This document shows positions 1-64,000 of a stretch of DNA of 64,000 bases, piece by piece. Under the pieces are notes generated by a model that was given only the letters and a program-made list of their open reading frames with translations, was not told the origin of the DNA and did no database searches. Positions within the stretch are counted from its first letter, which is position 1. The number at the start of each line of letters is the position of its first letter. Position numbers and translations under genes: made by a program. Source of the DNA: Chloroflexota bacterium (GTDB lineage: Bacteria > Chloroflexota > Limnocylindria > Limnocylindrales > CSP1-4); assembly GCA_025454515.1 (NCBI GenBank), contig JALOOH010000005.1, positions 84 through 64,083 of the forward strand, given 5' to 3'.

Positions 1-228
1 GAGCGCGACGTCGTCCACGTCGCGCGTCGCGACGATCGGCCACGTCCGCGAGACGTCGTCCACGACCGACTCGGAGCGCACCGCCTCGGCGGCCCCGCGG
101 TCGGCACCGCGCCGGCGAGGCATCGACGGCGACCGGTAGACGCGGCGCTCGATCGCCCGCCATCCGAGCACCTCGAGCTCGCGGGCGACCGCGGGCGGGA
201 GCGCAGAAGCCGTGGCGCGCATGCGCAT
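1..228 (-). CDS. hypothetical protein, N-terminal part only (gene continues beyond window start)
   Basis: Minus-strand frame reads MRMRATASALPPAVARELEVLGWRAIERRVYRSPS..., preceded by a strong RBS (ggaggaggg, 9 nt before the ATG). The frame stays open upstream to a GTG near 366, so the true start is uncertain. It lies 50 nt downstream of the PTS IIC-IID stop on the same strand. No family recognised. Confidence 0.35.
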   Translation of the reverse strand, partial: MRMRATASALPPAVARELEVLGWRAIERRVYRSPSMPRRRGADRGAAEAVRSESVVDDVSRTWPIVATRDVDDVAL

Positions 229-419
229 GCCCGTCGTGCCCTCCTCCACGCGGACCCGGACCGCCGCGGACCGCCCGATCCGCACGTCCGCCTCGCCGCC
301 GGCTCGCACGGTGCTCTCGAGCGCGCGGACGATGGCGGCCAGCTCCGGGTCCGTGTCCTGGGCCACGGCGCGATGATGCGCTGTCGCGGGCCCCGCGTCA
401 GCCCGGACGCGGAGGCGCG

Positions 420-2432
420 CTACTCCGTCGCCGGCGAAGCCGACGGCGACGGCTCGGGGCACGGGCCGTACGGCTGGAAGAGGGCCGAGCCGCACTGGTC
501 CGTCACGTACTGCGGCGCGTCGCCGAAGAACGGGTACGAGCCGACGATCGACGCCGCGAGGTACACGACGAGCAGCAGCAGCGGGCTCACCCGGCGCCGC
601 AGGAGCCACCACGTCCCGAGGATGAGCGCGAGGGGCAGGAGCCCCGGGAGGACCTTGTCGAGCAGGCCGCGCTGCAGCTCCAGGTACGCGCTCCCGATCG
701 TCACGGTCGGCGCCAGCCACAGGGAGACGAACGTGGCGCCGAGCGCCCCGAGGACGAGGTTGCCGAGCACGCTCGCCCCGGTGACGAGCTGGCCGAGCCG
801 CCCGTCGCGGAGCACGTCCACGATGAGGCCGCGGCCGCGCGCGTACCCCTGCATGAAGAAGACGTAGCCGACGACGAGAAGGAACGCGGTCTCCAGGACC
901 AGGTAGACGATCGGGCCGAGAGGGTTCCCGGTCACCGCCGTGAGGTCGGGCGGCTGGCCGTTGATGACGGTGGGCACGCCGGTGATCGAGATCCCCAGCG
1001 CGAGAAGGAGCGGCGTCACGGTCCCCTGCGTGATGGTGTCGCCGATCCCGGCGACCGGGCCCATGAGCCCCGTCTTCACCGAGTTGATCGCGTCGTCGTC
1101 GATGTCGGCTCCGCCCGCGCGCTGCTCCTCCATCGCGATGACGGCGCCATTGATCGCGCCGCCGAACTCCGGCGAGGTGTTGTAGAAGACGAGGTGGCGG
1201 CGCATCGCCCCCTTGATCTCCTCGGGCGCCGTGTACAGCCGGCGGATGATCGGGGCCATGGCGTGCGCGAAGCCCGTCGCCTGGAGCCGCTCGTAGTTGT
1301 AGTTCGCGTGGGCGAAGAACGTCCACAGCAGCCACGAGCGATGGACGTCCACGCGCGACACGCGCGGCCCCGCAGGAACGGCCGAGGTGCCCGGCCCGCC
1401 CGGCTCCGACGACGCTGCCGGCGTGCCTTCCATCGCGGCGGGCTCCGGGGCGGGGGGTGGCGGCGTGGCCGGTGCGTCCCTCCCCGTCCCGGGCAGGGGT
1501 GCCGGCGTGGTGGTGAACACCACGTGGAGCGCGGCGATCGCGAGGCCGAGGGCGCCGATGACGACGATGGGCAGGGTCCGGCCCGAGGCGATGACCATGA
1601 AGTAGCCGATGAAGAAGTAGGGCGAGAACGGCCACCGGAAGATGAACCGCATGTTCATCGCGATGCCGATCGCGGGCAGCACGCCGCCGGCCACCGCGAG
1701 CCCCGAGATCACCCAGACCGGCAGCTCGTGCAGCAGGTCCACGATGAATGGGACGCCGTTGAGGGTCGCGAGGAAGACGGGGACGAACGTGAGGACGAGC
1801 AGGAAGATCTGCGGGTAGATGACGTTCGCGAGGGTCAGGCCGGGCAGCCATCCGCGCTCGGCGTAGCGGTCGGCGAGGTGGACGAACGCCGAGTCCACCG
1901 TCATCCGCGTGTAGAAGGTCACCGTCCCCAGCAGCCCGAGCGGGACCGCGAGCGCGAGGGCCTCCCCGTACGAGAGGCCGCCGGCGATCGCGATCGTCGT
2001 CCCGAGCCAGCCGGCGAGCGACGGGTCGCTCGGGATCGAGCCGCCTGCCGCGATGAACCCGAGGTAGAAGAGGTTGATCGTCGCGCCGATCAGCGCCCCC
2101 TCCGCCGGATCGCCGAGGATGATGCCGACGCACAGGCCCGCGACGAGCGGGCGATAGAACGTGAAGAAGTTCGCGCCGAACCACCAGGGGCTGAAGGAGA
2201 AGTAGTAGCCCAGCCCGATGAGCGCCGCCTGGAGCGGCGTGACCGTCACGGCCGTCGACGTCGACGCGTCCGCGCCGATCGCGGTCCCGGGCAGGAGCCC
2301 GACGGTCACGACCGCGATCGCGGCTGCCGCGAGCCCGATGAGCGATGCCGCCGCGCGCAGCCGCCGGTCGCCGGCGGCGCGGGCAACGGGCCGCCCGGAG
2401 CGCGACCGGCGGATGCGGGTGAGGGTCGTCAT
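420..2432 (-). CDS. PTS mannose/fructose/sorbose-family EIIC-EIID fusion protein
   Basis: One continuous ORF. The N-terminal half is a polytopic IIC-like membrane domain (LIGLGYYFSFSPWWFGANFF...). A Pro/Ala/Thr linker follows, then an IID domain with the hallmark HRSWLLWTFFAHANYNYERLQATGFAHAMAPIIRRLY...HLVFYNTSPEF...VIAMEEQ. There is no stop between the two domains. ATG at 2430-2432 overlaps the IIB stop (ATGA); the first ~35 aa are Arg-rich, so the true start may be an internal GTG. Confidence 0.8.
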   Translation of the reverse strand: MTTLTRIRRSRSGRPVARAAGDRRLRAAASLIGLAAAAIAVVTVGLLPGTAIGADASTSTAVTVTPLQAALIGLGYYFSFSPWWFGANFFTFYRPLVAGLCVGIILGDPAEGALIGATINLFYLGFIAAGGSIPSDPSLAGWLGTTIAIAGGLSYGEALALAVPLGLLGTVTFYTRMTVDSAFVHLADRYAERGWLPGLTLANVIYPQIFLLVLTFVPVFLATLNGVPFIVDLLHELPVWVISGLAVAGGVLPAIGIAMNMRFIFRWPFSPYFFIGYFMVIASGRTLPIVVIGALGLAIAALHVVFTTTPAPLPGTGRDAPATPPPPAPEPAAMEGTPAASSEPGGPGTSAVPAGPRVSRVDVHRSWLLWTFFAHANYNYERLQATGFAHAMAPIIRRLYTAPEEIKGAMRRHLVFYNTSPEFGGAINGAVIAMEEQRAGGADIDDDAINSVKTGLMGPVAGIGDTITQGTVTPLLLALGISITGVPTVINGQPPDLTAVTGNPLGPIVYLVLETAFLLVVGYVFFMQGYARGRGLIVDVLRDGRLGQLVTGASVLGNLVLGALGATFVSLWLAPTVTIGSAYLELQRGLLDKVLPGLLPLALILGTWWLLRRRVSPLLLLVVYLAASIVGSYPFFGDAPQYVTDQCGSALFQPYGPCPEPSPSASPATE

Positions 2433-2908
2433 GTTCGGTCCACCGAGGCGAATGGTACGGGCCGGTCGTCGGCGACGATGCGGATCTCCACCGGCGTGCC
2501 GAGCGCCTCGATCTCGCGGAGCGCCGCACGCTCCTCGTCGCTCGCGGAGATCGTGCGGTAGAGCGGACGCCTGCCGGGTCCGGCGCCGATCCCGCCCAGG
2601 TTCACGGCCCCGATCGGCACGCCCGCGCGGAGGAGCGCGAGCGCGGTCACGGGCGACTTCACGAGGACGAAGCACGCGTCGTGGGCGCTGGCCCGCGCCG
2701 TGACTCGCGGCGCCGCGGACGCGACGTCGAGGACCTCGACCGGCACGCCGATGGGCGCTGCGAGGGTGAGGACGTCCACGAGGAACGGATCGGCGGCGAC
2801 ACGGTCGTCCACGATGACGATGCGGTCGGCGCCGACCGCCCGGAGCCAGACGGCGACGACCTGTCCGTGGATGAGGCGGTCGTCCACCCGGACGAGGCGG
2901 AGTGTCAC
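2429..2908 (-). CDS. PTS mannose-family EIIB component
   Basis: MTLRLVRVDDRLIHGQVVAVW... matches the IIB(Man) phospho-histidine motif (RIDDRLIHGQV). 4-nt overlaps with the genes on both sides. Confidence 0.8.
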   Translation of the reverse strand: MTLRLVRVDDRLIHGQVVAVWLRAVGADRIVIVDDRVAADPFLVDVLTLAAPIGVPVEVLDVASAAPRVTARASAHDACFVLVKSPVTALALLRAGVPIGAVNLGGIGAGPGRRPLYRTISASDEERAALREIEALGTPVEIRIVADDRPVPFASVDRT

Positions 2909-3315
2909 GACCGGCCCCGCGCCGCAAGGCGGGCCGTGACGTCCACGATGCCGGCGCGTCCGGTCTCGACGAGCCGTCCCACCGCGCCGTCGCCGAGTCC
3001 GTCCGGGCTGGTGGCAGCCTCGACGAGCATCCCGAGCGTGACGCCCGCGAGGACGGTCGTGCCTGGGCGGTCGGCGGCGATCGTCGCCGCGACGATGCTC
3101 GGCGTGCCCCCGTCGAGGTCCGTGAGCACGAGGACGGGGCGCGCGTCCAGCTCGATCGCGCGGCGGAGCTCCACGGCGAACGTCTCCGGGGACTCCGACG
3201 GTGCGATCCCGACGGCCGTCACGTCGCGCAGCTCGCCGCAGATCAGTTCCGCGCTCCTGACGAGCGCGGCGGCGAGGCCGCTGTGCGCGGCGACGACGAT
3301 CCGGAAGTCGCGCAA
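2905..3315 (-). CDS. PTS mannose-family EIIA component
   Basis: ...RIVVAAHSGLAAALVRSAELI...VLVLTDLDGGTP matches IIA(Man) (IvxaHG...DL.GGSP). The track ORF extends to an ATG at 3357. I prefer the TTG at 3315, which is preceded by ggaggg with a 5-nt spacer. Confidence 0.7.
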   Translation of the reverse strand: MRDFRIVVAAHSGLAAALVRSAELICGELRDVTAVGIAPSESPETFAVELRRAIELDARPVLVLTDLDGGTPSIVAATIAADRPGTTVLAGVTLGMLVEAATSPDGLGDGAVGRLVETGRAGIVDVTARLAARGRS

Positions 3316-3462
3316 CCGATCCCTCCGTTGGTCTCGCGCGGGGACGCCCGGGGGCATCGGCGCGGGCGTGCCCCCGACGCGGTCGATTCTACGGGACGGC
3401 GCGGCCGGGCAGGTACCCCGCCGCCATCCGGAACCGGCCGGGGCCGGCGGTACACTGCCCGC

Positions 3463-3537
3463 GGGCCCGTAGCTCAGCGGCAGAGCAGGCGGCTTTTAAC
3501 CGCTTGGTCCTGGGTTCGAATCCCAGCGGGCTCACCA
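3463..3537 (+). tRNA. tRNA-Lys (anticodon UUU)
   Basis: Cloverleaf: acceptor gggcccg/cgggctc (one G-U pair), D arm tagctcagcggcagagca, anticodon stem-loop ggcgg-cttttaa-ccgct (U33, UUU, A37), T arm ctggg-ttcgaat-cccag, discriminator A, encoded CCA. Confidence 0.9.
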
Positions 3538-3698
3538 TCTCCCGGCTTCGCGACCTGGCGGTCCCCTCGTACGAACGACGCATCGTCGCCCGGACGACCG
3601 CGCCATGGGCCGGTGCGCGGCATGCCCGTAGCCTCGCTCCCAGACCGGTGCGTCCCCTCGGTCTGCCAACGGGATCGCAGGAACCGGGAGGATCGGAG

Positions 3699-4940
3699 AT
3701 GGCCCGTCGACTGGCGGCGCTCGCTGCCGTGGGCTTCGTCGCAGCACTGCTGGTCATGGCCGTCCCTCCGGCCGGGCCCGCGCGGGCAGCGGGCGGATAC
3801 CTGTACAACGCCCGGATGACCAGCGGGATCGCGCGCATCGCGGCGGATGGGTCGGGGTTCACGGACGGGTTCGTCGCTCCGGGAGGATCCGCGCTCGACG
3901 TCGCTGCGGACGCGGCGCACCTGTACTGGATGGACCAGGTCGGCGCCCGGATCGGACGGTCCGACCTGGACGGGACCGGGGTGGACCCGTCCTTCATCAC
4001 GATCGGAGCCGACGGGACCGGCCTCGCGGTCGACGCCTCCCACATCTACTGGATGCACAGCTCCGGCGGCGTGTGGGCGATCGGCCGCGCGAACCTCGAC
4101 GGGACCGGCGTGACCCCCGTGTTCATCGCCGGGTCGGCCTCGATGACGAACGGGGGCGTGGCCGTCGACGGCACCCATCTCTACTGGACGAACTTCGCCA
4201 GCGGGACCGGGTCGACGATCGGCCGCGCGAACCTCGACGGGACGGGGGCGGATCCCGCGTGGCTGTCCGGGCTCACCGCGCCGTGCCGCGTGGTGGCCGC
4301 GGGCGGCTTCGTCTACTGGTCGAGCTGGGCCACCATCGGCGCGATCGGCCGCGCGAGCACGGCCGATCCCGTGGCCTCCACCCTCGTCCCGGCCCTCTCT
4401 CGGCCGTGGGGCCTGGCCGTGGACGCGCAGCACGTGTACTGGACCGTCGGCAACACCGCGTCGATCGGTCGTTCCGGCATCGACGGGAGCGACGCCACCA
4501 GCTCGTGGGTGACCGGCCTCGTCGGCTTCGGCCGCGGACTCGCGACCGACGGCACGGGCGCTCCGCCCGAACCCACGCCGAGCCCGTCGCCGACACCCAC
4601 CGCGAGCCCGACCACCTCGCCCACGCCGAGCCCGAGTCCATCGCCCAGCCCGAGCCCGGCCGCGGCGACGCCCTCGCCAACACCCGGGCCGACCCTCGTC
4701 CCGACGGTGACGTCCTTCAGCCCGCGGGCAGGCGTCCACGGCAGTCTCGTCACGATCTTCGGGACCAACCTCGGCTACGTCAGGTCCGTGACCTTCGGCG
4801 GGGTCCCTGCGACCTTCTCCGTCCGCAGCCCCACCACGATCGTCGCCCGGGTGCCGGCCGGGGCGACGACGGGACCGATCGGCGTGACGTCGCCGTTCGG
4901 GTCGGCGGTAGGCCCGGGAAGCTTCATCGTCCTGCACTGA
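3699..4940 (+). CDS. secreted six-bladed YWTD (LDL-receptor class B) beta-propeller protein with Pro/Thr/Ser linker and C-terminal IPT/TIG domain
   Basis: RBS gggagga then ATG at 3699. Signal peptide MARRLAALAAVGFVAALLVMAVPPAGPARA. Six repeats of IGR(A/S)xLDGTG...HxYW (HLYWMD, HIYWMH, HLYWTN, FVYWSS, HVYWTV). Then an [31 protein letters not shown] linker and a TIG-like beta domain (VTSFSPRAGVHGSLVTIFGTNLG...). Confidence 0.75.
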   Translation: MARRLAALAAVGFVAALLVMAVPPAGPARAAGGYLYNARMTSGIARIAADGSGFTDGFVAPGGSALDVAADAAHLYWMDQVGARIGRSDLDGTGVDPSFITIGADGTGLAVDASHIYWMHSSGGVWAIGRANLDGTGVTPVFIAGSASMTNGGVAVDGTHLYWTNFASGTGSTIGRANLDGTGADPAWLSGLTAPCRVVAAGGFVYWSSWATIGAIGRASTADPVASTLVPALSRPWGLAVDAQHVYWTVGNTASIGRSGIDGSDATSSWVTGLVGFGRGLATDGTGAPPEPTPSPSPTPTASPTTSPTPSPSPSPSPSPAAATPSPTPGPTLVPTVTSFSPRAGVHGSLVTIFGTNLGYVRSVTFGGVPATFSVRSPTTIVARVPAGATTGPIGVTSPFGSAVGPGSFIVLH

Positions 4941-5002
4941 CCGGCGCGGGACGGGTGGGCCCCCAGCCTCACGGCGCCGGCCCCCCTCCGCCCGCGCCCG
5001 TA

Positions 5003-5038
5003 CCACCGCCGACGCCGCCTCGGCCGCGTCGGCGGTGG
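5003..5038. terminator. bidirectional hairpin terminator between convergent genes
   Basis: 13-bp perfect inverted repeat ccaccgccgacgc...gcgtcggcggtgg between the YWTD gene (+) and the S8 protease gene (-). Confidence 0.5.
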
Positions 5039-5040
5039 CC

Positions 5041-7290
5041 CTACTTCGCGTTCACCTCCAGCCAGTCGGTCGAGGCGCCGGCGACGTCCGGCGCGGCGAC
5101 CGGGGACCACTCGAAGGCGATCCGCCAGAGGCCGCGCGTCCATCGCACGTCGAACGTCCAGGTCGCCTCGCGTCCCGCGCTCGGGCCGAGCCAGGCGGTC
5201 ACGGTCCGCCACTCGTTCCCGAACCGGACCTGGACACGAGCCGTCGGGCCCACGGAGGCGAGCACGCCGTCCGCAGGAGCCGCCGGGTCGACGGTCACGG
5301 CGTACCGGACCACCGTGTTCGCTGCGATGTTCCTCCCCGGTGGGTCGGCCGTGATCGAGATGCGGGCCACGACCCTCAGCACCGCCGGCTCGCTCTCGCC
5401 GTCCTGCTCGCCTTCGACCGAGGCCAGGCGGGCGCGGAGGAGGTCGCCCCGTCGCGCCGGCCACGAGACCTCGGCCGCGCCGTCGTCCCGTGCGGTGCCG
5501 GAGGCGACCTTCGCCCACGCGCCATCCCGCCACGCCTCGATCACGACGCGCCGACCGGCGGCCGCGGCCGGTCCGGCGACGCGGCCCATCACGCGCGTGC
5601 CGTACGGGACCGGCTTCGACGGCAGCGTGAGCGTGAGGGCGAGCCGCTCCGGCGCCGCCGGGACGGTCGCCGGGGGCGTGCCCAGATGGACGAGCCCGGC
5701 GCCGACCTCGCGGATCTCCGCGTTCGGCACCGGCACCGTGGAGGCGCGCAGCGCATCCGCCAGCGCGACCGGATCCCGGAGCGACGGGTCCGCTGCGAGG
5801 AGGAGCGCCGCGACGCCCACCGTGGACGGTGCGCTCTGGCTCGTGCCGCAGAAGGGATCGTACGTGGCGGTCGCCCCGCAGTCGGGGGCGACGAGGTCGG
5901 GCTTCTGGCGCCCGTCACGCGTCGGCCCGTGGGAGCTGAACCACTCCACGAAGTCGGGCGTCCCCACGCGCACGGCACCCGCCGCGATCGCACCGGGGTT
6001 CCTCGAGTCCACGGGCGAGGGGAGGGACGGCGTATCCGTCCGGAATCCGAGCGTGGTGGAAGCGCTCAGCTCGAACCGCGCCGGCGGTCCGGCCCATCGT
6101 GAGACGCCGATCCCGTACCAGCCGCTCTCCGGGGCCACGTACACGAGCCACTCGACCGGCTCGCCGGTCCGTGCGTTCGTGTCGACCGAGTCGTCGACGT
6201 CCACCACGCCGTCCGGGCTGTAGAGGATGAGGTCGAGGTCGGTCCTCGGCTTCTCCCAGGAGTCGGCCCAGCGCAGGGCGACGAACGCCGCCTCGTCCTC
6301 GTCGAGCCAGATCCGGTTCGCGTCGGCGCCCGTGGCGAAGTCGTGGAGGGCCGTGTTGCCGCCGCCCCCGTCGAACATCGCCTCGTAGACGCCATGGTCC
6401 TCGTTGCCCGCCGCGTTCACCCACAGCATCCCATGGGAGACCGCGTGGTCCACGAACGCATAGAAGGTGAGGTCCTCCTCCGCGTACGAGCCGTCCCCCG
6501 GCCCCTCGAAGGTCGCCGCTGCCCCGAAGGACGCGTTCACGATCCGGACACCCTCCGCGGCGAACCAGTCGATCGCGTCCATCGTCTGGAGGTAGGTGTA
6601 CGGCTCCGCGAGGTAGAGCTCCGCCTCAGGGGCGATCGAGGCGATGGTCTCGGCGACCGCCACGCCGTGCGGTCCCGACCACCGATCCTCGCAGGCGCCG
6701 ACGGTCACCCCGATGGGGGACGACCCGTCAAGCCAGGACGACCAGCAGCGCACGTGCACCGGGTTGGGGATCTCGGATCCGAGCCGGTCCTCGAGTCCCT
6801 CGAACTCGTCGATCACGCCGATCTTCACCCCGGCTCCACCGATGCCCGCCTCGGACCAGACGTTCGCCCCCACGGTCTGGGCGACGCGCGTCGCCGCCGG
6901 ACGCCACAGGGGCCGCGCGAGCGACCGCACGCGACGGACACGCACGTCCGTGCCGAGCTCCGCGAGCGACCCGGCGGGCACGGTCGCCTCGATCGACGAC
7001 CCGCCCATGGCGAGCAGGGTCCCGCCGAGGCGCGTGACCAGCCGGGCCACGCCCCGGCCTGCCGCCGCATCCGCGACGCCGATCGACACGGCGACCGGGT
7101 CCGACGCCGCGTAGGCGCGCGCCGCCACCTCGATGAGGTCGCCCGGAAGCACGCCGATGGGGTCCGGGTGGTCGGGGAGGGAGAGTGCCCGGGGCGTCGT
7201 TGCCGTCGCGGGCGTCGCGAAGGCCGTGCTCCCGACGAGCACGAGCCCGGCGATCGACGCGCTGACCGCATGGATCCTTCGCGCGCGCAT
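5041..7290 (-). CDS. secreted subtilisin-like serine protease (peptidase S8) with C-terminal beta-rich domain
   Basis: Start MRARRIHAVSASIAGLVLVGSTAFA (signal peptide; RBS ggaggtg). Catalytic triad motifs VKIGVIDEFEG (Asp), HGVAVAETIASIAPEAELY (His), GTSQSAPSTVGVAAL (Ser). Confidence 0.85.
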   Translation of the reverse strand: MRARRIHAVSASIAGLVLVGSTAFATPATATTPRALSLPDHPDPIGVLPGDLIEVAARAYAASDPVAVSIGVADAAAGRGVARLVTRLGGTLLAMGGSSIEATVPAGSLAELGTDVRVRRVRSLARPLWRPAATRVAQTVGANVWSEAGIGGAGVKIGVIDEFEGLEDRLGSEIPNPVHVRCWSSWLDGSSPIGVTVGACEDRWSGPHGVAVAETIASIAPEAELYLAEPYTYLQTMDAIDWFAAEGVRIVNASFGAAATFEGPGDGSYAEEDLTFYAFVDHAVSHGMLWVNAAGNEDHGVYEAMFDGGGGNTALHDFATGADANRIWLDEDEAAFVALRWADSWEKPRTDLDLILYSPDGVVDVDDSVDTNARTGEPVEWLVYVAPESGWYGIGVSRWAGPPARFELSASTTLGFRTDTPSLPSPVDSRNPGAIAAGAVRVGTPDFVEWFSSHGPTRDGRQKPDLVAPDCGATATYDPFCGTSQSAPSTVGVAALLLAADPSLRDPVALADALRASTVPVPNAEIREVGAGLVHLGTPPATVPAAPERLALTLTLPSKPVPYGTRVMGRVAGPAAAAGRRVVIEAWRDGAWAKVASGTARDDGAAEVSWPARRGDLLRARLASVEGEQDGESEPAVLRVVARISITADPPGRNIAANTVVRYAVTVDPAAPADGVLASVGPTARVQVRFGNEWRTVTAWLGPSAGREATWTFDVRWTRGLWRIAFEWSPVAAPDVAGASTDWLEVNAK

Positions 7291-7421
7291 GTCGCACCTC
7301 CGCCACGGTGGGGCACGGCCCATCGGGTCGGGTGCAGCATGCGTGCCGCCGGTGCCGGGCGACAGTGCCGGTCCGCCTCGCGCTCGTCACGAGCCCGTGC
7401 CGGTGGCCGCGCCCGCGGTCC

Positions 7422-8075
7422 TCAGGCCGGGCGGCCGGCCTCTCGTCGCACGGCCATCTCTGCGGCCGCCAGGGCCTCCAGGCGCAGGACGGCCAGCTCC
7501 AGGTCGGGCAGGAAGCGGCTCCCCGGGAGGCGGCGCGCCAGCGCCGCCTGGCAGGCCCGGTAGTAGGCGGCGATCCGGTCGGGCGGAGCGTTGAAGCGAT
7601 CCCACGCGCGCGGGTCCGCCGCCGCGTCGGACGCGATCGCCCGCGCGTTGTGGAGCTTGTCGCCCAGCGCGACGCGCAGGATCCCGGCGTCCGTCTCCTC
7701 GCCGAGCCGGGCGACGTAGGCAGCCTTCCGCACCTCCCACGGTCCCTTGTCGCGCGGGTCCTCGACGAGGGAGTCGCTGCACGCCCGGACGATCTCCGCG
7801 ACGCGGCCGCCGAATCGGTGCGCGATGTCCTCGAGGCGCGGCTCGCCCCCCTGGTCCTCGGCGGCATCGTGCAGCAACGCCCCGACGACCGCGTCCTCGT
7901 CGCCCCCGTCCTCCATGACGATCGACGCGACGGCGAGGAGGTGCGAGACGTAGGGCACCGGGCCGCCCTTCCGGACCTGCGCGCCGTGGAGGGCGAGCGC
8001 ATAGCGGAACGCCTCCTCGGTGCGCCGCCCGAAGTGCGGGACGCGGGGCGAGCGGCGGATCGTCTCTTCGGTCAT
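7422..8075 (-). CDS. HD-domain phosphohydrolase
   Basis: MTEETIRRSPRVPHFG...YVSHLLAVASIVMEDGGDEDAVVGALLHDAAEDQ carries the H...HD metal-binding signature. The track ORF begins far upstream in Arg-rich sequence; the start was placed at the ATG where protein-like sequence begins. Confidence 0.75.
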   Translation of the reverse strand: MTEETIRRSPRVPHFGRRTEEAFRYALALHGAQVRKGGPVPYVSHLLAVASIVMEDGGDEDAVVGALLHDAAEDQGGEPRLEDIAHRFGGRVAEIVRACSDSLVEDPRDKGPWEVRKAAYVARLGEETDAGILRVALGDKLHNARAIASDAAADPRAWDRFNAPPDRIAAYYRACQAALARRLPGSRFLPDLELAVLRLEALAAAEMAVRREAGRPA

Positions 8076-8671
8076 GCCGTCGTCTCCAGGGTGGCCGGAC
8101 GTCCGTCCCGCGTCCGCGCCAGGGTGGTGGTCAGCGCGCGACGCGCCCCGTCGGGCGATGGGCCGGATCCGGTCGGCGACGGGCTCGCGCCCGCGGGCGG
8201 CAGGCCCAGGGTCGCGCGAAGCCGCTCGACCGCCGCGTGGAACGCCTCGCCTCCGGCGCCGAGGATCGGCGCGAGCGCCTCCGCCTGCGCCTCGCCGGTC
8301 GCCCGGGCGGCCGCGCGGAACGCTGCCTCCCGGTCGCGCGCGAGGCGGATCACCTCGTCGGCGGCCGCCTTCACGTCGCCCGCGGTCGGGACGGCCGCGA
8401 GCCCGTCGGCGAAGGTCTTCTCCACGTCGGCGAGGCCCCGCAGGATGGGCGCCCGGGCGGCCGTGTCCTCCGTCGACGCGAGCGCCGCGAGCAGCGGTGC
8501 CGACGCCGCATTGGCGGCGGACGCGAGCGCTTCGTAGCTCGCGTCGAGTGACTCCGTGGATGCAGCCTGGCACGCGACGAGGGATGCCGCGACGAGGGGC
8601 GCCGCGACGAGCGCGAGAGCCGCGGTGCGGAGAGCGACGGCCCACCGGACGGGGCGGGACGACGCGGCCAC
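8072..8671 (-). CDS. Ala-rich putative lipoprotein
   Basis: Signal peptide plus lipobox (ALALVAAPLVAASLVAC). 4-nt overlap with the downstream HD gene. No recognisable domain. Composition resembles the GC bias, so confidence is moderate. Confidence 0.5.
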   Translation of the reverse strand: MAASSRPVRWAVALRTAALALVAAPLVAASLVACQAASTESLDASYEALASAANAASAPLLAALASTEDTAARAPILRGLADVEKTFADGLAAVPTAGDVKAAADEVIRLARDREAAFRAAARATGEAQAEALAPILGAGGEAFHAAVERLRATLGLPPAGASPSPTGSGPSPDGARRALTTTLARTRDGRPATLETTA

Positions 8672-8673
8672 CC

Positions 8674-10431
8674 TCAGAACGGCTCGACGGTGTTCCAGTC
8701 GACCGTGGGATCGAGGGCACCCGGCAGCGAGGCCAGGCGCGTCCCCGTGGACACGAGCGGCAGGACGCGTGTGCCTTCACCCGCGCCCGCGTCGTACAGG
8801 GCCACGACGTCGGACCGGCCGTCCCCGTTCACGTCGGAGACGGTGAGCTTCGCGACGCCGAGCCGGAACCCCGTCGCGGTCGATCGGAAGACCTTCGGAT
8901 CGAACCCCTCGCCGTCCGACAGCAGGGCGGTCGCGACGACGCCGGTCGCCCCGTTCGCCGTCATGAGCAGGAGGTCCTCCCGGCCGTCCCGGTTCCAGTC
9001 GCCGGCGAGCTCGCGGGTCGTCCCGTCGCCCATGACGGCCCCGTCGCTCCACAGGTGCGGGTCCGAGAACACGCCTCCTCCGCGGCCCATGAGGACGTCC
9101 ACGCTGAAGGCGCGGGCTCCGTCGGAGGTGCCGGCGCTCCCGTCGGCCGTGACGAGGGCCAGGTCCACGCGGCCGTCGCCGTCGAAGTCGCCCGCGCGCA
9201 CGGCCTCGAGCGCGCCCGCATGGGGCCCGGCCCACCATCGATCGGGTCGCGCGAACGACGACCCGGTGGACGCGAGGACGTCGATCGCGAGGTCGCCGGT
9301 GGCCGGATCGTCCGACGCGAGGGCGACGTCGGCCCGGCCATCCCCCGTGAAGTCGGCGACGACCATCGCCGACGGGCCGAAGCCGGCCGCGTCCGCCGCG
9401 ACGGCGCCCGGCGTCCACCACGTGACCGGGGGCTGCAGCACCGTCTGCGTGGACGCCGCGTACATCGCGCTCGTGATCTCGGCCGGGTCCTCGGGGAGGC
9501 CCGCGCTGCTCATGCCGCCGTCCATGACGCGCGACACGGCGACCTCGCTGCCGCCGCCGGGTGCGCGGCGGGTGTACACGAGGTCCGTCCGCCCGTCGCC
9601 GTCCACGTCGCCCGTCCCCCGCAGCGAGGGGGACGCGACGTCGAGCATCACGGGCCATCCCTCGCCGGTCGAGGTCGCGCCGTCGTCCGCCGTCCGCAGT
9701 GTCGCGCCGCCGTAGATGCGGGCGGTGACGGTGCCGTCGGGCGCGGTGACGAGGGCGGGCACGTCCCCGTACCCGTCGCCGTCGAGGTCGTTGACGCCCA
9801 TGCGGACGATCGAGATGCTCTCGCCGTAGTAGATCCGCAGGATCTCCTCGGCCGTCTTCCCCTCGCGGGCGCACCGCGCGGCGCTCTTCTGCATGAGCCG
9901 CACGCCGTTCGCGTTCACCCCGCACGCCACGTCCGAGCCGGCCCAGTAGCCGGTGGAGACGAACCGGCCGCCGCGGCGGATCGAGAGCGACCACGTCCGC
10001 GCGACCGCGCCGATGTGGGACTGCGCCGGCGTCTTGGAGAGCGGCAGGTACCACTGGTCGTTGCCGTTGTCCACGATGTCGTAGCAGGCGCCGCCGCTGG
10101 AGCCGCCGCGCCAGTTCATCGCGCGGTACCAGGCGTACTGCTTGACCGCGACCGCGCCGGCCTCCATGGCAGCGGCGGGCGCGCCCGCCCCGAACTCGGC
10201 GGCCATGACCAGCTCGACGTACGGGCGGAACGGCACCTCCTGGACCCGGCCTGCGTCGGGTCCGAGGGTGCGAAGAACGCGGATCGTATCGGGGGGGATG
10301 GATTCGCTCGTCCAACCGGTGCAGACGGAACGGGCGAGGGTCGGGGCTGGGACGAGCACCGAGCCGGTCGCGAATACGACTCCGGAGAGCGTCACCGCGA
10401 CGACCATCCCCGCCGCCAGGCGGCGGAGCAT
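8674..10431 (-). CDS. secreted SpoIID/LytB-domain protein fused to FG-GAP/integrin-alpha-like Ca-binding repeats
   Basis: Signal peptide MLRRLAAGMVVAVTLSGVVFATGS. SpoIID-like block FRPYVELVMAAEFGAGAPAAAMEAGAVAVKQYAWYRA. Seven or more DxDGDG(R/Y)xD repeats (DLDGDGYGD, DVDGDGRTDLV, DFTGDGRADVAL, DFDGDGRVDLAL, DWNRDGREDLLL, DVNGDGRSDVVAL). Confidence 0.75.
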   Translation of the reverse strand: MLRRLAAGMVVAVTLSGVVFATGSVLVPAPTLARSVCTGWTSESIPPDTIRVLRTLGPDAGRVQEVPFRPYVELVMAAEFGAGAPAAAMEAGAVAVKQYAWYRAMNWRGGSSGGACYDIVDNGNDQWYLPLSKTPAQSHIGAVARTWSLSIRRGGRFVSTGYWAGSDVACGVNANGVRLMQKSAARCAREGKTAEEILRIYYGESISIVRMGVNDLDGDGYGDVPALVTAPDGTVTARIYGGATLRTADDGATSTGEGWPVMLDVASPSLRGTGDVDGDGRTDLVYTRRAPGGGSEVAVSRVMDGGMSSAGLPEDPAEITSAMYAASTQTVLQPPVTWWTPGAVAADAAGFGPSAMVVADFTGDGRADVALASDDPATGDLAIDVLASTGSSFARPDRWWAGPHAGALEAVRAGDFDGDGRVDLALVTADGSAGTSDGARAFSVDVLMGRGGGVFSDPHLWSDGAVMGDGTTRELAGDWNRDGREDLLLMTANGATGVVATALLSDGEGFDPKVFRSTATGFRLGVAKLTVSDVNGDGRSDVVALYDAGAGEGTRVLPLVSTGTRLASLPGALDPTVDWNTVEPF

Positions 10432-10842
10432 GGGTGAACGTTACACGGCGGTGGTGCGTTCTGTCCACCGTGCCGGACGTGTCGGGCGCCTTCGCCACAC
10501 ATCGATCGCGAGCGAACCGAGGGGCTCCCCCAGGGCGCGTAGCCGGGCGCCCGGTGGGCCCGGGCGCGACTGTCGCGTCCTCCCACGGGCGGAGGGCGAG
10601 CCGAGGGAGACCGGGGCCGGGCTCCGTGTCGGCCATTTCCGGGACTCCCCGGCGTCCGTCCGATCCGTCGGCTCGGCGGGCCGTGGAGCGTCGGGCTCGG
10701 CGCGGCGTGGACGAGGTGTCGCGGCAGCCGCCGCGCGAGCGGCGGGCGGGGGCGGGCTGGATCGTTCGGCGGCAGCGGTGGGCGGACGGCGGCGGTCGGC
10801 GGCAGCGGCGGGCCGTCGGCGGCGTGGTCCGCCCCGTCGTCA

Positions 10843-11121
10843 GCACGTGATCTTCGCCACGTGAAAGGAACCGGCGCCGATCTTCGCCACGTGAAAGGAA
10901 CAGGCCCCCCGCCTTCGCTGGGTGCGCGTGCACGGCATGCCCGGGCGCCTGTCCCGACCGCGGATCGTCCGGTCCACGGTCGGCGGGGCGGTCCCGAGTG
11001 GGTCCTCTTCACGTGGTGCACAGGATCGGCATGCGGCGCGCGGCGCCGTGGTGGGCGACGTCGGTTGCTTGCACCTGGTGAAGACGCGCTGCCACGGGCC
11101 GCCCCCACGTGCACCCGCTGA
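10843..11121. promoter_or_regulatory. cluster of five CACGTG palindromes, including two tandem 24-nt direct repeats, in an ~800-bp non-coding island
   Basis: gatcttcgccacgtgaaaggaac occurs twice about 30 nt apart (10848-10871 and 10878-10901). Further CACGTG sites lie near 10846, 11010 and 11116. No credible ORF on either strand between 10432 and 11227. Confidence 0.4.
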
Positions 11122-11130
11122 CGAAGGAGC

Positions 11131-11162
11131 CCGCGCGACGCACGTCGCGCGGGCTCCGTTGA
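11131..11162 (-). terminator. perfect 15-bp stem hairpin, likely terminator of the 11228-11695 gene
   Basis: ggagcccgcgcgacg-ca-cgtcgcgcgggctcc lies 65 nt downstream of the minus-strand stop at 11228. Confidence 0.6.
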
Positions 11163-11227
11163 TGGCACGGGAGGGCGGTCGCGATCGGCCCGTCCCGCCC
11201 CCCACTGACGCGGCCGTCAGGCGGCCG

Positions 11228-11695
11228 TCACGGGTTCGCCTGGGCCGGGAGCGGTGTCGGCCGCGGCCTCGGCACGACCACCAGGTCCGCGACGGGCGTG
11301 CCGCCCGTGAGGTCGCTGATGACGAGCACCTTGTCGCCCACCGCGAGCTTGGAGACGTCGCTCTTCACGCCGTTCTTCCGGACCCTCGTCTGGGCGTCGG
11401 TGCCGACGGTCTGGTTCCCGCCGGGCTCGGCGATGGTGATGGTGCCGCCCCCGACGGCCGCGATCGTGCCGCGGTCGATCTGAAGCGTCACCAGCGTCCC
11501 GTCCGGCCGCTGGACGACCACCGTGCCGTGGACGATGTGGCGGGCGAGCTTCTCGATCGCGCCGGCCTTCGCGGCCTTGACGGCCTTGGTCGGTGCCGGC
11601 TGGGCCGCGGTGGCGGTCCCCGCCGCGACGATGCCGAGGGTGAGCAGCGCCGCGACGACGAGTGCGATGCGGCCGCCGTGCCTGTGCATGTGCAT
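11228..11695 (-). CDS. small secreted protein of unknown function
   Basis: MHMHRHGGRIALVVAALLTLGIVAAGTATAAQP... is a signal peptide. The mature part is a non-repetitive beta-rich sequence (TVVVQRPDGTLVTLQIDRGTIAAVGGGTITIAEPGG...). RBS gggagg. The second ATG may be the real start. Confidence 0.65.
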   Translation of the reverse strand: MHMHRHGGRIALVVAALLTLGIVAAGTATAAQPAPTKAVKAAKAGAIEKLARHIVHGTVVVQRPDGTLVTLQIDRGTIAAVGGGTITIAEPGGNQTVGTDAQTRVRKNGVKSDVSKLAVGDKVLVISDLTGGTPVADLVVVPRPRPTPLPAQANP

Positions 11696-11846
11696 GCCTC
11701 CCGTGGAGCTCCCGCGAGGGGAGCGGGACCGGCTTCGTGCCGGCCCGACGCCCTCGACGGTGCGGCCGGCCGGTCAGGTGCGCGGGCGGCCCGCGTAAGG
11801 GGCGCGTAAGCGACCGCGCAGCCGCTCGCCGTGACGAGGTGCCGGA

Positions 11847-12299
11847 TCAGGCGCCCCCCGACGCGCCGCCGGAGCCCCCCGACGCGTCCCCCGCGCCGCC
11901 GGAGCCCCCCGACGCGTCCCCCGCGTCCCCCGCGCCGCCGGCGCCGCCGGCGTCGTCCGTGCCCGCGGCCACGCCTGCCTCGTCGTCGGCCGGCTGGTCC
12001 GGCACGGCCGTCGCGCGCCCGTCGACGATGCGCGGCGACCGCCCGCGGCCGAGTCGCGCGACGGTCCGGGCGACGGCCTCCGGCGCCCCGATGAAGGGGA
12101 GGACGTACAGGACGAGGAGTGCCGGGATGACCGCCCGGGTCCCCGCGCGGAAGAGGACGGCGACGACGGCGAGCGCCACCAGGACGGCCAGGTACACGGC
12201 GAGCGGCGCGGGGCGCCAGCCGGCGAGGTAGAGGCGGCGCGTGGGGACCAGCGCGAGTGCGAACGCGACGAGCGCGACGCCGAGGACTGCCCAGGTCAC
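11847..12299 (-). CDS. small membrane protein with C-terminal Gly/Ala/Asp/Ser repeat tail
   Basis: GTG start. Three hydrophobic helices (VTWAVLGVALVAFALALV, LAVYLAVLVALAVVAVLF, VIPALLVLYVLPFIGAP). The tail (GGAGDASGGSGG)x is encoded by 30-bp tandem repeats. The opposite-strand Pro/Arg-rich ORF was rejected. Confidence 0.45.
   Translation of the reverse strand: MTWAVLGVALVAFALALVPTRRLYLAGWRPAPLAVYLAVLVALAVVAVLFRAGTRAVIPALLVLYVLPFIGAPEAVARTVARLGRGRSPRIVDGRATAVPDQPADDEAGVAAGTDDAGGAGGAGDAGDASGGSGGAGDASGGSGGASGGA
11850..11950. repeat. ~30-bp tandem repeat (about 3 copies) inside the 3' end of the 11847-12299 gene
   Basis: gacgcgtcccccgcgccgccggagcccccc is repeated head-to-tail. Confidence 0.6.
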
Positions 12300-12404
12300 G
12301 GGCGGATGATACGCGCCGCCCGCGCGCCGCCCGGTCCTCCCGGGGACGGGGAGCGGCCCTCGGGCCTCCGGGTCGCGGTACGATGGGGACTCCCCCGCAC
12401 GTGG

Positions 12405-13829
12405 ATGCCCATGACGTCGCCCATCGCGAGCCGCGGCCGGGTCGGGTCGTTCCTCGACCGCTGGCGGCCCATCCTCCCGCTCCTCGGCGCCGAGGCGATC
12501 ATCTGGATCGGGTTCGGCGCCATCGTCCCGATCCTCCCGCTCTACATGAGCGACAACGGGGTGGATCCCGTCACGCTTGGCCTCATCGTGGCCGCATGGC
12601 CCGCCGCGCGGCTCCTCGCGGAGCCGTTCTTCGGCTGGGTCGCGGATCGGACCGCCCGGATCCCGTTCATGGTCGCCGGGCTGCTCATCGCGTCCGTGAC
12701 GGCCGTCCTCCCGCTCGTCTTCGTCGGTGCGCTGCCGTTCTTCGCAGCCCGGTTCGTCGCCGGCATCGGCGCGGCCATGTACGACCCGGCGGCCCGGGGG
12801 TTCATCGTCGACGCGACGGACGATGCGCGCCACGGCGAGGCGTTCGGCGTCTACGGCGCGGCACAGATGGGCGGCTTCATGGTGGGGCCAGCGATCGGCG
12901 GCATCGGCGCCGCCGTGCTCGGCCTCTGGTTCCCCTTCGTGTTCGCCACCGTCGCAGGGCTCGCGGCGGCGCTCGCGGTGGCGGTCGCGACGCGCGAGCC
13001 GGCGCACACCCACGCACCCCACGGCGTGGAGCTGCCGCCGGCCGACGGCGCGCCCGGTCTCGCGACGCCCCCGCCGATCGTCGGCGACGGCGTCCCCACG
13101 CGGACCGTCTACCTGCCGCCGCGGAGCCTGTGGAACCGGATGCTCGTCGCGGCGATCGTCATCAACTTCGGCGCCTTCTTCTCTTCCGGCATGTACGAGG
13201 TCGTCTGGAGCCTGTTCATGGAAGGGCTCGGCGCGGACCTGGGCCTCATCGGGCTCAGCTTCGCCGTCTTCGGCGTCCCCGTGATCCTCCTGTCGCCCGC
13301 CGCGGGTCGCTGGGTGGATCGTCTCGGAGGTCGTCGATTCATCATCGTCGGCGCGGCCTGTGTCGTGACATCGGCGTTCCTCTATCCGCTGCCGGGAGAC
13401 CCGTACGTGGTGACGGCGATCGTCGTCCTCGAGGCCGTCGGCTTCGCGCTCATGGGCCCGGCGCTGTACGCGGTGGTGAGCTGGGGGTCGCCGGCGGGAC
13501 GCAGCTCCACGGCCCAGGGGGTCTTCGGCGCTGCCGGGACGCTCGGGTTCATCGTCAGCTCCCTCATCGCGGGCGAGCTGTGGACACGGGGGACCGCCGT
13601 GCCGTTCCAGGTCTTCGGTGCCGTCATGCTGGTCACGACACTCCTCGCCCTCGCCATCGGCCGGAGCCGGCTCGACGGGGAGGATCCGAGCCTCATGGTC
13701 CAGATCCCGGTCGATCCCGGCCCGGGCGGCACGCAGGGATCCGCCCTCCTGCCGGCCATCGAACCCGCGGCGGCGGGCTTCCCGACGCCGACATCAGATC
13801 GCGGCGGCCCGCTGAAGGAGATGCGATGA
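12405..13829 (+). CDS. MFS transporter (12 TM)
   Basis: Typical MFS topology and motifs (GWVADRTARIPFMVAGLL, G..VDRLGGRR). Start placed at the ATG at 12405, where the hydrophobic N-terminus begins; the track ORF starts at 12306 in Arg-rich sequence. Confidence 0.85.
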   Translation: MPMTSPIASRGRVGSFLDRWRPILPLLGAEAIIWIGFGAIVPILPLYMSDNGVDPVTLGLIVAAWPAARLLAEPFFGWVADRTARIPFMVAGLLIASVTAVLPLVFVGALPFFAARFVAGIGAAMYDPAARGFIVDATDDARHGEAFGVYGAAQMGGFMVGPAIGGIGAAVLGLWFPFVFATVAGLAAALAVAVATREPAHTHAPHGVELPPADGAPGLATPPPIVGDGVPTRTVYLPPRSLWNRMLVAAIVINFGAFFSSGMYEVVWSLFMEGLGADLGLIGLSFAVFGVPVILLSPAAGRWVDRLGGRRFIIVGAACVVTSAFLYPLPGDPYVVTAIVVLEAVGFALMGPALYAVVSWGSPAGRSSTAQGVFGAAGTLGFIVSSLIAGELWTRGTAVPFQVFGAVMLVTTLLALAIGRSRLDGEDPSLMVQIPVDPGPGGTQGSALLPAIEPAAAGFPTPTSDRGGPLKEMR

Positions 13830-14638
13830 ACGGCAACGCGACCGACGGCTGGCAGGGCGACGTCGAGGCCCTCAGCCCGACCGTGCTCATCGTGGGCGGG
13901 TTCATGTCGTCCCCGCCGATGTACCGGGGTCTTCGGCGCCTCCTTCTCGACCGCGGCGCGCCGGAGGTCGTGGTGGCGCCGATCTGGATGCCCGACTGGA
14001 TGCTCGCGACCGTGCGAGGGCAGGGCGCCGTGGCGACCCGCGCGGCACGCGCGCTGCTCGTCGCGTCCGACGCGTCGGCCACCTCTCCGGCCAGCGGCGG
14101 CGCGCCGGTCCTCGTCGTGGGTCACTCCGCGGGCGGGGTCCTCGCGCGGATCCTCACGTCGCCCGACCCGTTCGCGGGCCGGCGGATGAACGGCTCCGGC
14201 CGCATCGGCGCGATCGCGACGCTCGGCACGCCGCACATGTTCGACGCGCGCGGCCGGCGGGCACAGCGGCAGGGCGAGACGTCGCGGTGGGCGAACGAGC
14301 ACGTTCCCGGCACGTTCTTCGCGCCCCGGACGGGATACCTGTGCGTCTCGTCGCGTGCGGTCATGGGGACGCCAGCGGGGACCGCGAAGGAGCGCCGGAC
14401 GGACGGCTTCTACCGCGGCGTCGTCGCGGCGCCCGAGGGCTCGCCGATCCCGGGCGACGGCGTCGTGCCCCTCGCGGCGGCCCTCCTCCCCGGCGCCGAG
14501 GCGATCGTGCTCGACGATGCGGAGCACGCGAATGTCATCGCCCGCTCCTGGTACGGGGACGCGGATCACGTCGACCTGTGGTGGCCCCGCGCGGTCGAGG
14601 TGTGGCGGGAGGCGCTCCGGGCGCGGGCGGCGCGCTGA
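13826..14638 (+). CDS. alpha/beta-hydrolase (lipase/esterase-like)
   Basis: ATG overlaps the MFS stop (ATGA). Nucleophile elbow VVGHSAGG (GxSxG). Read as the C-terminal segment of track ORF 12257-14638, which is in this frame. Confidence 0.75.
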   Translation: MNGNATDGWQGDVEALSPTVLIVGGFMSSPPMYRGLRRLLLDRGAPEVVVAPIWMPDWMLATVRGQGAVATRAARALLVASDASATSPASGGAPVLVVGHSAGGVLARILTSPDPFAGRRMNGSGRIGAIATLGTPHMFDARGRRAQRQGETSRWANEHVPGTFFAPRTGYLCVSSRAVMGTPAGTAKERRTDGFYRGVVAAPEGSPIPGDGVVPLAAALLPGAEAIVLDDAEHANVIARSWYGDADHVDLWWPRAVEVWREALRARAAR

Positions 14639-14653
14639 GCGCGCGACGGGCCG

Positions 14654-15472
14654 TCAGCGTGCCAGGGACGCCGCAGCCGGACGACGCTCCGGGCGGCCTC
14701 GTGAGCCGCGGGAGATGACGCCGGCGACGACCGCGAGGACGACGAGCGCCGAAGCGGAGGCAACGAGCGGGACGAGCGCGGCCTCCGCCTCCTTGACGAC
14801 GATCCCCGCGTACGCCCAGGCGATGACGAGGCCGTACGCCGGGTCGCGGAAGCGGAGGACCATGACGGACGCGATCCCGAGGCCCACGAGGAGCACCGCC
14901 GACGCGATGACCGGCGGCTCGATGCCGAAGCCGCCGAACCCGAGCGAGGCGAGCGTCGCGGAGACGTTCGCGATCGTCGCGACTGTGATCCAGCCGACGT
15001 AGACGGAGAACGGGACCGCGACGACCCACCGCTCGGCTCCCGTGCGGCGGCTCCCGTCACGGATGCGCGCCTCGATCGCGACGAGCGTCGCCAGGAGAGC
15101 GGCCATGACGGGGGCCGTGAGGAGGAAGGCCTCGCCGTGCCAGAGGAGGATCCAGCCGACGTTCAGCACACCGGTCAGCGCGGGCAGCCAGCCGAGCCGG
15201 CGGAGGAGCGGGTCGGCGCGGCGGCCCGGGAGCGCCTGGTAGACGGTGAAGGCGAGGAGCCCGACGTAGATCGCGCCCCAGATCGAGAACACGTAGCCGG
15301 CGGGGACGACGAGCACCGGGAAGCGGTCGGAGATCTCCCCCGTCGTCAGGCCGTTGATCGGCAGGGCGTTCGCCAGCCCGTTCACGACGACCGTCGCCAC
15401 GAACGCGACGACCGTCGCGACCTGTCGTGCGAGGTCCCGGCCGTCCGCCGGCCGTTCGCTCGGATCGATCAC
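14654..15472 (-). CDS. integral membrane protein, possibly TspO/MBR-related
   Basis: Seven predicted TM helices, Trp-rich (FSIWGAIYVGLLAF, WILLWHGEAF, WAYAG). Family assignment is tentative. Confidence 0.55.
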   Translation of the reverse strand: MIDPSERPADGRDLARQVATVVAFVATVVVNGLANALPINGLTTGEISDRFPVLVVPAGYVFSIWGAIYVGLLAFTVYQALPGRRADPLLRRLGWLPALTGVLNVGWILLWHGEAFLLTAPVMAALLATLVAIEARIRDGSRRTGAERWVVAVPFSVYVGWITVATIANVSATLASLGFGGFGIEPPVIASAVLLVGLGIASVMVLRFRDPAYGLVIAWAYAGIVVKEAEAALVPLVASASALVVLAVVAGVISRGSRGRPERRPAAASLAR

Positions 15473-15577
15473 CGTCGCACCTCCACGCGGTCGTTCGTAC
15501 CGGGGCCGCGGTCGGATCGGGCGTGCGTCCCCGGCCGGGCGTTTGACCGTTCCACCCGCCCGGTCGTACCATTGCGC

Positions 15578-15652
15578 CGCGGGGTGGAGCAGCGGCAGCT
15601 CGTCGGGCTCATAACCCGAAGGTCAAGGGTTCGAATCCCTTCCCCGCAACCA
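15578..15652 (+). tRNA. initiator tRNA-Met (anticodon CAU)
   Basis: cgcggggtggagcagcggcagctcgtcgggctcataacccgaaggtcaagggttcgaatcccttccccgcaacca. C1-A72 mismatch and three consecutive G-C pairs in the anticodon stem (ggg/ccc) are initiator hallmarks. CCA is encoded. Confidence 0.9.
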
Positions 15653-15671
15653 ACATACGCCTCCACCTGAA

Positions 15672-15704
15672 CCCCGGGACCGCCCTCCCGGGGTTCTTCC
15701 TTTG
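15672..15704 (+). terminator. rho-independent terminator after tRNA-fMet
   Basis: ccccggga-ccgccc-tcccgggg hairpin followed by ttcttcctttg, a rare T-rich tract in this GC-rich DNA. Confidence 0.7.
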
Positions 15705-15732
15705 CCCGGCCGCGGGACGGCGTCTCCACGCG

Positions 15733-15766
15733 AGGAGGCCCGGTCCCCTGGGGACCGGGCCTCCTG
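15733..15766. terminator. hairpin terminator downstream of the META-lipoprotein gene
   Basis: aggaggcccggtcccc-tg-gggaccgggcctcct palindrome, 40 nt below the stop at 15805. Confidence 0.5.
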
Positions 15767-15804
15767 GGCGATCCTTGCGACCGGGGGCGGCGTCCGCCCG
15801 CGGC

Positions 15805-17289
15805 CTACTGCTGCGGGAAGAAGGTCGAGACCGCGGTCATGATGTACACGAGCGCGGACTCCGCCTCGAGCGCCGGGTCGTCCGTCGGCCCGGTCGCCCA
15901 GATGACGACCGTGCCGGCGATCCCGACGTCGGCGAAGCACTGGAAGGCGGCTTCGCCGACCGGGAAGCCGGAGGCCTCGGTCAGGGCGGTCCCGCCGATG
16001 CACGTGAGGTTGACGCCGTTGACCTCGGCCTGCTGGCCCTCGGTCACGTCCCAGTTCGTGCGGTCCCAGGCTGCCGCGACCATGTCGTCATACGGTGTGG
16101 CGACGACATCGGCCATCACCGCCGCGTCGAGCGTGGTCGGGTCGCTCGGGACCGTGATCGGGGTGGGGTTGAAGTACCGGCACGCGAGGTCGGCCGGCTC
16201 GTCGAGCGTGTACCACGACGCCGGATAGACGATCTCCGCGACCTTCGGGCCGTCCGTGACCACGAGGTCGCAGGACGCCGTGGGCGGGAGGGTCGGCGGG
16301 ATGCTCGGCGGCGGCGTGGGGGCCACCGTCGGGCTCGGCGACGGCGTGGGTGTCGGGGTGGGGCTCGGCGTCGGCGACGGCGTCGGCGACGGGGTGGGAG
16401 TGGGGGATGGCGTCGGGCTCGGAGTGGGGCTCGGCGTCGGCGACGGCGTCGGGCTCGGCATCTCCGTGGGGACCGGTGCGATCGACGCGCCGGGCGTCGG
16501 GAACGCCCCGCTCCCGCCGTCGCTCTTCGGCCGCGTGAGGGCGACCTTCAAGGTGCCGTTCTCGTCGGTCAGGTTCAGGCTCAGGCCGCGGGACTCGACC
16601 CGCGACGCGCCCTGCAGCGCGGCGAGGAAGGCCTGCTCCTGGTCCATCACCGCCTGCTCGCATGCCATCCGCGTGGTGGTGAGCGGGCCGATCTGGACGA
16701 CGCTGCCGTTCGTCCCGTACGTGCCCCTGAAGGTGTTGCACCCGGAATCGCCGCCCACCGAGGTGATCGCGAAGGCGACGGTCAGGGGGGTGCCCTCGAT
16801 CGGCGCGGTGATGGTGCCGGGCGACGTCTCGAACGAGTCGACATCCCAGCGGCCGAGCAGCGGGTTGCGCGGCGCCGCGTCGTAGCCGAGGATCGGCTTG
16901 CCGTCGGCGTCGAAGACCGTCAGCGTGTTGTTGCGGACCGTGTAGAACCGACTCTCCTGGAGCAGCGTCAGGTACGCCTGCTCGAAGGCGTTCGTCGTCT
17001 CATCGCAGGCCATCATCGTGACCGTCGGCTGCGACACGAGGAGGGTCCGACCGCCGGCCTGGTAGAGCGCGTCGTACTGGTTGCAGCCGGATGTGCCGCT
17101 CACGCGGTCCGAGCCGAAGCGGGCGTCGGCGAACACGTTCGTCGGGACGAGCGTCATGAGCCCGCCCTGGTCGAACGACCGGACGACCCACTGGGTCCCC
17201 TCGAGCTGCCCGCCCGCGCCCGGCCCCGTCGAGCACGCAGCGACGACGAGCACGAGCGCGGCGAGCGCCGCGATCCGCCGGGTGATCAT
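15805..17289 (-). CDS. lipoprotein with two tandem META (HslJ-like, DUF306) domains, a Pro/Thr/Ser linker and a C-terminal domain
   Basis: RBS ggagga, then [22 protein letters not shown] is a lipobox. [11 protein letters not shown]...[11 protein letters not shown] and [10 protein letters not shown]...[11 protein letters not shown] are two META-domain signatures. Then (SPTP)n. The C-terminal ~170 aa contains conserved Cys residues. Confidence 0.75.
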
Positions 17290-17308
17290 GTCGATCCTCC
17301 CCGCGGTC

Positions 17309-17578
17309 CTACTGCGACTTCGACGCGACGTAGAGCGCGAAGAGCCGGAGGAAGTACCCGAAGCCCGCGAGCACGAACGCGATGAAGATCGGGATCCCGA
17401 TCGCGCTCGCCGAGATCGCGAACGCCTCGATGATGTTGAAGGCCTCGCGCTGGGCGAGGTCGATCCACCAGATGACGCCCGCGAGCAGGGCATAGATGAC
17501 GAACACCCACCCGATCACGATGAAGAACGTGCCGATGCTCGCGAGCCGTCGGGCGTCCTTCAGGACCTGCTCCACCAT
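17309..17578 (-). CDS. small 2-TM membrane protein (about 90 aa)
   Basis: RBS ggagga, then [41 protein letters not shown]...[21 protein letters not shown]. Confidence 0.5.
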
Positions 17579-17769
17579 CGTCTCTCTCCTCCGTTGTCCC
17601 GCCGCACGGCGGGGCGCGGGGACGCATGGACATGCTTCCCTGGCGCCAGTGTGAAGCATCGTGCGCCTCGCGCATCGCCCGGAACGCACGAGACCGGCCC
17701 CGGCAGCACGGCGGCCGATGGTAGAGTCGGCTGCGGGCTGCGCAGCGCGGCCGGGACGAGGGCGGGACG

Positions 17770-18543
17770 ATGACGGCGGCGGGGACACGACGTCGAGCGC
17801 GGCGTCCGCTCATCGGGACGAGCTGGAAGATGAACCTCACGGCGACCCAGGCCGAGCGGTGGCTGCGCGCCTTCGTCCCGCAGGTCGCCGACGTCCGCGA
17901 CCGCGACCTCTTCGTCCTCCCCGCGTTCCCGGCCCTCTGGGTCGCGAGGCGCGAGCTCGCCGGGACCGCGATCGCGTGGGGGGCGCAGGACCTGCACCCG
18001 GACGATCGCGGCGCGCACACGGGCGACGTCTCGGGAGAGATGCTCGCCGACCTGGGCTGCACGTACGCGGAGATGGGGCACTCGGAGCGCCGCTACGCGT
18101 ACGGCGAGGGCGACGCGCTCGTGGCGGCGAAGGTCGCCGCGGCGCTGCGGTGGGGCCTCACGCCGGTCATGTGCGTGGGCGAGCGCGAGCTCTGGCCGCT
18201 CCCGACGGCCTGGAGCGCCGTGTCGCGCCATCTCAAGCGGTCCCTGCGCGGCCTCGACGGGCCCGCGCTGGACCGGATCGTCGTCGCGTACGAGCCGCAT
18301 TGGGCGATCGGCGTCGGCGCCCAGGCGGCGCCGCTGGAGCAGATCGAGGCGATCATCGCGGAGATCCACCGGTGGCTCGCCGCCCGCGGGGCGACGTCCA
18401 CCCGCGTCCTCTACGGAGGCAGCATCGACGCGTCGAACGCGGCGCGGATCATCGCGACGCCCGGCGTCGACGGGCTCTTCGTCGGGCGCGCGGCGCTCGA
18501 CCCCGACGTGTTCGCGGCGATCGCCAGGGTCCCCGTGCCGTGA
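17770..18543 (+). CDS. tpiA: triosephosphate isomerase family enzyme
   Basis: LIGTSWKMN (catalytic Lys), GHSERR (His), AYEPHWAIGVG (Glu), YGGS phosphate loop. It is a stand-alone copy, not in a gap-pgk-tpi context. Confidence 0.7.
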   Translation: MTAAGTRRRARRPLIGTSWKMNLTATQAERWLRAFVPQVADVRDRDLFVLPAFPALWVARRELAGTAIAWGAQDLHPDDRGAHTGDVSGEMLADLGCTYAEMGHSERRYAYGEGDALVAAKVAAALRWGLTPVMCVGERELWPLPTAWSAVSRHLKRSLRGLDGPALDRIVVAYEPHWAIGVGAQAAPLEQIEAIIAEIHRWLAARGATSTRVLYGGSIDASNAARIIATPGVDGLFVGRAALDPDVFAAIARVPVP

Positions 18544-18966
18544 GCGTCGCCGGAGGACCGGCCGGGGCGCCCGCCGCCCCGACCACGTCCCGCGCACTGC
18601 TCCGCGCCGCCCGCGACGCGCCTCCTGGCACCTGAGGCAGGCGTGTCGCGGGCCGCGACCGGCTCGACGTCACCATGGCCGTCGCGCTCGTCACGCTCGC
18701 GGCCCTCGCCTGGCAGCGCTATACTTCCTCGATAATCGATTGTCCATCTCTGGGCGCGATGTCGGGACGGGCACGGGCCCATGGACCGGGCGATCGGGGT
18801 GGAGGAGGGCCGGCCCGGCCGGCCTCGTGCGATCCTGGGGAGGGATCGACCCGGTGGTCCGTGGTGGCCGAGCGATGCGGGACCGGCGACGGGACGGGAT
18901 CCGGACCGGCGCCGCGCGCCCCGTGGTGATGACCGCGAACACCCCCGGCGACGGAGGTGGCGGCTG

Positions 18967-19839
18967 ATGGACTTCGTCACCCAGTCGGTCGTCATCGGCA
19001 TGACCGAGTACGCGCCCCTGGTCCTCGCCGCGATCGGGTTCGCCCTGCTGTACCGTCTGACGGGCCTCATCAACGTCGCGTACGCGGAGACGCTGACCCT
19101 GGGGGCCTACTTCGGGGTCTGGCTCAACACGTCGTTCGGGCTCGACTTCTACGCCGTCCTCGTCCCCGTGGGGATCCTGTCGGGCCTTCTGAGCGTGGCG
19201 ACCTACCTCGCCGTCTTCCGGCCGGCCCATCGCCGCAACGTGGGCGCGCTCGAGATGATCATCATCTCGTTCGGGCTGTCGATCTTCCTGCGCTACGGGC
19301 TGCAGTTCGTGTTCGGCTACCCGGTGCGCTACTTCGACGTGCCGCCGCCCGACACCGTGGTCGTCCTCGGCGTGGGCGTCGGGTCGTTCCGCATCCTCGC
19401 GATCGTGAGCGTCGCCGTCCTCTCGCTGGTCCTCTACCTGTTCATCCAGCGGACGAGCTACGGCCTGAAGGTGCGTGCCCTCGCGAGCGACGAGGCCCTC
19501 GCGAAGGTGAGCGGGATCCATCCGCTCGTCGTCACCTTGCTCATCTGGTTCATCGCCGGCGTCGCAGGCGGGCTCGCGGGAGCGTTCCTCGGGGTGGGGT
19601 CCGCGGTGGCGCCTCTGCTCGGGTGGCGCCAGTTCCTCTTCATCCTCCTGGTCGTGCTCGTCGGCGGGAGCTGGGGCCTCGGCGGTGTCATCGTGGCCGG
19701 CGTGGTCGCGGGCATCGCGGTCGCGGCGATGACGCTCCAGTTCGGGCAGGTGCTGTACGCGCAGCTGATCCTCATCATCGCGTTCATCGTCATCCTGAAG
19801 ATCCGCGGCACGCGGCTCACCGAGACGGCGAAGGTGTAG
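18967..19839 (+). CDS. branched-chain amino acid ABC transporter permease (LivH-like)
   Basis: RBS ggaggtgg, then ATG at 18967. MDFVTQSVVIGMTEYAPLVLAAIGFALLYRL...; typical LivH topology. Confidence 0.8.
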   Translation: MDFVTQSVVIGMTEYAPLVLAAIGFALLYRLTGLINVAYAETLTLGAYFGVWLNTSFGLDFYAVLVPVGILSGLLSVATYLAVFRPAHRRNVGALEMIIISFGLSIFLRYGLQFVFGYPVRYFDVPPPDTVVVLGVGVGSFRILAIVSVAVLSLVLYLFIQRTSYGLKVRALASDEALAKVSGIHPLVVTLLIWFIAGVAGGLAGAFLGVGSAVAPLLGWRQFLFILLVVLVGGSWGLGGVIVAGVVAGIAVAAMTLQFGQVLYAQLILIIAFIVILKIRGTRLTETAKV

Positions 19840-19843
19840 CGCG

Positions 19844-20782
19844 ATGCTCGACGCCTTCCTGACCTCCGGCCTCTACGGGGTGGTCCTCGTCACCGGCCTC
19901 GCCCTTCTCCTGCACCTCCAGCTCGGGCTCGTCCGGATCGCGAACTTCGGCGTCGCCGGGTTCTTCGGCCTCGGGATGTACGTCTTCGGCGTCCTCTACG
20001 TGCAGGTGGACTGGCCGTTCGGGGAGCCGTGGCAGTTCTTCGTCTGCGCGATCGCCGCGACGATCGCCTCCGGGCTCGCGGGCATCCTCGTCGGGTGGCT
20101 CATCGCCGACCTCGACACGGACGGCGTCCTCGTCAGCACGCTCGGGTTCGCCACGGTCGTCGCGATCCTCGCGACGACCCAGGCGGACCTCACCGGCGGC
20201 GCGGAGGGGCTCGGCGGACTCTCGTTCCCGTTCGACATCGGGAAGACGAAGGAAAACGAGTTCCTCTGGCTCCTCATCACCGCTGCCGTCGTCGTCGCGA
20301 TCCTCGCGTACGTCTGGCAGGTCCACCGGACGCCCTACGGGCGCCTCCTCATCGGCATCGGCGGGAACGAGCCGCTCGCCCGGAGCCTGGGCAAGGCGTC
20401 GTACCGGACGAAGATCTGGCTCTTCTGCGTCGCGTCGGCGGGGATGGGCCTCCTCGGCGCCATGAACGCCGTCATGGTCCGGTTCCTCGATCCCGCGAAC
20501 ATCGGGATCGACATCACGCTCGCCGCGATGGTCGGCCTCATCCTCGGGGGCACGGCCCGCGCGTGGGGCGCGGTCGTCGGCGTCCTCCTCACCGTCGGCC
20601 TCTTCGACATCGTCATCCAGTTCTACCTGCCCCTCCCGAAGGACTGGTACAACCAGGCGATCCCCGTGCTGCGCGAGGCCGTCTTCGGCCTCACGCTCAT
20701 CGTCGTCCTCCTGTTCCGGCCGCTCGGCGTGCTCGGCGACATGCGCCGGGACCGGCTGCTGAGGAAGCTCCATGGCAAGTGA
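19844..20782 (+). CDS. branched-chain amino acid ABC transporter permease (LivM-like)
   Basis: Hydrophobic protein with the LivM family pattern. Immediately follows the LivH-like gene. Confidence 0.8.
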   Translation: MLDAFLTSGLYGVVLVTGLALLLHLQLGLVRIANFGVAGFFGLGMYVFGVLYVQVDWPFGEPWQFFVCAIAATIASGLAGILVGWLIADLDTDGVLVSTLGFATVVAILATTQADLTGGAEGLGGLSFPFDIGKTKENEFLWLLITAAVVVAILAYVWQVHRTPYGRLLIGIGGNEPLARSLGKASYRTKIWLFCVASAGMGLLGAMNAVMVRFLDPANIGIDITLAAMVGLILGGTARAWGAVVGVLLTVGLFDIVIQFYLPLPKDWYNQAIPVLREAVFGLTLIVVLLFRPLGVLGDMRRDRLLRKLHGK

Positions 20783-21561
20783 CGGCGCGATGACGACCGC
20801 CCCCGCCGCCCCCGCCTCCGCCGCGTGGCCGCGCATCCGGGTGAAGGGTGCCGTGAAGAGCTTCGCCGGCCGCGTCGTCGTGGACGTGGACGACCTCGTC
20901 CTCGGCGAGCGCCCGATCGAGGGCCTCATCGGCCCGAACGGCGCCGGCAAGACACTCGACGCCGCTCGACCGGGGGACGATCTCCCTCCTCCCGCCCGAG
21001 GGAGGCGAGGTCGTGCTGTCGCGGCTGCCGGCCCACCGGATGGCGCACCACGGCGTCGTGAAGTCGAACCAGGTCATCACCGACTTCGACAAGCTGACGA
21101 TCTGGGACTCGCTCATGCTCGCCACGACCGAGAGCAGGTACGAGCAGCCGCAGCGCATCCTCAGCGAGAAGGCGACCTTCCGGCGGCACGAGGCCGAGAT
21201 GCGCCACTGGCTCGACTACTTCGGGTTCGCCGACCCCACGGCGTTCGCGATGTCCGCCGGCGACAAGAAGGTCCTCGACATCGTGCGGTGCCTGCTCCTG
21301 AGGCCCGCGTTCCTACTGCTCGACGAGCCGACGGCCGGCCTCCCGGAGGACCTGACCGAGAAGGTCATGGTCGTGGTCCGGGAGCTCGCCGCGGCCGGGA
21401 CCGCGGTCGTGGTCGTCGAGCACGACCTCAACCTCATCTGGAACCTCTGCGACGAGGTCCTCTTCATGGCCGAGGGCCACGTGGTCCTGCGGGGGGACCC
21501 GCGGTCGATCCGCGAGAACCGCACGGTCGTGGAGAAGTACCTGGGAGAGGGCCATGTCTGA
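20772..21561 (+). pseudogene. LivG-like ABC ATP-binding protein interrupted by a frameshift just after the Walker A motif
   Basis: Frame 1 gives ...GLIGPNGAGKTL, then non-homologous sequence. Frame +2 resumes at 20960 with LDRGTISLLPPEGGEVVLSRLPAHRMAHHGVV...LLLDEPTAGL...VVVEHDL, a typical LivG C-terminus. Removing a 10-bp duplicated block (gccgctcgac, flanked by ctcgac repeats) restores GAGKTLDRGTIS... Confidence 0.7.
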
Positions 21562-22270
21562 CGCGGCCCGAACCGCCACCCTCGAGGTCGAGGGGCTGCG
21601 CAGCGGCTACCACGGCGTGACGGTCCTCAAGGGCCTGGACTTCGCCGTCGGGAACGAGATCTTCGCCGTCCTGGGCGCGAACGGCGCCGGCAAGACGACG
21701 CTGCTCGCGACCCTCGCGCGCCTCATCCCGCTCATGGCCGGGTCGATCCGCTTCCAGGGCGTCGACGTGTCGTCCGTCCCGCCGTACGAGACGGCTCGGC
21801 GCGGGATCGGCTACGTGCCGCAGGAGAGCGGCACGTTCCCGAAGCTCACGGTCCTGGAGAACCTCCGCGTCGGCGGGATGATCGGCCGGCGCTCCGTCGC
21901 GGAGCGGATCGACGAGGTCCTCGCGCTCTTCCCCGCGCTGAAGCCCCTCCAGCGGCAGCCGGCAGGGACGCTCAGCGGCGGCGAGTCCCGGATGGTCGCG
22001 TGCGGTCGCGCGCTCATGCAGGACCCGACGGTGCTGCTTCTCGACGAGCCCACCGCGGGCCTGTCGCCGCTCTACGTCGACATGTTCTTCGACAAGGTGA
22101 AGGAGATCCACGAGACGAGGGGCGTCGCCATCGTCCTGGCCGAGCAGAACGCCACGAAGGCTCTCCAGGTCTCCGACCGGGTGATGGTCCTGAGCCTCGG
22201 CGAGGCGTACACGGTCGTGGACGCGGCCGAGCTGACGACCCAGCAACTGAAGGAGGGATACCGGATCTGA
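21554..22270 (+). CDS. branched-chain amino acid ABC transporter ATP-binding protein (LivF-like)
   Basis: Walker A GANGAGKTT, signature LSGGE, Walker B LLLDEP. 8-nt overlap with the LivG-like gene end. Confidence 0.85.
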   Translation: MSDAARTATLEVEGLRSGYHGVTVLKGLDFAVGNEIFAVLGANGAGKTTLLATLARLIPLMAGSIRFQGVDVSSVPPYETARRGIGYVPQESGTFPKLTVLENLRVGGMIGRRSVAERIDEVLALFPALKPLQRQPAGTLSGGESRMVACGRALMQDPTVLLLDEPTAGLSPLYVDMFFDKVKEIHETRGVAIVLAEQNATKALQVSDRVMVLSLGEAYTVVDAAELTTQQLKEGYRI

Positions 22271-22310
22271 CCCACCCATGGATCAGGGCAGCACAGAGGA
22301 GGAGCGCACG

Positions 22311-23741
22311 ATGAGTGCCGGGATCGGCAGCACGAAGCGCATGTTCGGCGCGTTCGCGGTGATCGCGATCGTCGCCGCGGCATGCTCGAGCAGCGGGGCC
22401 ACGACCGCGCCGGAGGCCACGACGGGGGCCACCACGGCACCCGTCGCCACGGAGGCCGGCGGCGCGACCCAGGCTCCGCCCGCGGGCGAGCCCGTGGCCG
22501 TCTGCGAGCTCGCGTACTACACGGGCGAGTTCGCGCCGTACGGCCCCGCGCTGACGGCGGACGTGGTGTTCCCGATCAAGGAGATCATCAACCTCGACCC
22601 GCCGCTCGGCCGGACGTGGGAGACGTACCACGAGGACCTCGGCACGGTCGGCGAGGCCCAGGCCGCACGCACGTGCCTCGAGAAGCACGGGGCGGAGGTC
22701 GTCGTCAGCATCGCCCACGGGTACCGCACCTACCGTGACTTCATGATGGACTACTGGCAGGAGAACGACTCCCCGCTCGGTCCGTCCGTCCACGGCGGCG
22801 CGATCCCCGGCAACCTCGGCGGCAAGGGCGCCGAGCCGATCTTCCGCGCCCAGGGCCTCGACGAGGGCCTCGGGACGTTCGGGAGCCTCTATGCGCAGTC
22901 GATCGGCGCGAAGAAGGTCGTGATCTTCGCCACGCAGGTCGAAGGCTTCCAGGGGGCGGCCGACGCCGCCGAGAAGTCGGCCGAGCTCCTCGGCCTCGAG
23001 GTCATCGCGCGCATCGACGAGCAGCCGGAGCAGCCGTCGTACGCGGCGGTCGCCCAGAAGATCGCCGACCTCAACCCGGACGCCGTCATCGTCCAGGCTG
23101 GCTCGGTCGAGTCCGCGACCCTCATCAAGCAGGCGGCGGAGAAGGGCATCTCGCTCAACTGGATCGGCGAGACCGGCTGGAGCCAGGCCGAGTTCCTCAA
23201 CACGCTCGGCACCGAGCCGATCGCGTCGCAGAAGGGGATCGGCTACACGAACTTCTCGCCCAACACGGACACGCCCGCGTGGACCTTCTACCAGCCGCTC
23301 CGCGACGACTGGGTCGCGAAGTCCGGCGTGGATCCCACGACCTACTACGGCGCCGACAACCCCTACGCGTACTCGACGTACGACCTCCTCGTCCAGACGG
23401 CCCTGGCCGTCGAGGCGGCCGGCTCGTACAAGGCGAGCGAGTGGGCGCCCGCGATGTTCAAGGTCGGCGACGGCCCCGGCGAGATCTGCTACACGTACGC
23501 GGACTGCCTCGCCCTCATCCGGGCCGGCAAGGACGTCGACTACGAGGGCGTCACCGGCCCCGGCTCGTACACTGAGGGCGGCGTCAACGCCATCACCCCG
23601 TCCTACACGCCGCTCGGCGCGGACGGGAAGGCGGGCGCGCCGGTGCTCCTCGACGCGAACCTGTACCTCGACATCCTCGACCAGATCAAGACGACCGCGA
23701 AGTGCGATCCGGAGAACCCGCCGAACAAGTGCGAATGGTGA
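22311..23741 (+). CDS. ABC transporter substrate-binding lipoprotein (Leu/Ile/Val-binding family)
   Basis: RBS gaggagg, then ATG. Lipobox FAVIAIVAAAC. Type-I periplasmic binding fold pattern. The binding protein is encoded last in this operon. Confidence 0.8.
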   Translation: MSAGIGSTKRMFGAFAVIAIVAAACSSSGATTAPEATTGATTAPVATEAGGATQAPPAGEPVAVCELAYYTGEFAPYGPALTADVVFPIKEIINLDPPLGRTWETYHEDLGTVGEAQAARTCLEKHGAEVVVSIAHGYRTYRDFMMDYWQENDSPLGPSVHGGAIPGNLGGKGAEPIFRAQGLDEGLGTFGSLYAQSIGAKKVVIFATQVEGFQGAADAAEKSAELLGLEVIARIDEQPEQPSYAAVAQKIADLNPDAVIVQAGSVESATLIKQAAEKGISLNWIGETGWSQAEFLNTLGTEPIASQKGIGYTNFSPNTDTPAWTFYQPLRDDWVAKSGVDPTTYYGADNPYAYSTYDLLVQTALAVEAAGSYKASEWAPAMFKVGDGPGEICYTYADCLALIRAGKDVDYEGVTGPGSYTEGGVNAITPSYTPLGADGKAGAPVLLDANLYLDILDQIKTTAKCDPENPPNKCEW

Positions 23742-23842
23742 CGGGCTGACGCCCGTCCGGCCGGCGGCGACGGGGATCGCCCGGCTTCGGCCGCCGAACC
23801 CCGGTCGCCCGCCCATGGCCTGACGGCGCCTCCTCCTCCCCA

Positions 23843-23878
23843 CCCGAGGGCCGGGCGCGCGAGCGCCCGGCCCTCGGG
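23843..23878 (+). terminator. hairpin terminator after the liv-type operon
   Basis: cccgagggccgggcgc-gcga-gcgcccggccctcggg, 100 nt after the binding-protein stop. Confidence 0.6.
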
Positions 23879-23934
23879 CGTGTCCGCGCGCGGCAGGGCC
23901 GCCCGGCGGCTCGCCACCCTGCTACGCTCCGCCG

Positions 23935-25821
23935 ATGCCGCGACGCCTCGACACCCTCGCCGCGATCGTGGACACGTTCGCGCCCGGGGACGGCGCGGGC
24001 CTTCCCTCCGCCAGCGATCTTGGCGTGCACCGGGCGATCCTGGGAGAGGTCGGCGCGCTGGGCCGTCCGTCGCTCGAGAAGCAGCTCGGGCTCTTCCTCC
24101 GCGCCGTCGAGAACCCCGTGGCGGGCATCCTCCTCGCCGGGATGCCCCGGCGGTTCTCGCGCGCGCCGGCCGCCGAGCGCGAGCGCTACCTCCGCCGGAT
24201 GGCGACCAGCCCGGTCCCGCTCACCCGGACCGCGTTCCAGGACCTCAAGCGCCTGACCTTCCTCCTCCTGTACGGGATCGAGGACTCGCCCTATCGCGCG
24301 GCGACCGGGTACGTCCCGCCGGTGCCGGACGAACCCGATCCCAGCGCCGTCGTCGTGCGCACGCCCACCCCCGGCGAGGTGGTCGATGCGGACGTCTGCG
24401 TCGTGGGGTCGGGAGCCGGCGGCAGCGTCGCGGCGGCGGTCCTCGCCGCCGCGGGGAGGACGGTGGTGGTCCTCGAGCGGGCCGCGAACGTGACCGAGCC
24501 CGACTTCGGCGGCCCGGAGCTCGAGGGGCTGGCGCGCCTCTTCCTCGACCGCGGCCTCTCCGCGACCTCGGATCGCTGGATCAGCATCCGCGCCGGCAGC
24601 GCCGTCGGCGGCGGCACGGTGATCAACTGGAGCTCGTCGCTCCGGCTCCCCGACGCGGTCCGCGCGGAGTGGCGCGCGGCCGGCGTCGACGACCTCGATC
24701 CCCACTACGACGCGGTCGAGGCCGACATCTCGGTGACCACTGCCGAGAGCGAGCCGAACGGCCCGAACGGGATGCTCGCCCGCGCCCTCGACGCCAGCGG
24801 CCTTCCGCGCCAGGTCATCCCGCGCAATGTCCGCGGCTGCACGGACTGCGGCCCGTGCGCCGTCGGGTGCCGGAGTGGCGCGAAGCGGTCGGCGCTGCGC
24901 ACGTACCTCGCGGACGCGTGCGCGCACGGCGCGACCGTGCTCGACCGGGCCGAGGCCAGGCGGATCCTCGTCCGCGGCGGCCGCGTGGAAGGGGTCCTCG
25001 CCGCCGTGCCCGGCGGCGAGGTCACCGTCCGGGCGCGGCAGGTCGCGCTCGCCGGCGGGTCGCTGCTCTCGCCCGTCCTCCTGCAGCGGTCGGGCATCGC
25101 GGACGGGGTCGCCGGAAGGACCCTCCGCATGCACCCGGTGGCTGCGGTGGCGGGCGTGTACCCGGAACGGATCGACGCGTGGTCCGGCGTCCCCCAGTCC
25201 GTCATGAGCGACGCGTTCGCCGAGATCGACGGGTCGCACGGGTTCCGCATCGAGGCGTCGCCGATGCACCCCGGGATCATCGGGACCGCCCTCCCGTGGT
25301 GGTCGGGCCGGCAGCACGCGGCGTCGCTCGCCCGGTCCGCCCACACGGCCGCCTTCCTCGCGATCGTCCGCGACCGGACGCCCGGCCGGATCGACGTCGA
25401 CCGCGACGGCGCCCCCCGGATCCGGTACGGCGTGGGCGCTCCCGAGCGCCGCCTCCTGCTCCGCGCGATGCTCGAGCTCGCGCGGCTCCACGAGGCGTCC
25501 GGCGCCGGCCGGATCTTCACGCTCCACACGCCACCACTGGAGCGCGAGCCGGGCGGGTCGATGGCCGAGCTGCTCACGGGGATCGAGCGCAGGGGCGTCT
25601 CGCCGAACCGGGTGCTCCTGTTCACGGCCCACCAGATGTCCAGCTGCCGCATCGGGACCGACCCGCGGGACTCCACCGCGGATCCCGACGGCCGCGTCCG
25701 CGGCGTCGACGGCCTCTGGGTGACGGACGCGAGCGCATTCCCGACGGCGAGCGGCGTGAACCCGATGCTCACGATCCTCGCGCTGACGCGCCGGACGGCG
25801 CTCCGGATGGCGGCGAGCTGA
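23935..25821 (+). CDS. GMC-family FAD-dependent oxidoreductase with ~130-aa N-terminal extension
   Basis: Rossmann motif DVCVVGSGAGGSVAAAVLAAAG. C-terminal GMC_oxred_C-like region (LWVTDASAFPTASGVNPMLTILAL). The N-terminal region resembles gluconate-2-dehydrogenase subunit-3-like extensions. Confidence 0.8.
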   Translation: MPRRLDTLAAIVDTFAPGDGAGLPSASDLGVHRAILGEVGALGRPSLEKQLGLFLRAVENPVAGILLAGMPRRFSRAPAAERERYLRRMATSPVPLTRTAFQDLKRLTFLLLYGIEDSPYRAATGYVPPVPDEPDPSAVVVRTPTPGEVVDADVCVVGSGAGGSVAAAVLAAAGRTVVVLERAANVTEPDFGGPELEGLARLFLDRGLSATSDRWISIRAGSAVGGGTVINWSSSLRLPDAVRAEWRAAGVDDLDPHYDAVEADISVTTAESEPNGPNGMLARALDASGLPRQVIPRNVRGCTDCGPCAVGCRSGAKRSALRTYLADACAHGATVLDRAEARRILVRGGRVEGVLAAVPGGEVTVRARQVALAGGSLLSPVLLQRSGIADGVAGRTLRMHPVAAVAGVYPERIDAWSGVPQSVMSDAFAEIDGSHGFRIEASPMHPGIIGTALPWWSGRQHAASLARSAHTAAFLAIVRDRTPGRIDVDRDGAPRIRYGVGAPERRLLLRAMLELARLHEASGAGRIFTLHTPPLEREPGGSMAELLTGIERRGVSPNRVLLFTAHQMSSCRIGTDPRDSTADPDGRVRGVDGLWVTDASAFPTASGVNPMLTILALTRRTALRMAAS

Positions 25822-25827
25822 CGGGCG

Positions 25828-26550
25828 CTACTCCCAGCGGAACGTGCGTGCCGCGAGCAGCGCCGCCACGACCCCCCATGCCCCGAGGACGAGCAGCGGC
25901 GCGAGCGCGTCGCCGCTCCCCGTGAAGCCCGCGCGGAGCGCGTCGGTGAGAGCGCCGGACGGCAGGGCGCGCGCGACGGTCGCGAGCGGCTCCGGGAGCT
26001 TCGCGATCGGCAGGATGACGCCGCCGACCAGGAGGAACAGCACGAAGACCGCGTTGGCGATCGCGAGCGTCGCCTCGGGCCGCAGCGCCCCGGCGAGGAG
26101 GAGCCCCAGGCTCGCGAACGCGAAGGTGCCGATCACGACCGCGGCGGCGATCACGGCGGGGGCGATCGACGGGTCCGGCCGCCAGCCGAGCGCGAGCGCC
26201 GCGACGCCGACGAGGATCGCGACCCCGATGCCCTCGACCACGGCGACGGCCGCGACCTTCGCGGCGAGGAGCCCCGACCGCGGGAGCGGCGAGCCGCCGA
26301 GGCGCTTGAGGACGCCGTAGCCGCGCTCGAACGCGGTCGCGATCCCGAGATTGACGAAGGCCGTCGCCATGATGGCGAGGCCGACCGCTCCCGGGAGCAG
26401 GAAGTCCACCGCGCTCGGGCCTTCGGACGGCAGCACGGGTACGGACGCGAAGAAGACGAGGAGCGCGGCCGGCAGGACGAGGGTGACGAACAGGTTCTCC
26501 CCGCGACGGGCGGTGAGGCGGAGCTCCATCCCCGCCTGCGAGGCGACCAT
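25828..26550 (-). CDS. ABC-2 type transporter permease
   Basis: MVASQAGMELRLTARRGENLFVTLVLPA... with six TM helices. Follows the ATPase gene by 24 nt. Confidence 0.75.
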   Translation of the reverse strand: MVASQAGMELRLTARRGENLFVTLVLPAALLVFFASVPVLPSEGPSAVDFLLPGAVGLAIMATAFVNLGIATAFERGYGVLKRLGGSPLPRSGLLAAKVAAVAVVEGIGVAILVGVAALALGWRPDPSIAPAVIAAAVVIGTFAFASLGLLLAGALRPEATLAIANAVFVLFLLVGGVILPIAKLPEPLATVARALPSGALTDALRAGFTGSGDALAPLLVLGAWGVVAALLAARTFRWE

Positions 26551-26573
26551 CCGCGGGAGCGCGGCGGGGGAGC

Positions 26574-27653
26574 TCACCGCCGGCCACCGTCGATCGGGCC
26601 GGCCGGTGCGCCGTTCACAGCAGCGCCGGCCACGCGCGACGTCCCGCCGCCGGCCACGCGCGACGTCCCGCCGCCGGCCGCCCCGACGAGCTCGAGGAAC
26701 CGCTCCTCGAGGGTCCCGCCCGCGGCGCGCATCTCCACGAGGAGGAGGTCGCGGCCGCGGCACCAGTCGGCGAGCGCCGCGACGAGCCGCGGGGTCGGCT
26801 CGACGCCGTCCACGCGGTACGCGCCCCCCGGCCCATCCTCCTCGACCTGCGGCGCACCGCCCGTCGAGCCCATGGCCGCGAGTGCCCCGGCGAGCTCGAC
26901 GCGCCCGGCCGCCGAGAGCACGCCGGCCACGCGGAAGCGCAGCCGCCGCCGCGCGCCCGCCATCAGCTCGTCGGGGGTCCCGAGCGCGACGAGGCGTCCG
27001 CCGTCCACGATCGCGATCCGGTCCGCCAGGCGCTCGAGGTCGACCAGCTCGTGGGTCGTGAGCAGCACGCTCACCCCGGAGTCTCGGAGATCGGACACGA
27101 CATCCCGCGTGGCCGCCTTCGCCTGCGGATCCATCCCCGCGGTCGGCTCGTCGAGGATCGCGACCTCCGGCCGGCCCACCAGCGCGATCGCGAGCGCGAG
27201 GCGCTGGCGCTCGCCGCCGGAGAGGACCTTCACCCGGCGCATCGCGGCGTCCGTCAGCCCGACCCGCCCGAGGAGCGCGTCGGGGTCCTCCGGGTCGCGG
27301 AAGAACGAGGCGTAGAGGCGCAGGATCTCCCCGGCGCGCACCTGTGGTGGGAGGCCGCCCTGCTGGAGCATGATCCCGACCCGCGGCCGGAGCGCGCGCG
27401 CGTCACGGTACGGATCCAGCCCGAGCACCCGGACCGACCCGCCGTCGGGCCGCCGATACCCCTCGACGATCTCCACGGTCGTGGTCTTGCCAGCGCCGTT
27501 CGGGCCGAGGAGCCCCAGGATCTCGCCGCGGCCGACGTCGAGGCTCAGGCCGTCGACGACCGCGCGCCCGTCGTACCGCTTCACCAGGTCGCGAACGGCG
27601 ACCGCGACGCCCGCGCCGGACGCGCTCGCCGGGCCCCGGCCCGGCGACGTCAC
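26574..27653 (-). CDS. ABC transporter ATP-binding protein (DrrA/NosF-like, ABC-2 family) with repeat-containing C-terminal tail
   Basis: GTG start overlapping the tlpA-like stop (GTGA). Walker A GLLGPNGAGKTT, LSGGERQRLALA, ILDEPTAGMD. The C-terminus GGGTSRVAGGGTSRVAG is encoded by a 24-bp tandem duplication. Confidence 0.8.
   Translation of the reverse strand: MTSPGRGPASASGAGVAVAVRDLVKRYDGRAVVDGLSLDVGRGEILGLLGPNGAGKTTTVEIVEGYRRPDGGSVRVLGLDPYRDARALRPRVGIMLQQGGLPPQVRAGEILRLYASFFRDPEDPDALLGRVGLTDAAMRRVKVLSGGERQRLALAIALVGRPEVAILDEPTAGMDPQAKAATRDVVSDLRDSGVSVLLTTHELVDLERLADRIAIVDGGRLVALGTPDELMAGARRRLRFRVAGVLSAAGRVELAGALAAMGSTGGAPQVEEDGPGGAYRVDGVEPTPRLVAALADWCRGRDLLLVEMRAAGGTLEERFLELVGAAGGGTSRVAGGGTSRVAGAAVNGAPAGPIDGGRR
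26616..26670. repeat. 24-bp tandem direct repeat (2.3 copies) within the 3' end of the ABC ATPase gene
   Basis: cggccacgcgcgacgtcccgccgc repeated head-to-tail. Confidence 0.6.
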
Positions 27654-28228
27654 GGGAGGATCGTCCGGAGGTGGCGGTCGATCTGGTCGGCCGTCATCCC
27701 GCCGACCTGCATGCCCCGCACCACGCCGTCGGCGTCGATGAAGAAGGTCGTGGGGGGCGCGACGACCCGGTACGCCGCGGCGCCGACCCCGTCGGGATCC
27801 GCGAGCGACGTCCAGGTGGCGCCCTCCTTCGCCATGAAGTCCCTCGCCGGCGCGGGGTCGTCCTTGAAGAGGACCCCCAGGACGGTGAGGCCGTCGGCCG
27901 CGTGCGCGTCGGCCGCTGCCCTGAGCGCCGGGAACTCGTCGCGACAGGGCCCGCACCACGACGCCCAGTAGTTGAGCACGACGGGCCTTCCGCGGAAGTC
28001 GGCCAGCGAGACGGGCTTCCCGTCGAGGTCCGACAGCACCAGGTCCGGCGCGAGCGACCCCACGGTCGGCCCGACCGCGATGCTCGCGCCGGGTCCGCCC
28101 GCGCCGGACGAGGCGTCCGTCCCGGGCGTCGTCGACCCCTGCGTCGATGTGCCGCCGCCCGAGCAGCCGGCGACGACGGCCGCGAGCAGCAGCACAGCGG
28201 CCGCGCGCCGTGCGCGTCGAGAGGGCAC
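27650..28228 (-). CDS. TlpA/ResA-like thiol:disulfide oxidoreductase lipoprotein (thioredoxin fold)
   Basis: Lipobox LLAAVVAGCSGG. WASWCGPCR active site. Positioned inside the oxidase operon. Confidence 0.8.
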   Translation of the reverse strand: MPSRRARRAAAVLLLAAVVAGCSGGGTSTQGSTTPGTDASSGAGGPGASIAVGPTVGSLAPDLVLSDLDGKPVSLADFRGRPVVLNYWASWCGPCRDEFPALRAAADAHAADGLTVLGVLFKDDPAPARDFMAKEGATWTSLADPDGVGAAAYRVVAPPTTFFIDADGVVRGMQVGGMTADQIDRHLRTILP

Positions 28229-28241
28229 GGAGAGACGCTCC

Positions 28242-28706
28242 TTACTGGACGGTGAGCGTCCCGACCATGTTCGGGTGCACCGTGCAGACGAACGCGTAGG
28301 TGCCGGCCGGGAGAGCCGGGACAGCGTAGTCCTTCTGGGCGACGCCGGTGAAGATCTCGCCCATGAAGACGACCTCGCCGGTCGGCGAGCCCTTGTGGAT
28401 CGCCACGTTGTGCGGGATCCCCGCGTCCTGGTTGTCGAACGAGATCGTGAACGGGGCGTCCGCGGGCGCCGTGATCTCAGAGACGTCGAACGCGATGTTG
28501 AGCGCGACGATCTTGATCACGGGTCCCGACGGGGAGCCGCCTCCGCCGCCGGGCGCGGTCGTCGTGCCGGCGCCGTCTCCCGTCCCCGGCGTGCCGGCCG
28601 GCGCGGAGGTCGCGTCCGTCCCGCCGCCGGGCGCCGCGGTGGATGGCGCGCCGCCGCCCCCCGCCGTCCCGCCCCCGCTGCCGGGCGGGAAGGCGCCCGT
28701 GCCCAC
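28242..28706 (-). CDS. type-1 blue-copper (amicyanin-like cupredoxin) domain protein; probably the C-terminal domain of the upstream membrane protein, separated by a frameshift
   Basis: GTG start. Gly-rich linker, then PVIKIVALNIAFDVSEITAPADAPFTISFDNQDAGIPHNVAIHKG...YAFVCTVHPNMVGTLTVQ with His, Cys-x2-His-x2-Met copper ligands. No signal peptide or TM of its own. About 80% nucleotide identity to the 3' end of ctaC. Confidence 0.65.
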   Translation of the reverse strand: MGTGAFPPGSGGGTAGGGGAPSTAAPGGGTDATSAPAGTPGTGDGAGTTTAPGGGGGSPSGPVIKIVALNIAFDVSEITAPADAPFTISFDNQDAGIPHNVAIHKGSPTGEVVFMGEIFTGVAQKDYAVPALPAGTYAFVCTVHPNMVGTLTVQ

Positions 28707-29451
28707 GCGTGATCCACGGGAATCGCGGAGCCGGCGGGTTCTCCAGGTGCCCCGTGCGGTCGGCCCTCACGGCGAGCCGGTACTCGACGACCGCGTCGCG
28801 CAACCACTGGATGCCGACCACGGCGATCATCACCAGGCCGGCCACGAGGATCGGCAGGCCGACGTCGCCGTAGTCCTCGACGATCTGCTGGTTGGTCGCC
28901 AGGCCGAGGCCCAGGAACAACACCGTGGCCGCCACGGCGATGAGCAGCGGGCGGAACGACGGCCCCGGGATGTGGACGCCCGCGGGCGGCTCCTTCGCGT
29001 CGAACGACCCGGCGACCACGCCCCGGCCGGCAGGGCGCCCGGATTCGCGCATGACCTCGCGACCCCAGTAGAGGCCCGCGCCGATCGTGAGCAGCACGCC
29101 CAGGGCGAAGATCCACGGCCCGAGGTCCCGCAGCGGGATCGCATCGAGCACGAGGATGCTCGGGTCGGCGTTCATCGCGGCCAGGCCCAGGAAGAGCACC
29201 GTCGCAGCGCCCGCGAGGTAGAGCGGCGAGAGGCTGGGCCCCGGCATGTGGAGGCCCTCGGGCGTCCGCGGCACGACGGGCCCACCGCGCGTCCGCGGGC
29301 CGGCGGTGGCGAACCGGACGGCGATCCAGCCCACGTAGAGCGCGACGACGCCGAGGAGCGCGACGGGGATGAGCCCGACGAGCGCCCCCCAGTCGGGCGA
29401 GACGAGCCGCCCGAGGTAGTCGTTGACGATCGTGTCCCAGAGGTTCGTCAT
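28477..29451 (-). CDS. membrane protein with internal duplication (2x [H-(M/I)-PGPS + TM helix]); likely membrane anchor of the cupredoxin above
   Basis: MTNLWDTIVNDYLGRLVSPDWGALVGLIPVALLGVVALYVGWIAV...EGLHMPGPSLSPLYLAGAATVLFLGLAA...AGVHIPGPSFRPLLIAVAATVLFLGLGL...IQWLRDAVVEYRLAVRADRTGHLENPPAPRFPWITR. After about 28710 the frame becomes Arg-rich nonsense. It runs 230 nt into the cupredoxin ORF before a stop, so the 3' end is uncertain. Confidence 0.55.
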   Translation of the reverse strand: MTNLWDTIVNDYLGRLVSPDWGALVGLIPVALLGVVALYVGWIAVRFATAGPRTRGGPVVPRTPEGLHMPGPSLSPLYLAGAATVLFLGLAAMNADPSILVLDAIPLRDLGPWIFALGVLLTIGAGLYWGREVMRESGRPAGRGVVAGSFDAKEPPAGVHIPGPSFRPLLIAVAATVLFLGLGLATNQQIVEDYGDVGLPILVAGLVMIAVVGIQWLRDAVVEYRLAVRADRTGHLENPPAPRFPWITRGHGRLPARQRGRDGGGRRRAIHRGARRRDGRDLRAGRHAGDGRRRRHDDRARRRRRLPVGTRDQDRRAQHRVRRL

Positions 29452-29511
29452 GGACCGCTGCGTCCGCTCCCTGTTGTCTCCCGCGCCGGGCAGGCCGCCC
29501 CGGGCCCGCGC

Positions 29512-29679
29512 TCAGCCCTTCGGCGAGCCGAGAGCGAGCGTATACGAAAGCAGGCCCATCCCGATGGCGAGCGCGACGAGCATCGTCGTGCCGCCGGCAT
29601 CCTGGCTGAGCGCGTAGTAGATCGTCGCGATCGCGAGGAACAGGACCGCGACGAGGAGCGTGGTGCGGGGTCGGATCAC
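29512..29679 (-). CDS. 55-aa single-TM protein, candidate small (subunit IV-like) oxidase subunit
   Basis: RBS ggagg, 9-nt spacer, GTG. VIRPRTTLLVAVLFLAIATIYYALSQDAGGTTMLVALAIGMGLLSYTLALGSPKG. Lies between ctaE and the anchor gene. Confidence 0.5.
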   Translation of the reverse strand: MIRPRTTLLVAVLFLAIATIYYALSQDAGGTTMLVALAIGMGLLSYTLALGSPKG

Positions 29680-29696
29680 GGCGTCGCCTCCGGTCC

Positions 29697-30341
29697 CTAG
29701 TTGAGGATGTACAGGAGGGTGAACAGGCAGATCCAGACCACGTCCACGAAGTGCCAGTAGAGGCTCGTGGCCTCGACCGCGTCGTGGTGGCGGCCCGAGA
29801 ACTGCCCGGCCATGCCGCGATACAGGATCACGCCGAGCATGAGGACGCCGGCGAACACGTGGGCGCCGTGGAAGCCCGTGAGCGTGTAGAACGTGGAGCC
29901 GAAGACGCCGTCGTTCACCCCGAAGCCCAGCTGCGAGTAGTCGTACAGCTGGCCCGCGAGGAACAGGATCCCGAGGACGATCGTGATCGTGAAGGCCCGC
30001 ATGAGGCCCTTGCGGTCTCCGCGCCGGATCGCCCAGATGCCGATCTGGCACGTGACGGAGCTCAGGATCAGCATGAGCGTGAGGACGGCCGGCAGCGCGA
30101 TGTGCGCCCGCAGGTCGAACTCGGCGTTCCCGGCCGGCGGCCACACCGGGGCGTTCGCGCGGAGGCTGAAGTACGCCGCGAAGAGCCCGGCGAAGAACAT
30201 CACCTCGGACGCGATGAACAGGATCATCCCGAGGACGGGGTTGCTGATCCCGCCCTTGGCGTGCTCCTCCGCGATGTGGACGAGCTCCTCCAGCGTCTCG
30301 CCGCGGTCGGCGGGGACGAGGACGTCGGCGCTTGCGGTCAC
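29697..30341 (-). CDS. ctaE: cytochrome c oxidase subunit III
   Basis: Full-length match to the COX3 family (GMILFIASEVMFFAGLF...FYTLTGFHGAHVFAGV...SLYWHFVDVVW). Confidence 0.9.
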   Translation of the reverse strand: MTASADVLVPADRGETLEELVHIAEEHAKGGISNPVLGMILFIASEVMFFAGLFAAYFSLRANAPVWPPAGNAEFDLRAHIALPAVLTLMLILSSVTCQIGIWAIRRGDRKGLMRAFTITIVLGILFLAGQLYDYSQLGFGVNDGVFGSTFYTLTGFHGAHVFAGVLMLGVILYRGMAGQFSGRHHDAVEATSLYWHFVDVVWICLFTLLYILN

Positions 30342-30356
30342 GGCGTCGCCTCCCGC

Positions 30357-31988
30357 TCAGTGGCCTGCCGCCGGGCCGGGCAGCCCGTGGCGCTGGTCGA
30401 ACACCGGGCGCTCCGAGCGGATCTCGGGGAGCCGGTCGAAGTTGTACGGCGGGGGCGGGCTGGTGGTCGCCCACTCGAGCGTGTTCCCCTCCCAGGGATC
30501 GTCGCCGGCCCGCTCGCCGCTGCGGAGCGAGACGAAGACGTTCCAGAGGAACGGCAGGACGGAGACCCCGACGAGGATGCTGCCGATGGTCGCGACGAGG
30601 TTCAGGTCGTTCCACCCGGCCATCGGGCTGTAGTCCGCGATCCGCCGGGGCATGCCGGCGACGCCCAGCTCGTGCATCGGGAAGAACGTCAGGTTGAACC
30701 CGATGAACATGATGACGAACTGGAGCTTGCCCAGACCCTCGTTCAGCTTGACGCCGAACATCTTGGGGAACCAGTAGAAGAGCCCGCCGAAGACCGCGAA
30801 CACCGACCCGCCGAAGAGGACGTAGTGGATGTGGGCCACGATCCAGTACGTGTCGTGGATCGCGAAGTCGACGGGCACCGACGCGCTGAACGCGCCGTTG
30901 ATGCCGCCGATGAGGAACATCGTCAGGAAGCCCAGGACGAAGAGCATCGCCGAGCTGAACTGGATGCTTCCCTTCCACATCGTCGCGATCCAGTTGAACA
31001 TCTTCACGCCCGTGGGGACGGCGATGAGGAACGTCATGAAGCTGAAGAACGGCAGGTAGACCGACCCGGTCGTGAACATGTGGTGCGCCCAGACGGAGAA
31101 CCCGAGCGCGCCGATCGCGGCCGTCGCGAAGACGAACGCCTTGTAGCCGAACAGGGGCTTCCGGCTGAACACCGGGATGATCTCGCTGACGATCCCCATC
31201 GCGGGCAGGATCATGATGTAGACGGCCGGGTGCGAGTAGAACCAGAACACGTTCTGCCAGAGCACCGCGCTGCCGCCGCTCGCCGGGTCGAAGAACGCGC
31301 CGCCGTAGTTCCGGTCGATGAACAGCATGATGAGCGCGCTCGTCAGGACCGGCGTCCCGAGGACCACCAGGACGCTCGTCACGAGGACGGTCCAGACGAG
31401 GATGGGCAGCCGGAACATCGTCATCCCCGGAGCCCGCATCTTGAAGATCGTCACGAGGAAGTTGATGCCGCCGAGGATCGAGCTCGTGCCGATGAGGATG
31501 AGGCCGACGATCCAGAGGTCGGTGCCCACGCCGGGCGAGTACTTGGAGTTCGCGAGCGGGCTGTAGCTCGTCCAGCCCTCTGCCGCCGCGCCGCCCAGGA
31601 CGAAGCCCAGCATCATGATGACGCCGGCCAGGGGGAGCAGCCAGAAGCTCAGGGCGTTGATGCGCGGGAAGGCCATGTCCGGCGCGCCGATCATGAGCGG
31701 GACGACGTAGTTGCCGAACCCGGCCAGCATCGGGATGACGAACAGGAAGAGCATCACCGACGCGTGCATGGTGAAGAACTGGTTGTACGCCGACTCGCCC
31801 ATGTACTGCAGGCCCGGCTGTGCGAGCTCCGCGCGGACGAGGAGGGCGAGGATGCCACCGACGAGGAAGAACAGGAACGAGCTGGCGAGGTAGAGGATCC
31901 CGATCTTCTTGTGGTCGGTGGTCGTGAGCCAGTCGTAGAGGCCGGAGCGGGCGCGGGCGGTGCTCGGCGTGAGGACGGTGGTCGCCAT
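30357..31988 (-). CDS. ctaD: cytochrome c oxidase subunit I (heme-copper oxidase, A-type)
   Basis: 543 aa. Canonical COX1 sequence (WLTTTDHKKIGILY, GGGDP-like region, HHMF, VAHFHYV). Confidence 0.95.
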   Translation of the reverse strand: MATTVLTPSTARARSGLYDWLTTTDHKKIGILYLASSFLFFLVGGILALLVRAELAQPGLQYMGESAYNQFFTMHASVMLFLFVIPMLAGFGNYVVPLMIGAPDMAFPRINALSFWLLPLAGVIMMLGFVLGGAAAEGWTSYSPLANSKYSPGVGTDLWIVGLILIGTSSILGGINFLVTIFKMRAPGMTMFRLPILVWTVLVTSVLVVLGTPVLTSALIMLFIDRNYGGAFFDPASGGSAVLWQNVFWFYSHPAVYIMILPAMGIVSEIIPVFSRKPLFGYKAFVFATAAIGALGFSVWAHHMFTTGSVYLPFFSFMTFLIAVPTGVKMFNWIATMWKGSIQFSSAMLFVLGFLTMFLIGGINGAFSASVPVDFAIHDTYWIVAHIHYVLFGGSVFAVFGGLFYWFPKMFGVKLNEGLGKLQFVIMFIGFNLTFFPMHELGVAGMPRRIADYSPMAGWNDLNLVATIGSILVGVSVLPFLWNVFVSLRSGERAGDDPWEGNTLEWATTSPPPPYNFDRLPEIRSERPVFDQRHGLPGPAAGH

Positions 31989-31997
31989 CGTCGCTCC

Positions 31998-32290
31998 TTA
32001 CTGGACCGTCAGCGTGCCGGTCATGTTCGGGTGCACCGTGCACACGAACGCGTACGTGCCGGCCGGGAGCGCCGGGACGTCGTAGACCTTGGTGGCGACG
32101 CCGGGGAAGATCTCGCCGGCGAACACCTCCTCGCCGGTCGGCGAGTCCTTGCGGATCGCCACGTCGTGCGGGATGCCGTTGTCGTTGTTCACGAAGGTCA
32201 GGGCGATCGGCGCCCCCGCCGGGGCGGACAGCTCCGACGTGTCGTAGGCGATGTTCTGGGCCGTGAGCTGCAGGGCGACCGGCTGGACCG
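31998..32290. repeat. ~290-bp dispersed repeat: the cupredoxin-encoding 3' end of ctaC is ~80% identical to 28242-28535
   Basis: Direct nucleotide comparison of the two segments, for example ttactggac(c/g)gt(c/g)agcgt(g/c)cc(g/c)g(t/a)ccatgttcgggtgcaccgtgca(c/g)acgaacgcgta(c/g)gtgccggccgggag... Confidence 0.7.
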
Positions 32291-33107
32291 CGCCGCCCCC
32301 ACCGCCCGCGTCCCCGCTCGCGGATGGGGCCGGCGTGAGGGACGGGGCCGGGGTGGGCGTCGCCTGCGCCTGCGCGACCCAGGCGTCGAAGTCCTGCTGC
32401 GTCACGACGCGCACCTTGAAGAGCATCTTCGAGTGGAGCAGGCCGCAGAACTGCGTGCAGTGCCCGTCGAAGACGCCCGTCTCGGTCGCCTTGAAGTCGA
32501 AGACGTTCGTCTTGCCAGGGATCACGTCGCGCTTGAACAGGAACGCGGGCACGTAGAAGCCGTGGTTGACGTCGCGGCTCTCGAGCTTGACCTGGACGGT
32601 CTCGTTCACCGGCACGACGAGCTCGGGCTCCTTGTCCGGCAGGCCGATGAGGGTCACGCCCTGGTCCGGGTACGTGAACTGCCACTGCCACTGGAAGCCG
32701 GTGACGTCGATCCGCAGCTTCGGGTTCGCCGAGACGGCGTCCACCGTGTTGAGGGTCTGCCAGGAGATCACGAAGAGGACCGCGACGATCACGACCGGGA
32801 TGGCCGTCCAGATGACCTCGAGGACGTTGTTCCCGTGGATCTGGGGCGGCAGCGAGTCATCGCCCTTGCGCCGGCGATACCGGATCGCCGCATAGACGAT
32901 GAGGGCTTCGACGAAGAAGAAGATCACGACGCCGACGATGAAGACGACCTGGTAGAGCCACTCCGTGGCCTTGCCCTGCTCGGTCGCTGCCGGCGGCGGC
33001 TGGAGCACGCTCACCCCGGTCCCGCACGCCGCCACGAGCAGCATCGCGATCGCGGCCAGCGCGGCGATCGATGCCCCTCGCGGGATCCCCTTGGCGATCC
33101 TCGTCAT
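31998..33107 (-). CDS. ctaC: cytochrome c oxidase subunit II with fused C-terminal type-1 blue-copper (amicyanin-like) domain
   Basis: RBS aggag, then ATG at 33107. Lipobox/TM, COX2 TM hairpin, CuA centre VNHGFYVPAF...HCTQFCGLLHSKM. Then linker QAQATPTPAPSLTPAPSASGDAGGGGG and an extra cupredoxin domain ending YAFVCTVHPNMTGTLTVQ. Confidence 0.85.
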   Translation of the reverse strand: MTRIAKGIPRGASIAALAAIAMLLVAACGTGVSVLQPPPAATEQGKATEWLYQVVFIVGVVIFFFVEALIVYAAIRYRRRKGDDSLPPQIHGNNVLEVIWTAIPVVIVAVLFVISWQTLNTVDAVSANPKLRIDVTGFQWQWQFTYPDQGVTLIGLPDKEPELVVPVNETVQVKLESRDVNHGFYVPAFLFKRDVIPGKTNVFDFKATETGVFDGHCTQFCGLLHSKMLFKVRVVTQQDFDAWVAQAQATPTPAPSLTPAPSASGDAGGGGGAVQPVALQLTAQNIAYDTSELSAPAGAPIALTFVNNDNGIPHDVAIRKDSPTGEEVFAGEIFPGVATKVYDVPALPAGTYAFVCTVHPNMTGTLTVQ

Positions 33108-33342
33108 CCCGAGCCCTCGACTCCTCTCTCCGCGTCCGTCCGGGGCGAGCGAGGAAGCAGGGGGCACTTCCCGGCCGGCCGTCTGGGGACAAGACGGCGG
33201 AGATGATACGGGAAAAGCCGGCGACAGGACAGAGGTCATCTGCAGGGGGGCCATTCGGCCCGGTCCCAGGGTCCTGATGGGGTGTGTCCACGCTCGGACG
33301 CCGGGCCGCGCAGCCGCCCCGGCCGCCCGTCGCGCGCGGTCG

Positions 33343-34338
33343 TCAGGCCGGGATCGGCGCCTCGAGATACCGCCGGTACGCGTCCGGGTCCACGTTCCCT
33401 CCGCTCACGACCGCGACGATGCTGCCCGCGCCGGTCGGCACGCCGACCTCCTGGCGGTGGAACCGCACCGCGGCGATCGAAAGGGCGCCCGACGGCTCGA
33501 CCACCAGCCGGCCCTCCTCCGCGGCGATCCGGACCCCGGCGAGGATCTCGTCCTCCGAGACGGTGATCACGGAGTCCATGAGGGCCGACAGGTGCGCGAA
33601 CGTCCGGCGGCCGAGCGACTGGGTCCGGGTGCCGTCGGCGACCGTCCGGTTCACCAGCTCGGCCGGCCATGCCACGATCCGGCCGGACTCGAGCGACTCG
33701 CGTGCGTCGGCGGCGAGCTCGGGTTCGACGCCGATGACGCGCGCCCGCGGCACGATCGACTTCACGGCCGCCGCGACCCCGCTCGCGAGGCCGCCCCCGC
33801 CGATCGGCACGAGGACGGCGGCGAGGTCGGGTGCCGACTCCGCGATCTCGAGGCCGCACGTCCCCTGGCCGGCGATGATCCGGTCGTCGTCGTAGGGCGG
33901 GATGACGACGAGGCCGCGCTCCTCGGCGATGCGCTCGGCGACGCGCCGCCGCTCCTCGCTCGCCGTCCCCACGACCACGATCTCCGCACCGTCGGCCGCG
34001 ACCCCCGCCCGCTTGATCGCAGGCGAATCGGACGGCATCACGATGACAGCCGGGATGCCGAAGAGCCGCGCGGCCCGGGCCACCCCCTGCGCGTGGTTGC
34101 CGCTCGAGTACGTGATGACGCCTCGGGACCGGACGACCGGGTCGAGCGCGGCGACCGCGTTGTACGCGCCACGGATCTTGAAGGCGCCGATCGGCTGGAG
34201 GGACTCCGCCTTGAGCAGGACGCCGTCCTCGGGTCGGCCGAGCACGACGAGGGGCGTGCGGATCGCGACGCCGTCGAGGGTCCGGGACGCCGCCCGGATC
34301 GCGTCGATGCCGACGAGCTGCTCCGCCGTCCCCGTCAC
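33343..34338 (-). CDS. PLP-dependent threonine/serine dehydratase (short form, no ACT regulatory domains)
   Basis: GTG start. SLQPIGAFKIRGAYN (PLP lysine), YSSGNHAQGVA, glycine-rich loop GGGGLASG. Confidence 0.8.
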   Translation of the reverse strand: MTGTAEQLVGIDAIRAASRTLDGVAIRTPLVVLGRPEDGVLLKAESLQPIGAFKIRGAYNAVAALDPVVRSRGVITYSSGNHAQGVARAARLFGIPAVIVMPSDSPAIKRAGVAADGAEIVVVGTASEERRRVAERIAEERGLVVIPPYDDDRIIAGQGTCGLEIAESAPDLAAVLVPIGGGGLASGVAAAVKSIVPRARVIGVEPELAADARESLESGRIVAWPAELVNRTVADGTRTQSLGRRTFAHLSALMDSVITVSEDEILAGVRIAAEEGRLVVEPSGALSIAAVRFHRQEVGVPTGAGSIVAVVSGGNVDPDAYRRYLEAPIPA

Positions 34339-34673
34339 CGGCCGCCGGTCCGCCGCTGGCAGTCGATGCAGAGGGCGGCCCACGGCAGAGCCTCGAGCCG
34401 GGCGTCGGCGATCGGGTCGCCGCACGACGCGCACAGGCCGAACGTCCCGGCGCCGATCCGCCCGAGGGCTGCATCGACCTCGCGGACGCGCCGCTCCGCG
34501 GCCTCGCGGAGCGCGAGGTCCCGCTGCTGCGCGAAGACCTGGCTCGCAGCCGCGGCCTGTGACCCGTACGTCATCTGCTCGGGCGCATCCAGCTCGGCCC
34601 CGAGCTCTGCGAGCATGCTCGCCCGCTCCTCGAGCAGCGCGGAGCGCGCGCGATCCAGCCGGTCGGCGTCCAT
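34335..34673 (-). CDS. DksA/TraR-family C4-type zinc-finger protein
   Basis: Coiled-coil N-terminus, then CASCGDPIADARLEALPWAALCIDCQ. 4-nt overlap with the dehydratase start. Start codon uncertain (ATG at 34673 or 34703). Confidence 0.65.
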   Translation of the reverse strand: MDADRLDRARSALLEERASMLAELGAELDAPEQMTYGSQAAAASQVFAQQRDLALREAAERRVREVDAALGRIGAGTFGLCASCGDPIADARLEALPWAALCIDCQRRTGGR

Positions 34674-35316
34674 GGTGTCGATGGTACGCCCGGCGTCGGG
34701 CATGCGGCGGGCCGGCACGGGCACGGGCGAGGCGCGGCCGCGGGCGCCGCCGATCGGCACGGGTGCCGATGATCGGCCGATGATCCGCGGTCGAGCGCCG
34801 GGCGTCCGCGGGACCACCGGCCGTCGAGCCTCGACCGCGACCATGGCTCACCCGGCCGGCGTCACGTCGGCCACCGTACCCAGGGAGTCGACGATGGACG
34901 GACGGCGGGCGAGCACACTCCTGGTCGCGGCGGCGGTCGCCGCCGTCCTCGTGGCGACACCGCCGGCGGGCACGACGTCGGCCGGCGCCCCTGCGCCCGC
35001 TGCCACCGCGGCGGCCCGCCCTGCGCCCGCCGGCCCGGCCGTGCGTACGGCCCCGGAACGGGCCGCGTGGGACGGGATCACCGGCAGGCGGTGGGCCTGA
35101 CGCGCCCCGGGAGTGCGTCCGGCGGCGCGCCGCGCGCCGCCTGGGCGGTCCGGTCGGTCCCCGTGAGACGCGGCGGGCGGGGTCCGGCGGCCGCGCGACG
35201 AGGCTCGGCGTCCCGCGGGGATCCTGCCGCGCGTCGTCCGTTGCGCGGGCCGCGCGCCGCCCGCAGACGGGTCGGTCCCGGGCGTCGCGGGCCCGCCGCG
35301 GCTACACTCACCGGCC

Positions 35317-36003
35317 GTGCGTCAGACCAGCCCCACCCCGACACGGCGATCCGCGCCCCCGCCGGCCTCCGCATCGACCCGGCACGCGGCGTCGCCGCGG
35401 GCTGGCCTGAGGGTCGCCTCCATCCTCTCGGCCGCGGCCGCGACGGTCGCCGTCACCGCGGTCATGCTCGCCGGCTGCGCGGCCGGCCCCACGCCGCCGA
35501 CGCCACCGATCTCCCCGGGCACGGCGACGAGCCCGCGCGAGGTGAACGTCATCCTGAAGGACTACCAGTACATCCCCGACGGCCTCGATCTCGTGCCGGG
35601 AGAGACGGTCCTCTTCCACTTCGTGAACGGCGGGCTGGCGGTCCACGAGGCGATCATCGGCGACATGGCCACACAGGAGGCCTGGGAGGAGGCGGAGGCC
35701 CTCCACGCCGACCCGCCGCCCGGGCCGACGCCGGTCGTCACGGTGCCCGTCGGCCTGGAGGGGTTCCGCGTGGTCGTCGAGTCGGGCGAGCGCAAGGACG
35801 TGCGCTGGACCGTGCCGACCGAGATCCCATCGCCGCTCATCCTCGGGTGCCACATCCCCGGTCACTGGGCCCGTGGGATGCAGGCCCCGATCCGGCTGGT
35901 CGTCGCGGGGCAGAGCCCGGCGACCGTCACGTCCACGCCGTCGCCCCGGGCCGCCGGCACGCCCGCGCCGATCGCGACGACGGCGCCGCCGGACGTGCCG
36001 TAG
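35317..36003 (+). CDS. plastocyanin/azurin-like blue-copper lipoprotein
   Basis: Lipobox [10 protein letters not shown]. Cupredoxin ligands H...[13 protein letters not shown] (Cys-x2-His-x4-Met). Pro/Thr-rich N- and C-terminal linkers. Confidence 0.7.
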
Positions 36004-36127
36004 AGAGGGCCCGCGACGAGTCCCGCGAGGTGCTATCGTCGCGTCCGGGACGTTCCGGCGTCCCGGATGGAACGTCATCGCGCGGGCCGGCCGGCTCGCC
36101 GCCGCGCTTCGCCTGGAGGAACTGGAC

Positions 36128-36415
36128 GTGACCTACGTGATCGCCGAGCCGTGCGTCGACGTGATGGACCAGGCGTGCGTCTCGGTCTGCCCGGTCGATT
36201 GCATCCACTTCGAGGAGGGCGTGGACCGCTCGCTCTTCATCGACCCGGACGAGTGCATCGATTGCGGCGCGTGCGAGCCCGAGTGCCCCGTGAACGCGAT
36301 CTTCCCGCAGGAGTCGCTCCCGCCCGAGTGGGCCGGGTACACGCAGATCAATGCGGTCTGGTTCTCCGACCGCGCCGAGGCCCGCGCGCTGGTGGACGCG
36401 GCCAAGCCCGCCTGA
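36128..36415 (+). CDS. fdxA: 7Fe ferredoxin ([3Fe-4S][4Fe-4S])
   Basis: RBS ggagga, then [34 protein letters not shown]...[13 protein letters not shown], collinear with actinobacterial FdxA. Confidence 0.85.
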
Positions 36416-36435
36416 CGACCGCACCGGCCGCACCG

Positions 36436-36475
36436 GAGAGGGCCCGCGCGATCGCGCGGGCCCTCTCCCCGTCTT
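36436..36475 (+). terminator. hairpin terminator after fdxA
   Basis: gagagggcccgcgcg-atc-gcgcgggccctctc, a perfect 15-bp stem. Confidence 0.6.
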
Positions 36476-36506
36476 CGGCGAGCGGCCGCGCCCTATACTC
36501 GCCCGC

Positions 36507-37451
36507 ATGACGGCGCTCTCCGGCCGCACGATCGCCACCGTGGGCTCCGGGGTCATGGCCGAGGCCATGATCGCGGGGCTCATCCGCGACGGGCTCGTGA
36601 CCCCCGACCGCGTCGTCGCGAGCCATCCGCGGCCCGAGCGCCGCCGAGAGCTCGAGACGGCCCACGGGATCCGGACCGTCGCGAGGAATGTCGAGGCCGT
36701 CCGCGGCGCGGACATCGTCCTGCTGGCGATCAAGCCGCAGATGCTCGCGAAGGTCGGACGGGAGGTCGCGCCGGCGCTCGACGACGCGCAGCTCGTCCTG
36801 TCGGTGATCGCCGGCGCCACGACGCGGGCGCTGACCGGGATCCTGGACCATCCCCGCGTCGTCCGCGCGATGCCGAACACGCCGGCCCAGATCGGGCGAG
36901 GGGTCACCGTCTGGTACGCGACGCCCGACGTCACCGTCGATCAGCGGCGCCAGACCGCAGCGATCCTCCGGGCGCTCGGCTCGCAGATCGAGGTGGACGA
37001 CGAGAAGCTCGTCGCCATGGCGACGGCCGTCTCCGGGACGGGGCCCACGTATGTCTTCCTCGTGATGGAGGCGCTCATCGATGCCGCCGTCCACCTCGGC
37101 TTCGCCCGCCACGTGGCCCACGACCTCGTCGTGGAGACCCTCGAGGGCAGCACCCTCTTCGCGAAGCAGAGCGCGATGCACCCGGCGATGCTCCGGAACA
37201 TGGTGACGTCGCCGGGGGGCACGAGCGCCGCTGCGCTCCACGAGCTGGAGGCCGGCCGCCTTCGGACCGTGCTCTCCGAGGCGGTCTGGGCCGCGTTCGG
37301 GCGGACGCAGGAGCTCGGCGACCAGCTGGAGGCGAGCCTGGCCCCCGCCCCCGAGGCCACGACCACGTCGGCCACGGCCACGCCGGCCGCGGTCCGACGG
37401 AAGGCCGCGCCCCCGCCGTCGCGGCAGCGCGCGCGGGGACCACGGGCATGA
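36507..37451 (+). CDS. proC: pyrroline-5-carboxylate reductase
   Basis: N-terminal Rossmann motif IATVGSGVMAEAMIAGL. ProC C-terminal dimerisation domain (AVSGTGPTYVFLVMEAL). Extended Ala/Pro-rich tail. Confidence 0.85.
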   Translation: MTALSGRTIATVGSGVMAEAMIAGLIRDGLVTPDRVVASHPRPERRRELETAHGIRTVARNVEAVRGADIVLLAIKPQMLAKVGREVAPALDDAQLVLSVIAGATTRALTGILDHPRVVRAMPNTPAQIGRGVTVWYATPDVTVDQRRQTAAILRALGSQIEVDDEKLVAMATAVSGTGPTYVFLVMEALIDAAVHLGFARHVAHDLVVETLEGSTLFAKQSAMHPAMLRNMVTSPGGTSAAALHELEAGRLRTVLSEAVWAAFGRTQELGDQLEASLAPAPEATTTSATATPAAVRRKAAPPPSRQRARGPRA

Positions 37452-39514
37452 CCGACGACGCGGCGGCCCCCAGGCCGCCTCGCCGGCGCGGGCGCCCGCC
37501 GGGATCCCGCACCCGGCTGCCGGGCGCCGCGCCCCGGCGCGGCACCGACCGCGCGTCCGTGCCTCCGCCCGTTCCCCGGGGCGCTCCCGCGCTCACGGCC
37601 GAGCGCCTTGTCGCGGTCGACTCGCCGCGCGACGTCCGCCTCTCGCCGGATGGGCGGACGCTGGCGCTCACGCTCGAGTACGCGGGGACGCGGCAGCTGT
37701 GCACGATCCCCGTCCGGGGCGGCTGGCCCCGTCCGGTCACGTCCGGCGCGTCGCCCATCGCCGACCCGCGCTGGTCGCCGGACGGCCGGTCGATCGCCTT
37801 CGTCCGTGACGGGTCGATCGTCGTGGTCGACGTCAATGGGCGCCGCGAGATCGTCGTGGCGGAGCACCCGGCGGGCAACCAGGCGCCGCGCTGGTCCCCG
37901 GACGGCCGGTCGATCTCGTTCCTCTCGCGACGGCGGGGCTGGGGCCAGGCATGGCTCGTGGACGCGCCCGTCGCCCGGCGCGGGCGCCCGCCGGCTGACC
38001 CCCGCCTCCCGCAGCCGCGGGCGATCACGCCCGCCGGCGTGGATGTCGAGGAGGTCGTCTGGTCGCCCGACGGGAGCCGGCTGGCGGTCGCCGGCCAGCG
38101 CACGTCGGACCTGCTCACGGCGCAGGTGTGGATCGTGGACGTCGCGACCGGCGCCGACCGCGTCGTCGCGGGCGACGGCGAGTGGGCGTCCGGGCCGCGG
38201 TGGCTGCCCGACGGGGGCGGGCTCCTCTGCGGGATCGAGGTGGACGGCTGGCTCCAGGTCGTGCGGCTCGCCGCCGACGGGTCGGAGCGGACGGTGCTCA
38301 CCGGCGGCGCGATCGAGAACGCCGACTACGCCGGAAGCGAGGGCTGGGTCGCGCTCCCGTCGCCGGACGGGACCGCGTTCGTCCACGTGCGGATGCACGA
38401 CGGCTGCGTGGACGCGGTCGTCGCCCCGCTCGACGGCGCCGCGCCCGCGAAGCGGCCGCGCGGCCGTCCGCCGAAGGTGCCCCGCCCGACCGCCGCGGCC
38501 GGCGCGGGGACCGTCGTCAGCCCCTGGCCGGGCGTGTGGCGGCCGTTCGCCTGGCTGCCCGACGGATCGGGGATCCTCGCCATCGCCGACGGCGATCGGT
38601 CCCCGCGGGACCTCTGGCTCCTGCCCGCGCCGGCGCCGGGCGGCCCGGCCACGGAGCGCGCCCGGCGGATCACCGTCTCCCTGCCCGCCACCGTGGATGC
38701 GGACCGGCTCGTGGACGGCGAGCGTGTCCGCCTCGTCGCCCGCGACGGGCTCGCGCTCGAGGGGACGCTCTACCGCCCACTGGGCGCCTCTGGAGGTCGC
38801 GGGGGGAAGCGCGTCCCCGCGGTGATCCACGTCCACGGCGGGCCGAACTCCCACACGCTCCGAGACTGGCAGCCGGTACGCCAGCTCGTCGCCGCCGCCG
38901 GGATGGCGGTCCTCTCGCTCGACTTCCGCGGCTCCACCGGGTACGGCCACGACTTCCGGCTCGCGAACCGCAACGAGTGGGGCCACGCCGACGTGCATGA
39001 CGTCGTGGACGCCGCGCGCTGGGCGGAGGCCCAGCCGTGGTGCGACGGACGGCTCGCGGTCCTCGGCGGGTCGTACGGGGGCTACCTCGTCCTCGGGGCG
39101 CTCGTGACGGAGCCCGCGCTGTGGAAGGCCGGGATCGACATGTACGGCGACAGCGAGATCGCCGAGAGCTACCGCCACGGCGACCGGCCCGGACGGCTCG
39201 ACCTCCAACGCCAGATGGGCAGCCCGGACGACCCCGACGCGGCCGAGCGCTTCCGGCGCGGATCGCCCCTGTACGGCGCGGAGCGCATCGAGGCGCCTCT
39301 CCTCATCCTCCATGGGCGCCGCGACCGGCGGGTCGTCCCGCTCATGTCCGAGAAGATGATCGAGGCGCTCGAGATCGAGGGGAAGTACCACGAGGTCCGC
39401 TGGTACGACGACGAGGCCCACGGCTGGCAGCGCCGGGAGAACCAGCGCGACGCCGCCGAGCGCATCGTCGCCTTCCTGCGGCGCCACCTGCTCGAGGAGC
39501 CGCCGAAGAGCTAG
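37448..39514 (+). CDS. S9-family serine peptidase (prolyl oligopeptidase / acylaminoacyl-peptidase type: beta-propeller + alpha/beta-hydrolase)
   Basis: Repeated WSPDG propeller motifs. Catalytic GGSYGG nucleophile elbow, Asp and His downstream (DDEAHGW). ATGA overlap with proC. Confidence 0.85.
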   Translation: MTDDAAAPRPPRRRGRPPGSRTRLPGAAPRRGTDRASVPPPVPRGAPALTAERLVAVDSPRDVRLSPDGRTLALTLEYAGTRQLCTIPVRGGWPRPVTSGASPIADPRWSPDGRSIAFVRDGSIVVVDVNGRREIVVAEHPAGNQAPRWSPDGRSISFLSRRRGWGQAWLVDAPVARRGRPPADPRLPQPRAITPAGVDVEEVVWSPDGSRLAVAGQRTSDLLTAQVWIVDVATGADRVVAGDGEWASGPRWLPDGGGLLCGIEVDGWLQVVRLAADGSERTVLTGGAIENADYAGSEGWVALPSPDGTAFVHVRMHDGCVDAVVAPLDGAAPAKRPRGRPPKVPRPTAAAGAGTVVSPWPGVWRPFAWLPDGSGILAIADGDRSPRDLWLLPAPAPGGPATERARRITVSLPATVDADRLVDGERVRLVARDGLALEGTLYRPLGASGGRGGKRVPAVIHVHGGPNSHTLRDWQPVRQLVAAAGMAVLSLDFRGSTGYGHDFRLANRNEWGHADVHDVVDAARWAEAQPWCDGRLAVLGGSYGGYLVLGALVTEPALWKAGIDMYGDSEIAESYRHGDRPGRLDLQRQMGSPDDPDAAERFRRGSPLYGAERIEAPLLILHGRRDRRVVPLMSEKMIEALEIEGKYHEVRWYDDEAHGWQRRENQRDAAERIVAFLRRHLLEEPPKS

Positions 39515-39662
39515 GCCCGGCGGGATCATGATCGGGCCGATGCGCGGGCGCGCGATCGACCGGGTGCCCCTGCGTCCGCCGGCCGCCCCGTCCATCGACC
39601 GCCCCGCCCGGCCTCGCCGACGCTAGGATGGGGCCGATGGACCCGCGTGACGTGGAGGTGCC

Positions 39663-40424
39663 GTGAGGGCTTCCTTCGAGTTCGGTGCGCCGCCGCCGCG
39701 CGCCGCGACGCTCCCTGCGGGCGAGCTGTCGGACGCCGACCGGGTCGAGATCGCGATCCTGCGCGACCAGCTCGGACGGATGCGCGGGATGCTCTACAAG
39801 TTCACGAGCGAGTTCTTCCGGACGATCCACCTCTGGGCGATCGTGTCGCTCGCGCTCCTCGTGGCCGGCACCGTGGAAGGCTGGCGGGCGGCGGCGATCC
39901 TCGTCCCCTTCGTCGTCCCCTTCGCGTTCCTCGAGACCGCGTACCTCTTCTACTACACGGTCTACGCCCGGCGGCACGCCGAGCGCCTCGAGCAGGCGAT
40001 CAACGCGCGGCTGGGCCACGACGTCCTCGCCGCCCACCGCACCGAGGCCGCGTATTTCTACCCGCCCGACCGGCCGAAGATCGCGTTCCTGTCGTTCGGG
40101 AACCCGCTCGGGATGGGCTCTGCGATGACCATCGGGTACATGCTCGGCGCCGCCCTCCTGTGGGCGGCCGGGCTCGCGCTCACGATCGACGTCGTCGCCG
40201 ACGAGCAGGCCGCCGGGCTCCTCGGGCTGGTGGTGCCGGCACAGCTGCTCTGGACCGGCGCGATCGCCGCCTGGCTCGTGGGCTACTCGCTCTTCCGGCG
40301 AGACGAGGACCGTCTCCTCCGCGTCCTCGCCGCCTCCTATGCCGCCCGTCCGCCCGCGCCCCCGCCCCCGTCCACCCTCGACGCCGTCGACCGCGCCTCC
40401 ATCGCGGATCGGGGCGGCGCCTGA
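39663..40424 (+). CDS. hypothetical integral membrane protein
   Basis: GTG start. Four predicted TM helices. No recognisable family. Lies between the S9 peptidase and proline dehydrogenase genes. Confidence 0.55.
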   Translation: MRASFEFGAPPPRAATLPAGELSDADRVEIAILRDQLGRMRGMLYKFTSEFFRTIHLWAIVSLALLVAGTVEGWRAAAILVPFVVPFAFLETAYLFYYTVYARRHAERLEQAINARLGHDVLAAHRTEAAYFYPPDRPKIAFLSFGNPLGMGSAMTIGYMLGAALLWAAGLALTIDVVADEQAAGLLGLVVPAQLLWTGAIAAWLVGYSLFRRDEDRLLRVLAASYAARPPAPPPPSTLDAVDRASIADRGGA

Positions 40425-40441
40425 CGCGCCAGGAGGCGTCC

Positions 40442-41413
40442 ATGTCGTCGGTCCAGACCCGTGAGGTCCCGGAGCACCTGCTCCGCTCGCTCCTGCTCGC
40501 GCTCTCCCATCAGCGCGCCCTGGGCGAGGCCGCGGTGCGCATCCCGCTGACCCGCCCGATGGTCGGTCGCTTCGTCGCCGGGCAGTCGCTCCCGGAGGCG
40601 CTGGACGTGCTCGAGCGGGTCCGGGACGACGGGTTCGACACCACCGTGGACGTCCTGGGCGAGTCGGTCTCGTCCGTGGAGGCCGCGGATGCGGCCGCGG
40701 GTCGATACCTCGAGACGCTCGACGCCCTGGCGGCTCGCGGCCTCGAGCGCAACGTCAGCCTGAAGCTCACCCAGATGGGCCTCGACATCGGCCACGACGT
40801 GGCCCGGGAGAACGTCGGCCGGATCCTCCGCACGGCGGCCCAGCTCGACGCCTTCGTCCGGATCGACATGGAGGACCACACGAAGACGGACGCGACGCTC
40901 GCCTTCTGGCGCGAGGTCCGGCCCATCCACCCGGCGACCGGCGTCGTGCTCCAGTCGGCGCTCCGGCGGAGCGAGCAGGACGTGGACGCGATCAGCGCCG
41001 AGCGTGGTCGCGTGCGCCTGTGCAAGGGTGCGTACAACGAGCCCGCGTCGGTCGCCTACCCGGACAAGGAGGACGTGGACCGCGCGTACGCGCGGATCGC
41101 GGAGAAGCTCCTGCTCCACGGTGTCCACCCGGCGTTCGCGACGCACGACACGAGGATGATCAACCACGTCGTGCGCTTCGCCCGCGAGCACCGGATCGAC
41201 CGGGACCGCTTCGAGTTCCAGATGCTCTACGGCGTGCGCCGCGACCTCCAGGACCGGCTCGCGCGCGCGGGCTACCGCGTCCGGCTGTACGTCCCGTACG
41301 GCACGCAGTGGTACCCGTACTACATGCGGCGCCTCGCGGAGCGGCCCGCGAACGTCCTGTTCATGCTCCGGGCGATGACGCGCGAGGGGTTCGGGCGGGA
41401 CGGAGAGGGCTGA
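40442..41413 (+). CDS. proline dehydrogenase (monofunctional PutA-like)
   Basis: RBS aggagg, then ATG. TIM-barrel ProDH motifs (VDVLGE, RIDMEDH, LQSALRRS, RLCKGAY). Confidence 0.85.
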   Translation: MSSVQTREVPEHLLRSLLLALSHQRALGEAAVRIPLTRPMVGRFVAGQSLPEALDVLERVRDDGFDTTVDVLGESVSSVEAADAAAGRYLETLDALAARGLERNVSLKLTQMGLDIGHDVARENVGRILRTAAQLDAFVRIDMEDHTKTDATLAFWREVRPIHPATGVVLQSALRRSEQDVDAISAERGRVRLCKGAYNEPASVAYPDKEDVDRAYARIAEKLLLHGVHPAFATHDTRMINHVVRFAREHRIDRDRFEFQMLYGVRRDLQDRLARAGYRVRLYVPYGTQWYPYYMRRLAERPANVLFMLRAMTREGFGRDGEG

Positions 41414-41421
41414 CCGCCGTC

Positions 41422-41955
41422 TCAGGCCTCCCGCGGCGCCCTGCGCATGGCGAGGGCGATCGTCGCGGCGATCCCGATGGCGATGAGCACGTCGCCGATG
41501 CTGAAGACGTTCGCGAACGGGAGCCACGGCGGCATCGCGAAGATGTCCGTGAGCGGCGCGAGGGACGGATCGCCGACGGCGGCGCTGTTCGAGTAGCCGG
41601 GGGGCTCCTCCCAGCCGAGCGTCGCGAGCGCACCCGGGCTCACCGGCATGTAGCCGCCGTTGGCCACGATCGCGAGCAGGTTGGATGCCGCGCCGACCGC
41701 GACGATCGCCAGCCCGGGCACGCGCAGGTTGGCCAGGATCACCGCGAGGATGGCGGCCGTGGACCCCGCGTATGCCCATGGGGCGACGGGCCCGAGCGCG
41801 TCGCCGACGGGCGTGAGGAACAGGAGCACCTGCACGGCGAGCCCGGCGATCGCGAGCCACGCCCAGCGGATCCGGAGATCGGCGAGGCGCCCGATGCGCC
41901 CGCCCGAGACGAGGCCGACGACGAGCCCGGCGGCGACGCCGTACAGGATGAACAT
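41422..41955 (-). CDS. hypothetical membrane protein (5 TM)
   Basis: Hydrophobic profile. Convergent with the proline dehydrogenase gene. No family recognised. Confidence 0.55.
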   Translation of the reverse strand: MFILYGVAAGLVVGLVSGGRIGRLADLRIRWAWLAIAGLAVQVLLFLTPVGDALGPVAPWAYAGSTAAILAVILANLRVPGLAIVAVGAASNLLAIVANGGYMPVSPGALATLGWEEPPGYSNSAAVGDPSLAPLTDIFAMPPWLPFANVFSIGDVLIAIGIAATIALAMRRAPREA

Positions 41956-41967
41956 GGCCGGCCCGGC

Positions 41968-42624
41968 TCAGCCGACCCCGAGGAGTGGCAGGCACCCGTC
42001 CAGGCCGTCGATCACGACCTCGGGGAACGCGCGCTCGGCGCGGACCTCCTGCCAGCGCTGGCGGGTCATGCGGAACCGGATCATGTCCCGCGGCTCGCCC
42101 TCCGGCGCCAGGCGGCCGATGCCGTTGTCGTCGTAGCCGACGGACCGCGAGACCCCGATCGAGGCCGCGTTGTCCGCGAACGCCTCGGTCTCCGCGACGT
42201 CGGCGCCCAGGCCGTCGAACGCGAGCGTGAGCATCGCGATGCGCATCTCCCGGCCGATCCCGAGGCCCTGTGAGTCGCGACCGAGCCACGAGCCGCTCCT
42301 GACCGTCCGCAGGCGCGAGAAGCTCTTCGCGAACAGCGCCTGCATCCCGACCGGCTCTCCGTCCACGAAGACCCCCAGCTCGAGCACCCAGTCGCTCGGC
42401 TCCCACGAGCCGCGCGCGCGCCAGTGGTGGCGGACGAACCCCCACTCGAAGTCCGGGCTCGGGAGCGTGCTCCACGGGACGGCGAACGGCATCTCGTGCT
42501 CGCCGTGGATCCCGCCGCGCGCGACCGCAGCGAGGGCGGCGATCTCGCCCTCGGTCGGGAGGTGCAGCTCGAGTCGCGCGGTGCGTACCCGCAGGTCGTA
42601 CAGCGGCCAGAGCGGGTGGGTCAT
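41968..42624 (-). CDS. GNAT-family N-acetyltransferase
   Basis: MTHPLWPLYDLRVRTARLELHLPTEGE... with acetyltransferase fold motifs. 4-nt overlap with the upstream hydrolase gene. Confidence 0.75.
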   Translation of the reverse strand: MTHPLWPLYDLRVRTARLELHLPTEGEIAALAAVARGGIHGEHEMPFAVPWSTLPSPDFEWGFVRHHWRARGSWEPSDWVLELGVFVDGEPVGMQALFAKSFSRLRTVRSGSWLGRDSQGLGIGREMRIAMLTLAFDGLGADVAETEAFADNAASIGVSRSVGYDDNGIGRLAPEGEPRDMIRFRMTRQRWQEVRAERAFPEVVIDGLDGCLPLLGVG

Positions 42625-43454
42625 GCGCCGGCCTTCGCACGGAGCCACGCGATCGTCGCGTCCACGATCGCCTCGCCGTCGGGGTCGTTGTGCGGCTCGT
42701 GGCGGACGCCCGGGTACGTGCGCCGCTCGGCACCCGCCGCCGCGCCGAGCTTCTCCGTGGACGCCGTGGGGATGATCGTGTCGTCCTCGCCGTGGATGAC
42801 GAGCGTCGGGCACGGGAGTGTCGCGCCCGCGGCCACCTTCCGGTTCACGCGGTCCGCCGCCGCGATCACCCCGGCGCCGAGGCGCAGCGTCGTCTTCGGC
42901 AGCGTCAGCGGGTCCGCCGCGTACGCCTCGCCGACCTTCGGGTCGCGGGAGAGCTGGTCCGGGATGAATGGATTCGCCCGCTCGACGGTCCCCGCGACGC
43001 GACCGAGGGCCGGGGCGAGGGCGCGCAGGAGCGGGTTCAACGTGTCGCCGAGCGCGGGAGCCGAGAGGACGGCGAGGTCTGGCGCGGGCCGCCCGGAGAG
43101 CAGGTAGTCCGCACAGACGAGTCCCCCCATCGACTGGCCGTACAGGATGGCGGGGAGCCCGGCGACGCGGCTCGCCACGAGGCGGTCCTCCGCGTCGTCG
43201 AGGAGCTGCTCCCATCGGTCCACGTACGCCCGCCGGCCGTCGGACCGCCCGTGCCCGCGATGGTCGTAGCCCGTCGTCCCGATCCCTGCCGCGGCCATCC
43301 GCCCGCCCACCGCCTCCCAGCGGCCCGAGTGCTCACCCAGCCCGTGGACGATCAGCGCGGTCGCCCACGGGGTCCCCCGGGCCGGCCAGCTGCGGACGAG
43401 GAGGCGTGTGCCGTCCCGGCCTGCGACGGTCTCGGTGGTGGACGTGGCGGACAT
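42621..43454 (-). CDS. alpha/beta-hydrolase (lysophospholipase / monoglyceride lipase-like)
   Basis: HGLGEHSGRW oxyanion region. GQSMGG nucleophile elbow. C-terminal His (HEPHND). Confidence 0.75.
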   Translation of the reverse strand: MSATSTTETVAGRDGTRLLVRSWPARGTPWATALIVHGLGEHSGRWEAVGGRMAAAGIGTTGYDHRGHGRSDGRRAYVDRWEQLLDDAEDRLVASRVAGLPAILYGQSMGGLVCADYLLSGRPAPDLAVLSAPALGDTLNPLLRALAPALGRVAGTVERANPFIPDQLSRDPKVGEAYAADPLTLPKTTLRLGAGVIAAADRVNRKVAAGATLPCPTLVIHGEDDTIIPTASTEKLGAAAGAERRTYPGVRHEPHNDPDGEAIVDATIAWLRAKAGA

Positions 43455-43465
43455 GTTCGCTCCCC

Positions 43466-44449
43466 TCACTCGTCGGCCAGTCGGACCTCGAGCGGCTCCG
43501 GTCCCTCGCCCGGTGGCGCGGTCTGCGCGATCACGACGCCGGCGATCACCAGGACCGCGCCCACGAGCTGCATCGGCGTGAGCGACTGGCCCAGGAGCAG
43601 CGCCGCGAGCGTGATCGTCCACACGGGCTCGATCGTGCTGACCAGCGACGCCTGCGCGGCGCCGATCCTGCGGGCTCCAGCGTAGAACGTCTGGACGGCG
43701 ATGGCCGTGGACACGACGCCGACGCCGAGGATCCCGGGCCAGGCCTCCACCGGGATCTGCGCCGGGAGGACCGGTCGGCCGGTGCCGAGGGCGGCGACCC
43801 AGTAGACGGCGAGCGTCGCGAGCATCATCACCGGCATCGCGACGACCGAAGCGTCGCCCGCGGTCTCGCCGGCCGTCGTCTCGGTGACGGAAGCGGCCCG
43901 GCGGTGCTCGCCGGAGAACCGCGCCGCGAGCACGATCCAGACCGAGTAGATGAGCGGCGAGGCAACGATGAGCACGAGCCCGAAGAGCGGGGGGATCTCC
44001 GTCGACGGGATCCCGCCGATCGCGAGGACGACCCCCGCGAGCGCGATCCCGAGCGCGATCCACGGTCGCCGACCGGGCAGGCGGCGCGCCCACCGGATCG
44101 ACAGCACGGCGACGACGGCCGGGTAGATGTAGATGATCAGCGCGGCGAGGCTCACCGGCACGGTCTCGAGAGCCCAGAAGTACGTGCCGGAGTTGCCGAC
44201 GTACAGGACGCCGAGTCCGAGCGTCACGAGCACTTCGCGACGGGTCAGCGACCGAAGGAGCCGGCGGCGGCCGCCGGAGAGCAGGAGCCAGCCCCAGAGC
44301 AGCGCGGCGCCGAAGACGAACCGCCAGGCGAGGAGCGTCATCCAGTCCACGTCCGCCGCGTACACCGGCGCGGCGAAGAGGCCGCCGGAGCCGAACGCGC
44401 ACGCGGAGATCGCCACGAGCGCGATCCCCTCGATGCGGCGGCGGTCCAT
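43466..44449 (-). CDS. EamA/DMT-family transporter
   Basis: Ten TM helices in two EamA repeats. Confidence 0.8.
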   Translation of the reverse strand: MDRRRIEGIALVAISACAFGSGGLFAAPVYAADVDWMTLLAWRFVFGAALLWGWLLLSGGRRRLLRSLTRREVLVTLGLGVLYVGNSGTYFWALETVPVSLAALIIYIYPAVVAVLSIRWARRLPGRRPWIALGIALAGVVLAIGGIPSTEIPPLFGLVLIVASPLIYSVWIVLAARFSGEHRRAASVTETTAGETAGDASVVAMPVMMLATLAVYWVAALGTGRPVLPAQIPVEAWPGILGVGVVSTAIAVQTFYAGARRIGAAQASLVSTIEPVWTITLAALLLGQSLTPMQLVGAVLVIAGVVIAQTAPPGEGPEPLEVRLADE

Positions 44450-44610
44450 GGCCACCGAGCCTAGCAAGGCCGAGGGCGCGCGACAGGGCGATGGCGCTCC
44501 GTCTTCCTCCGTTGGAGGTACTCTGTCGGGGTCGGCCCGCGGCGCTCCTGATCCCGCGCCGCGCCCGGCCGCGCCCGCCGTCGAGCGGAGCCAGGAGGAC
44601 CGGAGCGCAG

Positions 44611-46473
44611 GTGTCCACCACAGACCCCACCACCGAGCACGAGGTCGAGATCCAGGAGCTGGATCGCGTCACGGTCCGCTTCGCCGGCGATTCCGGCGAC
44701 GGGATGCAGGTGACCGGCAGCCAGTTCTCCCAGAGCACGGCCGTCTTCGGCAACGACCTGAGCACCCTCCCCGACTACCCGGCGGAGATCCGCGCCCCGG
44801 CAGGCTCGCTGACGGGCGTCTCGGGCTTCCAGATCAGCTTCAGCTCGAGCCCGATCTACACCCCGGGCGACGCGCCCGACGTGCTCGTCGCGATGAACCC
44901 CGCCGCGCTCAAGCGGAACATCGGCGACCTCGTCGCCGGCGGCGCGGTGATCGTGAACGGGGACGCCTTCACGCCGAACAACCTGGCGAAGGCCGGCTAC
45001 GCGAACAACCCGCTCACGGACGGCTCGCTCAAGGGCTACAACGTCCACGAGATCCCGATCACGACCCTGAACGCCCGCGCGCTCGAGGGTCTCGACATGA
45101 CGCCCAAGCAGGTCGACCTGACGAAGAACTTCTTCGCGCTCGGCGTCATGTTCTGGCTTTTCGAGCGGAGCATGGAGCCCACGCTCGAGTGGCTCGAGGA
45201 GAAGTACGCGAAGCGCCCCGTCTTCATCGAGGCCAACAAGCGCGCCCTCATGGCCGGCTACGCGTTCGGCGAGACGACGGAGATCTTCCACACCCACTAC
45301 CGCGTCGCCCCCGCGAAGCTCGCGCCCGGGACCTACCGGAACATCACCGGCAACGAGGCGACCGCGCTCGGCTTCCTCACCGCGTCGCAGCTCGCGGAGC
45401 GGAACCTCTTCTACAGCAGCTACCCGATCACCCCAGCGAGCGAGATCCTCCAGCAGCTCGCCGAGTACAAGAACTTCGGCGTGAAGACGCTCCAGGCCGA
45501 GGACGAGATCGCCGCGATCGGCGCCGCGATCGGCGCGAGCTACGGGGGTGGCCTCGGGCTCACGGGTACCTCCGGCCCGGGCATGGCCCTCAAGTCGGAG
45601 ATGGTCGGGCTCGCCGTCATCACGGAGATCCCGCTCGTCATCGTGAACGTCCAGCGCGCGGGACCGTCGACCGGGATGCCCACCAAGACCGAGCAGGCGG
45701 ACCTGTTCCAGGCCGTCTTCGGCCGGAACGGCGACGCGCCGGTCCCCGTCGTGGCCCCGGCGAGCCCCGGCGAGTGCTTCGCCTACGCCATCGAGGCGTG
45801 GCGCCTCGCCATCCGCCACATGACGCCGGTCGTCTACCTCTCGGACGCGTTCCTCGCGACGGGCTCGGAGCCGTGGCGGATCCCCGAGCTGGATGAGCTG
45901 CCGGACCTCCGCGCCCCCGACCACACCGAGCTCGAGGGCTGGCACCCGTACGTCCGTGACCCCGAGACCCTCGCGCGGCCGTGGGTCGTCCCCGGCACGC
46001 CGGGCCTGGAGCATCGGATCGGCGGCCTCGAGAAGCTCGACGTCCTCGGGACCGTGAGCTACGACCCGGACAACCACCACCGGATGTCGCTGCTCCGCGC
46101 CGAGAAGATCGCCCGCATCGCGAACGACATCCCGCCGCTGGAGGTGTTCGGTCCGCCCGAGGGCGAGCTGCTCATCCTGGGGTGGGGGTCGTCGTTCGGC
46201 GCCATCCGGAGCGCGGTCGAGCGGCTCCAGGCGCGCGGGAAGTCGGTCGCCCACGCGCATCTGCGGCACCTGAACCCGTTCCCGTCGAACACCGGCGACG
46301 TCGTCCGCGCCTACAGGCAGGTGCTCGTCCCCGAGGTGAACATGGGACAGCTCCTGTTCCTCATCCGCGGCACGTACCTCGTGGACGCGATGGGGTTCAA
46401 CCTGGTCCGCGGCAAGCCGTTCCAGATCAGCGAGATCCAGATGAAGGCCGAGCAGCTGCTCGGCGACCTGTGA
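44611..46473 (+). CDS. korA: 2-oxoglutarate/2-oxoacid:ferredoxin oxidoreductase subunit alpha
   Basis: RBS aggagg, then GTG. Fused gamma-alpha domains (FAGDSGDGMQVTG...), typical actinobacterial KorA. Confidence 0.9.
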   Translation: MSTTDPTTEHEVEIQELDRVTVRFAGDSGDGMQVTGSQFSQSTAVFGNDLSTLPDYPAEIRAPAGSLTGVSGFQISFSSSPIYTPGDAPDVLVAMNPAALKRNIGDLVAGGAVIVNGDAFTPNNLAKAGYANNPLTDGSLKGYNVHEIPITTLNARALEGLDMTPKQVDLTKNFFALGVMFWLFERSMEPTLEWLEEKYAKRPVFIEANKRALMAGYAFGETTEIFHTHYRVAPAKLAPGTYRNITGNEATALGFLTASQLAERNLFYSSYPITPASEILQQLAEYKNFGVKTLQAEDEIAAIGAAIGASYGGGLGLTGTSGPGMALKSEMVGLAVITEIPLVIVNVQRAGPSTGMPTKTEQADLFQAVFGRNGDAPVPVVAPASPGECFAYAIEAWRLAIRHMTPVVYLSDAFLATGSEPWRIPELDELPDLRAPDHTELEGWHPYVRDPETLARPWVVPGTPGLEHRIGGLEKLDVLGTVSYDPDNHHRMSLLRAEKIARIANDIPPLEVFGPPEGELLILGWGSSFGAIRSAVERLQARGKSVAHAHLRHLNPFPSNTGDVVRAYRQVLVPEVNMGQLLFLIRGTYLVDAMGFNLVRGKPFQISEIQMKAEQLLGDL

Positions 46474-46483
46474 GGCCGGAGCG

Positions 46484-47533
46484 ATGACGGACCAGCAGAC
46501 CCCGGCCGCCGCGCCCGCCGGCGAGCCCATCCTCCTGACGAAGAAGGACTTCGTCTCCGACGTCGACCCGCGCTGGTGCCCCGGCTGCGGCGACTACTCG
46601 ATCCTCGCCCAGGCCCAGAAGGCCATGCCGGATTTCGGCTACAGGCGGGAGGACATCGTCTTCATCTCCGGGATCGGGTGCTCCGGCCGGTTCCCGTACT
46701 ACATGAACACGTACGGCTTCCACAGCATCCACGGCCGCGCGCCCACGCTCGCCACCGGGCTGAAGGCCTCGCGCCCCGAGCTCATGGTGTGGGTCATCAC
46801 CGGCGACGGCGATGCGCTGTCGATCGGCGGCAACCACATCCTCCACTCGATGCGGAAGAACGTCGACATCAAGGTCGTCATGTTCAACAACCGCATCTAC
46901 GGCCTCACGAAGGGCCAGGTCTCGCCGACCTCCGACTTCGGTCAGAAGACCAAGACGACGCCCGGCGGGTCGGTCAACTACCCGATCCACCCGCTCGTGG
47001 TGGCGCTCGCCGCCGAGGCGAGCTTCGTCGCCCGCTCCGTGGACACCTTCCCCGATCACCTGCAGGAGACGATCTCGCGGGCGGGGCACCACAAGGGCTC
47101 GACCTTCGTCGAGGTCCTCCAGAACTGCAACATCTTCAACGACGGCGCCCACCGCGAGTTCACCGACAAGGAGGTCCGGGACGACCGGATGATCTTCCTG
47201 CGGCACGGCGAGCCGATGATCTTCGGGAAGGACCGCGACCGGGGCATCCGCCTCAACGGCGTCCGCCCCGAGGTGGTCCGGCTGGGCGACGGGATCACCG
47301 AGGAGGACCTGCTCGTCCACGACGAGACGTCCGAGGACCCCACGATCCACTTCATGCTCGGCCGGATTTACTGGCCCGAGTTCCCCGTGCCGGTGGGCGT
47401 CATCCGCAACGTCTCCCGCACCACGCACGACGCCCTTCTGCAGGGGCAGGTGGACGAGGCCATCCGCCGCGAGGGCCGGGGCGACCTGCGGACCGCCCTC
47501 GGCGGCGGCGAGACGTGGACCGTCGGGGGCTGA
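46484..47533 (+). CDS. korB: 2-oxoglutarate/2-oxoacid:ferredoxin oxidoreductase subunit beta
   Basis: TPP-binding and [4Fe-4S] motif WCPGCGDY...GIGCSGR, GDGD. Confidence 0.9.
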   Translation: MTDQQTPAAAPAGEPILLTKKDFVSDVDPRWCPGCGDYSILAQAQKAMPDFGYRREDIVFISGIGCSGRFPYYMNTYGFHSIHGRAPTLATGLKASRPELMVWVITGDGDALSIGGNHILHSMRKNVDIKVVMFNNRIYGLTKGQVSPTSDFGQKTKTTPGGSVNYPIHPLVVALAAEASFVARSVDTFPDHLQETISRAGHHKGSTFVEVLQNCNIFNDGAHREFTDKEVRDDRMIFLRHGEPMIFGKDRDRGIRLNGVRPEVVRLGDGITEEDLLVHDETSEDPTIHFMLGRIYWPEFPVPVGVIRNVSRTTHDALLQGQVDEAIRREGRGDLRTALGGGETWTVGG

Positions 47534-47576
47534 CAGGGATGCGGACGGCGGCCGGCGGAAGGCGCGAGGGGCGCGC

Positions 47577-48761
47577 GTGACGCAGGCCGCCGGCGCCGGC
47601 CGGCCGTCGATCGGTGCCGGCCGCCTCGCTCACCGGCTGTCGCGCGCCCGCCATCTCGCGCTCGAGGCCGGGCGGGACGCGCTCCTCGTCGGCGTCGGCG
47701 CGGACCTCCGGTATCTGTCCGGGTACGCGCCCCCGCCGCTCGAGCGGCTGACGATGCTGGTGGTCCCGGCCCACGGACGGCCGTCCCTCGTCGTGCCGCG
47801 CCTGGAGGCGATGGCCGCCCGCGCGATCCCCGTCGTCGAGGCGGAGACCGTCGCGGTCGTCCCGTGGGACGAGACCGACGACCCTTTCGCCCTGGTCGCC
47901 GGGCTCGTCGAGCGCGGCGCGCCGGACGGCGCACGGCCCCCGTCGGCCGTCGCGGTCTCCGACCGGCTGTGGGCCACGTTCGTGCTGCATCTCCAGGAGG
48001 CGCTGCCGACCGCTCGGTTCTCGCTGCTCTCCGACGTCCTCCGCGGCGAGCGGATCGTCAAGGATCCCGACGAGGTGGACCTGCTGCGCGCGGCGGCGCA
48101 CGCGGCCGACCGCGCCCTCGAGCAGGTCGCCCACGGTCGACTCATCGGGCGCACCGAGGCCGACGTGAGCCGCGAGGTCCGCGACCGCCTCGTGGCGGAG
48201 GGCCACGACGAGGCGTCGTTCGCGATCGTCGCGAGCGGCCCCAACTCCGCGTCCCCGCACCATGAGCCGGCCGACCGCGTGATCCGGGCCGGGGAGCCGA
48301 TCGTGCTCGACATCGGCGGATCGCTCGGCGGGTACGGGAGCGACATCACGCGGACGCTGTGGGTCACCGGCGGCGAGCCCTCCCGCGGCCCCGACCCGGA
48401 CTTCCTGGCGCTGTACGGCGTCCTGCGGGACGCGCAGGCGGCCGCCACGCGGGAGGTCCGGCCGGGCGTCCCGGCCGAGCACATCGACGCGGTGGCGCGC
48501 GAGATCATCACCGCGGCGGGGTACGGCGGGGCGTTCATCCACCGGACCGGCCACGGCATCGGCCTCGAGGAGCACGAGGACCCGTACCTGGTGGCGGGGA
48601 ATGCCACGCCGCTGCGCGCGGGGATGGCGTTCTCGATCGAGCCCGGGATCTACCTCGACGGCCGGTACGGTGCTCGGATCGAGGACATCGTCGTGTGCGG
48701 CGAGGACGGCCCGATCGTGCTCGACGCCGTCACGCGGGACCTGCTCGTCGTCCACGGGTAG
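47577..48761 (+). CDS. M24-family Xaa-Pro dipeptidase/aminopeptidase
   Basis: Metal ligands in DIG..LGGYGSDITRT, HRTGHGIGLEEHE, FSIEPGIY. N-terminal creatinase-like domain. Confidence 0.85.
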   Translation: MTQAAGAGRPSIGAGRLAHRLSRARHLALEAGRDALLVGVGADLRYLSGYAPPPLERLTMLVVPAHGRPSLVVPRLEAMAARAIPVVEAETVAVVPWDETDDPFALVAGLVERGAPDGARPPSAVAVSDRLWATFVLHLQEALPTARFSLLSDVLRGERIVKDPDEVDLLRAAAHAADRALEQVAHGRLIGRTEADVSREVRDRLVAEGHDEASFAIVASGPNSASPHHEPADRVIRAGEPIVLDIGGSLGGYGSDITRTLWVTGGEPSRGPDPDFLALYGVLRDAQAAATREVRPGVPAEHIDAVAREIITAAGYGGAFIHRTGHGIGLEEHEDPYLVAGNATPLRAGMAFSIEPGIYLDGRYGARIEDIVVCGEDGPIVLDAVTRDLLVVHG

Positions 48762-48884
48762 CAGCCGCCGGGCCGGCTCTCGACCGCGCCGCGGTGTACG
48801 CTTCGCCGGACGCGCCTCCGCCGGGAGCACCGGCCCGCGCCGACCGGCCACCACCCGCGGCCTCCGCCGCTCACCTGGAACCTC

Positions 48885-49343
48885 GTGGACGACGACCTCG
48901 CGCAGCCGCGCACCTCCGACGACACGGCGCCGCTCATCGCGGCAGCGCCGGTCCCGCCTCCGGACCGGCCGGGCCCGGCCGCGATCGATGGCGCGTCCGA
49001 CGCGGGCCCGCCACCCGCCTCCCGGGCCGCCCCGTCCGACGGCGCCGCAGCGCCGACCAACGGGTCCGGCGCGACGGCGTCGCAGCTCCGACGCTTCATC
49101 AAGAGCCGGCCCTGGGTCCCCATGCACGAGCTGCGACGCCGGTTCGGGATCGAGGGGCCGGAGGACGACATGGCCCCCGTGGACGTCGGGGCCGTGCGGA
49201 TCTTCGTCGGGCTGCCCGCCCGGGAGGCCGGCCTGCTCGGCGACCTGATCCGCCAGGGCGAAGTCGGGTACGAGCTGGTGCACGACCCCGACTGCCCCGC
49301 GATCGCCGGCGTCTACCCGATGCGGCCGGTCGTCCGCACCTGA
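48885..49343 (+). CDS. hypothetical protein
   Basis: Only the C-terminal half (SQLRRFIKSRPWVPMHELRRRFGIEG...VHDPDCPAIAGVY) looks protein-like. The N-terminal half is low complexity. Confidence 0.35.
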   Translation: MDDDLAQPRTSDDTAPLIAAAPVPPPDRPGPAAIDGASDAGPPPASRAAPSDGAAAPTNGSGATASQLRRFIKSRPWVPMHELRRRFGIEGPEDDMAPVDVGAVRIFVGLPAREAGLLGDLIRQGEVGYELVHDPDCPAIAGVYPMRPVVRT

Positions 49344-49352
49344 CGACCGGCG

Positions 49353-51770
49353 TCAGGCCCCCGAGGCCTCCGCCGCCGCGAGCGCAGCACGGATCCGCTC
49401 CAGCCGACGCGGCCGCTCGCGGACGAACCGCTCGATCGCCGCGAGGATGTGGTCCGGGTCGAGGTGCGCCTCCTCGATGACCTCGTCCACCGACCCGCCG
49501 GTCCGCCATCGGTCGTCCCAGTCGGCGCCGAGCGAGTACTCCTCCACGACCGGCCCGGAGGCCCAGTCGCGCATGAGGCGGACGGCGCCGTTCGTCACGA
49601 CCATCGCGTCGAGACGGTCGGCCTCGGATGCCACCGCGTCCCGGTATGCGGCGTCCTGCCGGCGGAAGAGCTCCTCGCTCTCCGCCGCCACCACGCGCAC
49701 GTTGAGGCCGCGGCGATCGAGCTCGGGCAGGATCGAGACGAGGTTCTGCGTGGACATCGTCCCCCGGACGAAGACCGTCCCGCCGCGCGGCTCGCCGGGG
49801 CGGAAGTCCCGCAGCACGTACGCCCCGCGCGCGGCCTCCAGGTGCGACGGCATGCCGAGCGCTTCGCGGTCCGGGATCGCGATCGGCGGCCGCGTCAGGT
49901 GCAGGACGACGATCGGCACGTCGGTCGCGAACGCCGCCGCGAGCAGCACCGGGACCTCGTTGTACTCCCACGGGTGGAGCTCGATCACGTGCCCGGTCGG
50001 GAAGAGCTGCATGACGCCCGGCTCGAAGATGCCGAAGTGCGTCCGGCTGTCCTCCGCCGTCTCGGGCCCGGAGTGGCCGGCGACGTACAGGAGCCGCCCC
50101 ATCCGCAGGTCCGCGTCCTGGGCCATCTGGCTGAAGAGGCGGAGCGGTCCGTACTTGAGGTAGCTGAACGAGCCGTACGTGCTCATCGCGCCCCAGTACC
50201 CGTCGAACTCCGCGAAGGGGTCCTCGGCGAGGTTCACCGAGGCCATCCCGGCGAGCATCCCGGCGTTGGTGAACTCCGTGATCTCGGTCGGGAGCAGCGC
50301 GCCCGTCGGGTTCTCGTCGCGCTCGTACCAGCCGCCGCCGGTCTCGCCGCCGAAGCCGTGGCCGAACCCTGCGAGATTCGTCGACTCCGCGAGGTCCGCC
50401 GACGCGGCCACGAAGAGCGGCCGGCCATGGTCGCGCAGGGCGGTGGCGTTCACCCAGCCCGCCCACGCGGCGAGCCCGGCGCGGTTCGGGGCGCTCTCGC
50501 CCGGCCGCTTCCACATCGCCTCCGGGTACGCGGACGTGTCGAAGAGGCGCGCGTCGGAGAAGACGCCCCGCGACCGGTCCCCGAGCCGGTACCCGGGGAT
50601 CTGCTCCGGGACCGTCGCGGCGATCGCGAGGAGCCGGTCGGAGAGCCAGCGGACGAGGTCCGGGTCGCGGCGGAGGACGGAGAGCGCGACGTCGAGGTTG
50701 CGCGACGCCTGCGCCGTCCGCTCGGACGGGTCCGTCGGAGCCGGCTCGTCCACCCCTTCGTAGGTCACGCCGTGGCGGGCCATGAAGTCCCTGCGCACCG
50801 CCCAGAACTCGGGGGCGTGGCGCGGCCACGGGGTGCCGTGGCTGGCGGCGCCGGACTTGCCGTACCCGCGCCCCTTCTGGGTCCGGAACCACGCGACCGA
50901 CGGGACGCCGGGGTCCGAGCCGCGGGTCACGTCGAGGAGGGCGCGCGTCACGGGGCCCCAGGCCATCCCGTCGTCGGTGCCGGTGACGCGCCAGCCGTAC
51001 GGGGCGAACCAGTCCGTCGGAGAGCCCGGGACGACGCTCGACGCGGGGCGCCCGTCGATGCCGAAGTCGTTCCAGTCCACGAGGAAGACGAGGTTGGAGA
51101 GGCCCAGGCCCCAGGCGGTGTTCTTCGTCTCGTGCGTGGCCCCGGGCGTGAGGCCGCCCTCGCCCTCGACGACGAAGACCTTCACCTCGCCGGCGCCGGA
51201 CATCCGGAGCGCGAGCGCCTCGCCGGCGGCGACGGGCATCCCGTGGCCGGACGGGCCGGTGTTCGCCTTGAAGAAGAGCGTGCGCCCGGCCATCTCGGCG
51301 TGCCCGGGCAGGCCGTCGCGGCGGCGCAGGCGGAGGAGCCACTCCGCGGTGAGCGCCCACCGGCCGTCGTCGGGGAAGGCGAAGCGCGCGTCGCCGTCGA
51401 GCTCCACGCGGGCACGGAGGCTCTCGTTGAGGACGGCGAGCATCGAGTAGACGGCCGGCACCGTGTGCCCGGCGGACAGGACGAACCGGTCCGCGAACCG
51501 CAGCCACGGCCGGCGGATGTCCCACCGCATCGCGCCCGACAGGAGGAGCGCGAGGAGCATGTGGACCTTCGAGCGGGATCCGCCCGGGTGGCCGCTCTGG
51601 CGGTCGTTCAGGGCGAGGTCCATGCATTCGTCGACGATGTCCTTGACGATCTCCCAGCGGTCGAAGTCGGCCGCCGCCTCGGCGAAGAGGCGGTCCACCG
51701 GGCCGGGACCGGGAGCCGCGGGCCCGCCGGCGAGCGCCGACCCGCCCCGGACCTGCGCCGCGCCGCTCAT
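49353..51770 (-). CDS. transketolase-family thiamine-diphosphate enzyme (805 aa)
   Basis: Start at the ATG where protein-like sequence begins (MSGAAQVRGG...). SGHPGGSRSKVHMLLAL TPP motif. Long C-terminal domain. Confidence 0.75.
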   Translation of the reverse strand: MSGAAQVRGGSALAGGPAAPGPGPVDRLFAEAAADFDRWEIVKDIVDECMDLALNDRQSGHPGGSRSKVHMLLALLLSGAMRWDIRRPWLRFADRFVLSAGHTVPAVYSMLAVLNESLRARVELDGDARFAFPDDGRWALTAEWLLRLRRRDGLPGHAEMAGRTLFFKANTGPSGHGMPVAAGEALALRMSGAGEVKVFVVEGEGGLTPGATHETKNTAWGLGLSNLVFLVDWNDFGIDGRPASSVVPGSPTDWFAPYGWRVTGTDDGMAWGPVTRALLDVTRGSDPGVPSVAWFRTQKGRGYGKSGAASHGTPWPRHAPEFWAVRRDFMARHGVTYEGVDEPAPTDPSERTAQASRNLDVALSVLRRDPDLVRWLSDRLLAIAATVPEQIPGYRLGDRSRGVFSDARLFDTSAYPEAMWKRPGESAPNRAGLAAWAGWVNATALRDHGRPLFVAASADLAESTNLAGFGHGFGGETGGGWYERDENPTGALLPTEITEFTNAGMLAGMASVNLAEDPFAEFDGYWGAMSTYGSFSYLKYGPLRLFSQMAQDADLRMGRLLYVAGHSGPETAEDSRTHFGIFEPGVMQLFPTGHVIELHPWEYNEVPVLLAAAFATDVPIVVLHLTRPPIAIPDREALGMPSHLEAARGAYVLRDFRPGEPRGGTVFVRGTMSTQNLVSILPELDRRGLNVRVVAAESEELFRRQDAAYRDAVASEADRLDAMVVTNGAVRLMRDWASGPVVEEYSLGADWDDRWRTGGSVDEVIEEAHLDPDHILAAIERFVRERPRRLERIRAALAAAEASGA

Positions 51771-52957
51771 CGGGCCCCCGTCCGGCTCGTGGCGAGCGGC
51801 TCGATGACCGTCCGCATGCGCCGCAGCGCCTCGGCGATGTTCTCGCGGGAGTTCGCGTACGAGAGCCGGATGTGGTCGCGCCCGACCGTCCCGAACGCCG
51901 TCCCCGCGAGGACCGACACGCCCGCCTCCCGGAGGAGTGTGTCGGCGAGCGTCGCGCCATCCACGCCGGTCCCCGAGATCTCGGGGAAGACGTAGAAGGC
52001 GCCCCTCGGTCGCAGGCACGACACGCCGGGGATCGCGTTGAGGCCGTCCACCACGAGGTCGCGACGCGCCCGGAACTCCGCCACCATCGCGTCCACCGTG
52101 TCCTGGGGGCCGGTGAGGGCCTCGACCGCGCCGTCCTGGGCGAACGTCGTCGCACCCGAGACCGAGTTGATGAGCAGGCGCCCGAACCCGTGCCCGAGCC
52201 AGGCCGGGACGATCCCGTACCCGAGGCGCCAGCCGGTCATCGCGTACGTCTTGCTGAAGCCGTCGAGCACGATCGTCCGGTCCGCCATCCCGGGCAGCGC
52301 GGCGATCGACGCGTGCTCCTCGCCGTCGTAGAGGATCCGCGAGTAGATCTCGTCCGAGAGGACGACGAGGTCCCTTTCGATCGCGATCTCGGCGATCCGC
52401 CGGAGGTCCTCCGCGGTCAGCACGCCGCCCGTCGGGTTCGCCGGCGAGTTGATGACGATCATCCGCGTGCGCGGTGTCACGAGCGACGCGAGCTCGTCGG
52501 TGTCGAGGCGGAAGTCGTTCGACTGGCGGATCGGGATCGGGACCGCGGTGCCGCCGACGAACCGGGTGACCGACTCGTAGATCGGGTAGCCAGGGTCGGG
52601 GACGATCACCTCGTCCCCCGGATCCACGAGGGCGAGGATCGCGTAGTACATGACGCCCTTGCCGCCGACCGTCACGAAGACGTTCGCCGGGTCCGGCTCG
52701 AAGCCTCGGCGCAGCGCGGTGTCGGCGGCGATCGCGGCCCGCAGCTCGGGGATCCCCGGGAAGGGCGGGTAGTGGGTGCGGCCGCGATCGAGCGCGCTCT
52801 TCGCCGCCTCGCGGATGTTCGCCGGGGTATCGAAGTCGGGCTCGCCGATCTCGAGGTGGATGACGCTCCGCCCGGTCGCCTCGAGGGCGCGGGCGCGGGC
52901 GGCGGCCTCGAATGCCGTCTCCGTCCCGATCGACTCCATCCTGCTCGCGAGCCGCAT
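51767..52957 (-). CDS. class-I PLP-dependent aminotransferase (aspartate/aromatic type)
   Basis: SKTYAMTGWRLGY (PLP lysine). NSPANPTG. 4-nt overlap with the downstream transketolase-like gene. Confidence 0.85.
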   Translation of the reverse strand: MRLASRMESIGTETAFEAAARARALEATGRSVIHLEIGEPDFDTPANIREAAKSALDRGRTHYPPFPGIPELRAAIAADTALRRGFEPDPANVFVTVGGKGVMYYAILALVDPGDEVIVPDPGYPIYESVTRFVGGTAVPIPIRQSNDFRLDTDELASLVTPRTRMIVINSPANPTGGVLTAEDLRRIAEIAIERDLVVLSDEIYSRILYDGEEHASIAALPGMADRTIVLDGFSKTYAMTGWRLGYGIVPAWLGHGFGRLLINSVSGATTFAQDGAVEALTGPQDTVDAMVAEFRARRDLVVDGLNAIPGVSCLRPRGAFYVFPEISGTGVDGATLADTLLREAGVSVLAGTAFGTVGRDHIRLSYANSRENIAEALRRMRTVIEPLATSRTGAR

Positions 52958-53078
52958 GTGACGGTCCCTCCGACGACGGCGGGACCGGCGCGAGCGGCCT
53001 CGCGCACCTCGATCGGCGCCGGGGAGACCATCGCCCCGAGGACCGATAACGTCAAGCGCGTCTTTCTACCGGCATCGT

Positions 53079-54074
53079 TCAGCGTTGCTGAACGATGCCG
53101 GCCCGAGGCGACGGCGCGGGCGCGGACGCGGGCGCGACCACATGGCCGTCGCCGTCGCCGGCCCCCGGCCCGAGGAGCGCGGCGAGCGTGGTCGCCACCG
53201 CCGGGTGCGCCCGGCGCTCGGGCTTCAGCGCGACCATCACCCGGCGATGGAGGGGCGGATCGAGCGGGGCCACGATCGCGCGCACGTCCCGCTCGCGGAG
53301 CGCGAGGCCGGGCAGGACCGCCGCGCCGAGGCCTGCCTCGACGAGGGCGACGATCACGCCGTAGTCACGGCAGTTGGAGCGGACGATCGGCTCGAAGCCG
53401 GACCGCCGGAAGTGGCGGAGGACCGCGCGGTAGATGGTGCTCGTCTCCGTGTCCATGATCCATGGGACCGCAGCCAGGCCCTCGAGGGGCAGCGTGCCGC
53501 CCGGAGCGGCTGCGCGCGCGGCGAGCCCGGACGGCACCAGGTCGGGCGGTACGGCGACGAACAGGGGATCGTCCATCAGGTCGAGCAGCTCGACGCCGGG
53601 CTCGCGGACCCGCGCCGACTCGTCGTACTCGTCGACGAGCGCGAGGTCGACCTCGTCGAGGCGGAGCGCCGCGAGGCTCTCTTCGGTCTCGAGGTCCCGG
53701 AGGGTGAGGCGCAGGCGCGGGTTCGCCCGTCCCAGCTCCGCGATGACCCCCGGCACGATCGCACGAGCCGCCGTGGGGAAGGCGGCGATCCGCAGCGTCC
53801 CCGCGACCTCGTCGCGCGTGGCGGCGAGGTCGGATTCGGCCGCGACGATCGCCGCGGTGATCGCGTCGGCGTGGCGGACGAGCATCTCGCCGGCGTCGGT
53901 GAGCCGGACGAGACGGCCGTGGGGCTCGAGGAGGGCGACGCCGGCCTCGGCCTCGAGGATCCGGAGCTGCTGGCTGACGGCCGACGGAGTGACGGACATC
54001 GCCGCCGCGGCGGCGCGGATGGTGCCGCGGCGGCCGACCTCGCGGAGCAGCTGGAGCCGCCAGACCCCGAGCAT
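53079..54074 (-). CDS. LysR-family transcriptional regulator
   Basis: N-terminal HTH LLREVGRRGTIRAAAAAMSVTPSAVSQQLRILE plus LysR substrate-binding domain. Confidence 0.85.
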   Translation of the reverse strand: MLGVWRLQLLREVGRRGTIRAAAAAMSVTPSAVSQQLRILEAEAGVALLEPHGRLVRLTDAGEMLVRHADAITAAIVAAESDLAATRDEVAGTLRIAAFPTAARAIVPGVIAELGRANPRLRLTLRDLETEESLAALRLDEVDLALVDEYDESARVREPGVELLDLMDDPLFVAVPPDLVPSGLAARAAAPGGTLPLEGLAAVPWIMDTETSTIYRAVLRHFRRSGFEPIVRSNCRDYGVIVALVEAGLGAAVLPGLALRERDVRAIVAPLDPPLHRRVMVALKPERRAHPAVATTLAALLGPGAGDGDGHVVAPASAPAPSPRAGIVQQR

Positions 54075-54181
54075 CCGACCCTCCCTCGACCGTCCGGCGA
54101 CGGGCCGCGCCGGTCGTCCGAGTCTATCCCGTGCCGCCGGGCGGCGACCGCGTCACGGCCGCGCCCGGATCGCCGGCGACG

Positions 54182-54946
54182 TCACCCGACCATCGCCACC
54201 GCGGGCACCCGCACGCCCTCGCGCGCGAGGAGCGTCGACTTGATCGCGAGCATGTCGTCGCGCGTGCCGGTCCAGCCCCCGCCGTACCCGCCGAGCGTCC
54301 CGTCGCCGGCGAGGATCCGGTGGCAGGGCACGACGATCGGCACCGGGTTGCGTCCCAGCGCACCGCCGACGGCGCGCGCCGCCCCCGGCCGTCCGATCAT
54401 CCGCGCGAGCCTGCCGTACGACGTGACCTCCCCGTACCCGAGGCGCGCCGCGCCCCCGAGGACGGCGCGGTCCCAGTCCGAGAGGCCGGCGAGGTCCACC
54501 GGGACGTCGAACGACGTGCGCCGGCCGGCGAAGTACTCGTCGAGCTCGGTGACCGTCCGGTCGATCGTCGCGCGCCAGGCGGCCGGGACGGCCGGGTCCG
54601 ACATGGCGACGACGCGGCCGTGGAGCCGCCTCGCAACGTCCGCCACGAACTCCGCCTCGGGCTGCCGGAGGCTCACCGCGACGAGGCCGCGGTCCCCCGC
54701 GACGAGATGGACGGGGCCCCACGGGGCCGCGCACACGGCGTGGACGGCTGCGACGGGGGCCGCAGCCTCCGGGGAGGCGCCCCGGCGTGCCGCGGCCGCG
54801 CCGTCGGCCGCCGCGAGGGCCCGGCGCGTGCGCGCCTGGGCCGTGGCCGTCTCGGTCGCGAGCGCCGCGGCGTCGGGGATCGGGTCGCCGGAGCGGAGCA
54901 GCGCTTCGAGCGCCTGCGCGTCGGGGGTCCGGGTGCGGGGCGTCAT
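54182..54946 (-). CDS. ogt: methylated-DNA-[protein]-cysteine S-methyltransferase with ~65-aa N-terminal extension
   Basis: RBS ggaga. Active site VPCHRI. Helix-turn-helix (YGEVTSYGRLARMIG). Ogt N-terminal domain from about residue 70. The extra Ala-rich N-terminus has no obvious motif. Confidence 0.8.
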   Translation of the reverse strand: MTPRTRTPDAQALEALLRSGDPIPDAAALATETATAQARTRRALAAADGAAAARRGASPEAAAPVAAVHAVCAAPWGPVHLVAGDRGLVAVSLRQPEAEFVADVARRLHGRVVAMSDPAVPAAWRATIDRTVTELDEYFAGRRTSFDVPVDLAGLSDWDRAVLGGAARLGYGEVTSYGRLARMIGRPGAARAVGGALGRNPVPIVVPCHRILAGDGTLGGYGGGWTGTRDDMLAIKSTLLAREGVRVPAVAMVG

Positions 54947-55605
54947 CGGTGTGTCTCCAGGTGCGGCGCCAGCGTCGCGCGGAGGCGGCGGAGGCCGCGG
55001 CTCACGATCTGGCGCGCGTTCTCGTCGGTGCAGTCGAGGATCTCCGCGACCTCGGCGTACGCGGCGCCCTCGAGGACGCGCGCGACGACCGCTGCCCGTT
55101 CGCGGGCGGGCAGGGCCGCGAGCGCGGAGCGCACGGTCGCGCGCAGCTCGGCCGCCTCCGCGCGGGCCGCCGGGTCGTCCGAGGCGCCCGCCGCATGCTC
55201 GGCTGCGGCGTCCGGGGCGGCGGCCTCGACGGCGCGGACGGCCCGCCGCCGGTACGCGTCGGTGGCGACGTTGGCCGCGATCCGGTGGAGCCACGCCCGG
55301 TGGTTGGCCTCCGGGGGAAGCCGGTCCCACGCCCGGTGGGCGCGGAGGAAGGTCTCCTGGTGGAGGTCGGCGGCGTCCTCCGCCGTGAGGGTGAGTCGCC
55401 GGAGGTGGCGGTGGATCTCCGCTCCGTGCAGCTCGAGCAGGTCCGAGACCGATCCAGGCGTGGTGGGCCCGCCGGTGCCGGTGACGGGCGCGCGCGCCGG
55501 CGGCCGGCGCCGCGCGGCGTCGGCCGCCGCGGCGCCGGGTCCGTCGATGCGTGGTGCGCCCCGGGAGCCCGGGGTCCCGATGGGCGGGTCCTGGAAGGTC
55601 ATCAT
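54943..55605 (-). CDS. ECF-subfamily RNA polymerase sigma-70 factor
   Basis: Region 2 (LHQETFLRAHRAWDRL...RAWLHRIAANVATDAYRRR) and region 4 (LPARERAAVVARVLEGAAYAEVAEIL). 4-nt overlap with the ogt start. Low-complexity N-terminus, start uncertain. Confidence 0.8.
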   Translation of the reverse strand: MMTFQDPPIGTPGSRGAPRIDGPGAAAADAARRRPPARAPVTGTGGPTTPGSVSDLLELHGAEIHRHLRRLTLTAEDAADLHQETFLRAHRAWDRLPPEANHRAWLHRIAANVATDAYRRRAVRAVEAAAPDAAAEHAAGASDDPAARAEAAELRATVRSALAALPARERAAVVARVLEGAAYAEVAEILDCTDENARQIVSRGLRRLRATLAPHLETHR

Positions 55606-55762
55606 GCCCACTGTGACGCATCGGCCCGCCGGTCGTGACAGGGCGCTCTCCGGGCCGGGCCTCCCAGCCCGGCAGGTGGCCTCCATGCTCCCTCGCCCGC
55701 CGCCGCGCGGAGCGTCCGCCGTACGCTAGTCTCAACGACGCACAGCGGATGGAGGGCGAAGC

Positions 55763-56990
55763 ATGGCGGACACGGGAACGGATGCCGACGGGCGGGGGAT
55801 GATCCCGGATCCCGCGCGGGCTGACGAGACCCTCGACGCCACCGCGGCGGCCGCCGCCACGGCCGCCGGCGTGGCCGCGGATGCGGGCGCCGACCGGCCG
55901 GAGAGCGATCCGGTGTCCGCCGCGGCGCCCCCGAGCCGGCGCGCCGCCATCATGCGGTCGGGCCTCATCGTCGGCGTCCTCGTCATCGTCTTCGGCGTCA
56001 TCCTGCCGGCGACCGGCGTCGACTACAGCGATGTGCTCGCGGCGTTCCAGGCGCTGACGCCGGACCAGGTCATCGTGATCACCGTCCTCGGCGTGGTCGC
56101 CTGGCTCGTGAGCGGGCTCATCTTCTGCGCGCTCATCCCCGGGCTGTCGGTCCTCCGCGGCACTTCATCGTGGCTGATCCTGTCCGGCATCGGCTCGAGC
56201 ATCCCGTTCGGGCCGTGGAATATGGGCGTCCTCTGGGTGATCGTCCGCGGCTGGGGTGTGGCGAACATCCCGGCCACCTCCGGCATCGCCCTCTACGGCC
56301 TCGTCAACGAGCTCAGCCGGCTCGCGCTGCCCGTCATCTCGGTCGGGGCGCTGGCCGGGGATGCCGGACACGGAGAACGCCGGAACGGCCTGGACGATCG
56401 CCATCATCAGCGTCATCGCGTTCTTCCTGGTCACCGGCCTCATCGTCGCGATCGTCCGGTCGCAGCGCGTCGCGGACTGGCTCGGTGCCAGGGGCCAGTC
56501 GCTCGCCTCGTGGGTGATGCGCCGGCTCGGGCGGAAGGAAGCCCCGAATGTGGACGGCGCGATCCACCGCTTCCGCGACCAGCTCGGCGAGGTCATCCGT
56601 CGCCGCGGCCTCGCCTCGATCGCCATCGCGATCGCCTCGCAGTTCGTGTGGGCCACCGTCCTCGTCGTGGCGCTCTGGATGTGCGGCGTCCCGGAGTCGG
56701 CACTGAGCCCGGCGGCCGTCTTCGCCGTCTACGGGCTCGTGATGGTCATCACGATCATCCCGCTCTCACCGGGTGGCGCGGGCGTGCCGGAGCTGCTGTT
56801 CATCACCGGACTGACGGCGATCGCCGGCGACCAGTACAACGCCGCGATCACCGCCGGCGTCTTCCTGTACCGCCTGTACTACTGGTTCCTGCCCATCCCG
56901 CTCGCCTGGATCCTGCTGAAGGTGGCGCGCCGCGGGAAGCCCATGCTGCCGACGACGGCGGAGCTCAGGGCCAAGGCGCACGGCGCGTAG
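55763..56990 (+). pseudogene. flippase-like / lysylphosphatidylglycerol-synthase TM-domain family membrane protein, frameshifted
   Basis: Frame 1 (55763-about 56365) and frame +2 (about 56355-56990) together give a collinear ~410-aa polytopic protein (...LALPVISVGALAGDAG | TENAGTAWTIAIISVIAFFLV...). Frame 1 alone degenerates into Arg/His-rich sequence. Confidence 0.65.
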
Positions 56991-57049
56991 GCGGGGGCGG
57001 CGAGGACCGGGCTCCGGGCGGCGTGGATGGGGTCCGGGCGGCCCGGCCG

Positions 57050-58867
57050 TCAGGCCCCGGAGCCCGCCCCTGAGCCGTGTTCGTCGGCGCCTTCGAGCGC
57101 GAGCTCGCGCGCGAGCCCGTCCACGGCGGTGCCGAGCGACGCGTAGATCCGGTCCTCGCCTATCGCGTCCATCAGGCCGACCCTGCGCATGCGGTCGCGC
57201 ACCGGCCCGCGCACCTGCGCGAACGCGAGGATCATCGTGCGCTCGCCCATGTCGCGAAGGAGCGACGCGATCATGTCGGCCGTGGTCACGTCGAGGTCCG
57301 CGGTCGCCGCGAGGTCCACGACGACCGCGCGCGGCCGCGGGTCCGGTGCGTCCACGAGCCGGAGGATCTGCGTGTGCGCGACGTTCGCGTTGAAGAAGTA
57401 GAGGGGCGCGTCGACCCGCACGATGGCGAGTCCGGGCACGTACAGCGCCTGCGGGTGGCGTGCCAGGTCGCCGAACGTCCGCGGCTGCCCCGGCAACACC
57501 CCGATGGTCGCCACGTACGGCCTGCTCGCGCGGTACAGCAGGAAGGAGACGGACAGGATGACGGCGACGAGGAGGCCGGGCAGGACGCCGAAGGCCACGA
57601 CGCCGGCCAGGGCGGCCGTGGCCACGACGAAGTCCGTCCGGCGCCATCGCCAGTAGCGGCGCATCTCGCGCCAGTCCATCAGGCCGAGCGCGGCGGCGAT
57701 GACGATCGCGCCGAGGACCGCATTCGGCAGGTCGGTGAAGATCGGCGCGAGGACGAGCGCCGTCGCGAGGATGAGCAGCGACGTCACGAGCGACGAGAGC
57801 TGCGTCCGCGTGCCGGCGGCCTCGGCCGTCGAGGTCTGGGAAAGGCTCGCGTCCACCGCGAACCCGCCGAAGAGCCCGGACGACACGTTGGCTGCCCCGA
57901 GGGCCACGAGCTCCTGGTCCGGGTCGATCTCGTAGCGGTGCCGGTCGCCGAACGACCGCCCCACGCCGACCGTCTCGCCGACGGCGAGGAACACGAGCCC
58001 CACGGCGCCAAGGAGGAGCCCCGGCAGCGCGTCGAGAGGGACCTCGGGGATCCCCGGCCTGCCGATCCCCGTCTCGATCGGCCCGACGAGGCTCACCCCC
58101 TGCCCGGCGAGATCGAGCGCCTTCGCGGCCAGGATCCCGACGACCAGGACGACCAGGGCGCCCGGGATCCGCGGAGAGATCGCGCGGAGCCCGAAGATGA
58201 TGACGAGCGCCGTCAGCCCCACCGCGAGGGTGGTGGGATCCGTCTCGCCGAGCCCGCTGAGGATCCCCTGGACCTGCTCGGGGACCGAACCCGAGGTCGA
58301 CGGGATCCCGAGGATCTTCGGCACCTGGCCGACGACGATCGTGATCGCGACGCCGAAGATGAACCCGGTGATCACCGCCTTCGACAGGAAGTCGGAGATG
58401 AACCCCAGCCGGGCGATCCCGCCCGCGAAGAGGATGAGGCCGACGATGATCGCGAGCATCGCTGTCTCGGCGGCGAAGAGGACCGGGTCTCCGCTCGCGA
58501 CGTCGGCAACGATCGAGGCGGACGTGATCGCCATCGTCGAGCTCACGGTGACCTTGACGTGGCGGCTGGTCCCGAAGACGGCGTACGCCGCGAGCGCCGC
58601 GAACGCTGTCGCGAGGCCGAGCTCGGGCGGGACGCCCGCGAGTCCGGCGTAGGCGAGCGCGACGGGCACCATGACGCCCCACGACGTGAGGCCGGCGACG
58701 ACGTCCGGCCGCAGGTCGTCGCGGTGGTACGCCGGCAGCCACGTGAGGATCGGGACGTAGTGCCGGATCAGGACCGGTGCCCGCTCGCGGAGCGTGCGAC
58801 GCGCGGGCGCGCCCCCGGCCGGGGCCGGCTGGGACTCGGGTCCGCCTCCCGCCGGCACGCCGCTCAT
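57050..58867 (-). CDS. SulP-family sulfate permease with C-terminal STAS domain
   Basis: MSGVPAGGG...YHRDDLRPDVVAGLTSWGVMVPVALAYAGLAGVPP (SulP signature). The STAS domain is near the C-terminus. Confidence 0.85.
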   Translation of the reverse strand: MSGVPAGGGPESQPAPAGGAPARRTLRERAPVLIRHYVPILTWLPAYHRDDLRPDVVAGLTSWGVMVPVALAYAGLAGVPPELGLATAFAALAAYAVFGTSRHVKVTVSSTMAITSASIVADVASGDPVLFAAETAMLAIIVGLILFAGGIARLGFISDFLSKAVITGFIFGVAITIVVGQVPKILGIPSTSGSVPEQVQGILSGLGETDPTTLAVGLTALVIIFGLRAISPRIPGALVVLVVGILAAKALDLAGQGVSLVGPIETGIGRPGIPEVPLDALPGLLLGAVGLVFLAVGETVGVGRSFGDRHRYEIDPDQELVALGAANVSSGLFGGFAVDASLSQTSTAEAAGTRTQLSSLVTSLLILATALVLAPIFTDLPNAVLGAIVIAAALGLMDWREMRRYWRWRRTDFVVATAALAGVVAFGVLPGLLVAVILSVSFLLYRASRPYVATIGVLPGQPRTFGDLARHPQALYVPGLAIVRVDAPLYFFNANVAHTQILRLVDAPDPRPRAVVVDLAATADLDVTTADMIASLLRDMGERTMILAFAQVRGPVRDRMRRVGLMDAIGEDRIYASLGTAVDGLARELALEGADEHGSGAGSGA

Positions 58868-60273
58868 GTCCGCCCGTGACACTGCTTCACCTTCCGGCCG
58901 CTCCCACAAGGGCACGGGTCGTTCCGGCCCACGCGCGCGAGGGCCTCCCGCACCCGCGCATCCTCGGCAGCATACCGGGCCATGAGCTCGGCCGGGGCAC
59001 GGTCCCGGCGGAGCAGCTCGGCCATCGCGCGCATCGGTCCGTCCACGTGATGGAAGAACGCCAGGTAGCCCGCGCACAGGTAGTTCAGGCCGGGCTCGCC
59101 GTCGGGCGTCCGGATGAACCGGTCCTTGGGGCATCCCCCGTGACAGGCGAAGCGGACGTCGCACTCCCGGCACCAGCGGGGGAGCGTCTCGCGCTTCGCG
59201 AGCCCGAACGCCCGCTGGCGCTCCGATGCGACGAGCTCCGCCATCGGGGTCTCGGCGATGTTGCCCAGGCGGTACGCCTCCTCGACGAAGTGGTCGCAGC
59301 TGTACAGGTCGCCCGTGTGCTCGAGCGCGAGGGCGGTGCCGCATGTCTCCGAGTGGATGCACAGGCCATGCGGCTCGCCGTACCAGGAGGCGAGCGCGAC
59401 GTCGAACGGCTGAACGTAGACCCGGCCGACGTCGTGGCGGACCCACTCCTCGAAGACGCCGATGAGGAACGATCCGTACTGCGCGGCGGTGATCGAGCGG
59501 TCCGTGACCAGCTCGCCCTCCTGGCGGTAGAGGGGCCGGTCGCGCCAGGACGTCCAGGGCGCCTTCACGGACAGCCCGGGCGACACCTCCAGCGCGTCGA
59601 GCGGGACGTCCACCGCGGGGGCGGGAAGTCGCTCGATGATCGGGATGAGCTGCATGAACCGGATGCCGCACGCATCCCGGAGGAACCGGTAGACCTCGAC
59701 CGGGTGGTCCGCGTTCGCACGGTGCAGGGTCGTGAGGGCGTTCACCTCCACGCCGTGCCGCTGCAGCACCTCGAGGCCGCGCATGACCCGGTCGAAGGTG
59801 GGCGCGCCTCCCTTGTCCACCCGGTACGCGTCATGCATCGCGCGCGGGCCGTCGATGCTGATCCCGACGAGGAAGTCGTGCTCGCGGAAGAAGGCCGCCA
59901 GCTCGTCGTCGATGAGGGTCCCGTTCGTCTGGATCGTGTACGCGACGGACATCTCCGGGCGCCGATGCTTCTCGACGTACGCGACGGAGCGTCGGAAGAA
60001 GTCGATGCCCATGAGCGTGGGCTCGCCGCCCTGCCAGGCGATCGTCACCTCCGGGACGCGCTGGGCCTCGATGAGCTGCCGGATGTACGTCTCGAGCATC
60101 CCGTCCGCCATCCGGAAGCGGCTGCCGGGGTACAGCATCTCCTTGGACAGGAAGAAGCAGTACGCGCAGTCCAGGTTGCACGTCGCGCCGGTCGGCTTGG
60201 CGAGCAGGTGGAATGCCGGCGGGCCGGCCTGCCGCGCGGCACCAGGGCGTTCGGCGCCGGCGGGCTCAGGCAA
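58864..60273 (-). CDS. anaerobic sulfatase-maturating enzyme (radical SAM/SPASM) with C-terminal SEC-C metal-binding motif
   Basis: CNLDCAYCF radical-SAM cluster. SPASM cysteines (CRECDVRFACHGGCP). Terminal CPCGSGRKVKQCHG SEC-C motif. 4-nt overlap with the SulP start. Confidence 0.85.
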   Translation of the reverse strand: MPEPAGAERPGAARQAGPPAFHLLAKPTGATCNLDCAYCFFLSKEMLYPGSRFRMADGMLETYIRQLIEAQRVPEVTIAWQGGEPTLMGIDFFRRSVAYVEKHRRPEMSVAYTIQTNGTLIDDELAAFFREHDFLVGISIDGPRAMHDAYRVDKGGAPTFDRVMRGLEVLQRHGVEVNALTTLHRANADHPVEVYRFLRDACGIRFMQLIPIIERLPAPAVDVPLDALEVSPGLSVKAPWTSWRDRPLYRQEGELVTDRSITAAQYGSFLIGVFEEWVRHDVGRVYVQPFDVALASWYGEPHGLCIHSETCGTALALEHTGDLYSCDHFVEEAYRLGNIAETPMAELVASERQRAFGLAKRETLPRWCRECDVRFACHGGCPKDRFIRTPDGEPGLNYLCAGYLAFFHHVDGPMRAMAELLRRDRAPAELMARYAAEDARVREALARVGRNDPCPCGSGRKVKQCHGRT

Positions 60274-60943
60274 GGCCCGTCGCTCCTCGCCACACGAGGA
60301 TCGCCCCGAACGCGACGAGGACGACCGTCATGATCGCGGCGTTGTGCGCCGTCAGCCAGGCGCGCCACCCAGCGAGCACGGGCCCGGCCCGCTCGCCCAT
60401 CGCGACGGCGACGAGGACCGGCACCAGGGCGGTCGCGCTCGCGACCAGGACGTAGGCCGCCAGGGCCGCGGCCGCGGCGGGAGCCGCGAGCCCCTGTTCG
60501 GCGATCGCCGTCCCGGCGGCGAGCGTCAGCACGAGGTTCTTGGGCTTCGCGGCGGCGAGGACCGCCCCGGTCACGAACGCGCGCGGGGCGCTGATCGAGT
60601 CGAAGGCGGCCATCCACTTCGGGCTCGGGTCGTCGTCGCCCGGCCCGGGCCGTCGCAGCCACCGCAGCAGCCCGTAGGCGAGGAGGATCCCGCCGAGCGC
60701 GATCGAGCCGATCGCCACGAGGCGCGACGAACCGTCCCCGCTGCCGATGCCGATGGCGCCCTCCAGGGCGACGACGGCGCCACCGAGGACGACGAGGCCT
60801 CCGGCCCAGCCCGCCACGAACGCGCCGCCCTTCGCCCGTCCCCCCGGGGACGCGACGAGCAGGATCGCCGCGATGGCCGCGACCGGGCTCGCGGCGACGC
60901 CGAGCCCCAGTGCGACGAGCGGCGCGATCACCCCGTCGGACAC
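60266..60943 (-). CDS. hypothetical membrane protein (GAP-family-like, 6 TM)
   Basis: Hydrophobic profile. Overlaps the maturase start. Confidence 0.5.
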   Translation of the reverse strand: MSDGVIAPLVALGLGVAASPVAAIAAILLVASPGGRAKGGAFVAGWAGGLVVLGGAVVALEGAIGIGSGDGSSRLVAIGSIALGGILLAYGLLRWLRRPGPGDDDPSPKWMAAFDSISAPRAFVTGAVLAAAKPKNLVLTLAAGTAIAEQGLAAPAAAAALAAYVLVASATALVPVLVAVAMGERAGPVLAGWRAWLTAHNAAIMTVVLVAFGAILVWRGATGLA

Positions 60944-61002
60944 GTCTCCCCCAGCCGCGGCGTCGGGTCTCGCCCGATCGCGCTACCGGTGCAGGGTACC
61001 CG

Positions 61003-61560
61003 TCAGCCGGCCGCCGGGGCGCCCCCGTCCGCCGGGACGGGTGCGCCGGCCGCGTCCGCGGCCGCCTGGGCGTCCGCCGCGGCGTCGGCGAGGTCGTCGT
61101 CGTCCTCCACGAGGTGGGCTTCTACGACGCCGCCGAGGTCCTCCAGCTTGGCGATGACGTCCGGCGATTCCCCCTGCTCCACGAGGACGCCCACGGCGGC
61201 CTTGCCGCCCTTGAGCTCGTACCCGATCCGCTGGAGATCCTCGTCCTTGAGGCCCAGGTGCTTGTGCGCCATGCGCCCCACGACGGCGCCGCCGATCGTC
61301 CAGCCGACGAGCCCGACGCCCGCGATGGGCGTGAGCGCGACCCCGATGATCCCCAGGATGAACCCGACCCCGGCGCCCTTGCCGGTGTCGTGGCGACCCA
61401 GGCGGTGCTGCTTCACGTCGCCGTGCTCGTCGAGGACGAGGACGCCGACCGCGCGCAGCGTCGCCTCGCGCTGGAGCTTCTCCCAGTCCTTCAGCTCCGC
61501 CACGGCCGCATCCGCGGCGGCCTCGTCCGGGAAGAACGCCAGGACCACTTCCTTCGCCAT
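61003..61560 (-). CDS. DUF1269-like membrane protein with glycine-zipper
   Basis: RBS ggagg, then ATG. GVGFILGIIGVALTPIAGVGLVGWTIGGAVVG. Acidic C-terminal tail. Confidence 0.55.
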   Translation of the reverse strand: MAKEVVLAFFPDEAAADAAVAELKDWEKLQREATLRAVGVLVLDEHGDVKQHRLGRHDTGKGAGVGFILGIIGVALTPIAGVGLVGWTIGGAVVGRMAHKHLGLKDEDLQRIGYELKGGKAAVGVLVEQGESPDVIAKLEDLGGVVEAHLVEDDDDLADAAADAQAAADAAGAPVPADGGAPAAG

Positions 61561-61640
61561 CGGTGATGCCTCCGGTCTCTCGTGATGTGGCGGGGACGCC
61601 ACGCCCAGGGCGCGCCCGCCGTACGTCTCCGGGTCGGTGC

Positions 61641-63977
61641 TCAGCCGGCGGCGCCGTGCCCGACGGCCTGCGCGGCCGCGTGCTCGTGGAGCGCGAGGGC
61701 GTCCGCGTGCGAGATCGGATGGAGGTCGAACACGACCTTCTTCACCGTGCCCGTGAAGGCATACGGGGCGCGGTCCTCGTACGCGAGGTCCACGACCCCG
61801 CCGTTGTCCCGGCCCATGTCCATCCCTGCGTACGTCGTGAAGATCAGCGAGATGGTGTGCTCGAGCCTGCCCTCACCGATCTGCCGGTCGTTCGCCCAGA
61901 GGGTGACGCGACCGCCCGCTCCCGGTGTGGCCTCGTCCGCCTCGAAGAGCATCTTCACCGTCACCTCGCCGGACGGGATCGGCTCCGTCGAGGTCTGCCT
62001 GTACGTCTCCACGCCGAGGAACTGGTACGTGTGGTTGAGCAGGCCGTTCTCGTCGATCCAGAGGGCGAACCCCCCGATGAAGTCGGCGAAGGCGACGAGC
62101 ACGCCCTCGGCGCCGTCGCCTGGGACGTCGAGATGTGCCTCGATCGCGTACGAGCGGCCGATGATCCGCGGGATCATCATCGTCGAGACGTTCTGGACGT
62201 CGCCGAAGTACTCGAACCGGGTGACCGTGGGCATCGGCGGGAGCATCCCGAAGAAGACCGCGTAACCGCCGAGCAGCGGCAGGACGCGATTCCGCTCGGC
62301 CTCCCGCCAGAAGAGGTCCTTCAGCTCGGCGAGCTTCGCGGGGTTCTCGGACGCGAGGTCGTGCGCCTGGCTGAAGTCGTCGGGCAGGTAGTACAGCTGC
62401 CACTGGTCCTGCTCGGGGTCCCAGGACCCGCCCGGTGCGAACCGCTTCAGGGTCGCCGGGCTGAAGTCCCAGGGGAGCTTGTCGAGCTTGGCGCAGGCCC
62501 ACCAGCCGTCCCTGTAGATGGCGCGGCTGCCGTACATCTCGAAGTACTGGACCGTGTGTCGCTCGTCCGCCGTCGGCTCGTCGAGCGTGTAGGCGAAGCT
62601 GGTGCCGTCCATCGGCTCCTGCTCGATCCCGTCCACCACGGTCGGCTCCGGGATCCCGACGAGCTCGAGGACGGTCGGGACGACGTCGATGCAATGGGTG
62701 AACTGGCTGCGCACCGTCGCGTCGGCCCTGATCCGTCGCGGCCACGCGACGACCATCGGGTCGCGCGTCCCGCCGAGGTGGCTCGCCATCTGCTTGCCCC
62801 ACTGGTAGGGGGCGTTGTTCGCGTGTGCCCATGCGGCGGCGAAGTGCGGAGCCGTGTGGAAGCCGCCGATCTCCTCGACTCCGCCGAACTTCTCGATGAT
62901 CTCGAGCTGCTGGTCCGCCTCGAGCACGACCCCGTTGAAGAAGGTCGTCTCGTTGAAGGAGCCGGTGAGCGTCCCCTCCATCGAGGCGCCGTTGTCGCCC
63001 CAGATGTAGAAGACGAGGGTGTCGTCGAGCTCCCCCATCTCCTCGATCGAGTCGAGCAGGCGGCCGACGTTCCAGTCCGCGTTCTCCGAGAAGCCCGCGA
63101 AGACCTCCATCTGTCGCGCGTAGAGCCTCTTCTGCGCGTCGGTCAGCGAGTCCCAGGCGGGGAACAGGTCCGGGCGGTCGGTGAGCTCCGTCTGGGGCGG
63201 GACGATGCCGAGCTTCTTCTGCCGATCGAGCGTGGCCTCGCGATACGCGTCCCAGCCGGCGTCGAACTTCCCCTTGTACCGGTCGGCCCACTCCTTCATG
63301 ACGTGGTGCGGCGCGTGCGTGGCGCCCGTCGAGTAGTAGACGAACCACGGCTTGTCCGGGTCCTGCGCGCGGACCGCGTGGAGCCACTCGACGGTCTTGT
63401 CCGTGATGTCGTCCGGGAAGTAGTAGAGCTTGCCGTCCTCGCCCTCGGGGATCCCGAGGACGGAGTTGTCCTGCGTGATGATCGGGTCGTACTGGCCTGC
63501 CGCGCCGGTCAGGAAACCCCACCAGTGGTCGAAGCCCCAGCCCGTGGGCCAGTGGTCGAACGGCCCTGCGGCGCCCATCTCGCGTCCCGGCGTCATGTGC
63601 CACTTGCCGAAGCCGGCGGTGATGTACCCGTTCTCCCGGAGGATGCGCGGAAGCGCCGTGCAGCTCCGCGGCCGTGTGCCCGTGTAGCCCGGGAACGGGC
63701 CAGGGAACTCCGCGATCCCACCCATCCCCACGCGGTGATGGTTGCGCCCCGTGAGGAGCGCGGCACGGGTCGGCGAACAGACGGCCGTCACGTGGAAGCG
63801 GTTGTACGTGAGGCCCATCTGCTGGACGCGGGTGAGGCTCGGCGTGCCGATGCCGCCCCCGAAGGTGTCCGGCCCCCCGAACCCGGCGTCGTCGATGAGG
63901 ACGATGAGGACGTTCGGGGCGCCCTCGGGAGCCTTCGGTCCCGGGATGAACGACCAGTCCGCCGCCGAGTCCGCCAT
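61641..63977 (-). CDS. arylsulfatase (type I, Cys-type), no signal peptide
   Basis: Sulfatase signature CSPTRAALLTGRNHHRVGMG (C-x-P-x-R) plus GKWHMTPG and the C-terminal domain. The N-terminus MADSAADWSFIPGP is not a signal peptide. Confidence 0.85.
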   Translation of the reverse strand: MADSAADWSFIPGPKAPEGAPNVLIVLIDDAGFGGPDTFGGGIGTPSLTRVQQMGLTYNRFHVTAVCSPTRAALLTGRNHHRVGMGGIAEFPGPFPGYTGTRPRSCTALPRILRENGYITAGFGKWHMTPGREMGAAGPFDHWPTGWGFDHWWGFLTGAAGQYDPIITQDNSVLGIPEGEDGKLYYFPDDITDKTVEWLHAVRAQDPDKPWFVYYSTGATHAPHHVMKEWADRYKGKFDAGWDAYREATLDRQKKLGIVPPQTELTDRPDLFPAWDSLTDAQKRLYARQMEVFAGFSENADWNVGRLLDSIEEMGELDDTLVFYIWGDNGASMEGTLTGSFNETTFFNGVVLEADQQLEIIEKFGGVEEIGGFHTAPHFAAAWAHANNAPYQWGKQMASHLGGTRDPMVVAWPRRIRADATVRSQFTHCIDVVPTVLELVGIPEPTVVDGIEQEPMDGTSFAYTLDEPTADERHTVQYFEMYGSRAIYRDGWWACAKLDKLPWDFSPATLKRFAPGGSWDPEQDQWQLYYLPDDFSQAHDLASENPAKLAELKDLFWREAERNRVLPLLGGYAVFFGMLPPMPTVTRFEYFGDVQNVSTMMIPRIIGRSYAIEAHLDVPGDGAEGVLVAFADFIGGFALWIDENGLLNHTYQFLGVETYRQTSTEPIPSGEVTVKMLFEADEATPGAGGRVTLWANDRQIGEGRLEHTISLIFTTYAGMDMGRDNGGVVDLAYEDRAPYAFTGTVKKVVFDLHPISHADALALHEHAAAQAVGHGAAG

Positions 63978-64000
63978 CGTCCGGCCCGCGGCGCCGCCGA

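Follow-up and report, generated by a model that had tools for sequence, protein, structure and literature searches.

What occupies the non-coding island between the SpoIID/FG-GAP gene and the DUF5666 gene of this Chloroflexota genome, and does its cluster of CACGTG palindromes form an operator array for a dimeric regulator, as the preliminary description proposed? We analysed the island within the window, i.e. the whole stretch of 64,000 nucleotides (G+C content ~75%), and against related loci. Three metagenomes of JGI and two metagenome assemblies of NCBI contain contigs identical or near-identical to this locus. In a 'Chloroflexi bacterium' MAG, the two flanking genes encode MCU0504295.1 and MCU0504296.1; as these are numbered consecutively, no protein-coding gene was annotated between the two. 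The 800-bp island indeed lies between the SpoIID/FG-GAP gene and a hairpin-terminated gene, as had been described (Table 1).

The claim that neither strand encodes a protein-like ORF was borne out. A third-position GC signal, which reaches 0.94–0.95 in the neighbouring genes, is absent from 10440–11220, all ORFs of the island translate to Arg/Pro-rich junk, and none has a Pfam match at E up to 1. Homologues of these ORFs were sought among 5.8 billion and 1.84 billion proteins and none was found save one, a low-complexity match with E = 7e-4. A coding gene or pseudogene was therefore rejected for lack of a third-position GC signal, Pfam match or real homologues. Public gene calls place a 266-aa ORF (L002, 1–801) and 62-aa ORFs (L016, 2805–2993; L017, 843–1031) over the island. 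These calls are almost certainly spurious, given their junk composition and lack of homologues.

A custom scan identified the SpoIID promoter as the sole sigma-70-like match of the region and found no such promoter inside the insert described below. The promoter consists of TGGACA (10467–10462), an 18-nt spacer and TAACGT (10443–10438), followed by TCACCC and the ATG (10431). The arrangement TGGACA-N17/18-TAACGT-N6-ATG is near-invariant across five relatives (alignment A1), in which the conserved stretch reads GTGGACAG...TGTAACGTTCACCCATG. The spacer of the window is one base longer than in all relatives. Judged by its promoter–ATG spacing, the SpoIID mRNA is probably leaderless. On the other side of the island, the DUF5666 terminator hairpin is homologous in L012, L008, L013 and L016 and near-identical in L012; it is host DNA and lies outside the insert.

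Table 1. Features of the island and its surroundings, in coordinates of the window.
Feature	Position	Strand	Details
SpoIID/FG-GAP gene	8674–10431	minus	
SpoIID/FG-GAP core promoter and start codon	10429–10467	minus	Near-invariant in the relatives of alignment A1
Lineage-specific insertion, ~636 bp	10490–11125		Between promoter-proximal DNA and terminator hairpin
G-rich filler (C-rich on the minus strand), low complexity	10490–10830		Tandem repeats 10666–10711 and 10746–10824
Outer imperfect inverted repeat, left arm (GCCCCGTCGTCAGCACGTG)	10831–10849	plus	Pair I6; contains the CACGTG at 10844
Core in common with the sister lineage, ~260 bp	10846–11105		Colinear with L016 and L017; all four sites and central region
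Site S1	10851–10872	plus	TCTTCGC-CAC-GTGAAAG, then GAACC; CACGTG at 10858
Site S2, tandem twin of S1	10881–10902	plus	CACGTG at 10888
Central imperfect palindrome (CCGACCGCGGATCG / CGGTCCACGGTCGG)	10954–10983		Pair I17
Site S3, inverted	11001–11022	minus	TGTGCAC-CAC-GTGAAGA, then GGACC; CACGTG at 11010
Site S4, inverted	11063–11084	minus	TCTTCAC-CAG-GTGCAAG, then CAACC; without CACGTG
Outer imperfect inverted repeat, right arm	11112–11130	plus	Pair I6; CACGTG at 11106 just inside
DUF5666 terminator hairpin	11126–11157	minus	15-bp perfect stem, 2-nt loop (pair I4)
CGACCGC, switch point to IS-like terminal sequence	11175–11181		Tail of L005, head of L002; L015 28–54 homologous
DUF5666 gene	11228–11695	minus	

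The cluster of CACGTG sites reported in the preliminary description, with fewer than 0.1 expected, was reproduced. Five sites (10844, 10858, 10888, 11010 and 11106) lie within 268 bp of the island versus a local expectation of ~0.09, and the 64-kb window as a whole holds 21 versus 20.6 expected, i.e. chance level. Upon random placement of 21 sites, the probability of at least five within 268 bp anywhere is 3e-5 and that of at least four is 1.6e-3, values that have to be read with the five sites not being independent, as two share one tandem duplication and all five lie in paralogous repeat units. The direct repeat (GATCTTCGCCACGTGAAAGGAAC) is perfect as had been stated, with copies at 10849–10871 and 10879–10901, and the spacing of 30 nt was confirmed, as the repeat is nested in a 30-nt tandem unit with 28/30 matching positions; its length is 23 nt and not 24 nt. 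The G-rich tract described at 10740–10830 corresponds to an array detected by Tandem Repeats Finder at 10746–10824 (period 30, 2.7 copies, 80% matches). It is part of a G-rich filler that begins with CTTCGCCAC, the identical 9-mer being present inside S1 and S2. Fourteen short tandem arrays were counted in the 64 kb, of which several consist of 100% identical copies, and young tandem duplications seem to be frequent in this genome; 100% identical ones are located at 11862–11925 (30 nt) and 26624–26679 (24 nt).

CACGTG is not the real unit of the island. A mismatch-tolerant repeat search recovered a 22-nt unit in four copies, which cluster in a span of 234 bp (0.25 expected per 64 kb). The repeated element in it is a 17-bp palindrome, TCTTCAC-N3-GTGAAGA, with the half-sites TTCAC and GTGAA separated by a 3-nt spacer. 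Two copies are forward and two reverse, the starts of successive copies are 30, 125 and 62 bp apart, and S1 and S4 match at 18/22 positions. When a single mismatch was tolerated among the 10 core positions, the window gave five matches versus 0.17 expected, four of them in the island. The fifth, a weak match (TCCACTTCGTGAA, 35615–35627), and a 16-nt exact match to the island (CGTGATCTTCGCCACG, 22919–22934) lie within coding DNA and are probably due to chance. CACGTG arises where the N3 spacer is CAC or GTG by chance, its count is raised further by the 30-nt tandem duplication, and the two outer occurrences (10844 and 11106) belong to junction DNA without conservation in the sister lineage, so that the CACGTG cluster is a by-product. 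An E-box-like CACGTG site cluster was rejected as the sister lineage has one (L016) or two (L017) such sites versus five here, while all four palindromes persist. The proposal of sites for a dimeric regulator thus stands as far as repeated dimer-type sites are concerned, and falls for CACGTG as their unit. To judge by their symmetry, the four palindromes are of a kind that dimeric DNA-binding proteins would recognise.

Every copy in the window has one degraded half-site, e.g. the left one in S1 (TTCGC for TTCAC) and S3 and the right one in S4; the damaged versions are TTCGC (n = 2), TGCAC (n = 1) and GTGCA (n = 1). The four sites are enclosed by an outer inverted repeat, the arms of which are 19 nt long and 79% complementary (15/19), have TCGTCAGC in common, and include a left arm that is not conserved in L016 and L017. 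Global alignment of the two arms gave a z of only ~3.7 over shuffles. The pairing of the central palindrome is lost in L016.

Nine related loci from eight lineages were compared (L006–L014; SpoIID protein identity 55–90%), all of them recovered from uncultured Chloroflexota MAGs. All nine have the same gene order, terminator hairpin and leaderless-type promoter, and the distance from the DUF5666 stop to the SpoIID start is only 115–190 bp. Since hairpin and promoter are kept in this short gap, positions ~10490–11125 are extra DNA in the window lineage, with junctions set by eye against L012 and L008. The island is hence a presence/absence polymorphism at an otherwise conserved site, occupied in the island lineages and empty in nine loci. 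No target-site duplication was found at either junction in comparison with the empty sites of L012 and L008. The outer ends of the insert, CTTCGCCAC and CTTCGTCAG, match at 7/9 positions and are short and imperfect as terminal inverted repeats. Immediately upstream of the island, the relatives differ in their genes: in L013, an extra Peptidase_S51 gene (2503–3279) separates the 148-aa gene from the DUF5666 gene. Paired contigs of the same locus within one MAG bin each were observed for L006 and L008 (90–94% identity) and for L009 and L011 (98.6%), and this doubling in two bins indicates mixed strains or a large duplication.

The sites were found in just the window and the sister lineage (L016/L017) and are absent from 8/9 related lineages. 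They are positioned 385–650 bp upstream of the SpoIID promoter, the nearest (10851) being separated from the −35 box by ~385 bp. A cis-regulatory operator array of the SpoIID (or DUF5666) gene was rejected, as the sites are absent in eight related lineages that keep promoter and terminator and as no site lies within ~100 bp of a promoter. The island is therefore not an operator array for its neighbouring genes. Comparative alignment showed no conservation of the island in relatives apart from the sister L016/L017, and a motif search of the 64-kb window gave no occurrence beyond the weak match at 35615; these outcomes, the second of them for 64 kb, largely coincide with what the preliminary description had named as refuting it.

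The sister lineage comprises L016 and L017, together with L015, and derives from ENA assemblies ERZ28614740 (L016 and L015) and ERZ15185986 (L017). Its core is colinear with the window from 11105 to 10846, and its site spacings of 62, 124–125 and 30 bp are as in the window. The sister sites read TCTTCAC-CAG-ATGAAAG, TCTTCAC-CAG-GTGAAGA, TCTTCAC-CAC-GTGAACG and TCTTCAC-CA(G/C)-GTGAACG. The S3 copy in L016 is a perfect 17-bp palindrome (TCTTCACCAGGTGAAGA, 47% G+C), and perfect TTCAC-N3-GTGAA is present in 3/4 sister sites versus 0/4 window sites. All eight copies of both lineages retain two-fold symmetry, with no more than one of the 10 core positions mismatched. The G-rich filler cannot be aligned to the sister lineage, where other GC-rich tandem repeats occupy this position. 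The core is a discrete unit with sharp borders in the divergence between window and L016. Within each lineage, S1 and S2 carry identical lineage-specific substitutions, suggesting that the tandem copies undergo gene conversion.

The island changes fast. Divergence of the core from L016 amounts to 19% (49/256), and four-fold sites diverge by 3.8% in the DUF5666 gene, 6.9% in the SpoIID gene (vs L015) and 9.0% in an MFS transporter gene. The core diverges faster than these synonymous sites, a contrast that may be overstated as the four-fold yardstick is itself constrained (95% G+C at third codon positions). The non-coding spacer between stop codon and hairpin has diverged from L016 by 10%, and the terminator hairpin by 3% (1/32 positions). 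Variable positions number 15/88 within the motifs and 34/168 elsewhere in the core, i.e. the motif is no better conserved.

Other mobile DNA has entered the same intergenic region. L005 and L002 belong to two further assemblies of the population from which the window derives. At CGACCGC, L005 (893–921) leaves the window sequence and continues with GCGGTCGTGTCCCCAGACTTGGTGTAACA, and L002 (1–11) joins it, arriving from ...TGGGACTTGAC; the same 7 nt are thus at the junction in both contigs. The L002 and L005 ends are mutually inverted copies (GTCRWGTCCC...GGTGTAACA, ~26 nt) and are homologous to L015 28–54, a stretch that in the sister lineage lies upstream of the SpoIID promoter at a distance of ~95 bp. 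The arrangement resembles an insertion sequence with ~26-bp terminal inverted repeats and a 7-bp target duplication, and the different placements suggest that it occupies different positions of the intergenic region in different populations. The 26-mer of the IS end, with up to three mismatches, was not found in the window. An invertible switch between 12-nt inverted repeats (10503–10514 and 11176–11187) was rejected, since the L002 and L005 ends do not match the inverted island and instead resemble IS ends. Contigs end at the island at 11124 (L004, the insert junction), at 10791 (L003, in the G-rich repeats), at the end of L005 and at the start of L002, and these four independent breaks fit repeats or population heterogeneity at the locus. 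In view of the IS-like ends and the contig breaks, the gap between terminator and promoter is a repeated landing site.

Searches for further copies of the island were negative. A second copy was found neither in the window nor in the related loci, nor by protein searches with the spurious ORFs. BLAST against plasmids and phages and two scans of viral contigs returned no match to the island. An exact 19-mer scan of metagenome contigs gave zero matches in a collection from which the source contig is absent too. A gapped scan of metagenomes for two palindromes returned 83 matches. Nearly all of these are unrelated tandem repeats of the sort that chance produces among tandem arrays, and extended similarity to the island was seen in none. 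In a search of the literature, the half-site pattern turned up in PCR primers only. No transposase, replication or recombinase gene adjoins the island.

Known systems resemble the island in part. The ends of IS21-, Tn7-, Mu- and Tn402-type elements carry repeated subterminal transposase-binding sites, and multi-copy status is a hallmark of mobile elements. In common with MITEs and collapsed transposon ends, the island is a short non-coding insert, present or absent among close lineages, in which 22-nt units point inward from both sides (two forward, two reverse), which is framed by an outer imperfect inverted repeat, and which occupies a spot struck by IS-like elements. It differs from them in that it has no target-site duplication, no second copy that was found and no cognate transposase, in that its unit is itself palindromic, which is unusual for transposase end sites, and in that its 340-bp G-rich part has no mirror partner.

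Origin iterons reside inside the initiator gene in the lambda-O arrangement. Two unrelated metagenome contigs among the matches of the gapped scan, L076 (1521–1680) and L098 (2537–2600), have arrays of CTTCACC(A/T)GGTGAAG with a period of 21–22 nt inside phage replication-initiation O-like genes (Pfam HTH_36; phrog_270, 391 and 678), which resemble origin iterons of the lambda-O type. These arrays carry the same palindrome as the island, a resemblance that is maybe coincidental as the match was forced by the search pattern; by analogy, such palindromes could plausibly serve as sites for a dimeric winged-helix initiator. The arrays are direct repeats of 21-nt period within a gene, unlike the island with its 30/125/62-bp spacings, mixed orientation and lack of a gene, and tblastn of the O-like proteins against the island found nothing. 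Iterons of a plasmid or phage origin were rejected because there is no regular direct period of ~20–23 bp and no rep gene or relic of one.

The consensus of the ParB-binding site parS is TGTTNCACGTGAAACA. S1 and S2 contain CACGTGAAA, which is one parS half, and CACGTG is at the parS centre, whereas the symmetry centre of the island motif is offset from CACGTG and the sister lineage is mostly without it. A parS/ParB centromere was rejected as the window has no TGTTNCACGTGAAACA-like 16-bp palindrome within three mismatches; TTCACGTGAA, with up to one mismatch, was not found in the window either. REP, BIME and REPIN elements are similar in being short imperfect palindromes downstream of a terminator that alternate and are able to form a larger hairpin. 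REP families have tens to hundreds of copies per genome, and REP/REPIN was rejected as the island palindromes are confined to one 234-bp stretch of 64 kb. Lambdoid phage operators are 17 bp long with several per region, comparable to the several two-fold symmetric 17-bp sites in the short region of the island, which differs by the lack of flanking repressor or cro genes and of overlapping promoters and by sites that are much further apart. Among RNAs, a riboswitch or other known RNA was rejected after a scan with Rfam 15, which had been suggested in the preliminary description and matched no family in the island; the only match was that of the terminator hairpin to an miRNA model at 27.7 bits (gathering threshold 79). 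A group II intron, suggested by the position after the terminator and by size, was rejected as there is neither an Rfam intron match nor domain-V-like sequence.

Several other explanations can be weighed against these data. The gap could have grown as neutral filler that never bound a protein, a short seed having been multiplied by slippage, local duplication and inversion-duplication; the palindromes and the CACGTG sites would then be nothing more than copies of this seed. This would agree with the many short tandem arrays, several with identical copies, in the 64 kb, with the different GC-rich repeats that flank the core in the two lineages, and with the fast divergence of the core. It is unlikely, as a perfect 17-bp palindrome of 47% G+C, present four times in a 75%-G+C genome, is unexpected from local slippage, as a palindrome seed was detectable in none of eight empty-site lineages (shown for L012), and as the core is discrete and sharply bordered. 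We consider it slightly less probable still that the sites are a working operator array of a host dimeric regulator, which would act through an unrecognised internal promoter, through DNA looping to the SpoIID promoter or as a titrating decoy. Spacings near multiples of three helical turns (30, 62 and 125 bp), kept in both island lineages, and the identity of S1 and S2 within each lineage argue for such an array. Against it stand the absence of the sites from eight related lineages whose genes and promoter are the same, the distance of even the nearest site from the −35 box, the lack of a sigma-70-like promoter in the island and the single weak extra match in 64 kb, in addition to the degraded half-site in every window site and motif positions that are no more conserved than the spacers.

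A lineage-specific structured RNA would take the form of an imperfect hairpin of ~250–300 nt on the plus strand that ends at hairpin 11126–11157. The 341-nt region folds into a long imperfect hairpin better than shuffled sequences (z = −4.5 for the plus and −3.5 for the minus strand), a score that says little as any DNA inverted repeat folds well. On the plus strand, 17/28 variable pairs are still paired, 14 of them via G-U wobble. Compensatory pairs number one (minus strand) or three (plus strand) versus 11–19 broken pairs in a comparison of two lineages only. For a structure that was itself derived from the two compared sequences, covariation contributed a term close to zero or unfavourable. 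The data neither favour nor refute the sRNA gene offered as an alternative in the preliminary description, and we regard such an RNA as improbable; no Rfam family matched and no promoter was found. Equally doubtful is that the 260-bp core is recently acquired and functional, be it as a previously undescribed cis platform for a dimeric protein or as a new long-hairpin RNA; it could then act as an orphan origin, centromere-like site or recombination site for a winged-helix/HTH protein encoded elsewhere. The four sites at identical spacing in both lineages and the concerted evolution of S1 and S2, which count against a relic, would also fit such current function.

Our preferred reading, to which we assign a probability of about 0.45, is that the island is a decaying, non-autonomous relic of a mobile or selfish element, or else a set of orphan sites for a dimeric protein, and that it came as a single non-coding insertion with four dimer-type sites. 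The outer inverted repeat and the long imperfect hairpin fold that frame the four sites speak for it, as do the short gap of the nine related loci, the equally spaced sites of the sister lineage, the high divergence of the core, the degraded half-sites, the clustering of the 22-nt copies, the landing of other mobile DNA in this region and the lack of a coding signal, Pfam or Rfam match and internal promoter. The missing target-site duplication, the short or imperfect terminal inverted repeats, the failure to find a second copy and the lack of an adjacent transposase, replication or recombinase gene tell against it. Such a relic would have arisen by a single insertion event in the common ancestor of the window lineage and the sister lineage, in which ~636 bp landed between the DUF5666 terminator hairpin and the −35 box of the SpoIID promoter. 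The palindromes may be transposase-binding sites, repeated at either end of a non-autonomous element that has collapsed; alternatively, the insert may be a piece of an origin or of an immunity region. The palindromes of the window lineage would now be decaying, because every window copy has one mutated half-site, and the element would presumably have no present function.

The island is a cautionary case, as its striking motif cluster (P ~3e-5) is the shadow of another palindrome in a young, fast-changing insertion rather than regulatory information for the adjacent cell-wall gene. What was found is genuine yet of an ordinary type, an orphan element that belongs to no family. The analysis defines such an element, with four copies of TCTTCAC-N3-GTGAAGA, in the poorly known high-GC Chloroflexota, where the gap between this terminator and promoter repeatedly collects mobile DNA.

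Follow-up and report, generated by a model that had tools for sequence, protein, structure and literature searches.

Blue-copper proteins are established electron donors to heme-copper oxidases, known cases being auracyanin, halocyanin and sulfocyanin. In haloarchaea, halocyanin donates electrons to the ba3 oxidase, and fusions of halocyanin with subunit IIa exist (PMC3128077). In Chloroflexus, ACIII functions as menaquinol:auracyanin oxidoreductase and a respiratory role was proposed for auracyanin B (PMC3150298), while for Chloroflexus and Roseiflexus a tethered type-1 carrier was proposed between the quinol oxidoreductase and the terminal oxidase (PMC3150298, PMC7439408). An association of sulfocyanin with the oxidase was described for Ferroplasma (PMC10654088).

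Here we describe an oxidase locus from the Limnocylindria (Ellin6529), located in a 64 kb stretch of DNA (in the following called the window), in which a cupredoxin domain is fused to the C-terminus of subunit II. These bacteria are among the most abundant uncultured inhabitants of soil and freshwater, we know of no cultured representative of the class, and genome surveys score it simply as having a "coxABC cytochrome c oxidase".

Domain structure and conservation of subunit II

The start codon of ctaC is the ATG at 33107, in the same position as in its homologs, and the product is probably a lipoprotein (motif LLVAACG). The oxidase part was recognized above the respective cut-offs by the Pfam models COX2_TM (residues 38-116) and COX2 (residues 160-233, E 3.6e-17) and by the NCBIfam model CoxB (TIGR02866; 195 bits, cut-off 147.7), and its CuA site is complete (H182...C217-T-Q-F-C221-G-L-L-H225-S-K-M228). 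The C-terminal part matched Cupredoxin_1 (PF13473) over residues 279-368 (E 6.9e-15; 55.4 bits, cut-off 27) and Copper-bind (PF00127; 28.1 bits, cut-off 21.2). The preliminary description had proposed, from the sequence, a CuA center followed by a linker and an amicyanin-like cupredoxin, and Pfam, translation and alignment all confirmed this arrangement. The ligands it had named, a His in IPHDV and a Cys-x2-His-x2-Met loop, correspond to H314, C356, H359 and M362, which are invariant and align with the ligands of amicyanin. CtaC contains no CxxCH motif and has no Cytochrom_C match; the cupredoxin stands in the place of the caa3 cytochrome c domain.

Table 1 Features of the oxidase locus, listed from ctaC along its operon, followed by the separate candidate gene.
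Feature	Position	Strand	Basis
ctaC, heme-copper oxidase subunit II with C-terminal cupredoxin (369 aa)	31998..33107	(-)	Pfam and NCBIfam matches
CtaC, two transmembrane helices, residues 38-116	32760..32996	(-)	COX2_TM, E 6e-13
CtaC, periplasmic CuA domain, residues 125-246	32370..32735	(-)	COX2 domain match
CtaC, CuA ligand segment H182...C217-x3-C221-x3-H225-x2-M228	32424..32564	(-)	Translation; invariant in alignment
CtaC, Pro/Thr/Ala/Ser/Gly-rich flexible linker, residues 247-276	32280..32369	(-)	Sequence AQATPTPAPSLTPAPSASGDAGGGGGAVQP
CtaC, amicyanin-like type-1 copper cupredoxin domain, residues 277-369	32001..32279	(-)	Cupredoxin_1 and Copper-bind above cut-off
CtaC cupredoxin domain, ligand H314 (IPHDV)	32166-32168	(-)	Translation
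CtaC cupredoxin domain, ligand loop C356-T-V-H359-P-N-M362	32022-32042	(-)	Translation
ctaD, subunit I, A2-type	30357..31988	(-)	COX1, E 3e-162; TIGR02891, 725 bits (cut-off 670.75)
ctaE, subunit III	29697..30341	(-)	COX3, E 3e-43
Small subunit, 55 aa, two helices, conserved 3' of ctaE	29512..29679	(-)	Faint Cyt_c_ox_IV match; translation
CtaF-like 5-TM protein with C-terminal paralogous cupredoxin, disrupted here	28242..29451	(-)	tblastn; DNA alignment to locus L083
TlpA/ResA-like membrane-anchored thiol:disulfide oxidoreductase (WCGPC)	27650..28228	(-)	AhpC-TSA and Redoxin matches
ABC-2 (DrrAB-like) ATPase and permease, conserved downstream of tlpA	25828..27653	(-)	Synteny in about 50 loci
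Possible third copper protein, lipoprotein (MLAGC), C-x4-H-x4-M loop	35317..36003	(+)	Sub-threshold cupredoxin match

In the AF2 model, helices span residues 43-76 and 94-122, and the cupredoxin domain is all-beta (pLDDT 84-93). The linker of ~30 residues is disordered (pLDDT <50 at residues 251-273) and differs in length among homologs; with this segment between two confidently folded domains, the modelled docking of the cupredoxin onto the CuA domain is not reliable. Foldseek matched the CuA part best to the Thermus caa3 subunit II (2yev_B, E 1e-19), and no solved chain spanned both domains (TMq at most 0.52). The cupredoxin domain matched amicyanin (PDB 1id2, E 4e-7) with identical ligand spacing, and the match to auracyanin was marginal (2aan, E 0.0012, partial). 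The amicyanin equivalog TIGR02657 remained under its cut-off (33.6 of 110.2 bits), and no mau genes were found in the scanned parts of the window. The three main subunits nearly reached the actinobacterial NCBIfam models (CoxB, NF050117 for aa3 CtaC: 231.9 vs 250; CtaD: 743 vs 880; CtaE: 170.8 vs 190), so that this CtaC is a near relative outside of that family.

The cupredoxin fusion is the normal CtaC of the class Limnocylindria and not a one-off. It was present in 74 of the 83 loci that we fetched. Among clusters formed at 50% identity, dozens contain it, with full-length matches to representatives as low as about 34% identity, and the best 120 CtaC homologs all combined PF02790, PF00116 and PF13473. 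The fusion is under long-term selection, as seen in this spread over loci and clusters. The nine ligand residues of the CuA and type-1 copper sites were invariant in an alignment of 17 sequences reaching down to about 50% identity. Of 73 fused domains from other genomes, 70 had the loop Cys-x2-His-x2-5-Met; the remaining three had a longer loop or came from assemblies that were truncated or frameshifted. Within the fusion family, 54 CtaD proteins were of the A2 and 19 of the A1 type. The source annotations of fused CtaC read just "cytochrome c oxidase subunit II", and a literature search, which covered sources outside of subscription journals and therefore gives weak evidence of absence, yielded no account of a CoxB-cupredoxin fusion. 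The earlier view that this architecture is not a standard one holds as far as the searched published accounts are concerned, but it is the standard CtaC of this lineage, and the concept of a blue-copper donor is not new.

The ctaC operon and further cupredoxins

The fused gene belongs to a conserved operon with the order ctaC~cupredoxin-ctaD-ctaE-small subunit-CtaF-like 5-TM~cupredoxin-tlpA-ABC2. The genes ctaD and ctaE lie directly downstream of ctaC, an order kept in 76-82 loci. A motif scan found WFYSHPAVY in helix VI of CtaD, an instance of YSHPxV in place of GHPEV, which assigns it to the A2 subfamily; the A2 motif YSHPAV in subunit I is typical for caa3 enzymes. The small subunit was called as a gene of 55-59 aa in four related loci (L001, L002, L083, L092). 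For the TlpA-like protein, which likely keeps the copper-site cysteines reduced, matches to the ResA/TlpA families stayed under cut-off, and in about 60 loci its gene follows that of the cupredoxin. In relatives, Caa3_CtaG is clustered with the operon as well.

A second cupredoxin is encoded in the same operon as ctaC in about 50 loci, as part of the CtaF-like 5-TM protein. Its orthologs are each encoded by one gene, measure 393-411 aa and show a weak Cyt_c_ox_IV and a Cupredoxin_1 match, and its cupredoxin is 70% identical to the CtaC-fused domain. In the window, tblastn recovered this gene in two frames: it lacks 38 nt (junctions 28707/28708 and 28697/28698), TM5 is lost and the frame is shifted, so this element is either dispensable or mis-assembled here. 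The segment 28242-28706, which the preliminary description had counted as one of two extra cupredoxins, is therefore not a separate gene but a domain of the broken one, and we rejected it as an independent soluble cupredoxin because it lacks a signal peptide and corresponds to the 3' portion of the gene that the deletion disrupts. Concerted evolution of the two operon-encoded domains was mostly rejected, since 74 of 90 best matches were to the same domain type in another genome and the paralog from the own genome ranked first in just 12 of the 90 comparisons.

The other of the two extra cupredoxins, 35317-36003, stands as a sub-threshold match (Cupredoxin_1, E 0.0045; 17.4 bits, cut-off 27). 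Its lipobox is plausible, its CopI-like score is 44.8 bits against a cut-off of 280, and it weakly resembles a nitrite reductase in the type-1 copper region. The gene is syntenic in 27 loci; whether its product belongs to the oxidase system is uncertain. The ferredoxin and KorAB, once considered a relevant pair, are an FdxA-type ferredoxin and a 2-oxoacid:ferredoxin oxidoreductase; both are cytoplasmic and unrelated, and we rejected them as part of the oxidase system for that reason.

Relatives also possess free lipoprotein cupredoxins that share the CTVHPNM loop and 63-76% identity with the CtaC-fused domain. These stand-alone genes have no respiratory neighbors but lie next to genes for AlaX-like, MFS and glutamine synthetase proteins. 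In this lineage, a single cupredoxin family occurs in three tethering modes. Related architectures comprise a CoxB-cytochrome c-cupredoxin protein (P0239), a CoxB that carries two cupredoxins, and a gene with three cupredoxins within a cox cluster, which point to a role as electron wires.

Cytochrome c and the electron donor to CuA

In search of the upstream donor, we examined the window along with 83 related loci for the motifs of c-type cytochromes (CxxCH), Rieske proteins (CxHxGC...CxCH) and CcsA (WGxxWxWD), with non-fusion Actinomycetota/Acidimicrobiia loci as the positive control for CxxCH and Rieske. The latter had a CxxCH and/or a Rieske protein adjoining the oxidase genes in all cases, and both in six. 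In the fusion loci, from about 70 genomes, the 10 kb on either side of ctaC encoded neither a c-type cytochrome nor a Rieske protein; the motif matches were just DksA zinc fingers and wrong-frame ORFs. In agreement with the preliminary description, none of the 58 coding-like ORFs of the window contains CxxCH, and the window together with about 1.4 Mb of fusion-locus neighborhoods yielded no credible CxxCH protein. Neither the window nor any ±10 kb neighborhood revealed the upstream reductant of the oxidase. The fusion accompanies the absence of adjacent qcrC and Rieske genes, whereas the non-fusion actinobacterial loci have such genes. An adjacent cytochrome c, which together with a common lineage variant had been named in advance as evidence against a blue-copper entry, was not found; that the fusion is a common variant of its lineage was.

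The only known role of ResB (System II) is in the synthesis of c-type cytochromes. In a relative, one contig of 356,862 bp (ERZ25039554 contig_6594) encodes the fusion operon together with a conserved ResB for cytochrome c biogenesis. ResB is conserved in the lineage, with 55-100% identity among at least 120 cluster representatives. No ResC/CcsA gene was seen beside it. Probably, c-type cytochromes exist upstream, for instance in the quinol-oxidizing complex. The statement "no cytochrome c" is consequently a local one. The proposal of a blue-copper relay instead of cytochrome c retains its basis in the fusion, the ligands and the local absence, but an absence of cytochrome c beyond the locus is not supported in view of this ResB.

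We consider it probable that the locus encodes an A-family (A2-type) aa3 oxygen reductase whose subunit II carries its own type-1 copper electron carrier on a flexible linker. As judged from sequence, the best reading is that this tethered domain replaces the caa3 cytochrome c domain as the electron entry to CuA. Such a blue-copper entry is also the most economical reading, and it is reinforced by the second oxidase-tethered cupredoxin and by the free lipoprotein cupredoxins of the lineage. A quinol-oxidizing complex encoded elsewhere, which may well contain heme c, would reduce membrane-tethered cupredoxins, and the carriers would be the free lipoproteins, the cupredoxin on the CtaF-like 5-TM subunit, a putative member of the oxidase complex, and the CtaC-fused domain. 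The fused domain, predicted to hold copper, would then swing onto the CuA domain and presumably pass electrons along the route type-1 Cu -> CuA -> heme a -> heme a3-CuB -> O2, with presumed partners on both sides, while the TlpA-like reductase, and CtaG in relatives, may serve copper-site assembly. Tethered carriers fit this lineage because its gene content suggests a monoderm envelope, with no outer membrane to hold soluble carriers.

ResB in the relatives leaves room for a c-type cytochrome, rather than a cupredoxin, as the donor to CuA. Such a cytochrome could be encoded elsewhere, for example as heme c subunits of ACIII or a bc-type complex, and the cupredoxin would be an auxiliary branch point that accepts electrons from alternative periplasmic donors or shares them with copper enzymes such as NirK. 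We regard this as unlikely. It is in line with the joint presence of ResB and the fusion operon on the 357-kb contig, with the existence of the CoxB-cytochrome c-cupredoxin protein and with reports of nirK in Ellin6529 MAGs (bioRxiv 10.1101/2020.12.21.419267). However, no cytochrome c gene lies near any of about 70 fusion operons, whereas non-fusion relatives keep qcrC adjacent, the cupredoxin occupies the exact position of the caa3 cytochrome c domain, and no ResC/CcsA gene was seen beside ResB.

A bolder version of the blue-copper entry is that the Limnocylindria possess a periplasmic electron-transfer network of essentially one tethered amicyanin-like cupredoxin family, in the form of free lipoproteins, of a copy anchored on subunit IV and of one fused to the CuA subunit, that feeds the oxidase by copper only, in its strongest form with no c-type cytochrome at all. 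This is unlikely; if true, the network would parallel, in bacteria, the archaeal halocyanin/sulfocyanin systems, and the oxidase would be a natural intramolecular type-1 Cu -> CuA electron-transfer enzyme. Also unlikely is an entirely cytochrome-c-free periplasmic chain as in some archaea, in which a quinol oxidase of the Rieske/cytochrome b type, or another that lacks heme c, would reduce cupredoxins only. The local lack of credible CxxCH proteins and the three tethering modes agree with such a chain, yet it is weakened because ResB, conserved throughout the lineage, shares one contig with the fusion operon in the relative.

A role of the C-terminal domain in CuA/CuB assembly, as a chaperone or store of copper instead of a redox carrier, is very improbable: the operon does cluster with TlpA, and with Caa3_CtaG in relatives, and some cupredoxin-fold proteins such as PCuAC act as chaperones (PMC9145763), but the domain lacks the PCuAC motif H(M)x10Mx21HxM, has the classical type-1 His-Cys-His-Met set in an amicyanin loop, and is the same domain as in stand-alone lipoproteins and tandem arrays typical of electron wires. 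A joining of two neighboring genes by assembly or gene calling has a negligible probability and is refuted by recurrence, the same ORF being uninterrupted in thousands of metagenome and MAG sequences that were obtained independently, by several assemblers and from several sources, notwithstanding frameshifts in some related MAG loci (L066, L076) and the broken neighboring gene in the window.

Relation to known blue-copper and caa3 systems

If the oxidase is fed by its built-in blue-copper domain, aerobic respiration in these bacteria would be more copper-dependent than assumed, and the label "cytochrome c oxidase" would be functionally misleading for the entire class. The protein would also offer a natural single-polypeptide type-1 Cu -> CuA pair for studies of copper-to-copper electron transfer.

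The halocyanin/ba3 system resembles it in having a blue-copper donor physically fused to a subunit of a heme-copper oxidase. However, it is archaeal and B-family, with halocyanin N-terminal to the helix of the single-helix subunit IIa, whereas the enzyme in the window is bacterial and A-family, with the cupredoxin at the C-terminus of the CuA subunit. In the SoxM supercomplex (Sulfolobus, sulfocyanin SoxE), a cupredoxin links the quinol-oxidizing module to the CuA subunit inside a single membrane assembly; there and in Ferroplasma, both archaeal, sulfocyanin is a separate subunit and Rieske/cytochrome b genes belong to the cluster, unlike in the fusion operon.

Auracyanins have the loop C-x4-H-x4-M. 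The ACIII-auracyanin-aa3 chain of Chloroflexus and Roseiflexus (PMC3150298, PMC7439408) is similar in its related lineage and its proposed membrane-tethered type-1 copper carrier, and in Chloroflexus an auracyanin-like gene (Caur_2581) adjoins a COX II gene (Caur_2582). Auracyanin is, however, a separate protein, whereas the fused domain has the short amicyanin loop C-x2-H-x2-M and is thus not of the auracyanin type; no ACIII was found near the fusion operons. Amicyanin of Paracoccus (PDB 1id2, 1aac) is the best sequence match, with the spacing His...Cys-x2-His-x2-Met, but it is a soluble carrier from methylamine dehydrogenase to cytochrome c551i, and the domain in CtaC is not its ortholog. 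The actinobacterial bcc-aa3 supercomplex (CtaC, CtaF, QcrC) shares the CtaF-like subunit and tethered carriers, as expected for a monoderm, and differs in the di-heme carrier QcrC beside ctaE, instead of which cupredoxins are found here on the oxidase side.

The caa3 oxidases (Thermus thermophilus 2yev, Rhodothermus, Bacillus) are likewise A-family enzymes with a mostly A2-type subunit I, and in their subunit II, too, two TM helices and a CuA domain are followed at the C-terminus by a tethered one-electron carrier. In the Limnocylindria enzyme, subunits I and III are separate genes and the carrier is a type-1 copper cupredoxin without CxxCH instead of a heme c domain. The caa3 solution, a carrier fused to subunit II, would have been reached here a second time with a different cofactor.

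Copper sites and structure of the CtaC fusion protein

The window (G+C content ~73%) encodes an oxidase subunit II, CtaC, whose fusion to a blue-copper domain and whose motifs were all found in the translation of ctaC as the preliminary description had given them. Pfam assigned COX2_TM (PF02790) to residues 38–116, COX2 (PF00116) to residues 160–233 and, confirming the C-terminal domain, Cupredoxin_1 (PF13473) to residues 279–368 (55.4 bits; cut-off 27), with Copper-bind also above its cut-off (28.1 bits; cut-off 21.2). The N-terminal 250 residues matched CoxB of NCBIfam (TIGR02866, 195 bits; cut-off 147.7), and the actinobacterial CtaC model scored 231.9, slightly under its cut-off of 250.

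The CuA site comprises H182 and C217-x3-C221-x3-H225-x2-M228, the type-1 copper site H314 (in IPHDV) and C356-T-V-H359-P-N-M362. A 17-homologue alignment extending to ~50% identity showed no variation in any of the four type-1 ligands or of the CuA ligands. A Cys-x2-His-x2-5-Met loop was present in 70 of 73 fused domains from other genomes, the other three being frameshifted assemblies or having a longer loop. Among solved structures, the closest match to the fused domain was amicyanin (1id2, E 4e-7); when the two were aligned as suggested, the His, Cys, His and Met of the domain coincided with the ligands of amicyanin, and their spacing was the same. Orthology to amicyanin was ruled out (TIGR02657, 33.6; cut-off 110.2). 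AlphaFold2, run with the 17-sequence alignment, predicted two confident domains (block pLDDT mostly 84–96) joined by residues 251–273 with pLDDT <50. Searching the PDB with this model by Foldseek gave subunit II of the Thermus caa3 oxidase (2yev_B) as the top match, and no chain spanned both domains (TMq at most 0.52).

Distribution, operon and further cupredoxins

All of the best 120 matches among 5.8 billion proteins (88% to 47% identity) combined PF02790, PF00116 and PF13473. Databases call them "cytochrome c oxidase subunit 2", and those NCBI entries that are named come from Candidatus Limnocylindrales. We assembled 83 loci, 80 by scanning a single genome for each GTDB species and three fetched separately, and found the fused cupredoxin in 74. 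Nearly all of these come from MAGs that bear the label Chloroflexota, Limnocylindria or "Chloroflexia", while four bear that of Actinomycetota or Mycobacteriales (L064, L067, L069, L071). With one genome per GTDB species, the closest representative CtaC was only 60% identical. HMMER searches of 1.84 billion cluster representatives yielded several dozen 50%-identity clusters with full-length matches, down to ~34% identity. Judging by this recurrence of the sequence, the class Limnocylindria as a whole has the fusion as its standard CtaC, and it is no oddity of the window. At two loci (L066 10748–12562, L076 10866–12740) the cupredoxin frame continues into ctaD or shifts, which suggests indel errors in those assemblies.

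The conserved gene order is dksA, a PLP-dependent dehydratase gene, ctaG on the opposite strand, ctaC–cupredoxin, ctaD, ctaE, a gene for a 55-aa protein, a gene for a five-TM protein ending in a second cupredoxin, tlpA, and an ABC-2 ATPase and permease; it recurs in ~50 loci. CtaD of the window has the A2-type signature WFYSHPAVY, familiar from caa3 enzymes; the fusion loci comprise 54 A2 and 19 A1 types. Caa3_CtaG genes, mostly divergent and upstream of ctaC, occur in 76 of the 83 loci. None was found at the corresponding position of the window (33108–33342) or of the closest relatives L001, L059, L070 and L083.

The five-TM protein is CtaF-like, 393–411 aa long in L001, L002, L083 and L092, and weakly matches actinobacterial subunit IV (PF12270, 28.5 bits in L002). 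Its C-terminal cupredoxin is paralogous to that of CtaC (70% identity in the window, within-genome median 56%). Compared with the intact 411-aa orthologue of L083, whose CtaC is 87% identical, the window gene is missing 38 nt, which deletes the fifth TM helix (LGVFALLLVGAIVIGS), shifts the frame and leaves the cupredoxin ORF (28242–28706) with neither signal nor anchor. Either the gene has become a pseudogene or the assembly is wrong here, and the indel faults in L066 and L076 call for caution in reading the gap.

Two additional cupredoxins had been proposed nearby; one is this ORF, a part of the broken gene, while the other gave only sub-threshold cupredoxin and CopI-like matches. The latter adjoins an FdxA-type ferredoxin gene (36128–36415), recurs in 27 related loci (tblastn) and may encode a third copper protein. 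The ferredoxin/KorAB pair proved irrelevant to the oxidase; KorAB, proline dehydrogenase and pyrroline-5-carboxylate reductase are all ordinary enzymes of cytoplasmic metabolism with no link to it.

Searching with the cupredoxin domain only, we identified proteins of ~165 aa (63–76% identity), some annotated "plastocyanin". Their features are a lipobox-containing signal peptide, some 40–55 residues of Pro/Ala/Ser-rich linker and the identical CTVHPNM loop, and L088 has two in tandem. Their context is conserved and non-respiratory, with an MFS transporter upstream and an AlaX-like tRNA_SAD gene downstream. The lineage therefore employs a single cupredoxin type with three tethers: lipid, CtaF-like subunit and CuA-subunit fusion. 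Elsewhere among known sequences there are also a CoxB with two cupredoxins (P0160), a CoxB–cytochrome c (CLACH)–cupredoxin protein (P0239) and a triple-cupredoxin gene (P0204) between the Caa3_CtaG and TlpA genes of a cox cluster that lies near a CtaA–CtaB fusion and nuo genes. Such arrangements look like electron wires rather than chaperones.

Features of the window and of related loci
Feature	Location	Coordinates	Strand	Remarks
ctaC–cupredoxin	window	31998–33107	−	369 aa; Pfam and NCBIfam matches
ctaD	window	30357–31988	−	directly after ctaC
ctaE	window	29697–30341	−	after ctaD
CtaF-like five-TM–cupredoxin, broken	window	28242–29451	−	junctions 28707/28708 and 28697/28698
DrrAB-like ABC-2 transporter	window	25828–27653	−	after tlpA in ~50 loci; tandem duplication GGGTSRVAG-GGTSRVAG at ATPase C-terminus
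Candidate third copper protein	window	35317–36003	+	lipoprotein-like; MLAGC lipobox; C-x4-H-x4-M loop
KorAB-type 2-oxoacid:ferredoxin oxidoreductase	window	44512–47533	+	
Proline dehydrogenase	window	40442–41413	+	
Pyrroline-5-carboxylate reductase	window	36507–37451	+	
ORF with long (PTPS)n linker	window	15805–17289	−	low-complexity linker joins two domains
Caa3_CtaG, comparison loci	L002; L092	8744–9871; 1793–2839		
Stand-alone lipoprotein cupredoxins of ~160–170 aa	L087, L088, L089, L090, L091	about 10001–10500 or 20001–20492		
ResB-family gene	L091; L092	10001–11458; 3001–4173		both on ERZ25039554 contig_6594
ResB gene	L090	1–1003		
Other architectures	P0239 (L084); P0160; P0204 (L086); P0196	P0239, 1128–2777; P0204, 1293–2636		CoxB–cytochrome c–cupredoxin; CoxB with two cupredoxins; three tandem cupredoxins

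Cytochrome c and the proposed electron path

CxxCH occurred in none of the 58 coding-like ORFs of the window, and Pfam scans detected no bc, ACIII or cytochrome c family in the 20 genes flanking the operon. Likewise, a motif scan within ±10 kb of the related fusion operons gave no credible CxxCH or Rieske protein; of four single matches, two fell in DksA zinc fingers and two in ORFs of the wrong frame. The non-fusion Actinomycetota/Acidimicrobiia loci L072–L082 served as a built-in positive control, all having CxxCH and/or Rieske proteins beside the oxidase genes and six having both.

The proposed lack of cytochrome c holds locally but probably not genome-wide. The stand-alone cupredoxin locus L090 terminates in a ResB gene with numerous orthologues (55–100% identity), one of which (P0429) shares the 356,862-bp contig ERZ25039554 contig_6594 with a ctaC–cupredoxin operon (P0024) and a lipoprotein cupredoxin. 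The ResB gene shares 4 nt with the 3′ end of an aminotransferase gene, and a motif scan showed no ResC/CcsA motif adjoining P0429. Because ResB is, to our knowledge, known from System II cytochrome c synthesis only, Limnocylindria most probably still make some c-type cytochrome; a chain entirely free of it is conceivable but quite improbable.

Even with cytochrome c absent only locally, the neighbouring cupredoxins qualified and ferredoxin/KorAB set aside, electron entry by blue copper explains the data best. The oxidase is a caa3-like build with the cytochrome c domain swapped for a type-1 copper domain. By analogy, and given the architecture and its conservation, electrons would pass from a putative quinol-oxidising complex to the tethered cupredoxins; the domain fused to CtaC, held by a flexible linker, would hand them on to CuA, heme a and heme a3–CuB. 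Copper-site assembly is plausibly assisted by the TlpA-like WCGPC protein and by CtaG. Carrier tethering fits the monoderm envelope inferred for the class (bioRxiv 10.1101/2021.08.23.457424).

Comparison with known blue-copper systems

Papers on the class name these genes only coxABC or "cytochrome c terminal oxidase" (bioRxiv 10.1101/2021.08.23.457424; 10.1101/2020.12.21.419267), and we found no description of a CoxB–cupredoxin fusion in the literature searched, a scope excluding most subscription journals. Blue-copper donors to heme-copper oxidases are already established or proposed elsewhere. ACIII of Chloroflexus works as a menaquinol:auracyanin oxidoreductase, a respiratory role has been proposed for auracyanin B, and a COX II gene has an auracyanin-like gene as its neighbour (PMC3150298). 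Haloarchaeal halocyanin is also found fused to subunit IIa of a ba3 oxidase (PMC3128077), and sulfocyanin is the carrier in Sulfolobus and Ferroplasma (PMC10654088). Unlike in these systems, the enzyme here is bacterial and of the A family, and its CuA subunit bears the cupredoxin at the C-terminus; the cupredoxin has an amicyanin-type loop and is accompanied by a second carrier on a subunit-IV-like protein.

What the first reader, a model, noticed from the sequence alone, without database searches (positions are those of the whole stretch)
54182..55605. ECF sigma factor translationally coupled to an N-terminally extended O6-alkylguanine methyltransferase instead of an anti-sigma factor
The gene overlapping the 3' end of an ECF sigma gene by ATGA is normally its anti-sigma. 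Here it is a 254-aa Ogt (PCHR active site) carrying about 65 extra N-terminal residues of Ala-rich helical sequence with no Ogt homology. One speculative reading is that the extension acts as an anti-sigma-like domain and that suicide methylation of Ogt releases the sigma factor, an Ada-like adaptive response built from different parts. At minimum it is an unusual operon pairing.
Basis: inference. Interest (0 to 1): 0.55.

Follow-up and report, generated by a model that had tools for sequence, protein, structure and literature searches.

The report
Sigma factor paired with extended Ogt
A stress-type (ECF) sigma factor gene is fused by an ATGA overlap to a DNA-alkylation repair enzyme (Ogt) carrying a conserved extra N-terminal module; this two-gene unit recurs in several phyla, and the repair enzyme is probably the sigma factor's own inhibitor and damage sensor.

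Summary
An ECF sigma gene (54943-55605, minus strand, 220 aa) overlaps by ATGA a 254-aa Ogt (54182-54946). The Ogt has an intact PCHR site and about 65 extra N-terminal residues.

The pairing is not rare. 41 of 80 Ogt loci from six or more phyla have an ECF sigma directly upstream, mostly with a 4-nt overlap. A review lists Ogt as the conserved neighbour of group ECF122, mechanism unknown.

- **Extension is real and selected.** A motif (LLRxGDPLP...E...A..RTR) is conserved in 38 homologues, followed by a variable linker.
- **Extension tracks the sigma gene.** At syntenic loci both are present or both absent (11 versus 7 loci, none discordant, p = 3e-5).
- **More distant modules are informative.** Some sigma-coupled Ogts carry a true zinc anti-sigma domain (HxxxCxxC) at the same position. 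One adds an Ada zinc domain. One protein is a single-chain sigma::Ogt fusion.
- **Shared promoter.** All types have TCAC-N16-(C/G)GT(C/T) 2-14 nt before the sigma start codon.
- **No detectable homology.** The window's extension matches no known anti-sigma domain, and I could not run a complex model.

Best reading: Ogt is the cognate anti-sigma, and its suicide alkylation probably releases sigma. This is plausible but unproven.

The parts
55635..55639 (-). -35 element GTCAC of the sigma-ogt promoter
   Evidence: (T/G)TCAC-N16-CGTCA is conserved upstream of the sigma gene in all 11 related loci and in the window. It is the only match to TCAC-N16-CGTCA in the 64-kb window.
55614..55618 (-). -10 element CGTCA, 8 nt before the sigma start codon, which implies a leaderless or nearly leaderless mRNA
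   Evidence: The distance from the motif end to the start codon is 2-11 nt in the related loci. The transcription start itself is inferred, not measured.
54943..55605 (-). ECF sigma factor gene (220 aa). About 50 low-complexity N-terminal residues, then sigma region 2 (nt 55240-55437) and region 4 (nt 54976-55134).
   Evidence: Pfam r2 and r4, and TIGR02937 at 94.9 bits. The exact protein P0130 is in public data. The MMT start is conserved in homologues.
54955..54958 (-). GGAG ribosome-binding site for ogt, inside the 3' end of the sigma gene
   Evidence: Read directly from the sequence: CTGGAGACACACCGATGA.
54943..54946 (-). ATGA overlap of the sigma stop codon and the ogt start codon (translational coupling)
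   Evidence: The same 4-nt overlap occurs in 29 of 41 sigma-coupled genome loci and in the metagenome loci.
54182..54946 (-). Complete gene for the N-terminally extended Ogt (254 aa)
   Evidence: exact protein P0001. AlphaFold2 mean pLDDT is 85.9. Foldseek against solved Ogt/AGT structures gives target-normalised TM 0.74-0.83.
54806..54919 (-). Conserved N-terminal module (aa 10-47): helix 10-20, a GDPIP turn, and the start of the long helix 26-56. Motif: LExLLRxGDPLPDxxxLxxExxxAxxRTRxAL.
   Evidence: Alignment of 38 homologues: L17, R18, D21, P22, L23, P24, L29, E32, A36, R39, T40 and A43 each carry 3.5-4.3 bits. The conserved residues fall on one helix face. AlphaFold2 block-mean pLDDT for aa 11-50 is 82-96. 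The module has no Cys. It is present only where a sigma gene is adjacent.
54755..54805 (-). Variable Ala/Gly/Arg-rich linker (aa 48-64)
   Evidence: Length varies from about 10 to about 90 residues among homologues, and the sequence is not conserved.
54491..54754 (-). Ogt N-terminal (ribonuclease-like) domain, aa 65-152
   Evidence: Pfam PF02870 at aa 70-152, E 4.4e-7. AlphaFold2 strands start at residue 65.
54212..54472 (-). Ogt C-terminal DNA-binding and alkyl-acceptor domain, aa 159-245. The PCHR active site is at nt 54317-54328 (Cys208).
   Evidence: Pfam PF01035, E 6.8e-25. Y177, R191, N200, P207-C208-H209-R210, Y221 and E243 are invariant in 38 homologues. PCHR is kept in all 45 sigma-coupled Ogts.

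Best explanation
The locus is a self-contained two-gene module. The ECF sigma factor transcribes its own leaderless sigma-ogt mRNA from the promoter GTCAC-N16-CGTCA. Ogt is made in step with sigma through the ATGA overlap.

Ogt is a working O6-alkylguanine-DNA alkyltransferase. It is probably also the sigma's cognate anti-sigma factor. Its conserved two-helix N-terminal module, possibly helped by the Ogt N-domain, would hold sigma in an inactive 1:1 complex.

When Ogt repairs O6-alkylguanine, the alkyl group moves irreversibly to Cys208. I propose that the spent enzyme changes shape or is degraded and lets sigma go. Free sigma then re-expresses the operon and refills the Ogt pool in proportion to what was used. 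This would be an Ada-like adaptive response built on a sigma/anti-sigma pair.

**Shown here:**
- gene structure and gene coupling
- an intact catalytic site
- conservation of the extension
- its strict co-occurrence with the sigma gene
- the shared promoter
- true anti-sigma domains at the same position in more distant sigma-Ogt modules

**Inferred:** binding of the extension to sigma (I put this at about 0.7), alkylation as the releasing signal (about 0.4-0.45), and the leaderless transcript.
For: 1. **Conserved module.** 41 of 80 Ogt loci from Chloroflexota, Actinomycetota, Acidobacteriota, Rokubacteria, Methylomirabilota and Syntrophobacter have an ECF sigma immediately upstream on the same strand. 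29 of these have a 4-nt overlap.
2. **Extension goes with coupling.** Every sigma-coupled Ogt has an N-terminal extension of 18-129 aa by my start-codon assignments (at least 27 aa in all but one locus). The uncoupled relatives I checked begin about 10-20 residues before the core.
3. **Joint gain or loss.** Among the window's close relatives, sigma and extension are present together or absent together. Some of these are orthologous loci with shared downstream synteny (Creatinase_N/Peptidase_M24, POR/TPP). The count is 11 versus 7 loci with none discordant, Fisher p = 3.1e-5.
4. **Selection on the extension.** Information content is 3.5-4.3 bits at 12 positions, lying on one face of the helix, and substitutions show a third-codon-position excess.
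5. **True anti-sigma domains in more distant modules.** Sigma-coupled Ogts in L036, L039, L067 and L070 start with a C...HxxxCxxC domain. Pfam zf-HC2 scores 22.4 bits for L067, above the 22.2 cut-off. Their only NCBIfam hits are the anti-sigma families RsrA and ChrR. Their sigmas (82-103 bits) and those of the other non-actinobacterial coupled types (68-111 bits) mostly score higher against the window sigma than the generic ECFs returned from 5.8 billion proteins (76 bits or less, apart from P0172 at 101 bits, context unknown).
6. **Rosetta-stone fusion.** P0122 is a natural 407-aa sigma(r2, r4)::Ogt single chain.
7. **Ada link.** P0123 combines an N-terminal extension, Ogt and Ada_Zn_binding (39 bits). 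It starts after a 4-nt gap behind an ECF sigma gene.
8. **Shared promoter.** TCAC-N16-18-GT(T/C) lies upstream of sigma in 36 of 44 coupled loci, against 6% of background windows (p = 1e-36). It ends 2-14 nt before the start codon in nearly all loci (25 nt in one). A positively autoregulated sigma needs a co-made inhibitor; this is general ECF knowledge.
9. **No other candidate nearby.** No other anti-sigma-like gene flanks the sigma. The neighbours are LysR and a membrane LPG_synthase_TM gene.
10. **Only one conserved thiol.** Cys208 is the only conserved Cys in the protein. The extension has none, so any alkylation signal must pass through the active site.
Against: - The window-type extension has no detectable similarity to any anti-sigma domain. 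Pfam zf-HC2 hits 0 of 38 members even at E <= 10. NCBIfam gives no hit. hhalign against the zinc-type extensions gives 1.3% probability.
- The extension is predicted as only two helices, not the four-helix class I fold.
- The extension types in different phyla are not demonstrably homologous, so they could serve different roles.
- The actinobacterial type is only about 18 extra residues, which is short for a sigma-binding element.
- High monomer pLDDT of the extension could mean it packs on Ogt itself.
- No sigma-Ogt complex model could be made.
- No second promoter with the motif was found in the window or in the 3-6 kb flanks held for the other loci, so no wider alkylation regulon is visible.
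- No experiment on any member was found in the searchable literature.
Confidence: 0.45

Rival explanations
1. Co-expression only. The sigma factor is merely the dedicated transcription factor for ogt and is controlled in some other way (transcriptionally, or by an unlinked regulator). The N-terminal extension is a lineage-specific appendage serving Ogt itself, for example in DNA binding, oligomerisation or stability. It does not touch sigma.
For: - There is no sequence or profile similarity between the window's extension and any anti-sigma domain.
- ECF groups without anti-sigma factors are known, and ECF122 is listed among them with unknown mechanism (PMC8999054).
- The extension is predicted with high confidence in the monomer.
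Against: - Sigma and extension are gained and lost together at syntenic loci, with no discordant case.
- More distant sigma-Ogt modules carry a real zinc anti-sigma domain in that position.
- A sigma::Ogt fusion exists.
- An Ogt-intrinsic role for the extension would not explain its absence from all uncoupled paralogues.
- A sigma with a self-activating promoter and no inhibitor would be locked on.
Confidence: 0.2
2. Anti-sigma, but with a different signal. Ogt's extension does sequester sigma, but release is triggered by something other than alkyl transfer to Cys208. Candidates are Ogt engaging DNA, regulated proteolysis, or, in the zinc-type relatives, thiol oxidation or direct alkylation of the zinc site as in RsrA or Ada.
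For: - The zinc-type extensions resemble the redox- and electrophile-sensitive RsrA family.
- P0123 and L067/L070 add an Ada-type zinc domain, which in Ada is the true regulatory methyl acceptor.
- Ogt is a DNA-binding protein.
Against: - The window-type, actinobacterial and Anaerolineae-type extensions contain no cysteine, so a zinc or thiol switch is impossible there.
- All 45 coupled Ogts keep PCHR. This argues that catalysis matters to the module, though it would be kept for repair alone.
Confidence: 0.2
3. Recruitment, not inhibition. The extension binds sigma so as to deliver Ogt to RNA polymerase holoenzyme or to promoters, as a form of transcription-associated repair. Sigma activity is not blocked.
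For: Only the co-occurrence and fusion data, which show a functional link but not its sign.
Against: - Where the extension is recognisable, it is a class I zinc anti-sigma domain. In the characterised systems I know of, that domain occludes the core-binding surfaces of sigma.
- No precedent is known to me.
- The only promoter found is the module's own.
Confidence: 0.07

Closest known systems
ECF sigma group ECF122 (Casas-Pastor et al. 2021 classification, as summarised in Marcos-Torres et al. 2022, PMC8999054)
   Same: Both are ECF sigmas with no recognisable anti-sigma factor and a conserved 6-O-methylguanine DNA methyltransferase gene in the neighbourhood. The review lists the group under 'unknown mechanism'.
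   Different: - The cited example is actinobacterial (Cellulomonas). The window is from Chloroflexota (Limnocylindrales-like).
- The window sigma scores only 43-59 bits against the actinobacterial Ogt-coupled sigmas, but 68-111 bits against Ogt-coupled sigmas of other phyla.
- Group membership could not be tested because the group HMMs and the supplement were unavailable.
- The conserved extension, the zinc-anti-sigma::Ogt fusions and the shared promoter do not appear in the two ECF papers I could read or in my literature searches.
Zinc-binding class I anti-sigma factors paired with ECF sigmas (RsrA-SigR, ChrR-SigE, RslA-SigL)
   Same: - The gene lies immediately downstream of the sigma gene and is translationally coupled to it.
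- The operon is autoregulated.
- More distant sigma-Ogt modules (L036, L039, L067, L070) have a C...HxxxCxxC domain that matches zf-HC2, RsrA and ChrR models.
   Different: - The window's extension has no Cys or His ligands, matches none of these models, and is predicted as two helices rather than four.
- The output domain is a suicide DNA-repair enzyme, not a redox-sensing or membrane-spanning domain.
Ada adaptive response of E. coli
   Same: - A methyl-acceptor repair protein would double as the damage sensor.
- It would drive positive feedback on its own synthesis.
- The Ogt domain is homologous to Ada's C-terminal domain (NF011964 alignment; structure 1sfe).
- One sigma-coupled relative also carries the Ada zinc domain.
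   Different: - The window protein has no AraC-type helix-turn-helix and no zinc phosphotriester-acceptor domain.
- Output would go through release of a sigma factor rather than through direct promoter binding.
- In Ada the main regulatory methylation is on the N-terminal zinc-site Cys38, not on the Ogt-type cysteine (my own knowledge).
Short helical anti-sigma factors (class II CnrY, NepR)
   Same: These are small, cysteine-free sigma-binding elements of about two helices. This is my own knowledge and serves as a lead only.
   Different: No Pfam match other than a weak HTH_15 hit was reported for the extension even at E <= 10. No structural comparison of the extension alone was possible.
Stand-alone Ogt/AGT (M. 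tuberculosis OGT, E. coli Ogt, human MGMT)
   Same: - The two-domain fold and all catalytic residues are shared.
- Alkylated human MGMT is destabilised and degraded (my own knowledge). This is the precedent for a 'spent enzyme' signal.
   Different: Solved enzymes are 148-169 residues long and lack the roughly 65-residue extension. Their genes are not described as sigma-coupled.

Membership tests
ECF (group IV) sigma-70 factors | Only sigma regions 2 and 4; match to the ECF family model | tested here: met
   Pfam r2 at aa 57-122 and r4 at aa 158-210, with no r3 or r1 match. TIGR02937 scores 94.9 bits against a cut-off of 42.9.
ECF (group IV) sigma-70 factors | Own gene preceded by a group-specific bipartite promoter with a CGT-type -10 element (autoregulation) | tested here: met
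   GTCAC-N16-CGTCA at 55614-55639. It is conserved in 11 of 11 related loci, and the relaxed form occurs in 36 of 44 coupled loci (p = 1e-36). Actual use of the promoter was not tested.
ECF122 (Ogt-associated ECF group) | Conserved 6-O-methylguanine DNA methyltransferase gene in the neighbourhood | tested here: met
   Ogt sits at +1, overlapping by 4 nt. This holds in 11 of 11 sampled loci of the sigma clade.
ECF122 (Ogt-associated ECF group) | Assignment by the group's own HMM or phylogenetic position | not testable with these tools
   The group models and the paper's supplement are not held. Similarity to actinobacterial Ogt-coupled sigmas is low, at 43-59 bits.
O6-alkylguanine-DNA alkyltransferase (Ogt/AGT/Ada-C) | PCHR acceptor cysteine plus the Asn hinge, Tyr, Arg finger and Glu of the catalytic network | tested here: met
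   P207-C208-H209-R210, N200, Y177, R191, Y221 and E243 are invariant in 38 homologues. TIGR00589 scores 81 bits against a cut-off of 46.4.
O6-alkylguanine-DNA alkyltransferase (Ogt/AGT/Ada-C) | Two-domain fold (N-terminal alpha/beta domain plus C-terminal helix-turn-helix domain) | tested here: met
   AlphaFold2 model with pLDDT 85.9. Foldseek against M. tuberculosis OGT, Ada-C and human AGT gives E 1e-12 to 1e-9 and target-normalised TM 0.74-0.83.
O6-alkylguanine-DNA alkyltransferase (Ogt/AGT/Ada-C) | Stoichiometric alkyl transfer from DNA | not testable with these tools
   Needs biochemistry.
Class I / zinc-binding anti-sigma domain (zf-HC2, ZAS) | HxxxCxxC zinc motif and a match to zf-HC2 or anti-sigma family models | tested here: not met
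   The window extension has no Cys. 0 of 38 window-type proteins hit zf-HC2 at E <= 10. NCBIfam gives no hit. hhalign against the zinc-type extensions gives 1.3% probability. The feature is met in the more distant modules L067 (22.4 bits), L039, L043 and L036.
Class I / zinc-binding anti-sigma domain (zf-HC2, ZAS) | Four-helix anti-sigma domain fold | tested here: not met
   AlphaFold2 predicts two helices (aa 10-20 and 26-56) before the Ogt domain.
Anti-sigma factors in general (functional class) | Encoded directly downstream of, and co-translated with, the cognate ECF sigma; presence tied to that sigma | tested here: met
   ATGA overlap. Sigma and extension co-occur at 11 versus 7 loci with none discordant.
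Anti-sigma factors in general (functional class) | Binds sigma and blocks its association with core RNA polymerase | not testable with these tools
No experiment is available.
Ada (bifunctional regulator/methyltransferase) | N-terminal Zn(Cys)4 methyl-phosphotriester acceptor and AraC-type helix-turn-helix | tested here: not met
   Neither domain is in the window protein. The Ada equivalog NF011964 scores 71.9 bits against a cut-off of 345. An Ada_Zn_binding domain is present in the sigma-coupled relative P0123.

The most novel reading that the evidence does not exclude
A suicide DNA-repair enzyme acts as sensor and anti-sigma factor in one polypeptide. Each O6-alkylguanine repaired consumes one Ogt molecule and thereby frees one sigma molecule. 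The only nearby target of that sigma is its own leaderless sigma-ogt operon. The result would be a stoichiometric, self-refilling homeostat for alkylation repair. It would be present in at least six bacterial phyla, with interchangeable sigma-binding modules (a zinc anti-sigma domain, the LLRxGDPLP module, or a short actinobacterial helix). It would work like Ada but be built from different parts.
Probability: 0.35. Interest if true: 0.8.

Novelty: new variant of a known kind. Interest (0 to 1): 0.63.

Why it matters
ECF sigma factors are a major route of bacterial signalling, and groups without a recognisable anti-sigma are open problems. ECF122, with its Ogt neighbour, is explicitly listed as 'mechanism unknown'.

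The comparative data here turn that note into a concrete, testable model: the neighbour is the anti-sigma. The data supply:
- the candidate interaction module
- the promoter to assay
- natural controls, namely zinc-type fusions, a single-chain fusion, and syntenic loci lacking both parts

If the alkylation-release step holds, three things would follow:
- It would be a new sensing principle for anti-sigma factors, in which consumption of a single-turnover enzyme is the signal.
- It would explain how several phyla could induce alkylation repair by a route other than Ada.
- It would give a compact methylation-responsive switch for synthetic biology.

If only co-expression holds, the finding is an ordinary operon.

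Tried and rejected
- **Complex model.** I built 17 chimeric sigma-(GGGGS)6-Ogt sequences (A2).
- **Model of the natural fusion P0122.** MAFFT placed sigma region 4 of the sigma-only rows onto the Ogt helix-turn-helix (A3; sandbox tests). No valid combined alignment could be made, so the second structure job was not spent.
- **Homology of the window extension to anti-sigma domains.**
  - Pfam at E <= 10 found only a weak HTH_15 hit (E 0.03-0.25), which I regard as noise.
  - NCBIfam gave nothing.
  - hhalign between the extension types found only types C and E related, at 76%. All comparisons with the window type gave about 1% or less.
  - My by-eye alignment of LLRxGDPLP...E...A..RTR to the LDGEL...H...C..C pattern of zinc anti-sigma domains is therefore not supported and is dropped.
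- **ECF122 description.** It is absent from the main text and preprint of Casas-Pastor et al., and the supplement is not held.
- **Literature.** Searches for any experimental sigma-Ogt or anti-sigma-alkyltransferase work found nothing relevant.
- **Regulon search.** The promoter motif occurs once in the window, at its own promoter. In about 94 loci it occurs almost only at the sigma promoters.
- **Consensus scans.** The terminator and sigma-70 promoter scans of 53800-55900 found nothing, which is uninformative at 79% G+C.
- **Internal start codon for Ogt.** Rejected.
- **Longer 247-aa sigma ORF starting at 55686.** Rejected because the conserved promoter would lie inside it and homologues start at MMT.
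- **LysR gene downstream (53079-54074).** It is conserved only in the syntenic locus L091, not across the family, so I do not count it as part of the module.
Full report
**Observation**

The window is about 73-79% G+C. Its Ogt protein is identical to one annotated from a Chloroflexi MAG, and the nearest relatives are Candidatus Limnocylindrales.

Two genes lie on the minus strand:
- An ECF sigma gene at 54943-55605 (220 aa). Pfam finds Sigma70_r2 at aa 57-122 and r4 at aa 158-210. TIGR02937 scores 94.9 bits.
- An Ogt gene at 54182-54946 (254 aa). Pfam finds Methyltransf_1N at aa 70-152 and DNA_binding_1 at aa 159-245. PCHR is at aa 207-210.

The Ogt ATG overlaps the sigma TGA as ATGA, at 54943-54946. 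A GGAG lies 8 nt upstream. Residues 1-69 of Ogt match no Ogt model.

AlphaFold2 with a 38-sequence alignment gave mean pLDDT 85.9. It predicts helix 10-20, a GDPIP turn and a long helix 26-56, with the first Ogt strand at residue 65. Foldseek matches the solved Ogt, AGT and Ada-C structures (E 1e-12 to 1e-9, target-normalised TM 0.74-0.83). These are 148-169 residues long and do not cover the extension.

**The extension is real and under selection**

Of the 120 best Ogt homologues, about 60 are long, with 53-132 residues before the core. About 55 are short, with 11-25 residues.

The long forms share LExLLRxGDPLPDxxxLxxExxxAxxRTRxAL. This is followed by a linker whose length (about 10-90 residues) and sequence are not conserved. 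L17, R18, D21, P22, L23, P24, L29, E32, A36, R39, T40 and A43 carry 3.5-4.3 bits each. Within the long helix they fall on one face.

Nucleotide differences among ten loci in this stretch are 492, 445 and 821 at codon positions 1, 2 and 3. An internal start codon is therefore excluded.

**The pairing is widespread and already catalogued**

A scan of one genome per species returned 80 Ogt loci.
- 41 have an ECF sigma gene immediately upstream on the same strand.
- 29 of these have a 4-nt overlap, and most of the rest overlap or lie within 3 nt.
- They come from Chloroflexota (Limnocylindrales, Anaerolineae, Sphaerobacteraceae), Actinomycetota (Gaiellales, Thermoleophilia, Acidimicrobiia, Kineococcus, Aquihabitans), Acidobacteriota, Rokubacteria, Methylomirabilota and Syntrophobacter.

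A review of non-canonical ECF sigma factors lists 6-O-methylguanine DNA methyltransferases as the conserved neighbour of group ECF122. It files that group under 'unknown mechanism', with a Cellulomonas example (PMC8999054). I could not read the original group description. I found no experimental study of any such pair. So the pairing is not 'unusual', but its role is open.

**The extension travels with the sigma gene**

Every sigma-coupled Ogt has an N-terminal extension of 18-129 residues by my start-codon assignments, at least 27 in all but one locus.

From the sigma side, the window sigma belongs to a tight clade: 41 full-length proteins at 142 bits or more, plus one fragment at 122 bits, then a drop to generic ECFs at about 100 bits or less. 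Every sampled locus of this clade (11 of 11) has an Ogt with the LRxxDPLP motif at +1. The nearest sampled outgroup ECF has a different partner.

Short Ogt homologues of the same lineage (P0074, P0070) sit in the same neighbourhood as long ones (P0038, P0045). All four have POR/TPP-enzyme genes downstream, three have Creatinase_N/Peptidase_M24, and two share an upstream P-type ATPase. The short ones have neither sigma nor extension. Counting distinct loci gives 11 with both and 7 with neither, none discordant (Fisher p = 3.1e-5).

**What more distant sigma-Ogt modules carry in that position**

The extensions fall into lineage-specific types.
- The Limnocylindrales motif found in the window.
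- A short actinobacterial helix (MTxVPDxLDRRFREAAA).
- An Anaerolineae type (WLGD...P...ALD.LY..GP).
- A genuine zinc anti-sigma domain, in L036, L039, L067 and L070, and in the orphan L043. It has an N-terminal Cys and HxxxCxxC. Pfam zf-HC2 scores 22.4 bits for L067 (cut-off 22.2) and 12-19 bits for the others. Their only NCBIfam hits are the anti-sigma families RsrA (E 3e-5 to 0.05) and ChrR.

The sigmas of these zinc-type loci score 82-103 bits against the window sigma, and those of the Anaerolineae-type and related loci score 68-111 bits. Most of these exceed the generic ECFs recovered from 5.8 billion proteins (76 bits or less). One exception is P0172 at 101 bits, whose context is unknown. 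The actinobacterial coupled sigmas score only 43-59 bits.

A concatenated sigma+Ogt query found two further proteins.
- P0122 is a natural 407-aa protein with sigma r2, sigma r4 and both Ogt domains in one chain.
- P0123 has an N-terminal helical region, the Ogt domain and an Ada_Zn_binding domain (39 bits against a cut-off of 23). It is encoded after a 4-nt gap behind an ECF sigma gene.

All 45 coupled Ogts keep PCHR. Outside the zinc type, the extensions are essentially Cys-free (44 of 45 loci follow this rule).

**Limits of the homology argument**

The window-type extension is not recognisably an anti-sigma domain.
- 0 of 38 members hit zf-HC2 even at E <= 10.
- NCBIfam gives nothing.
- hhalign against the zinc type gives 1.3% probability.
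- The prediction shows two helices, not four.

The case for an anti-sigma role therefore rests on position, co-occurrence and analogy with more distant modules. It does not rest on membership of a known anti-sigma family. I could not obtain a sigma-Ogt complex model.

**Promoter**

All 11 related loci and the window carry (T/G)TCAC-N16-CGTCA. It ends 2-11 nt before a conserved (A/G)TGATGAC start. In the window, GTCAC is at 55639-55635, CGTCA at 55618-55614 and the ATG at 55605. It is the only such site in the 64-kb window (chance expectation 0.64).

The other types have the same architecture with slightly different -10 elements. Actinomycetota have TCTCACA-N16-CGTT. The Anaerolineae and zinc types have TTTCACA-N16-GGTTATA. 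The relaxed motif lies upstream of sigma in 36 of 44 coupled loci, against 6% of background windows (p = 1e-36).

With strict patterns, nearly all hits in about 94 loci are the sigma genes' own promoters. From general ECF knowledge, this indicates positive autoregulation, a leaderless or near-leaderless transcript and a shared promoter specificity. No second target promoter is visible in the window or in the 3-6 kb flanks held for the other loci.

**Mechanism proposed**

The module is an autoregulated, translationally coupled sigma/Ogt pair. Ogt most likely acts as the cognate anti-sigma through its N-terminal module (my estimate is about 0.7).

Cys208 is the only conserved cysteine, and alkyl transfer to it is irreversible. 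The simplest signal is therefore that spent Ogt releases sigma, either by conformational change or by degradation, as is known for alkylated human MGMT (my own knowledge). Released sigma would then re-express the operon. This step is inference (about 0.4-0.45).

The rivals are:
- co-expression only
- an anti-sigma role with another signal
- non-inhibitory recruitment of Ogt to RNA polymerase

**Verdict**

The anti-sigma idea is strengthened by comparative data. 'Unusual pairing' is wrong, because the pairing is common and was recorded as ECF122-type.

I class it as a new variant of a known kind. It is a sigma/anti-sigma pair whose anti-sigma candidate is a suicide repair enzyme with a previously undescribed, zinc-free sigma-associated module. 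Interest is moderate to high because it makes an 'unknown mechanism' ECF group directly testable.

Noticed in passing
window 55763-56990 (+): The divergent membrane gene (LPG_synthase_TM, PF03706) is split over two reading frames. ORF 55763-57073 turns Arg/Pro-rich after about 200 aa, and ORF 56256-56990 carries the Pfam match. The syntenic orthologue in L091 is one intact 399-aa gene. This is probably a frameshift, from either an assembly error or a pseudogene.
   Followed up: partly
L093:1747-3106 and L094:1798-3157 (protein P0123): An ECF sigma gene is followed, after a 4-nt gap, by a 260-aa protein. That protein has an N-terminal helical region, the Ogt DNA_binding_1 domain and an Ada_Zn_binding domain (39 bits, above the cut-off). 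It therefore holds both methyl-acceptor modules of Ada, placed next to a sigma factor instead of an AraC helix-turn-helix.
   Followed up: partly
protein P0122 (407 aa, source not given): A natural single-chain fusion of an ECF sigma (r2 at aa 32-97, r4 at aa 135-182) with a complete Ogt (aa 245-405). I could not determine whether it is a true gene fusion or a lost stop codon.
   Followed up: partly
L067:3596-4555 and L070:3740-4696: The zinc-anti-sigma::Ogt proteins of a Rokubacteria MAG and a Methylomirabilota MAG have an extra Cys-rich C-terminal tail of about 65 aa. It gives a weak Ada_Zn_binding match (E 0.006, below the cut-off).
   Followed up: partly
L043:3740-4501: A Vicinamibacterales Ogt has a zinc anti-sigma-type N-terminus (AHVGECPRC) but no sigma gene beside it. 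It is an orphan copy of the fusion.
   Followed up: partly
window 53079-54074 (-): A LysR-family regulator lies 107 nt downstream of ogt on the same strand. It is also present in the syntenic locus L091 but not in other members, so it is probably a neighbour rather than part of the module.
   Followed up: partly
window 58864-60273 (-) and 57050-59671 (-): One ORF has a CxxxCxxC motif (NLDCAYCFF) with a radical-SAM/SPASM look. It lies next to, and in the ORF list overlaps, a SulP/STAS-type transporter. Neither was checked with a family search.
   Followed up: no
proteins P0124-P0129: The weaker hits to the concatenated query show other known Ogt fusions: with HhH-GPD (AlkA-type glycosylase), and with Ada_Zn plus an AraC helix-turn-helix (classical Ada). 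These are useful as contrasts to the sigma-coupled form.
   Followed up: no
L004:3189-4784: In the closest genome-collection relative, from a Chloroflexia MAG, ogt is broken into two frames although the LQAGDPLP motif is present. This is probably a sequencing frameshift.
   Followed up: no
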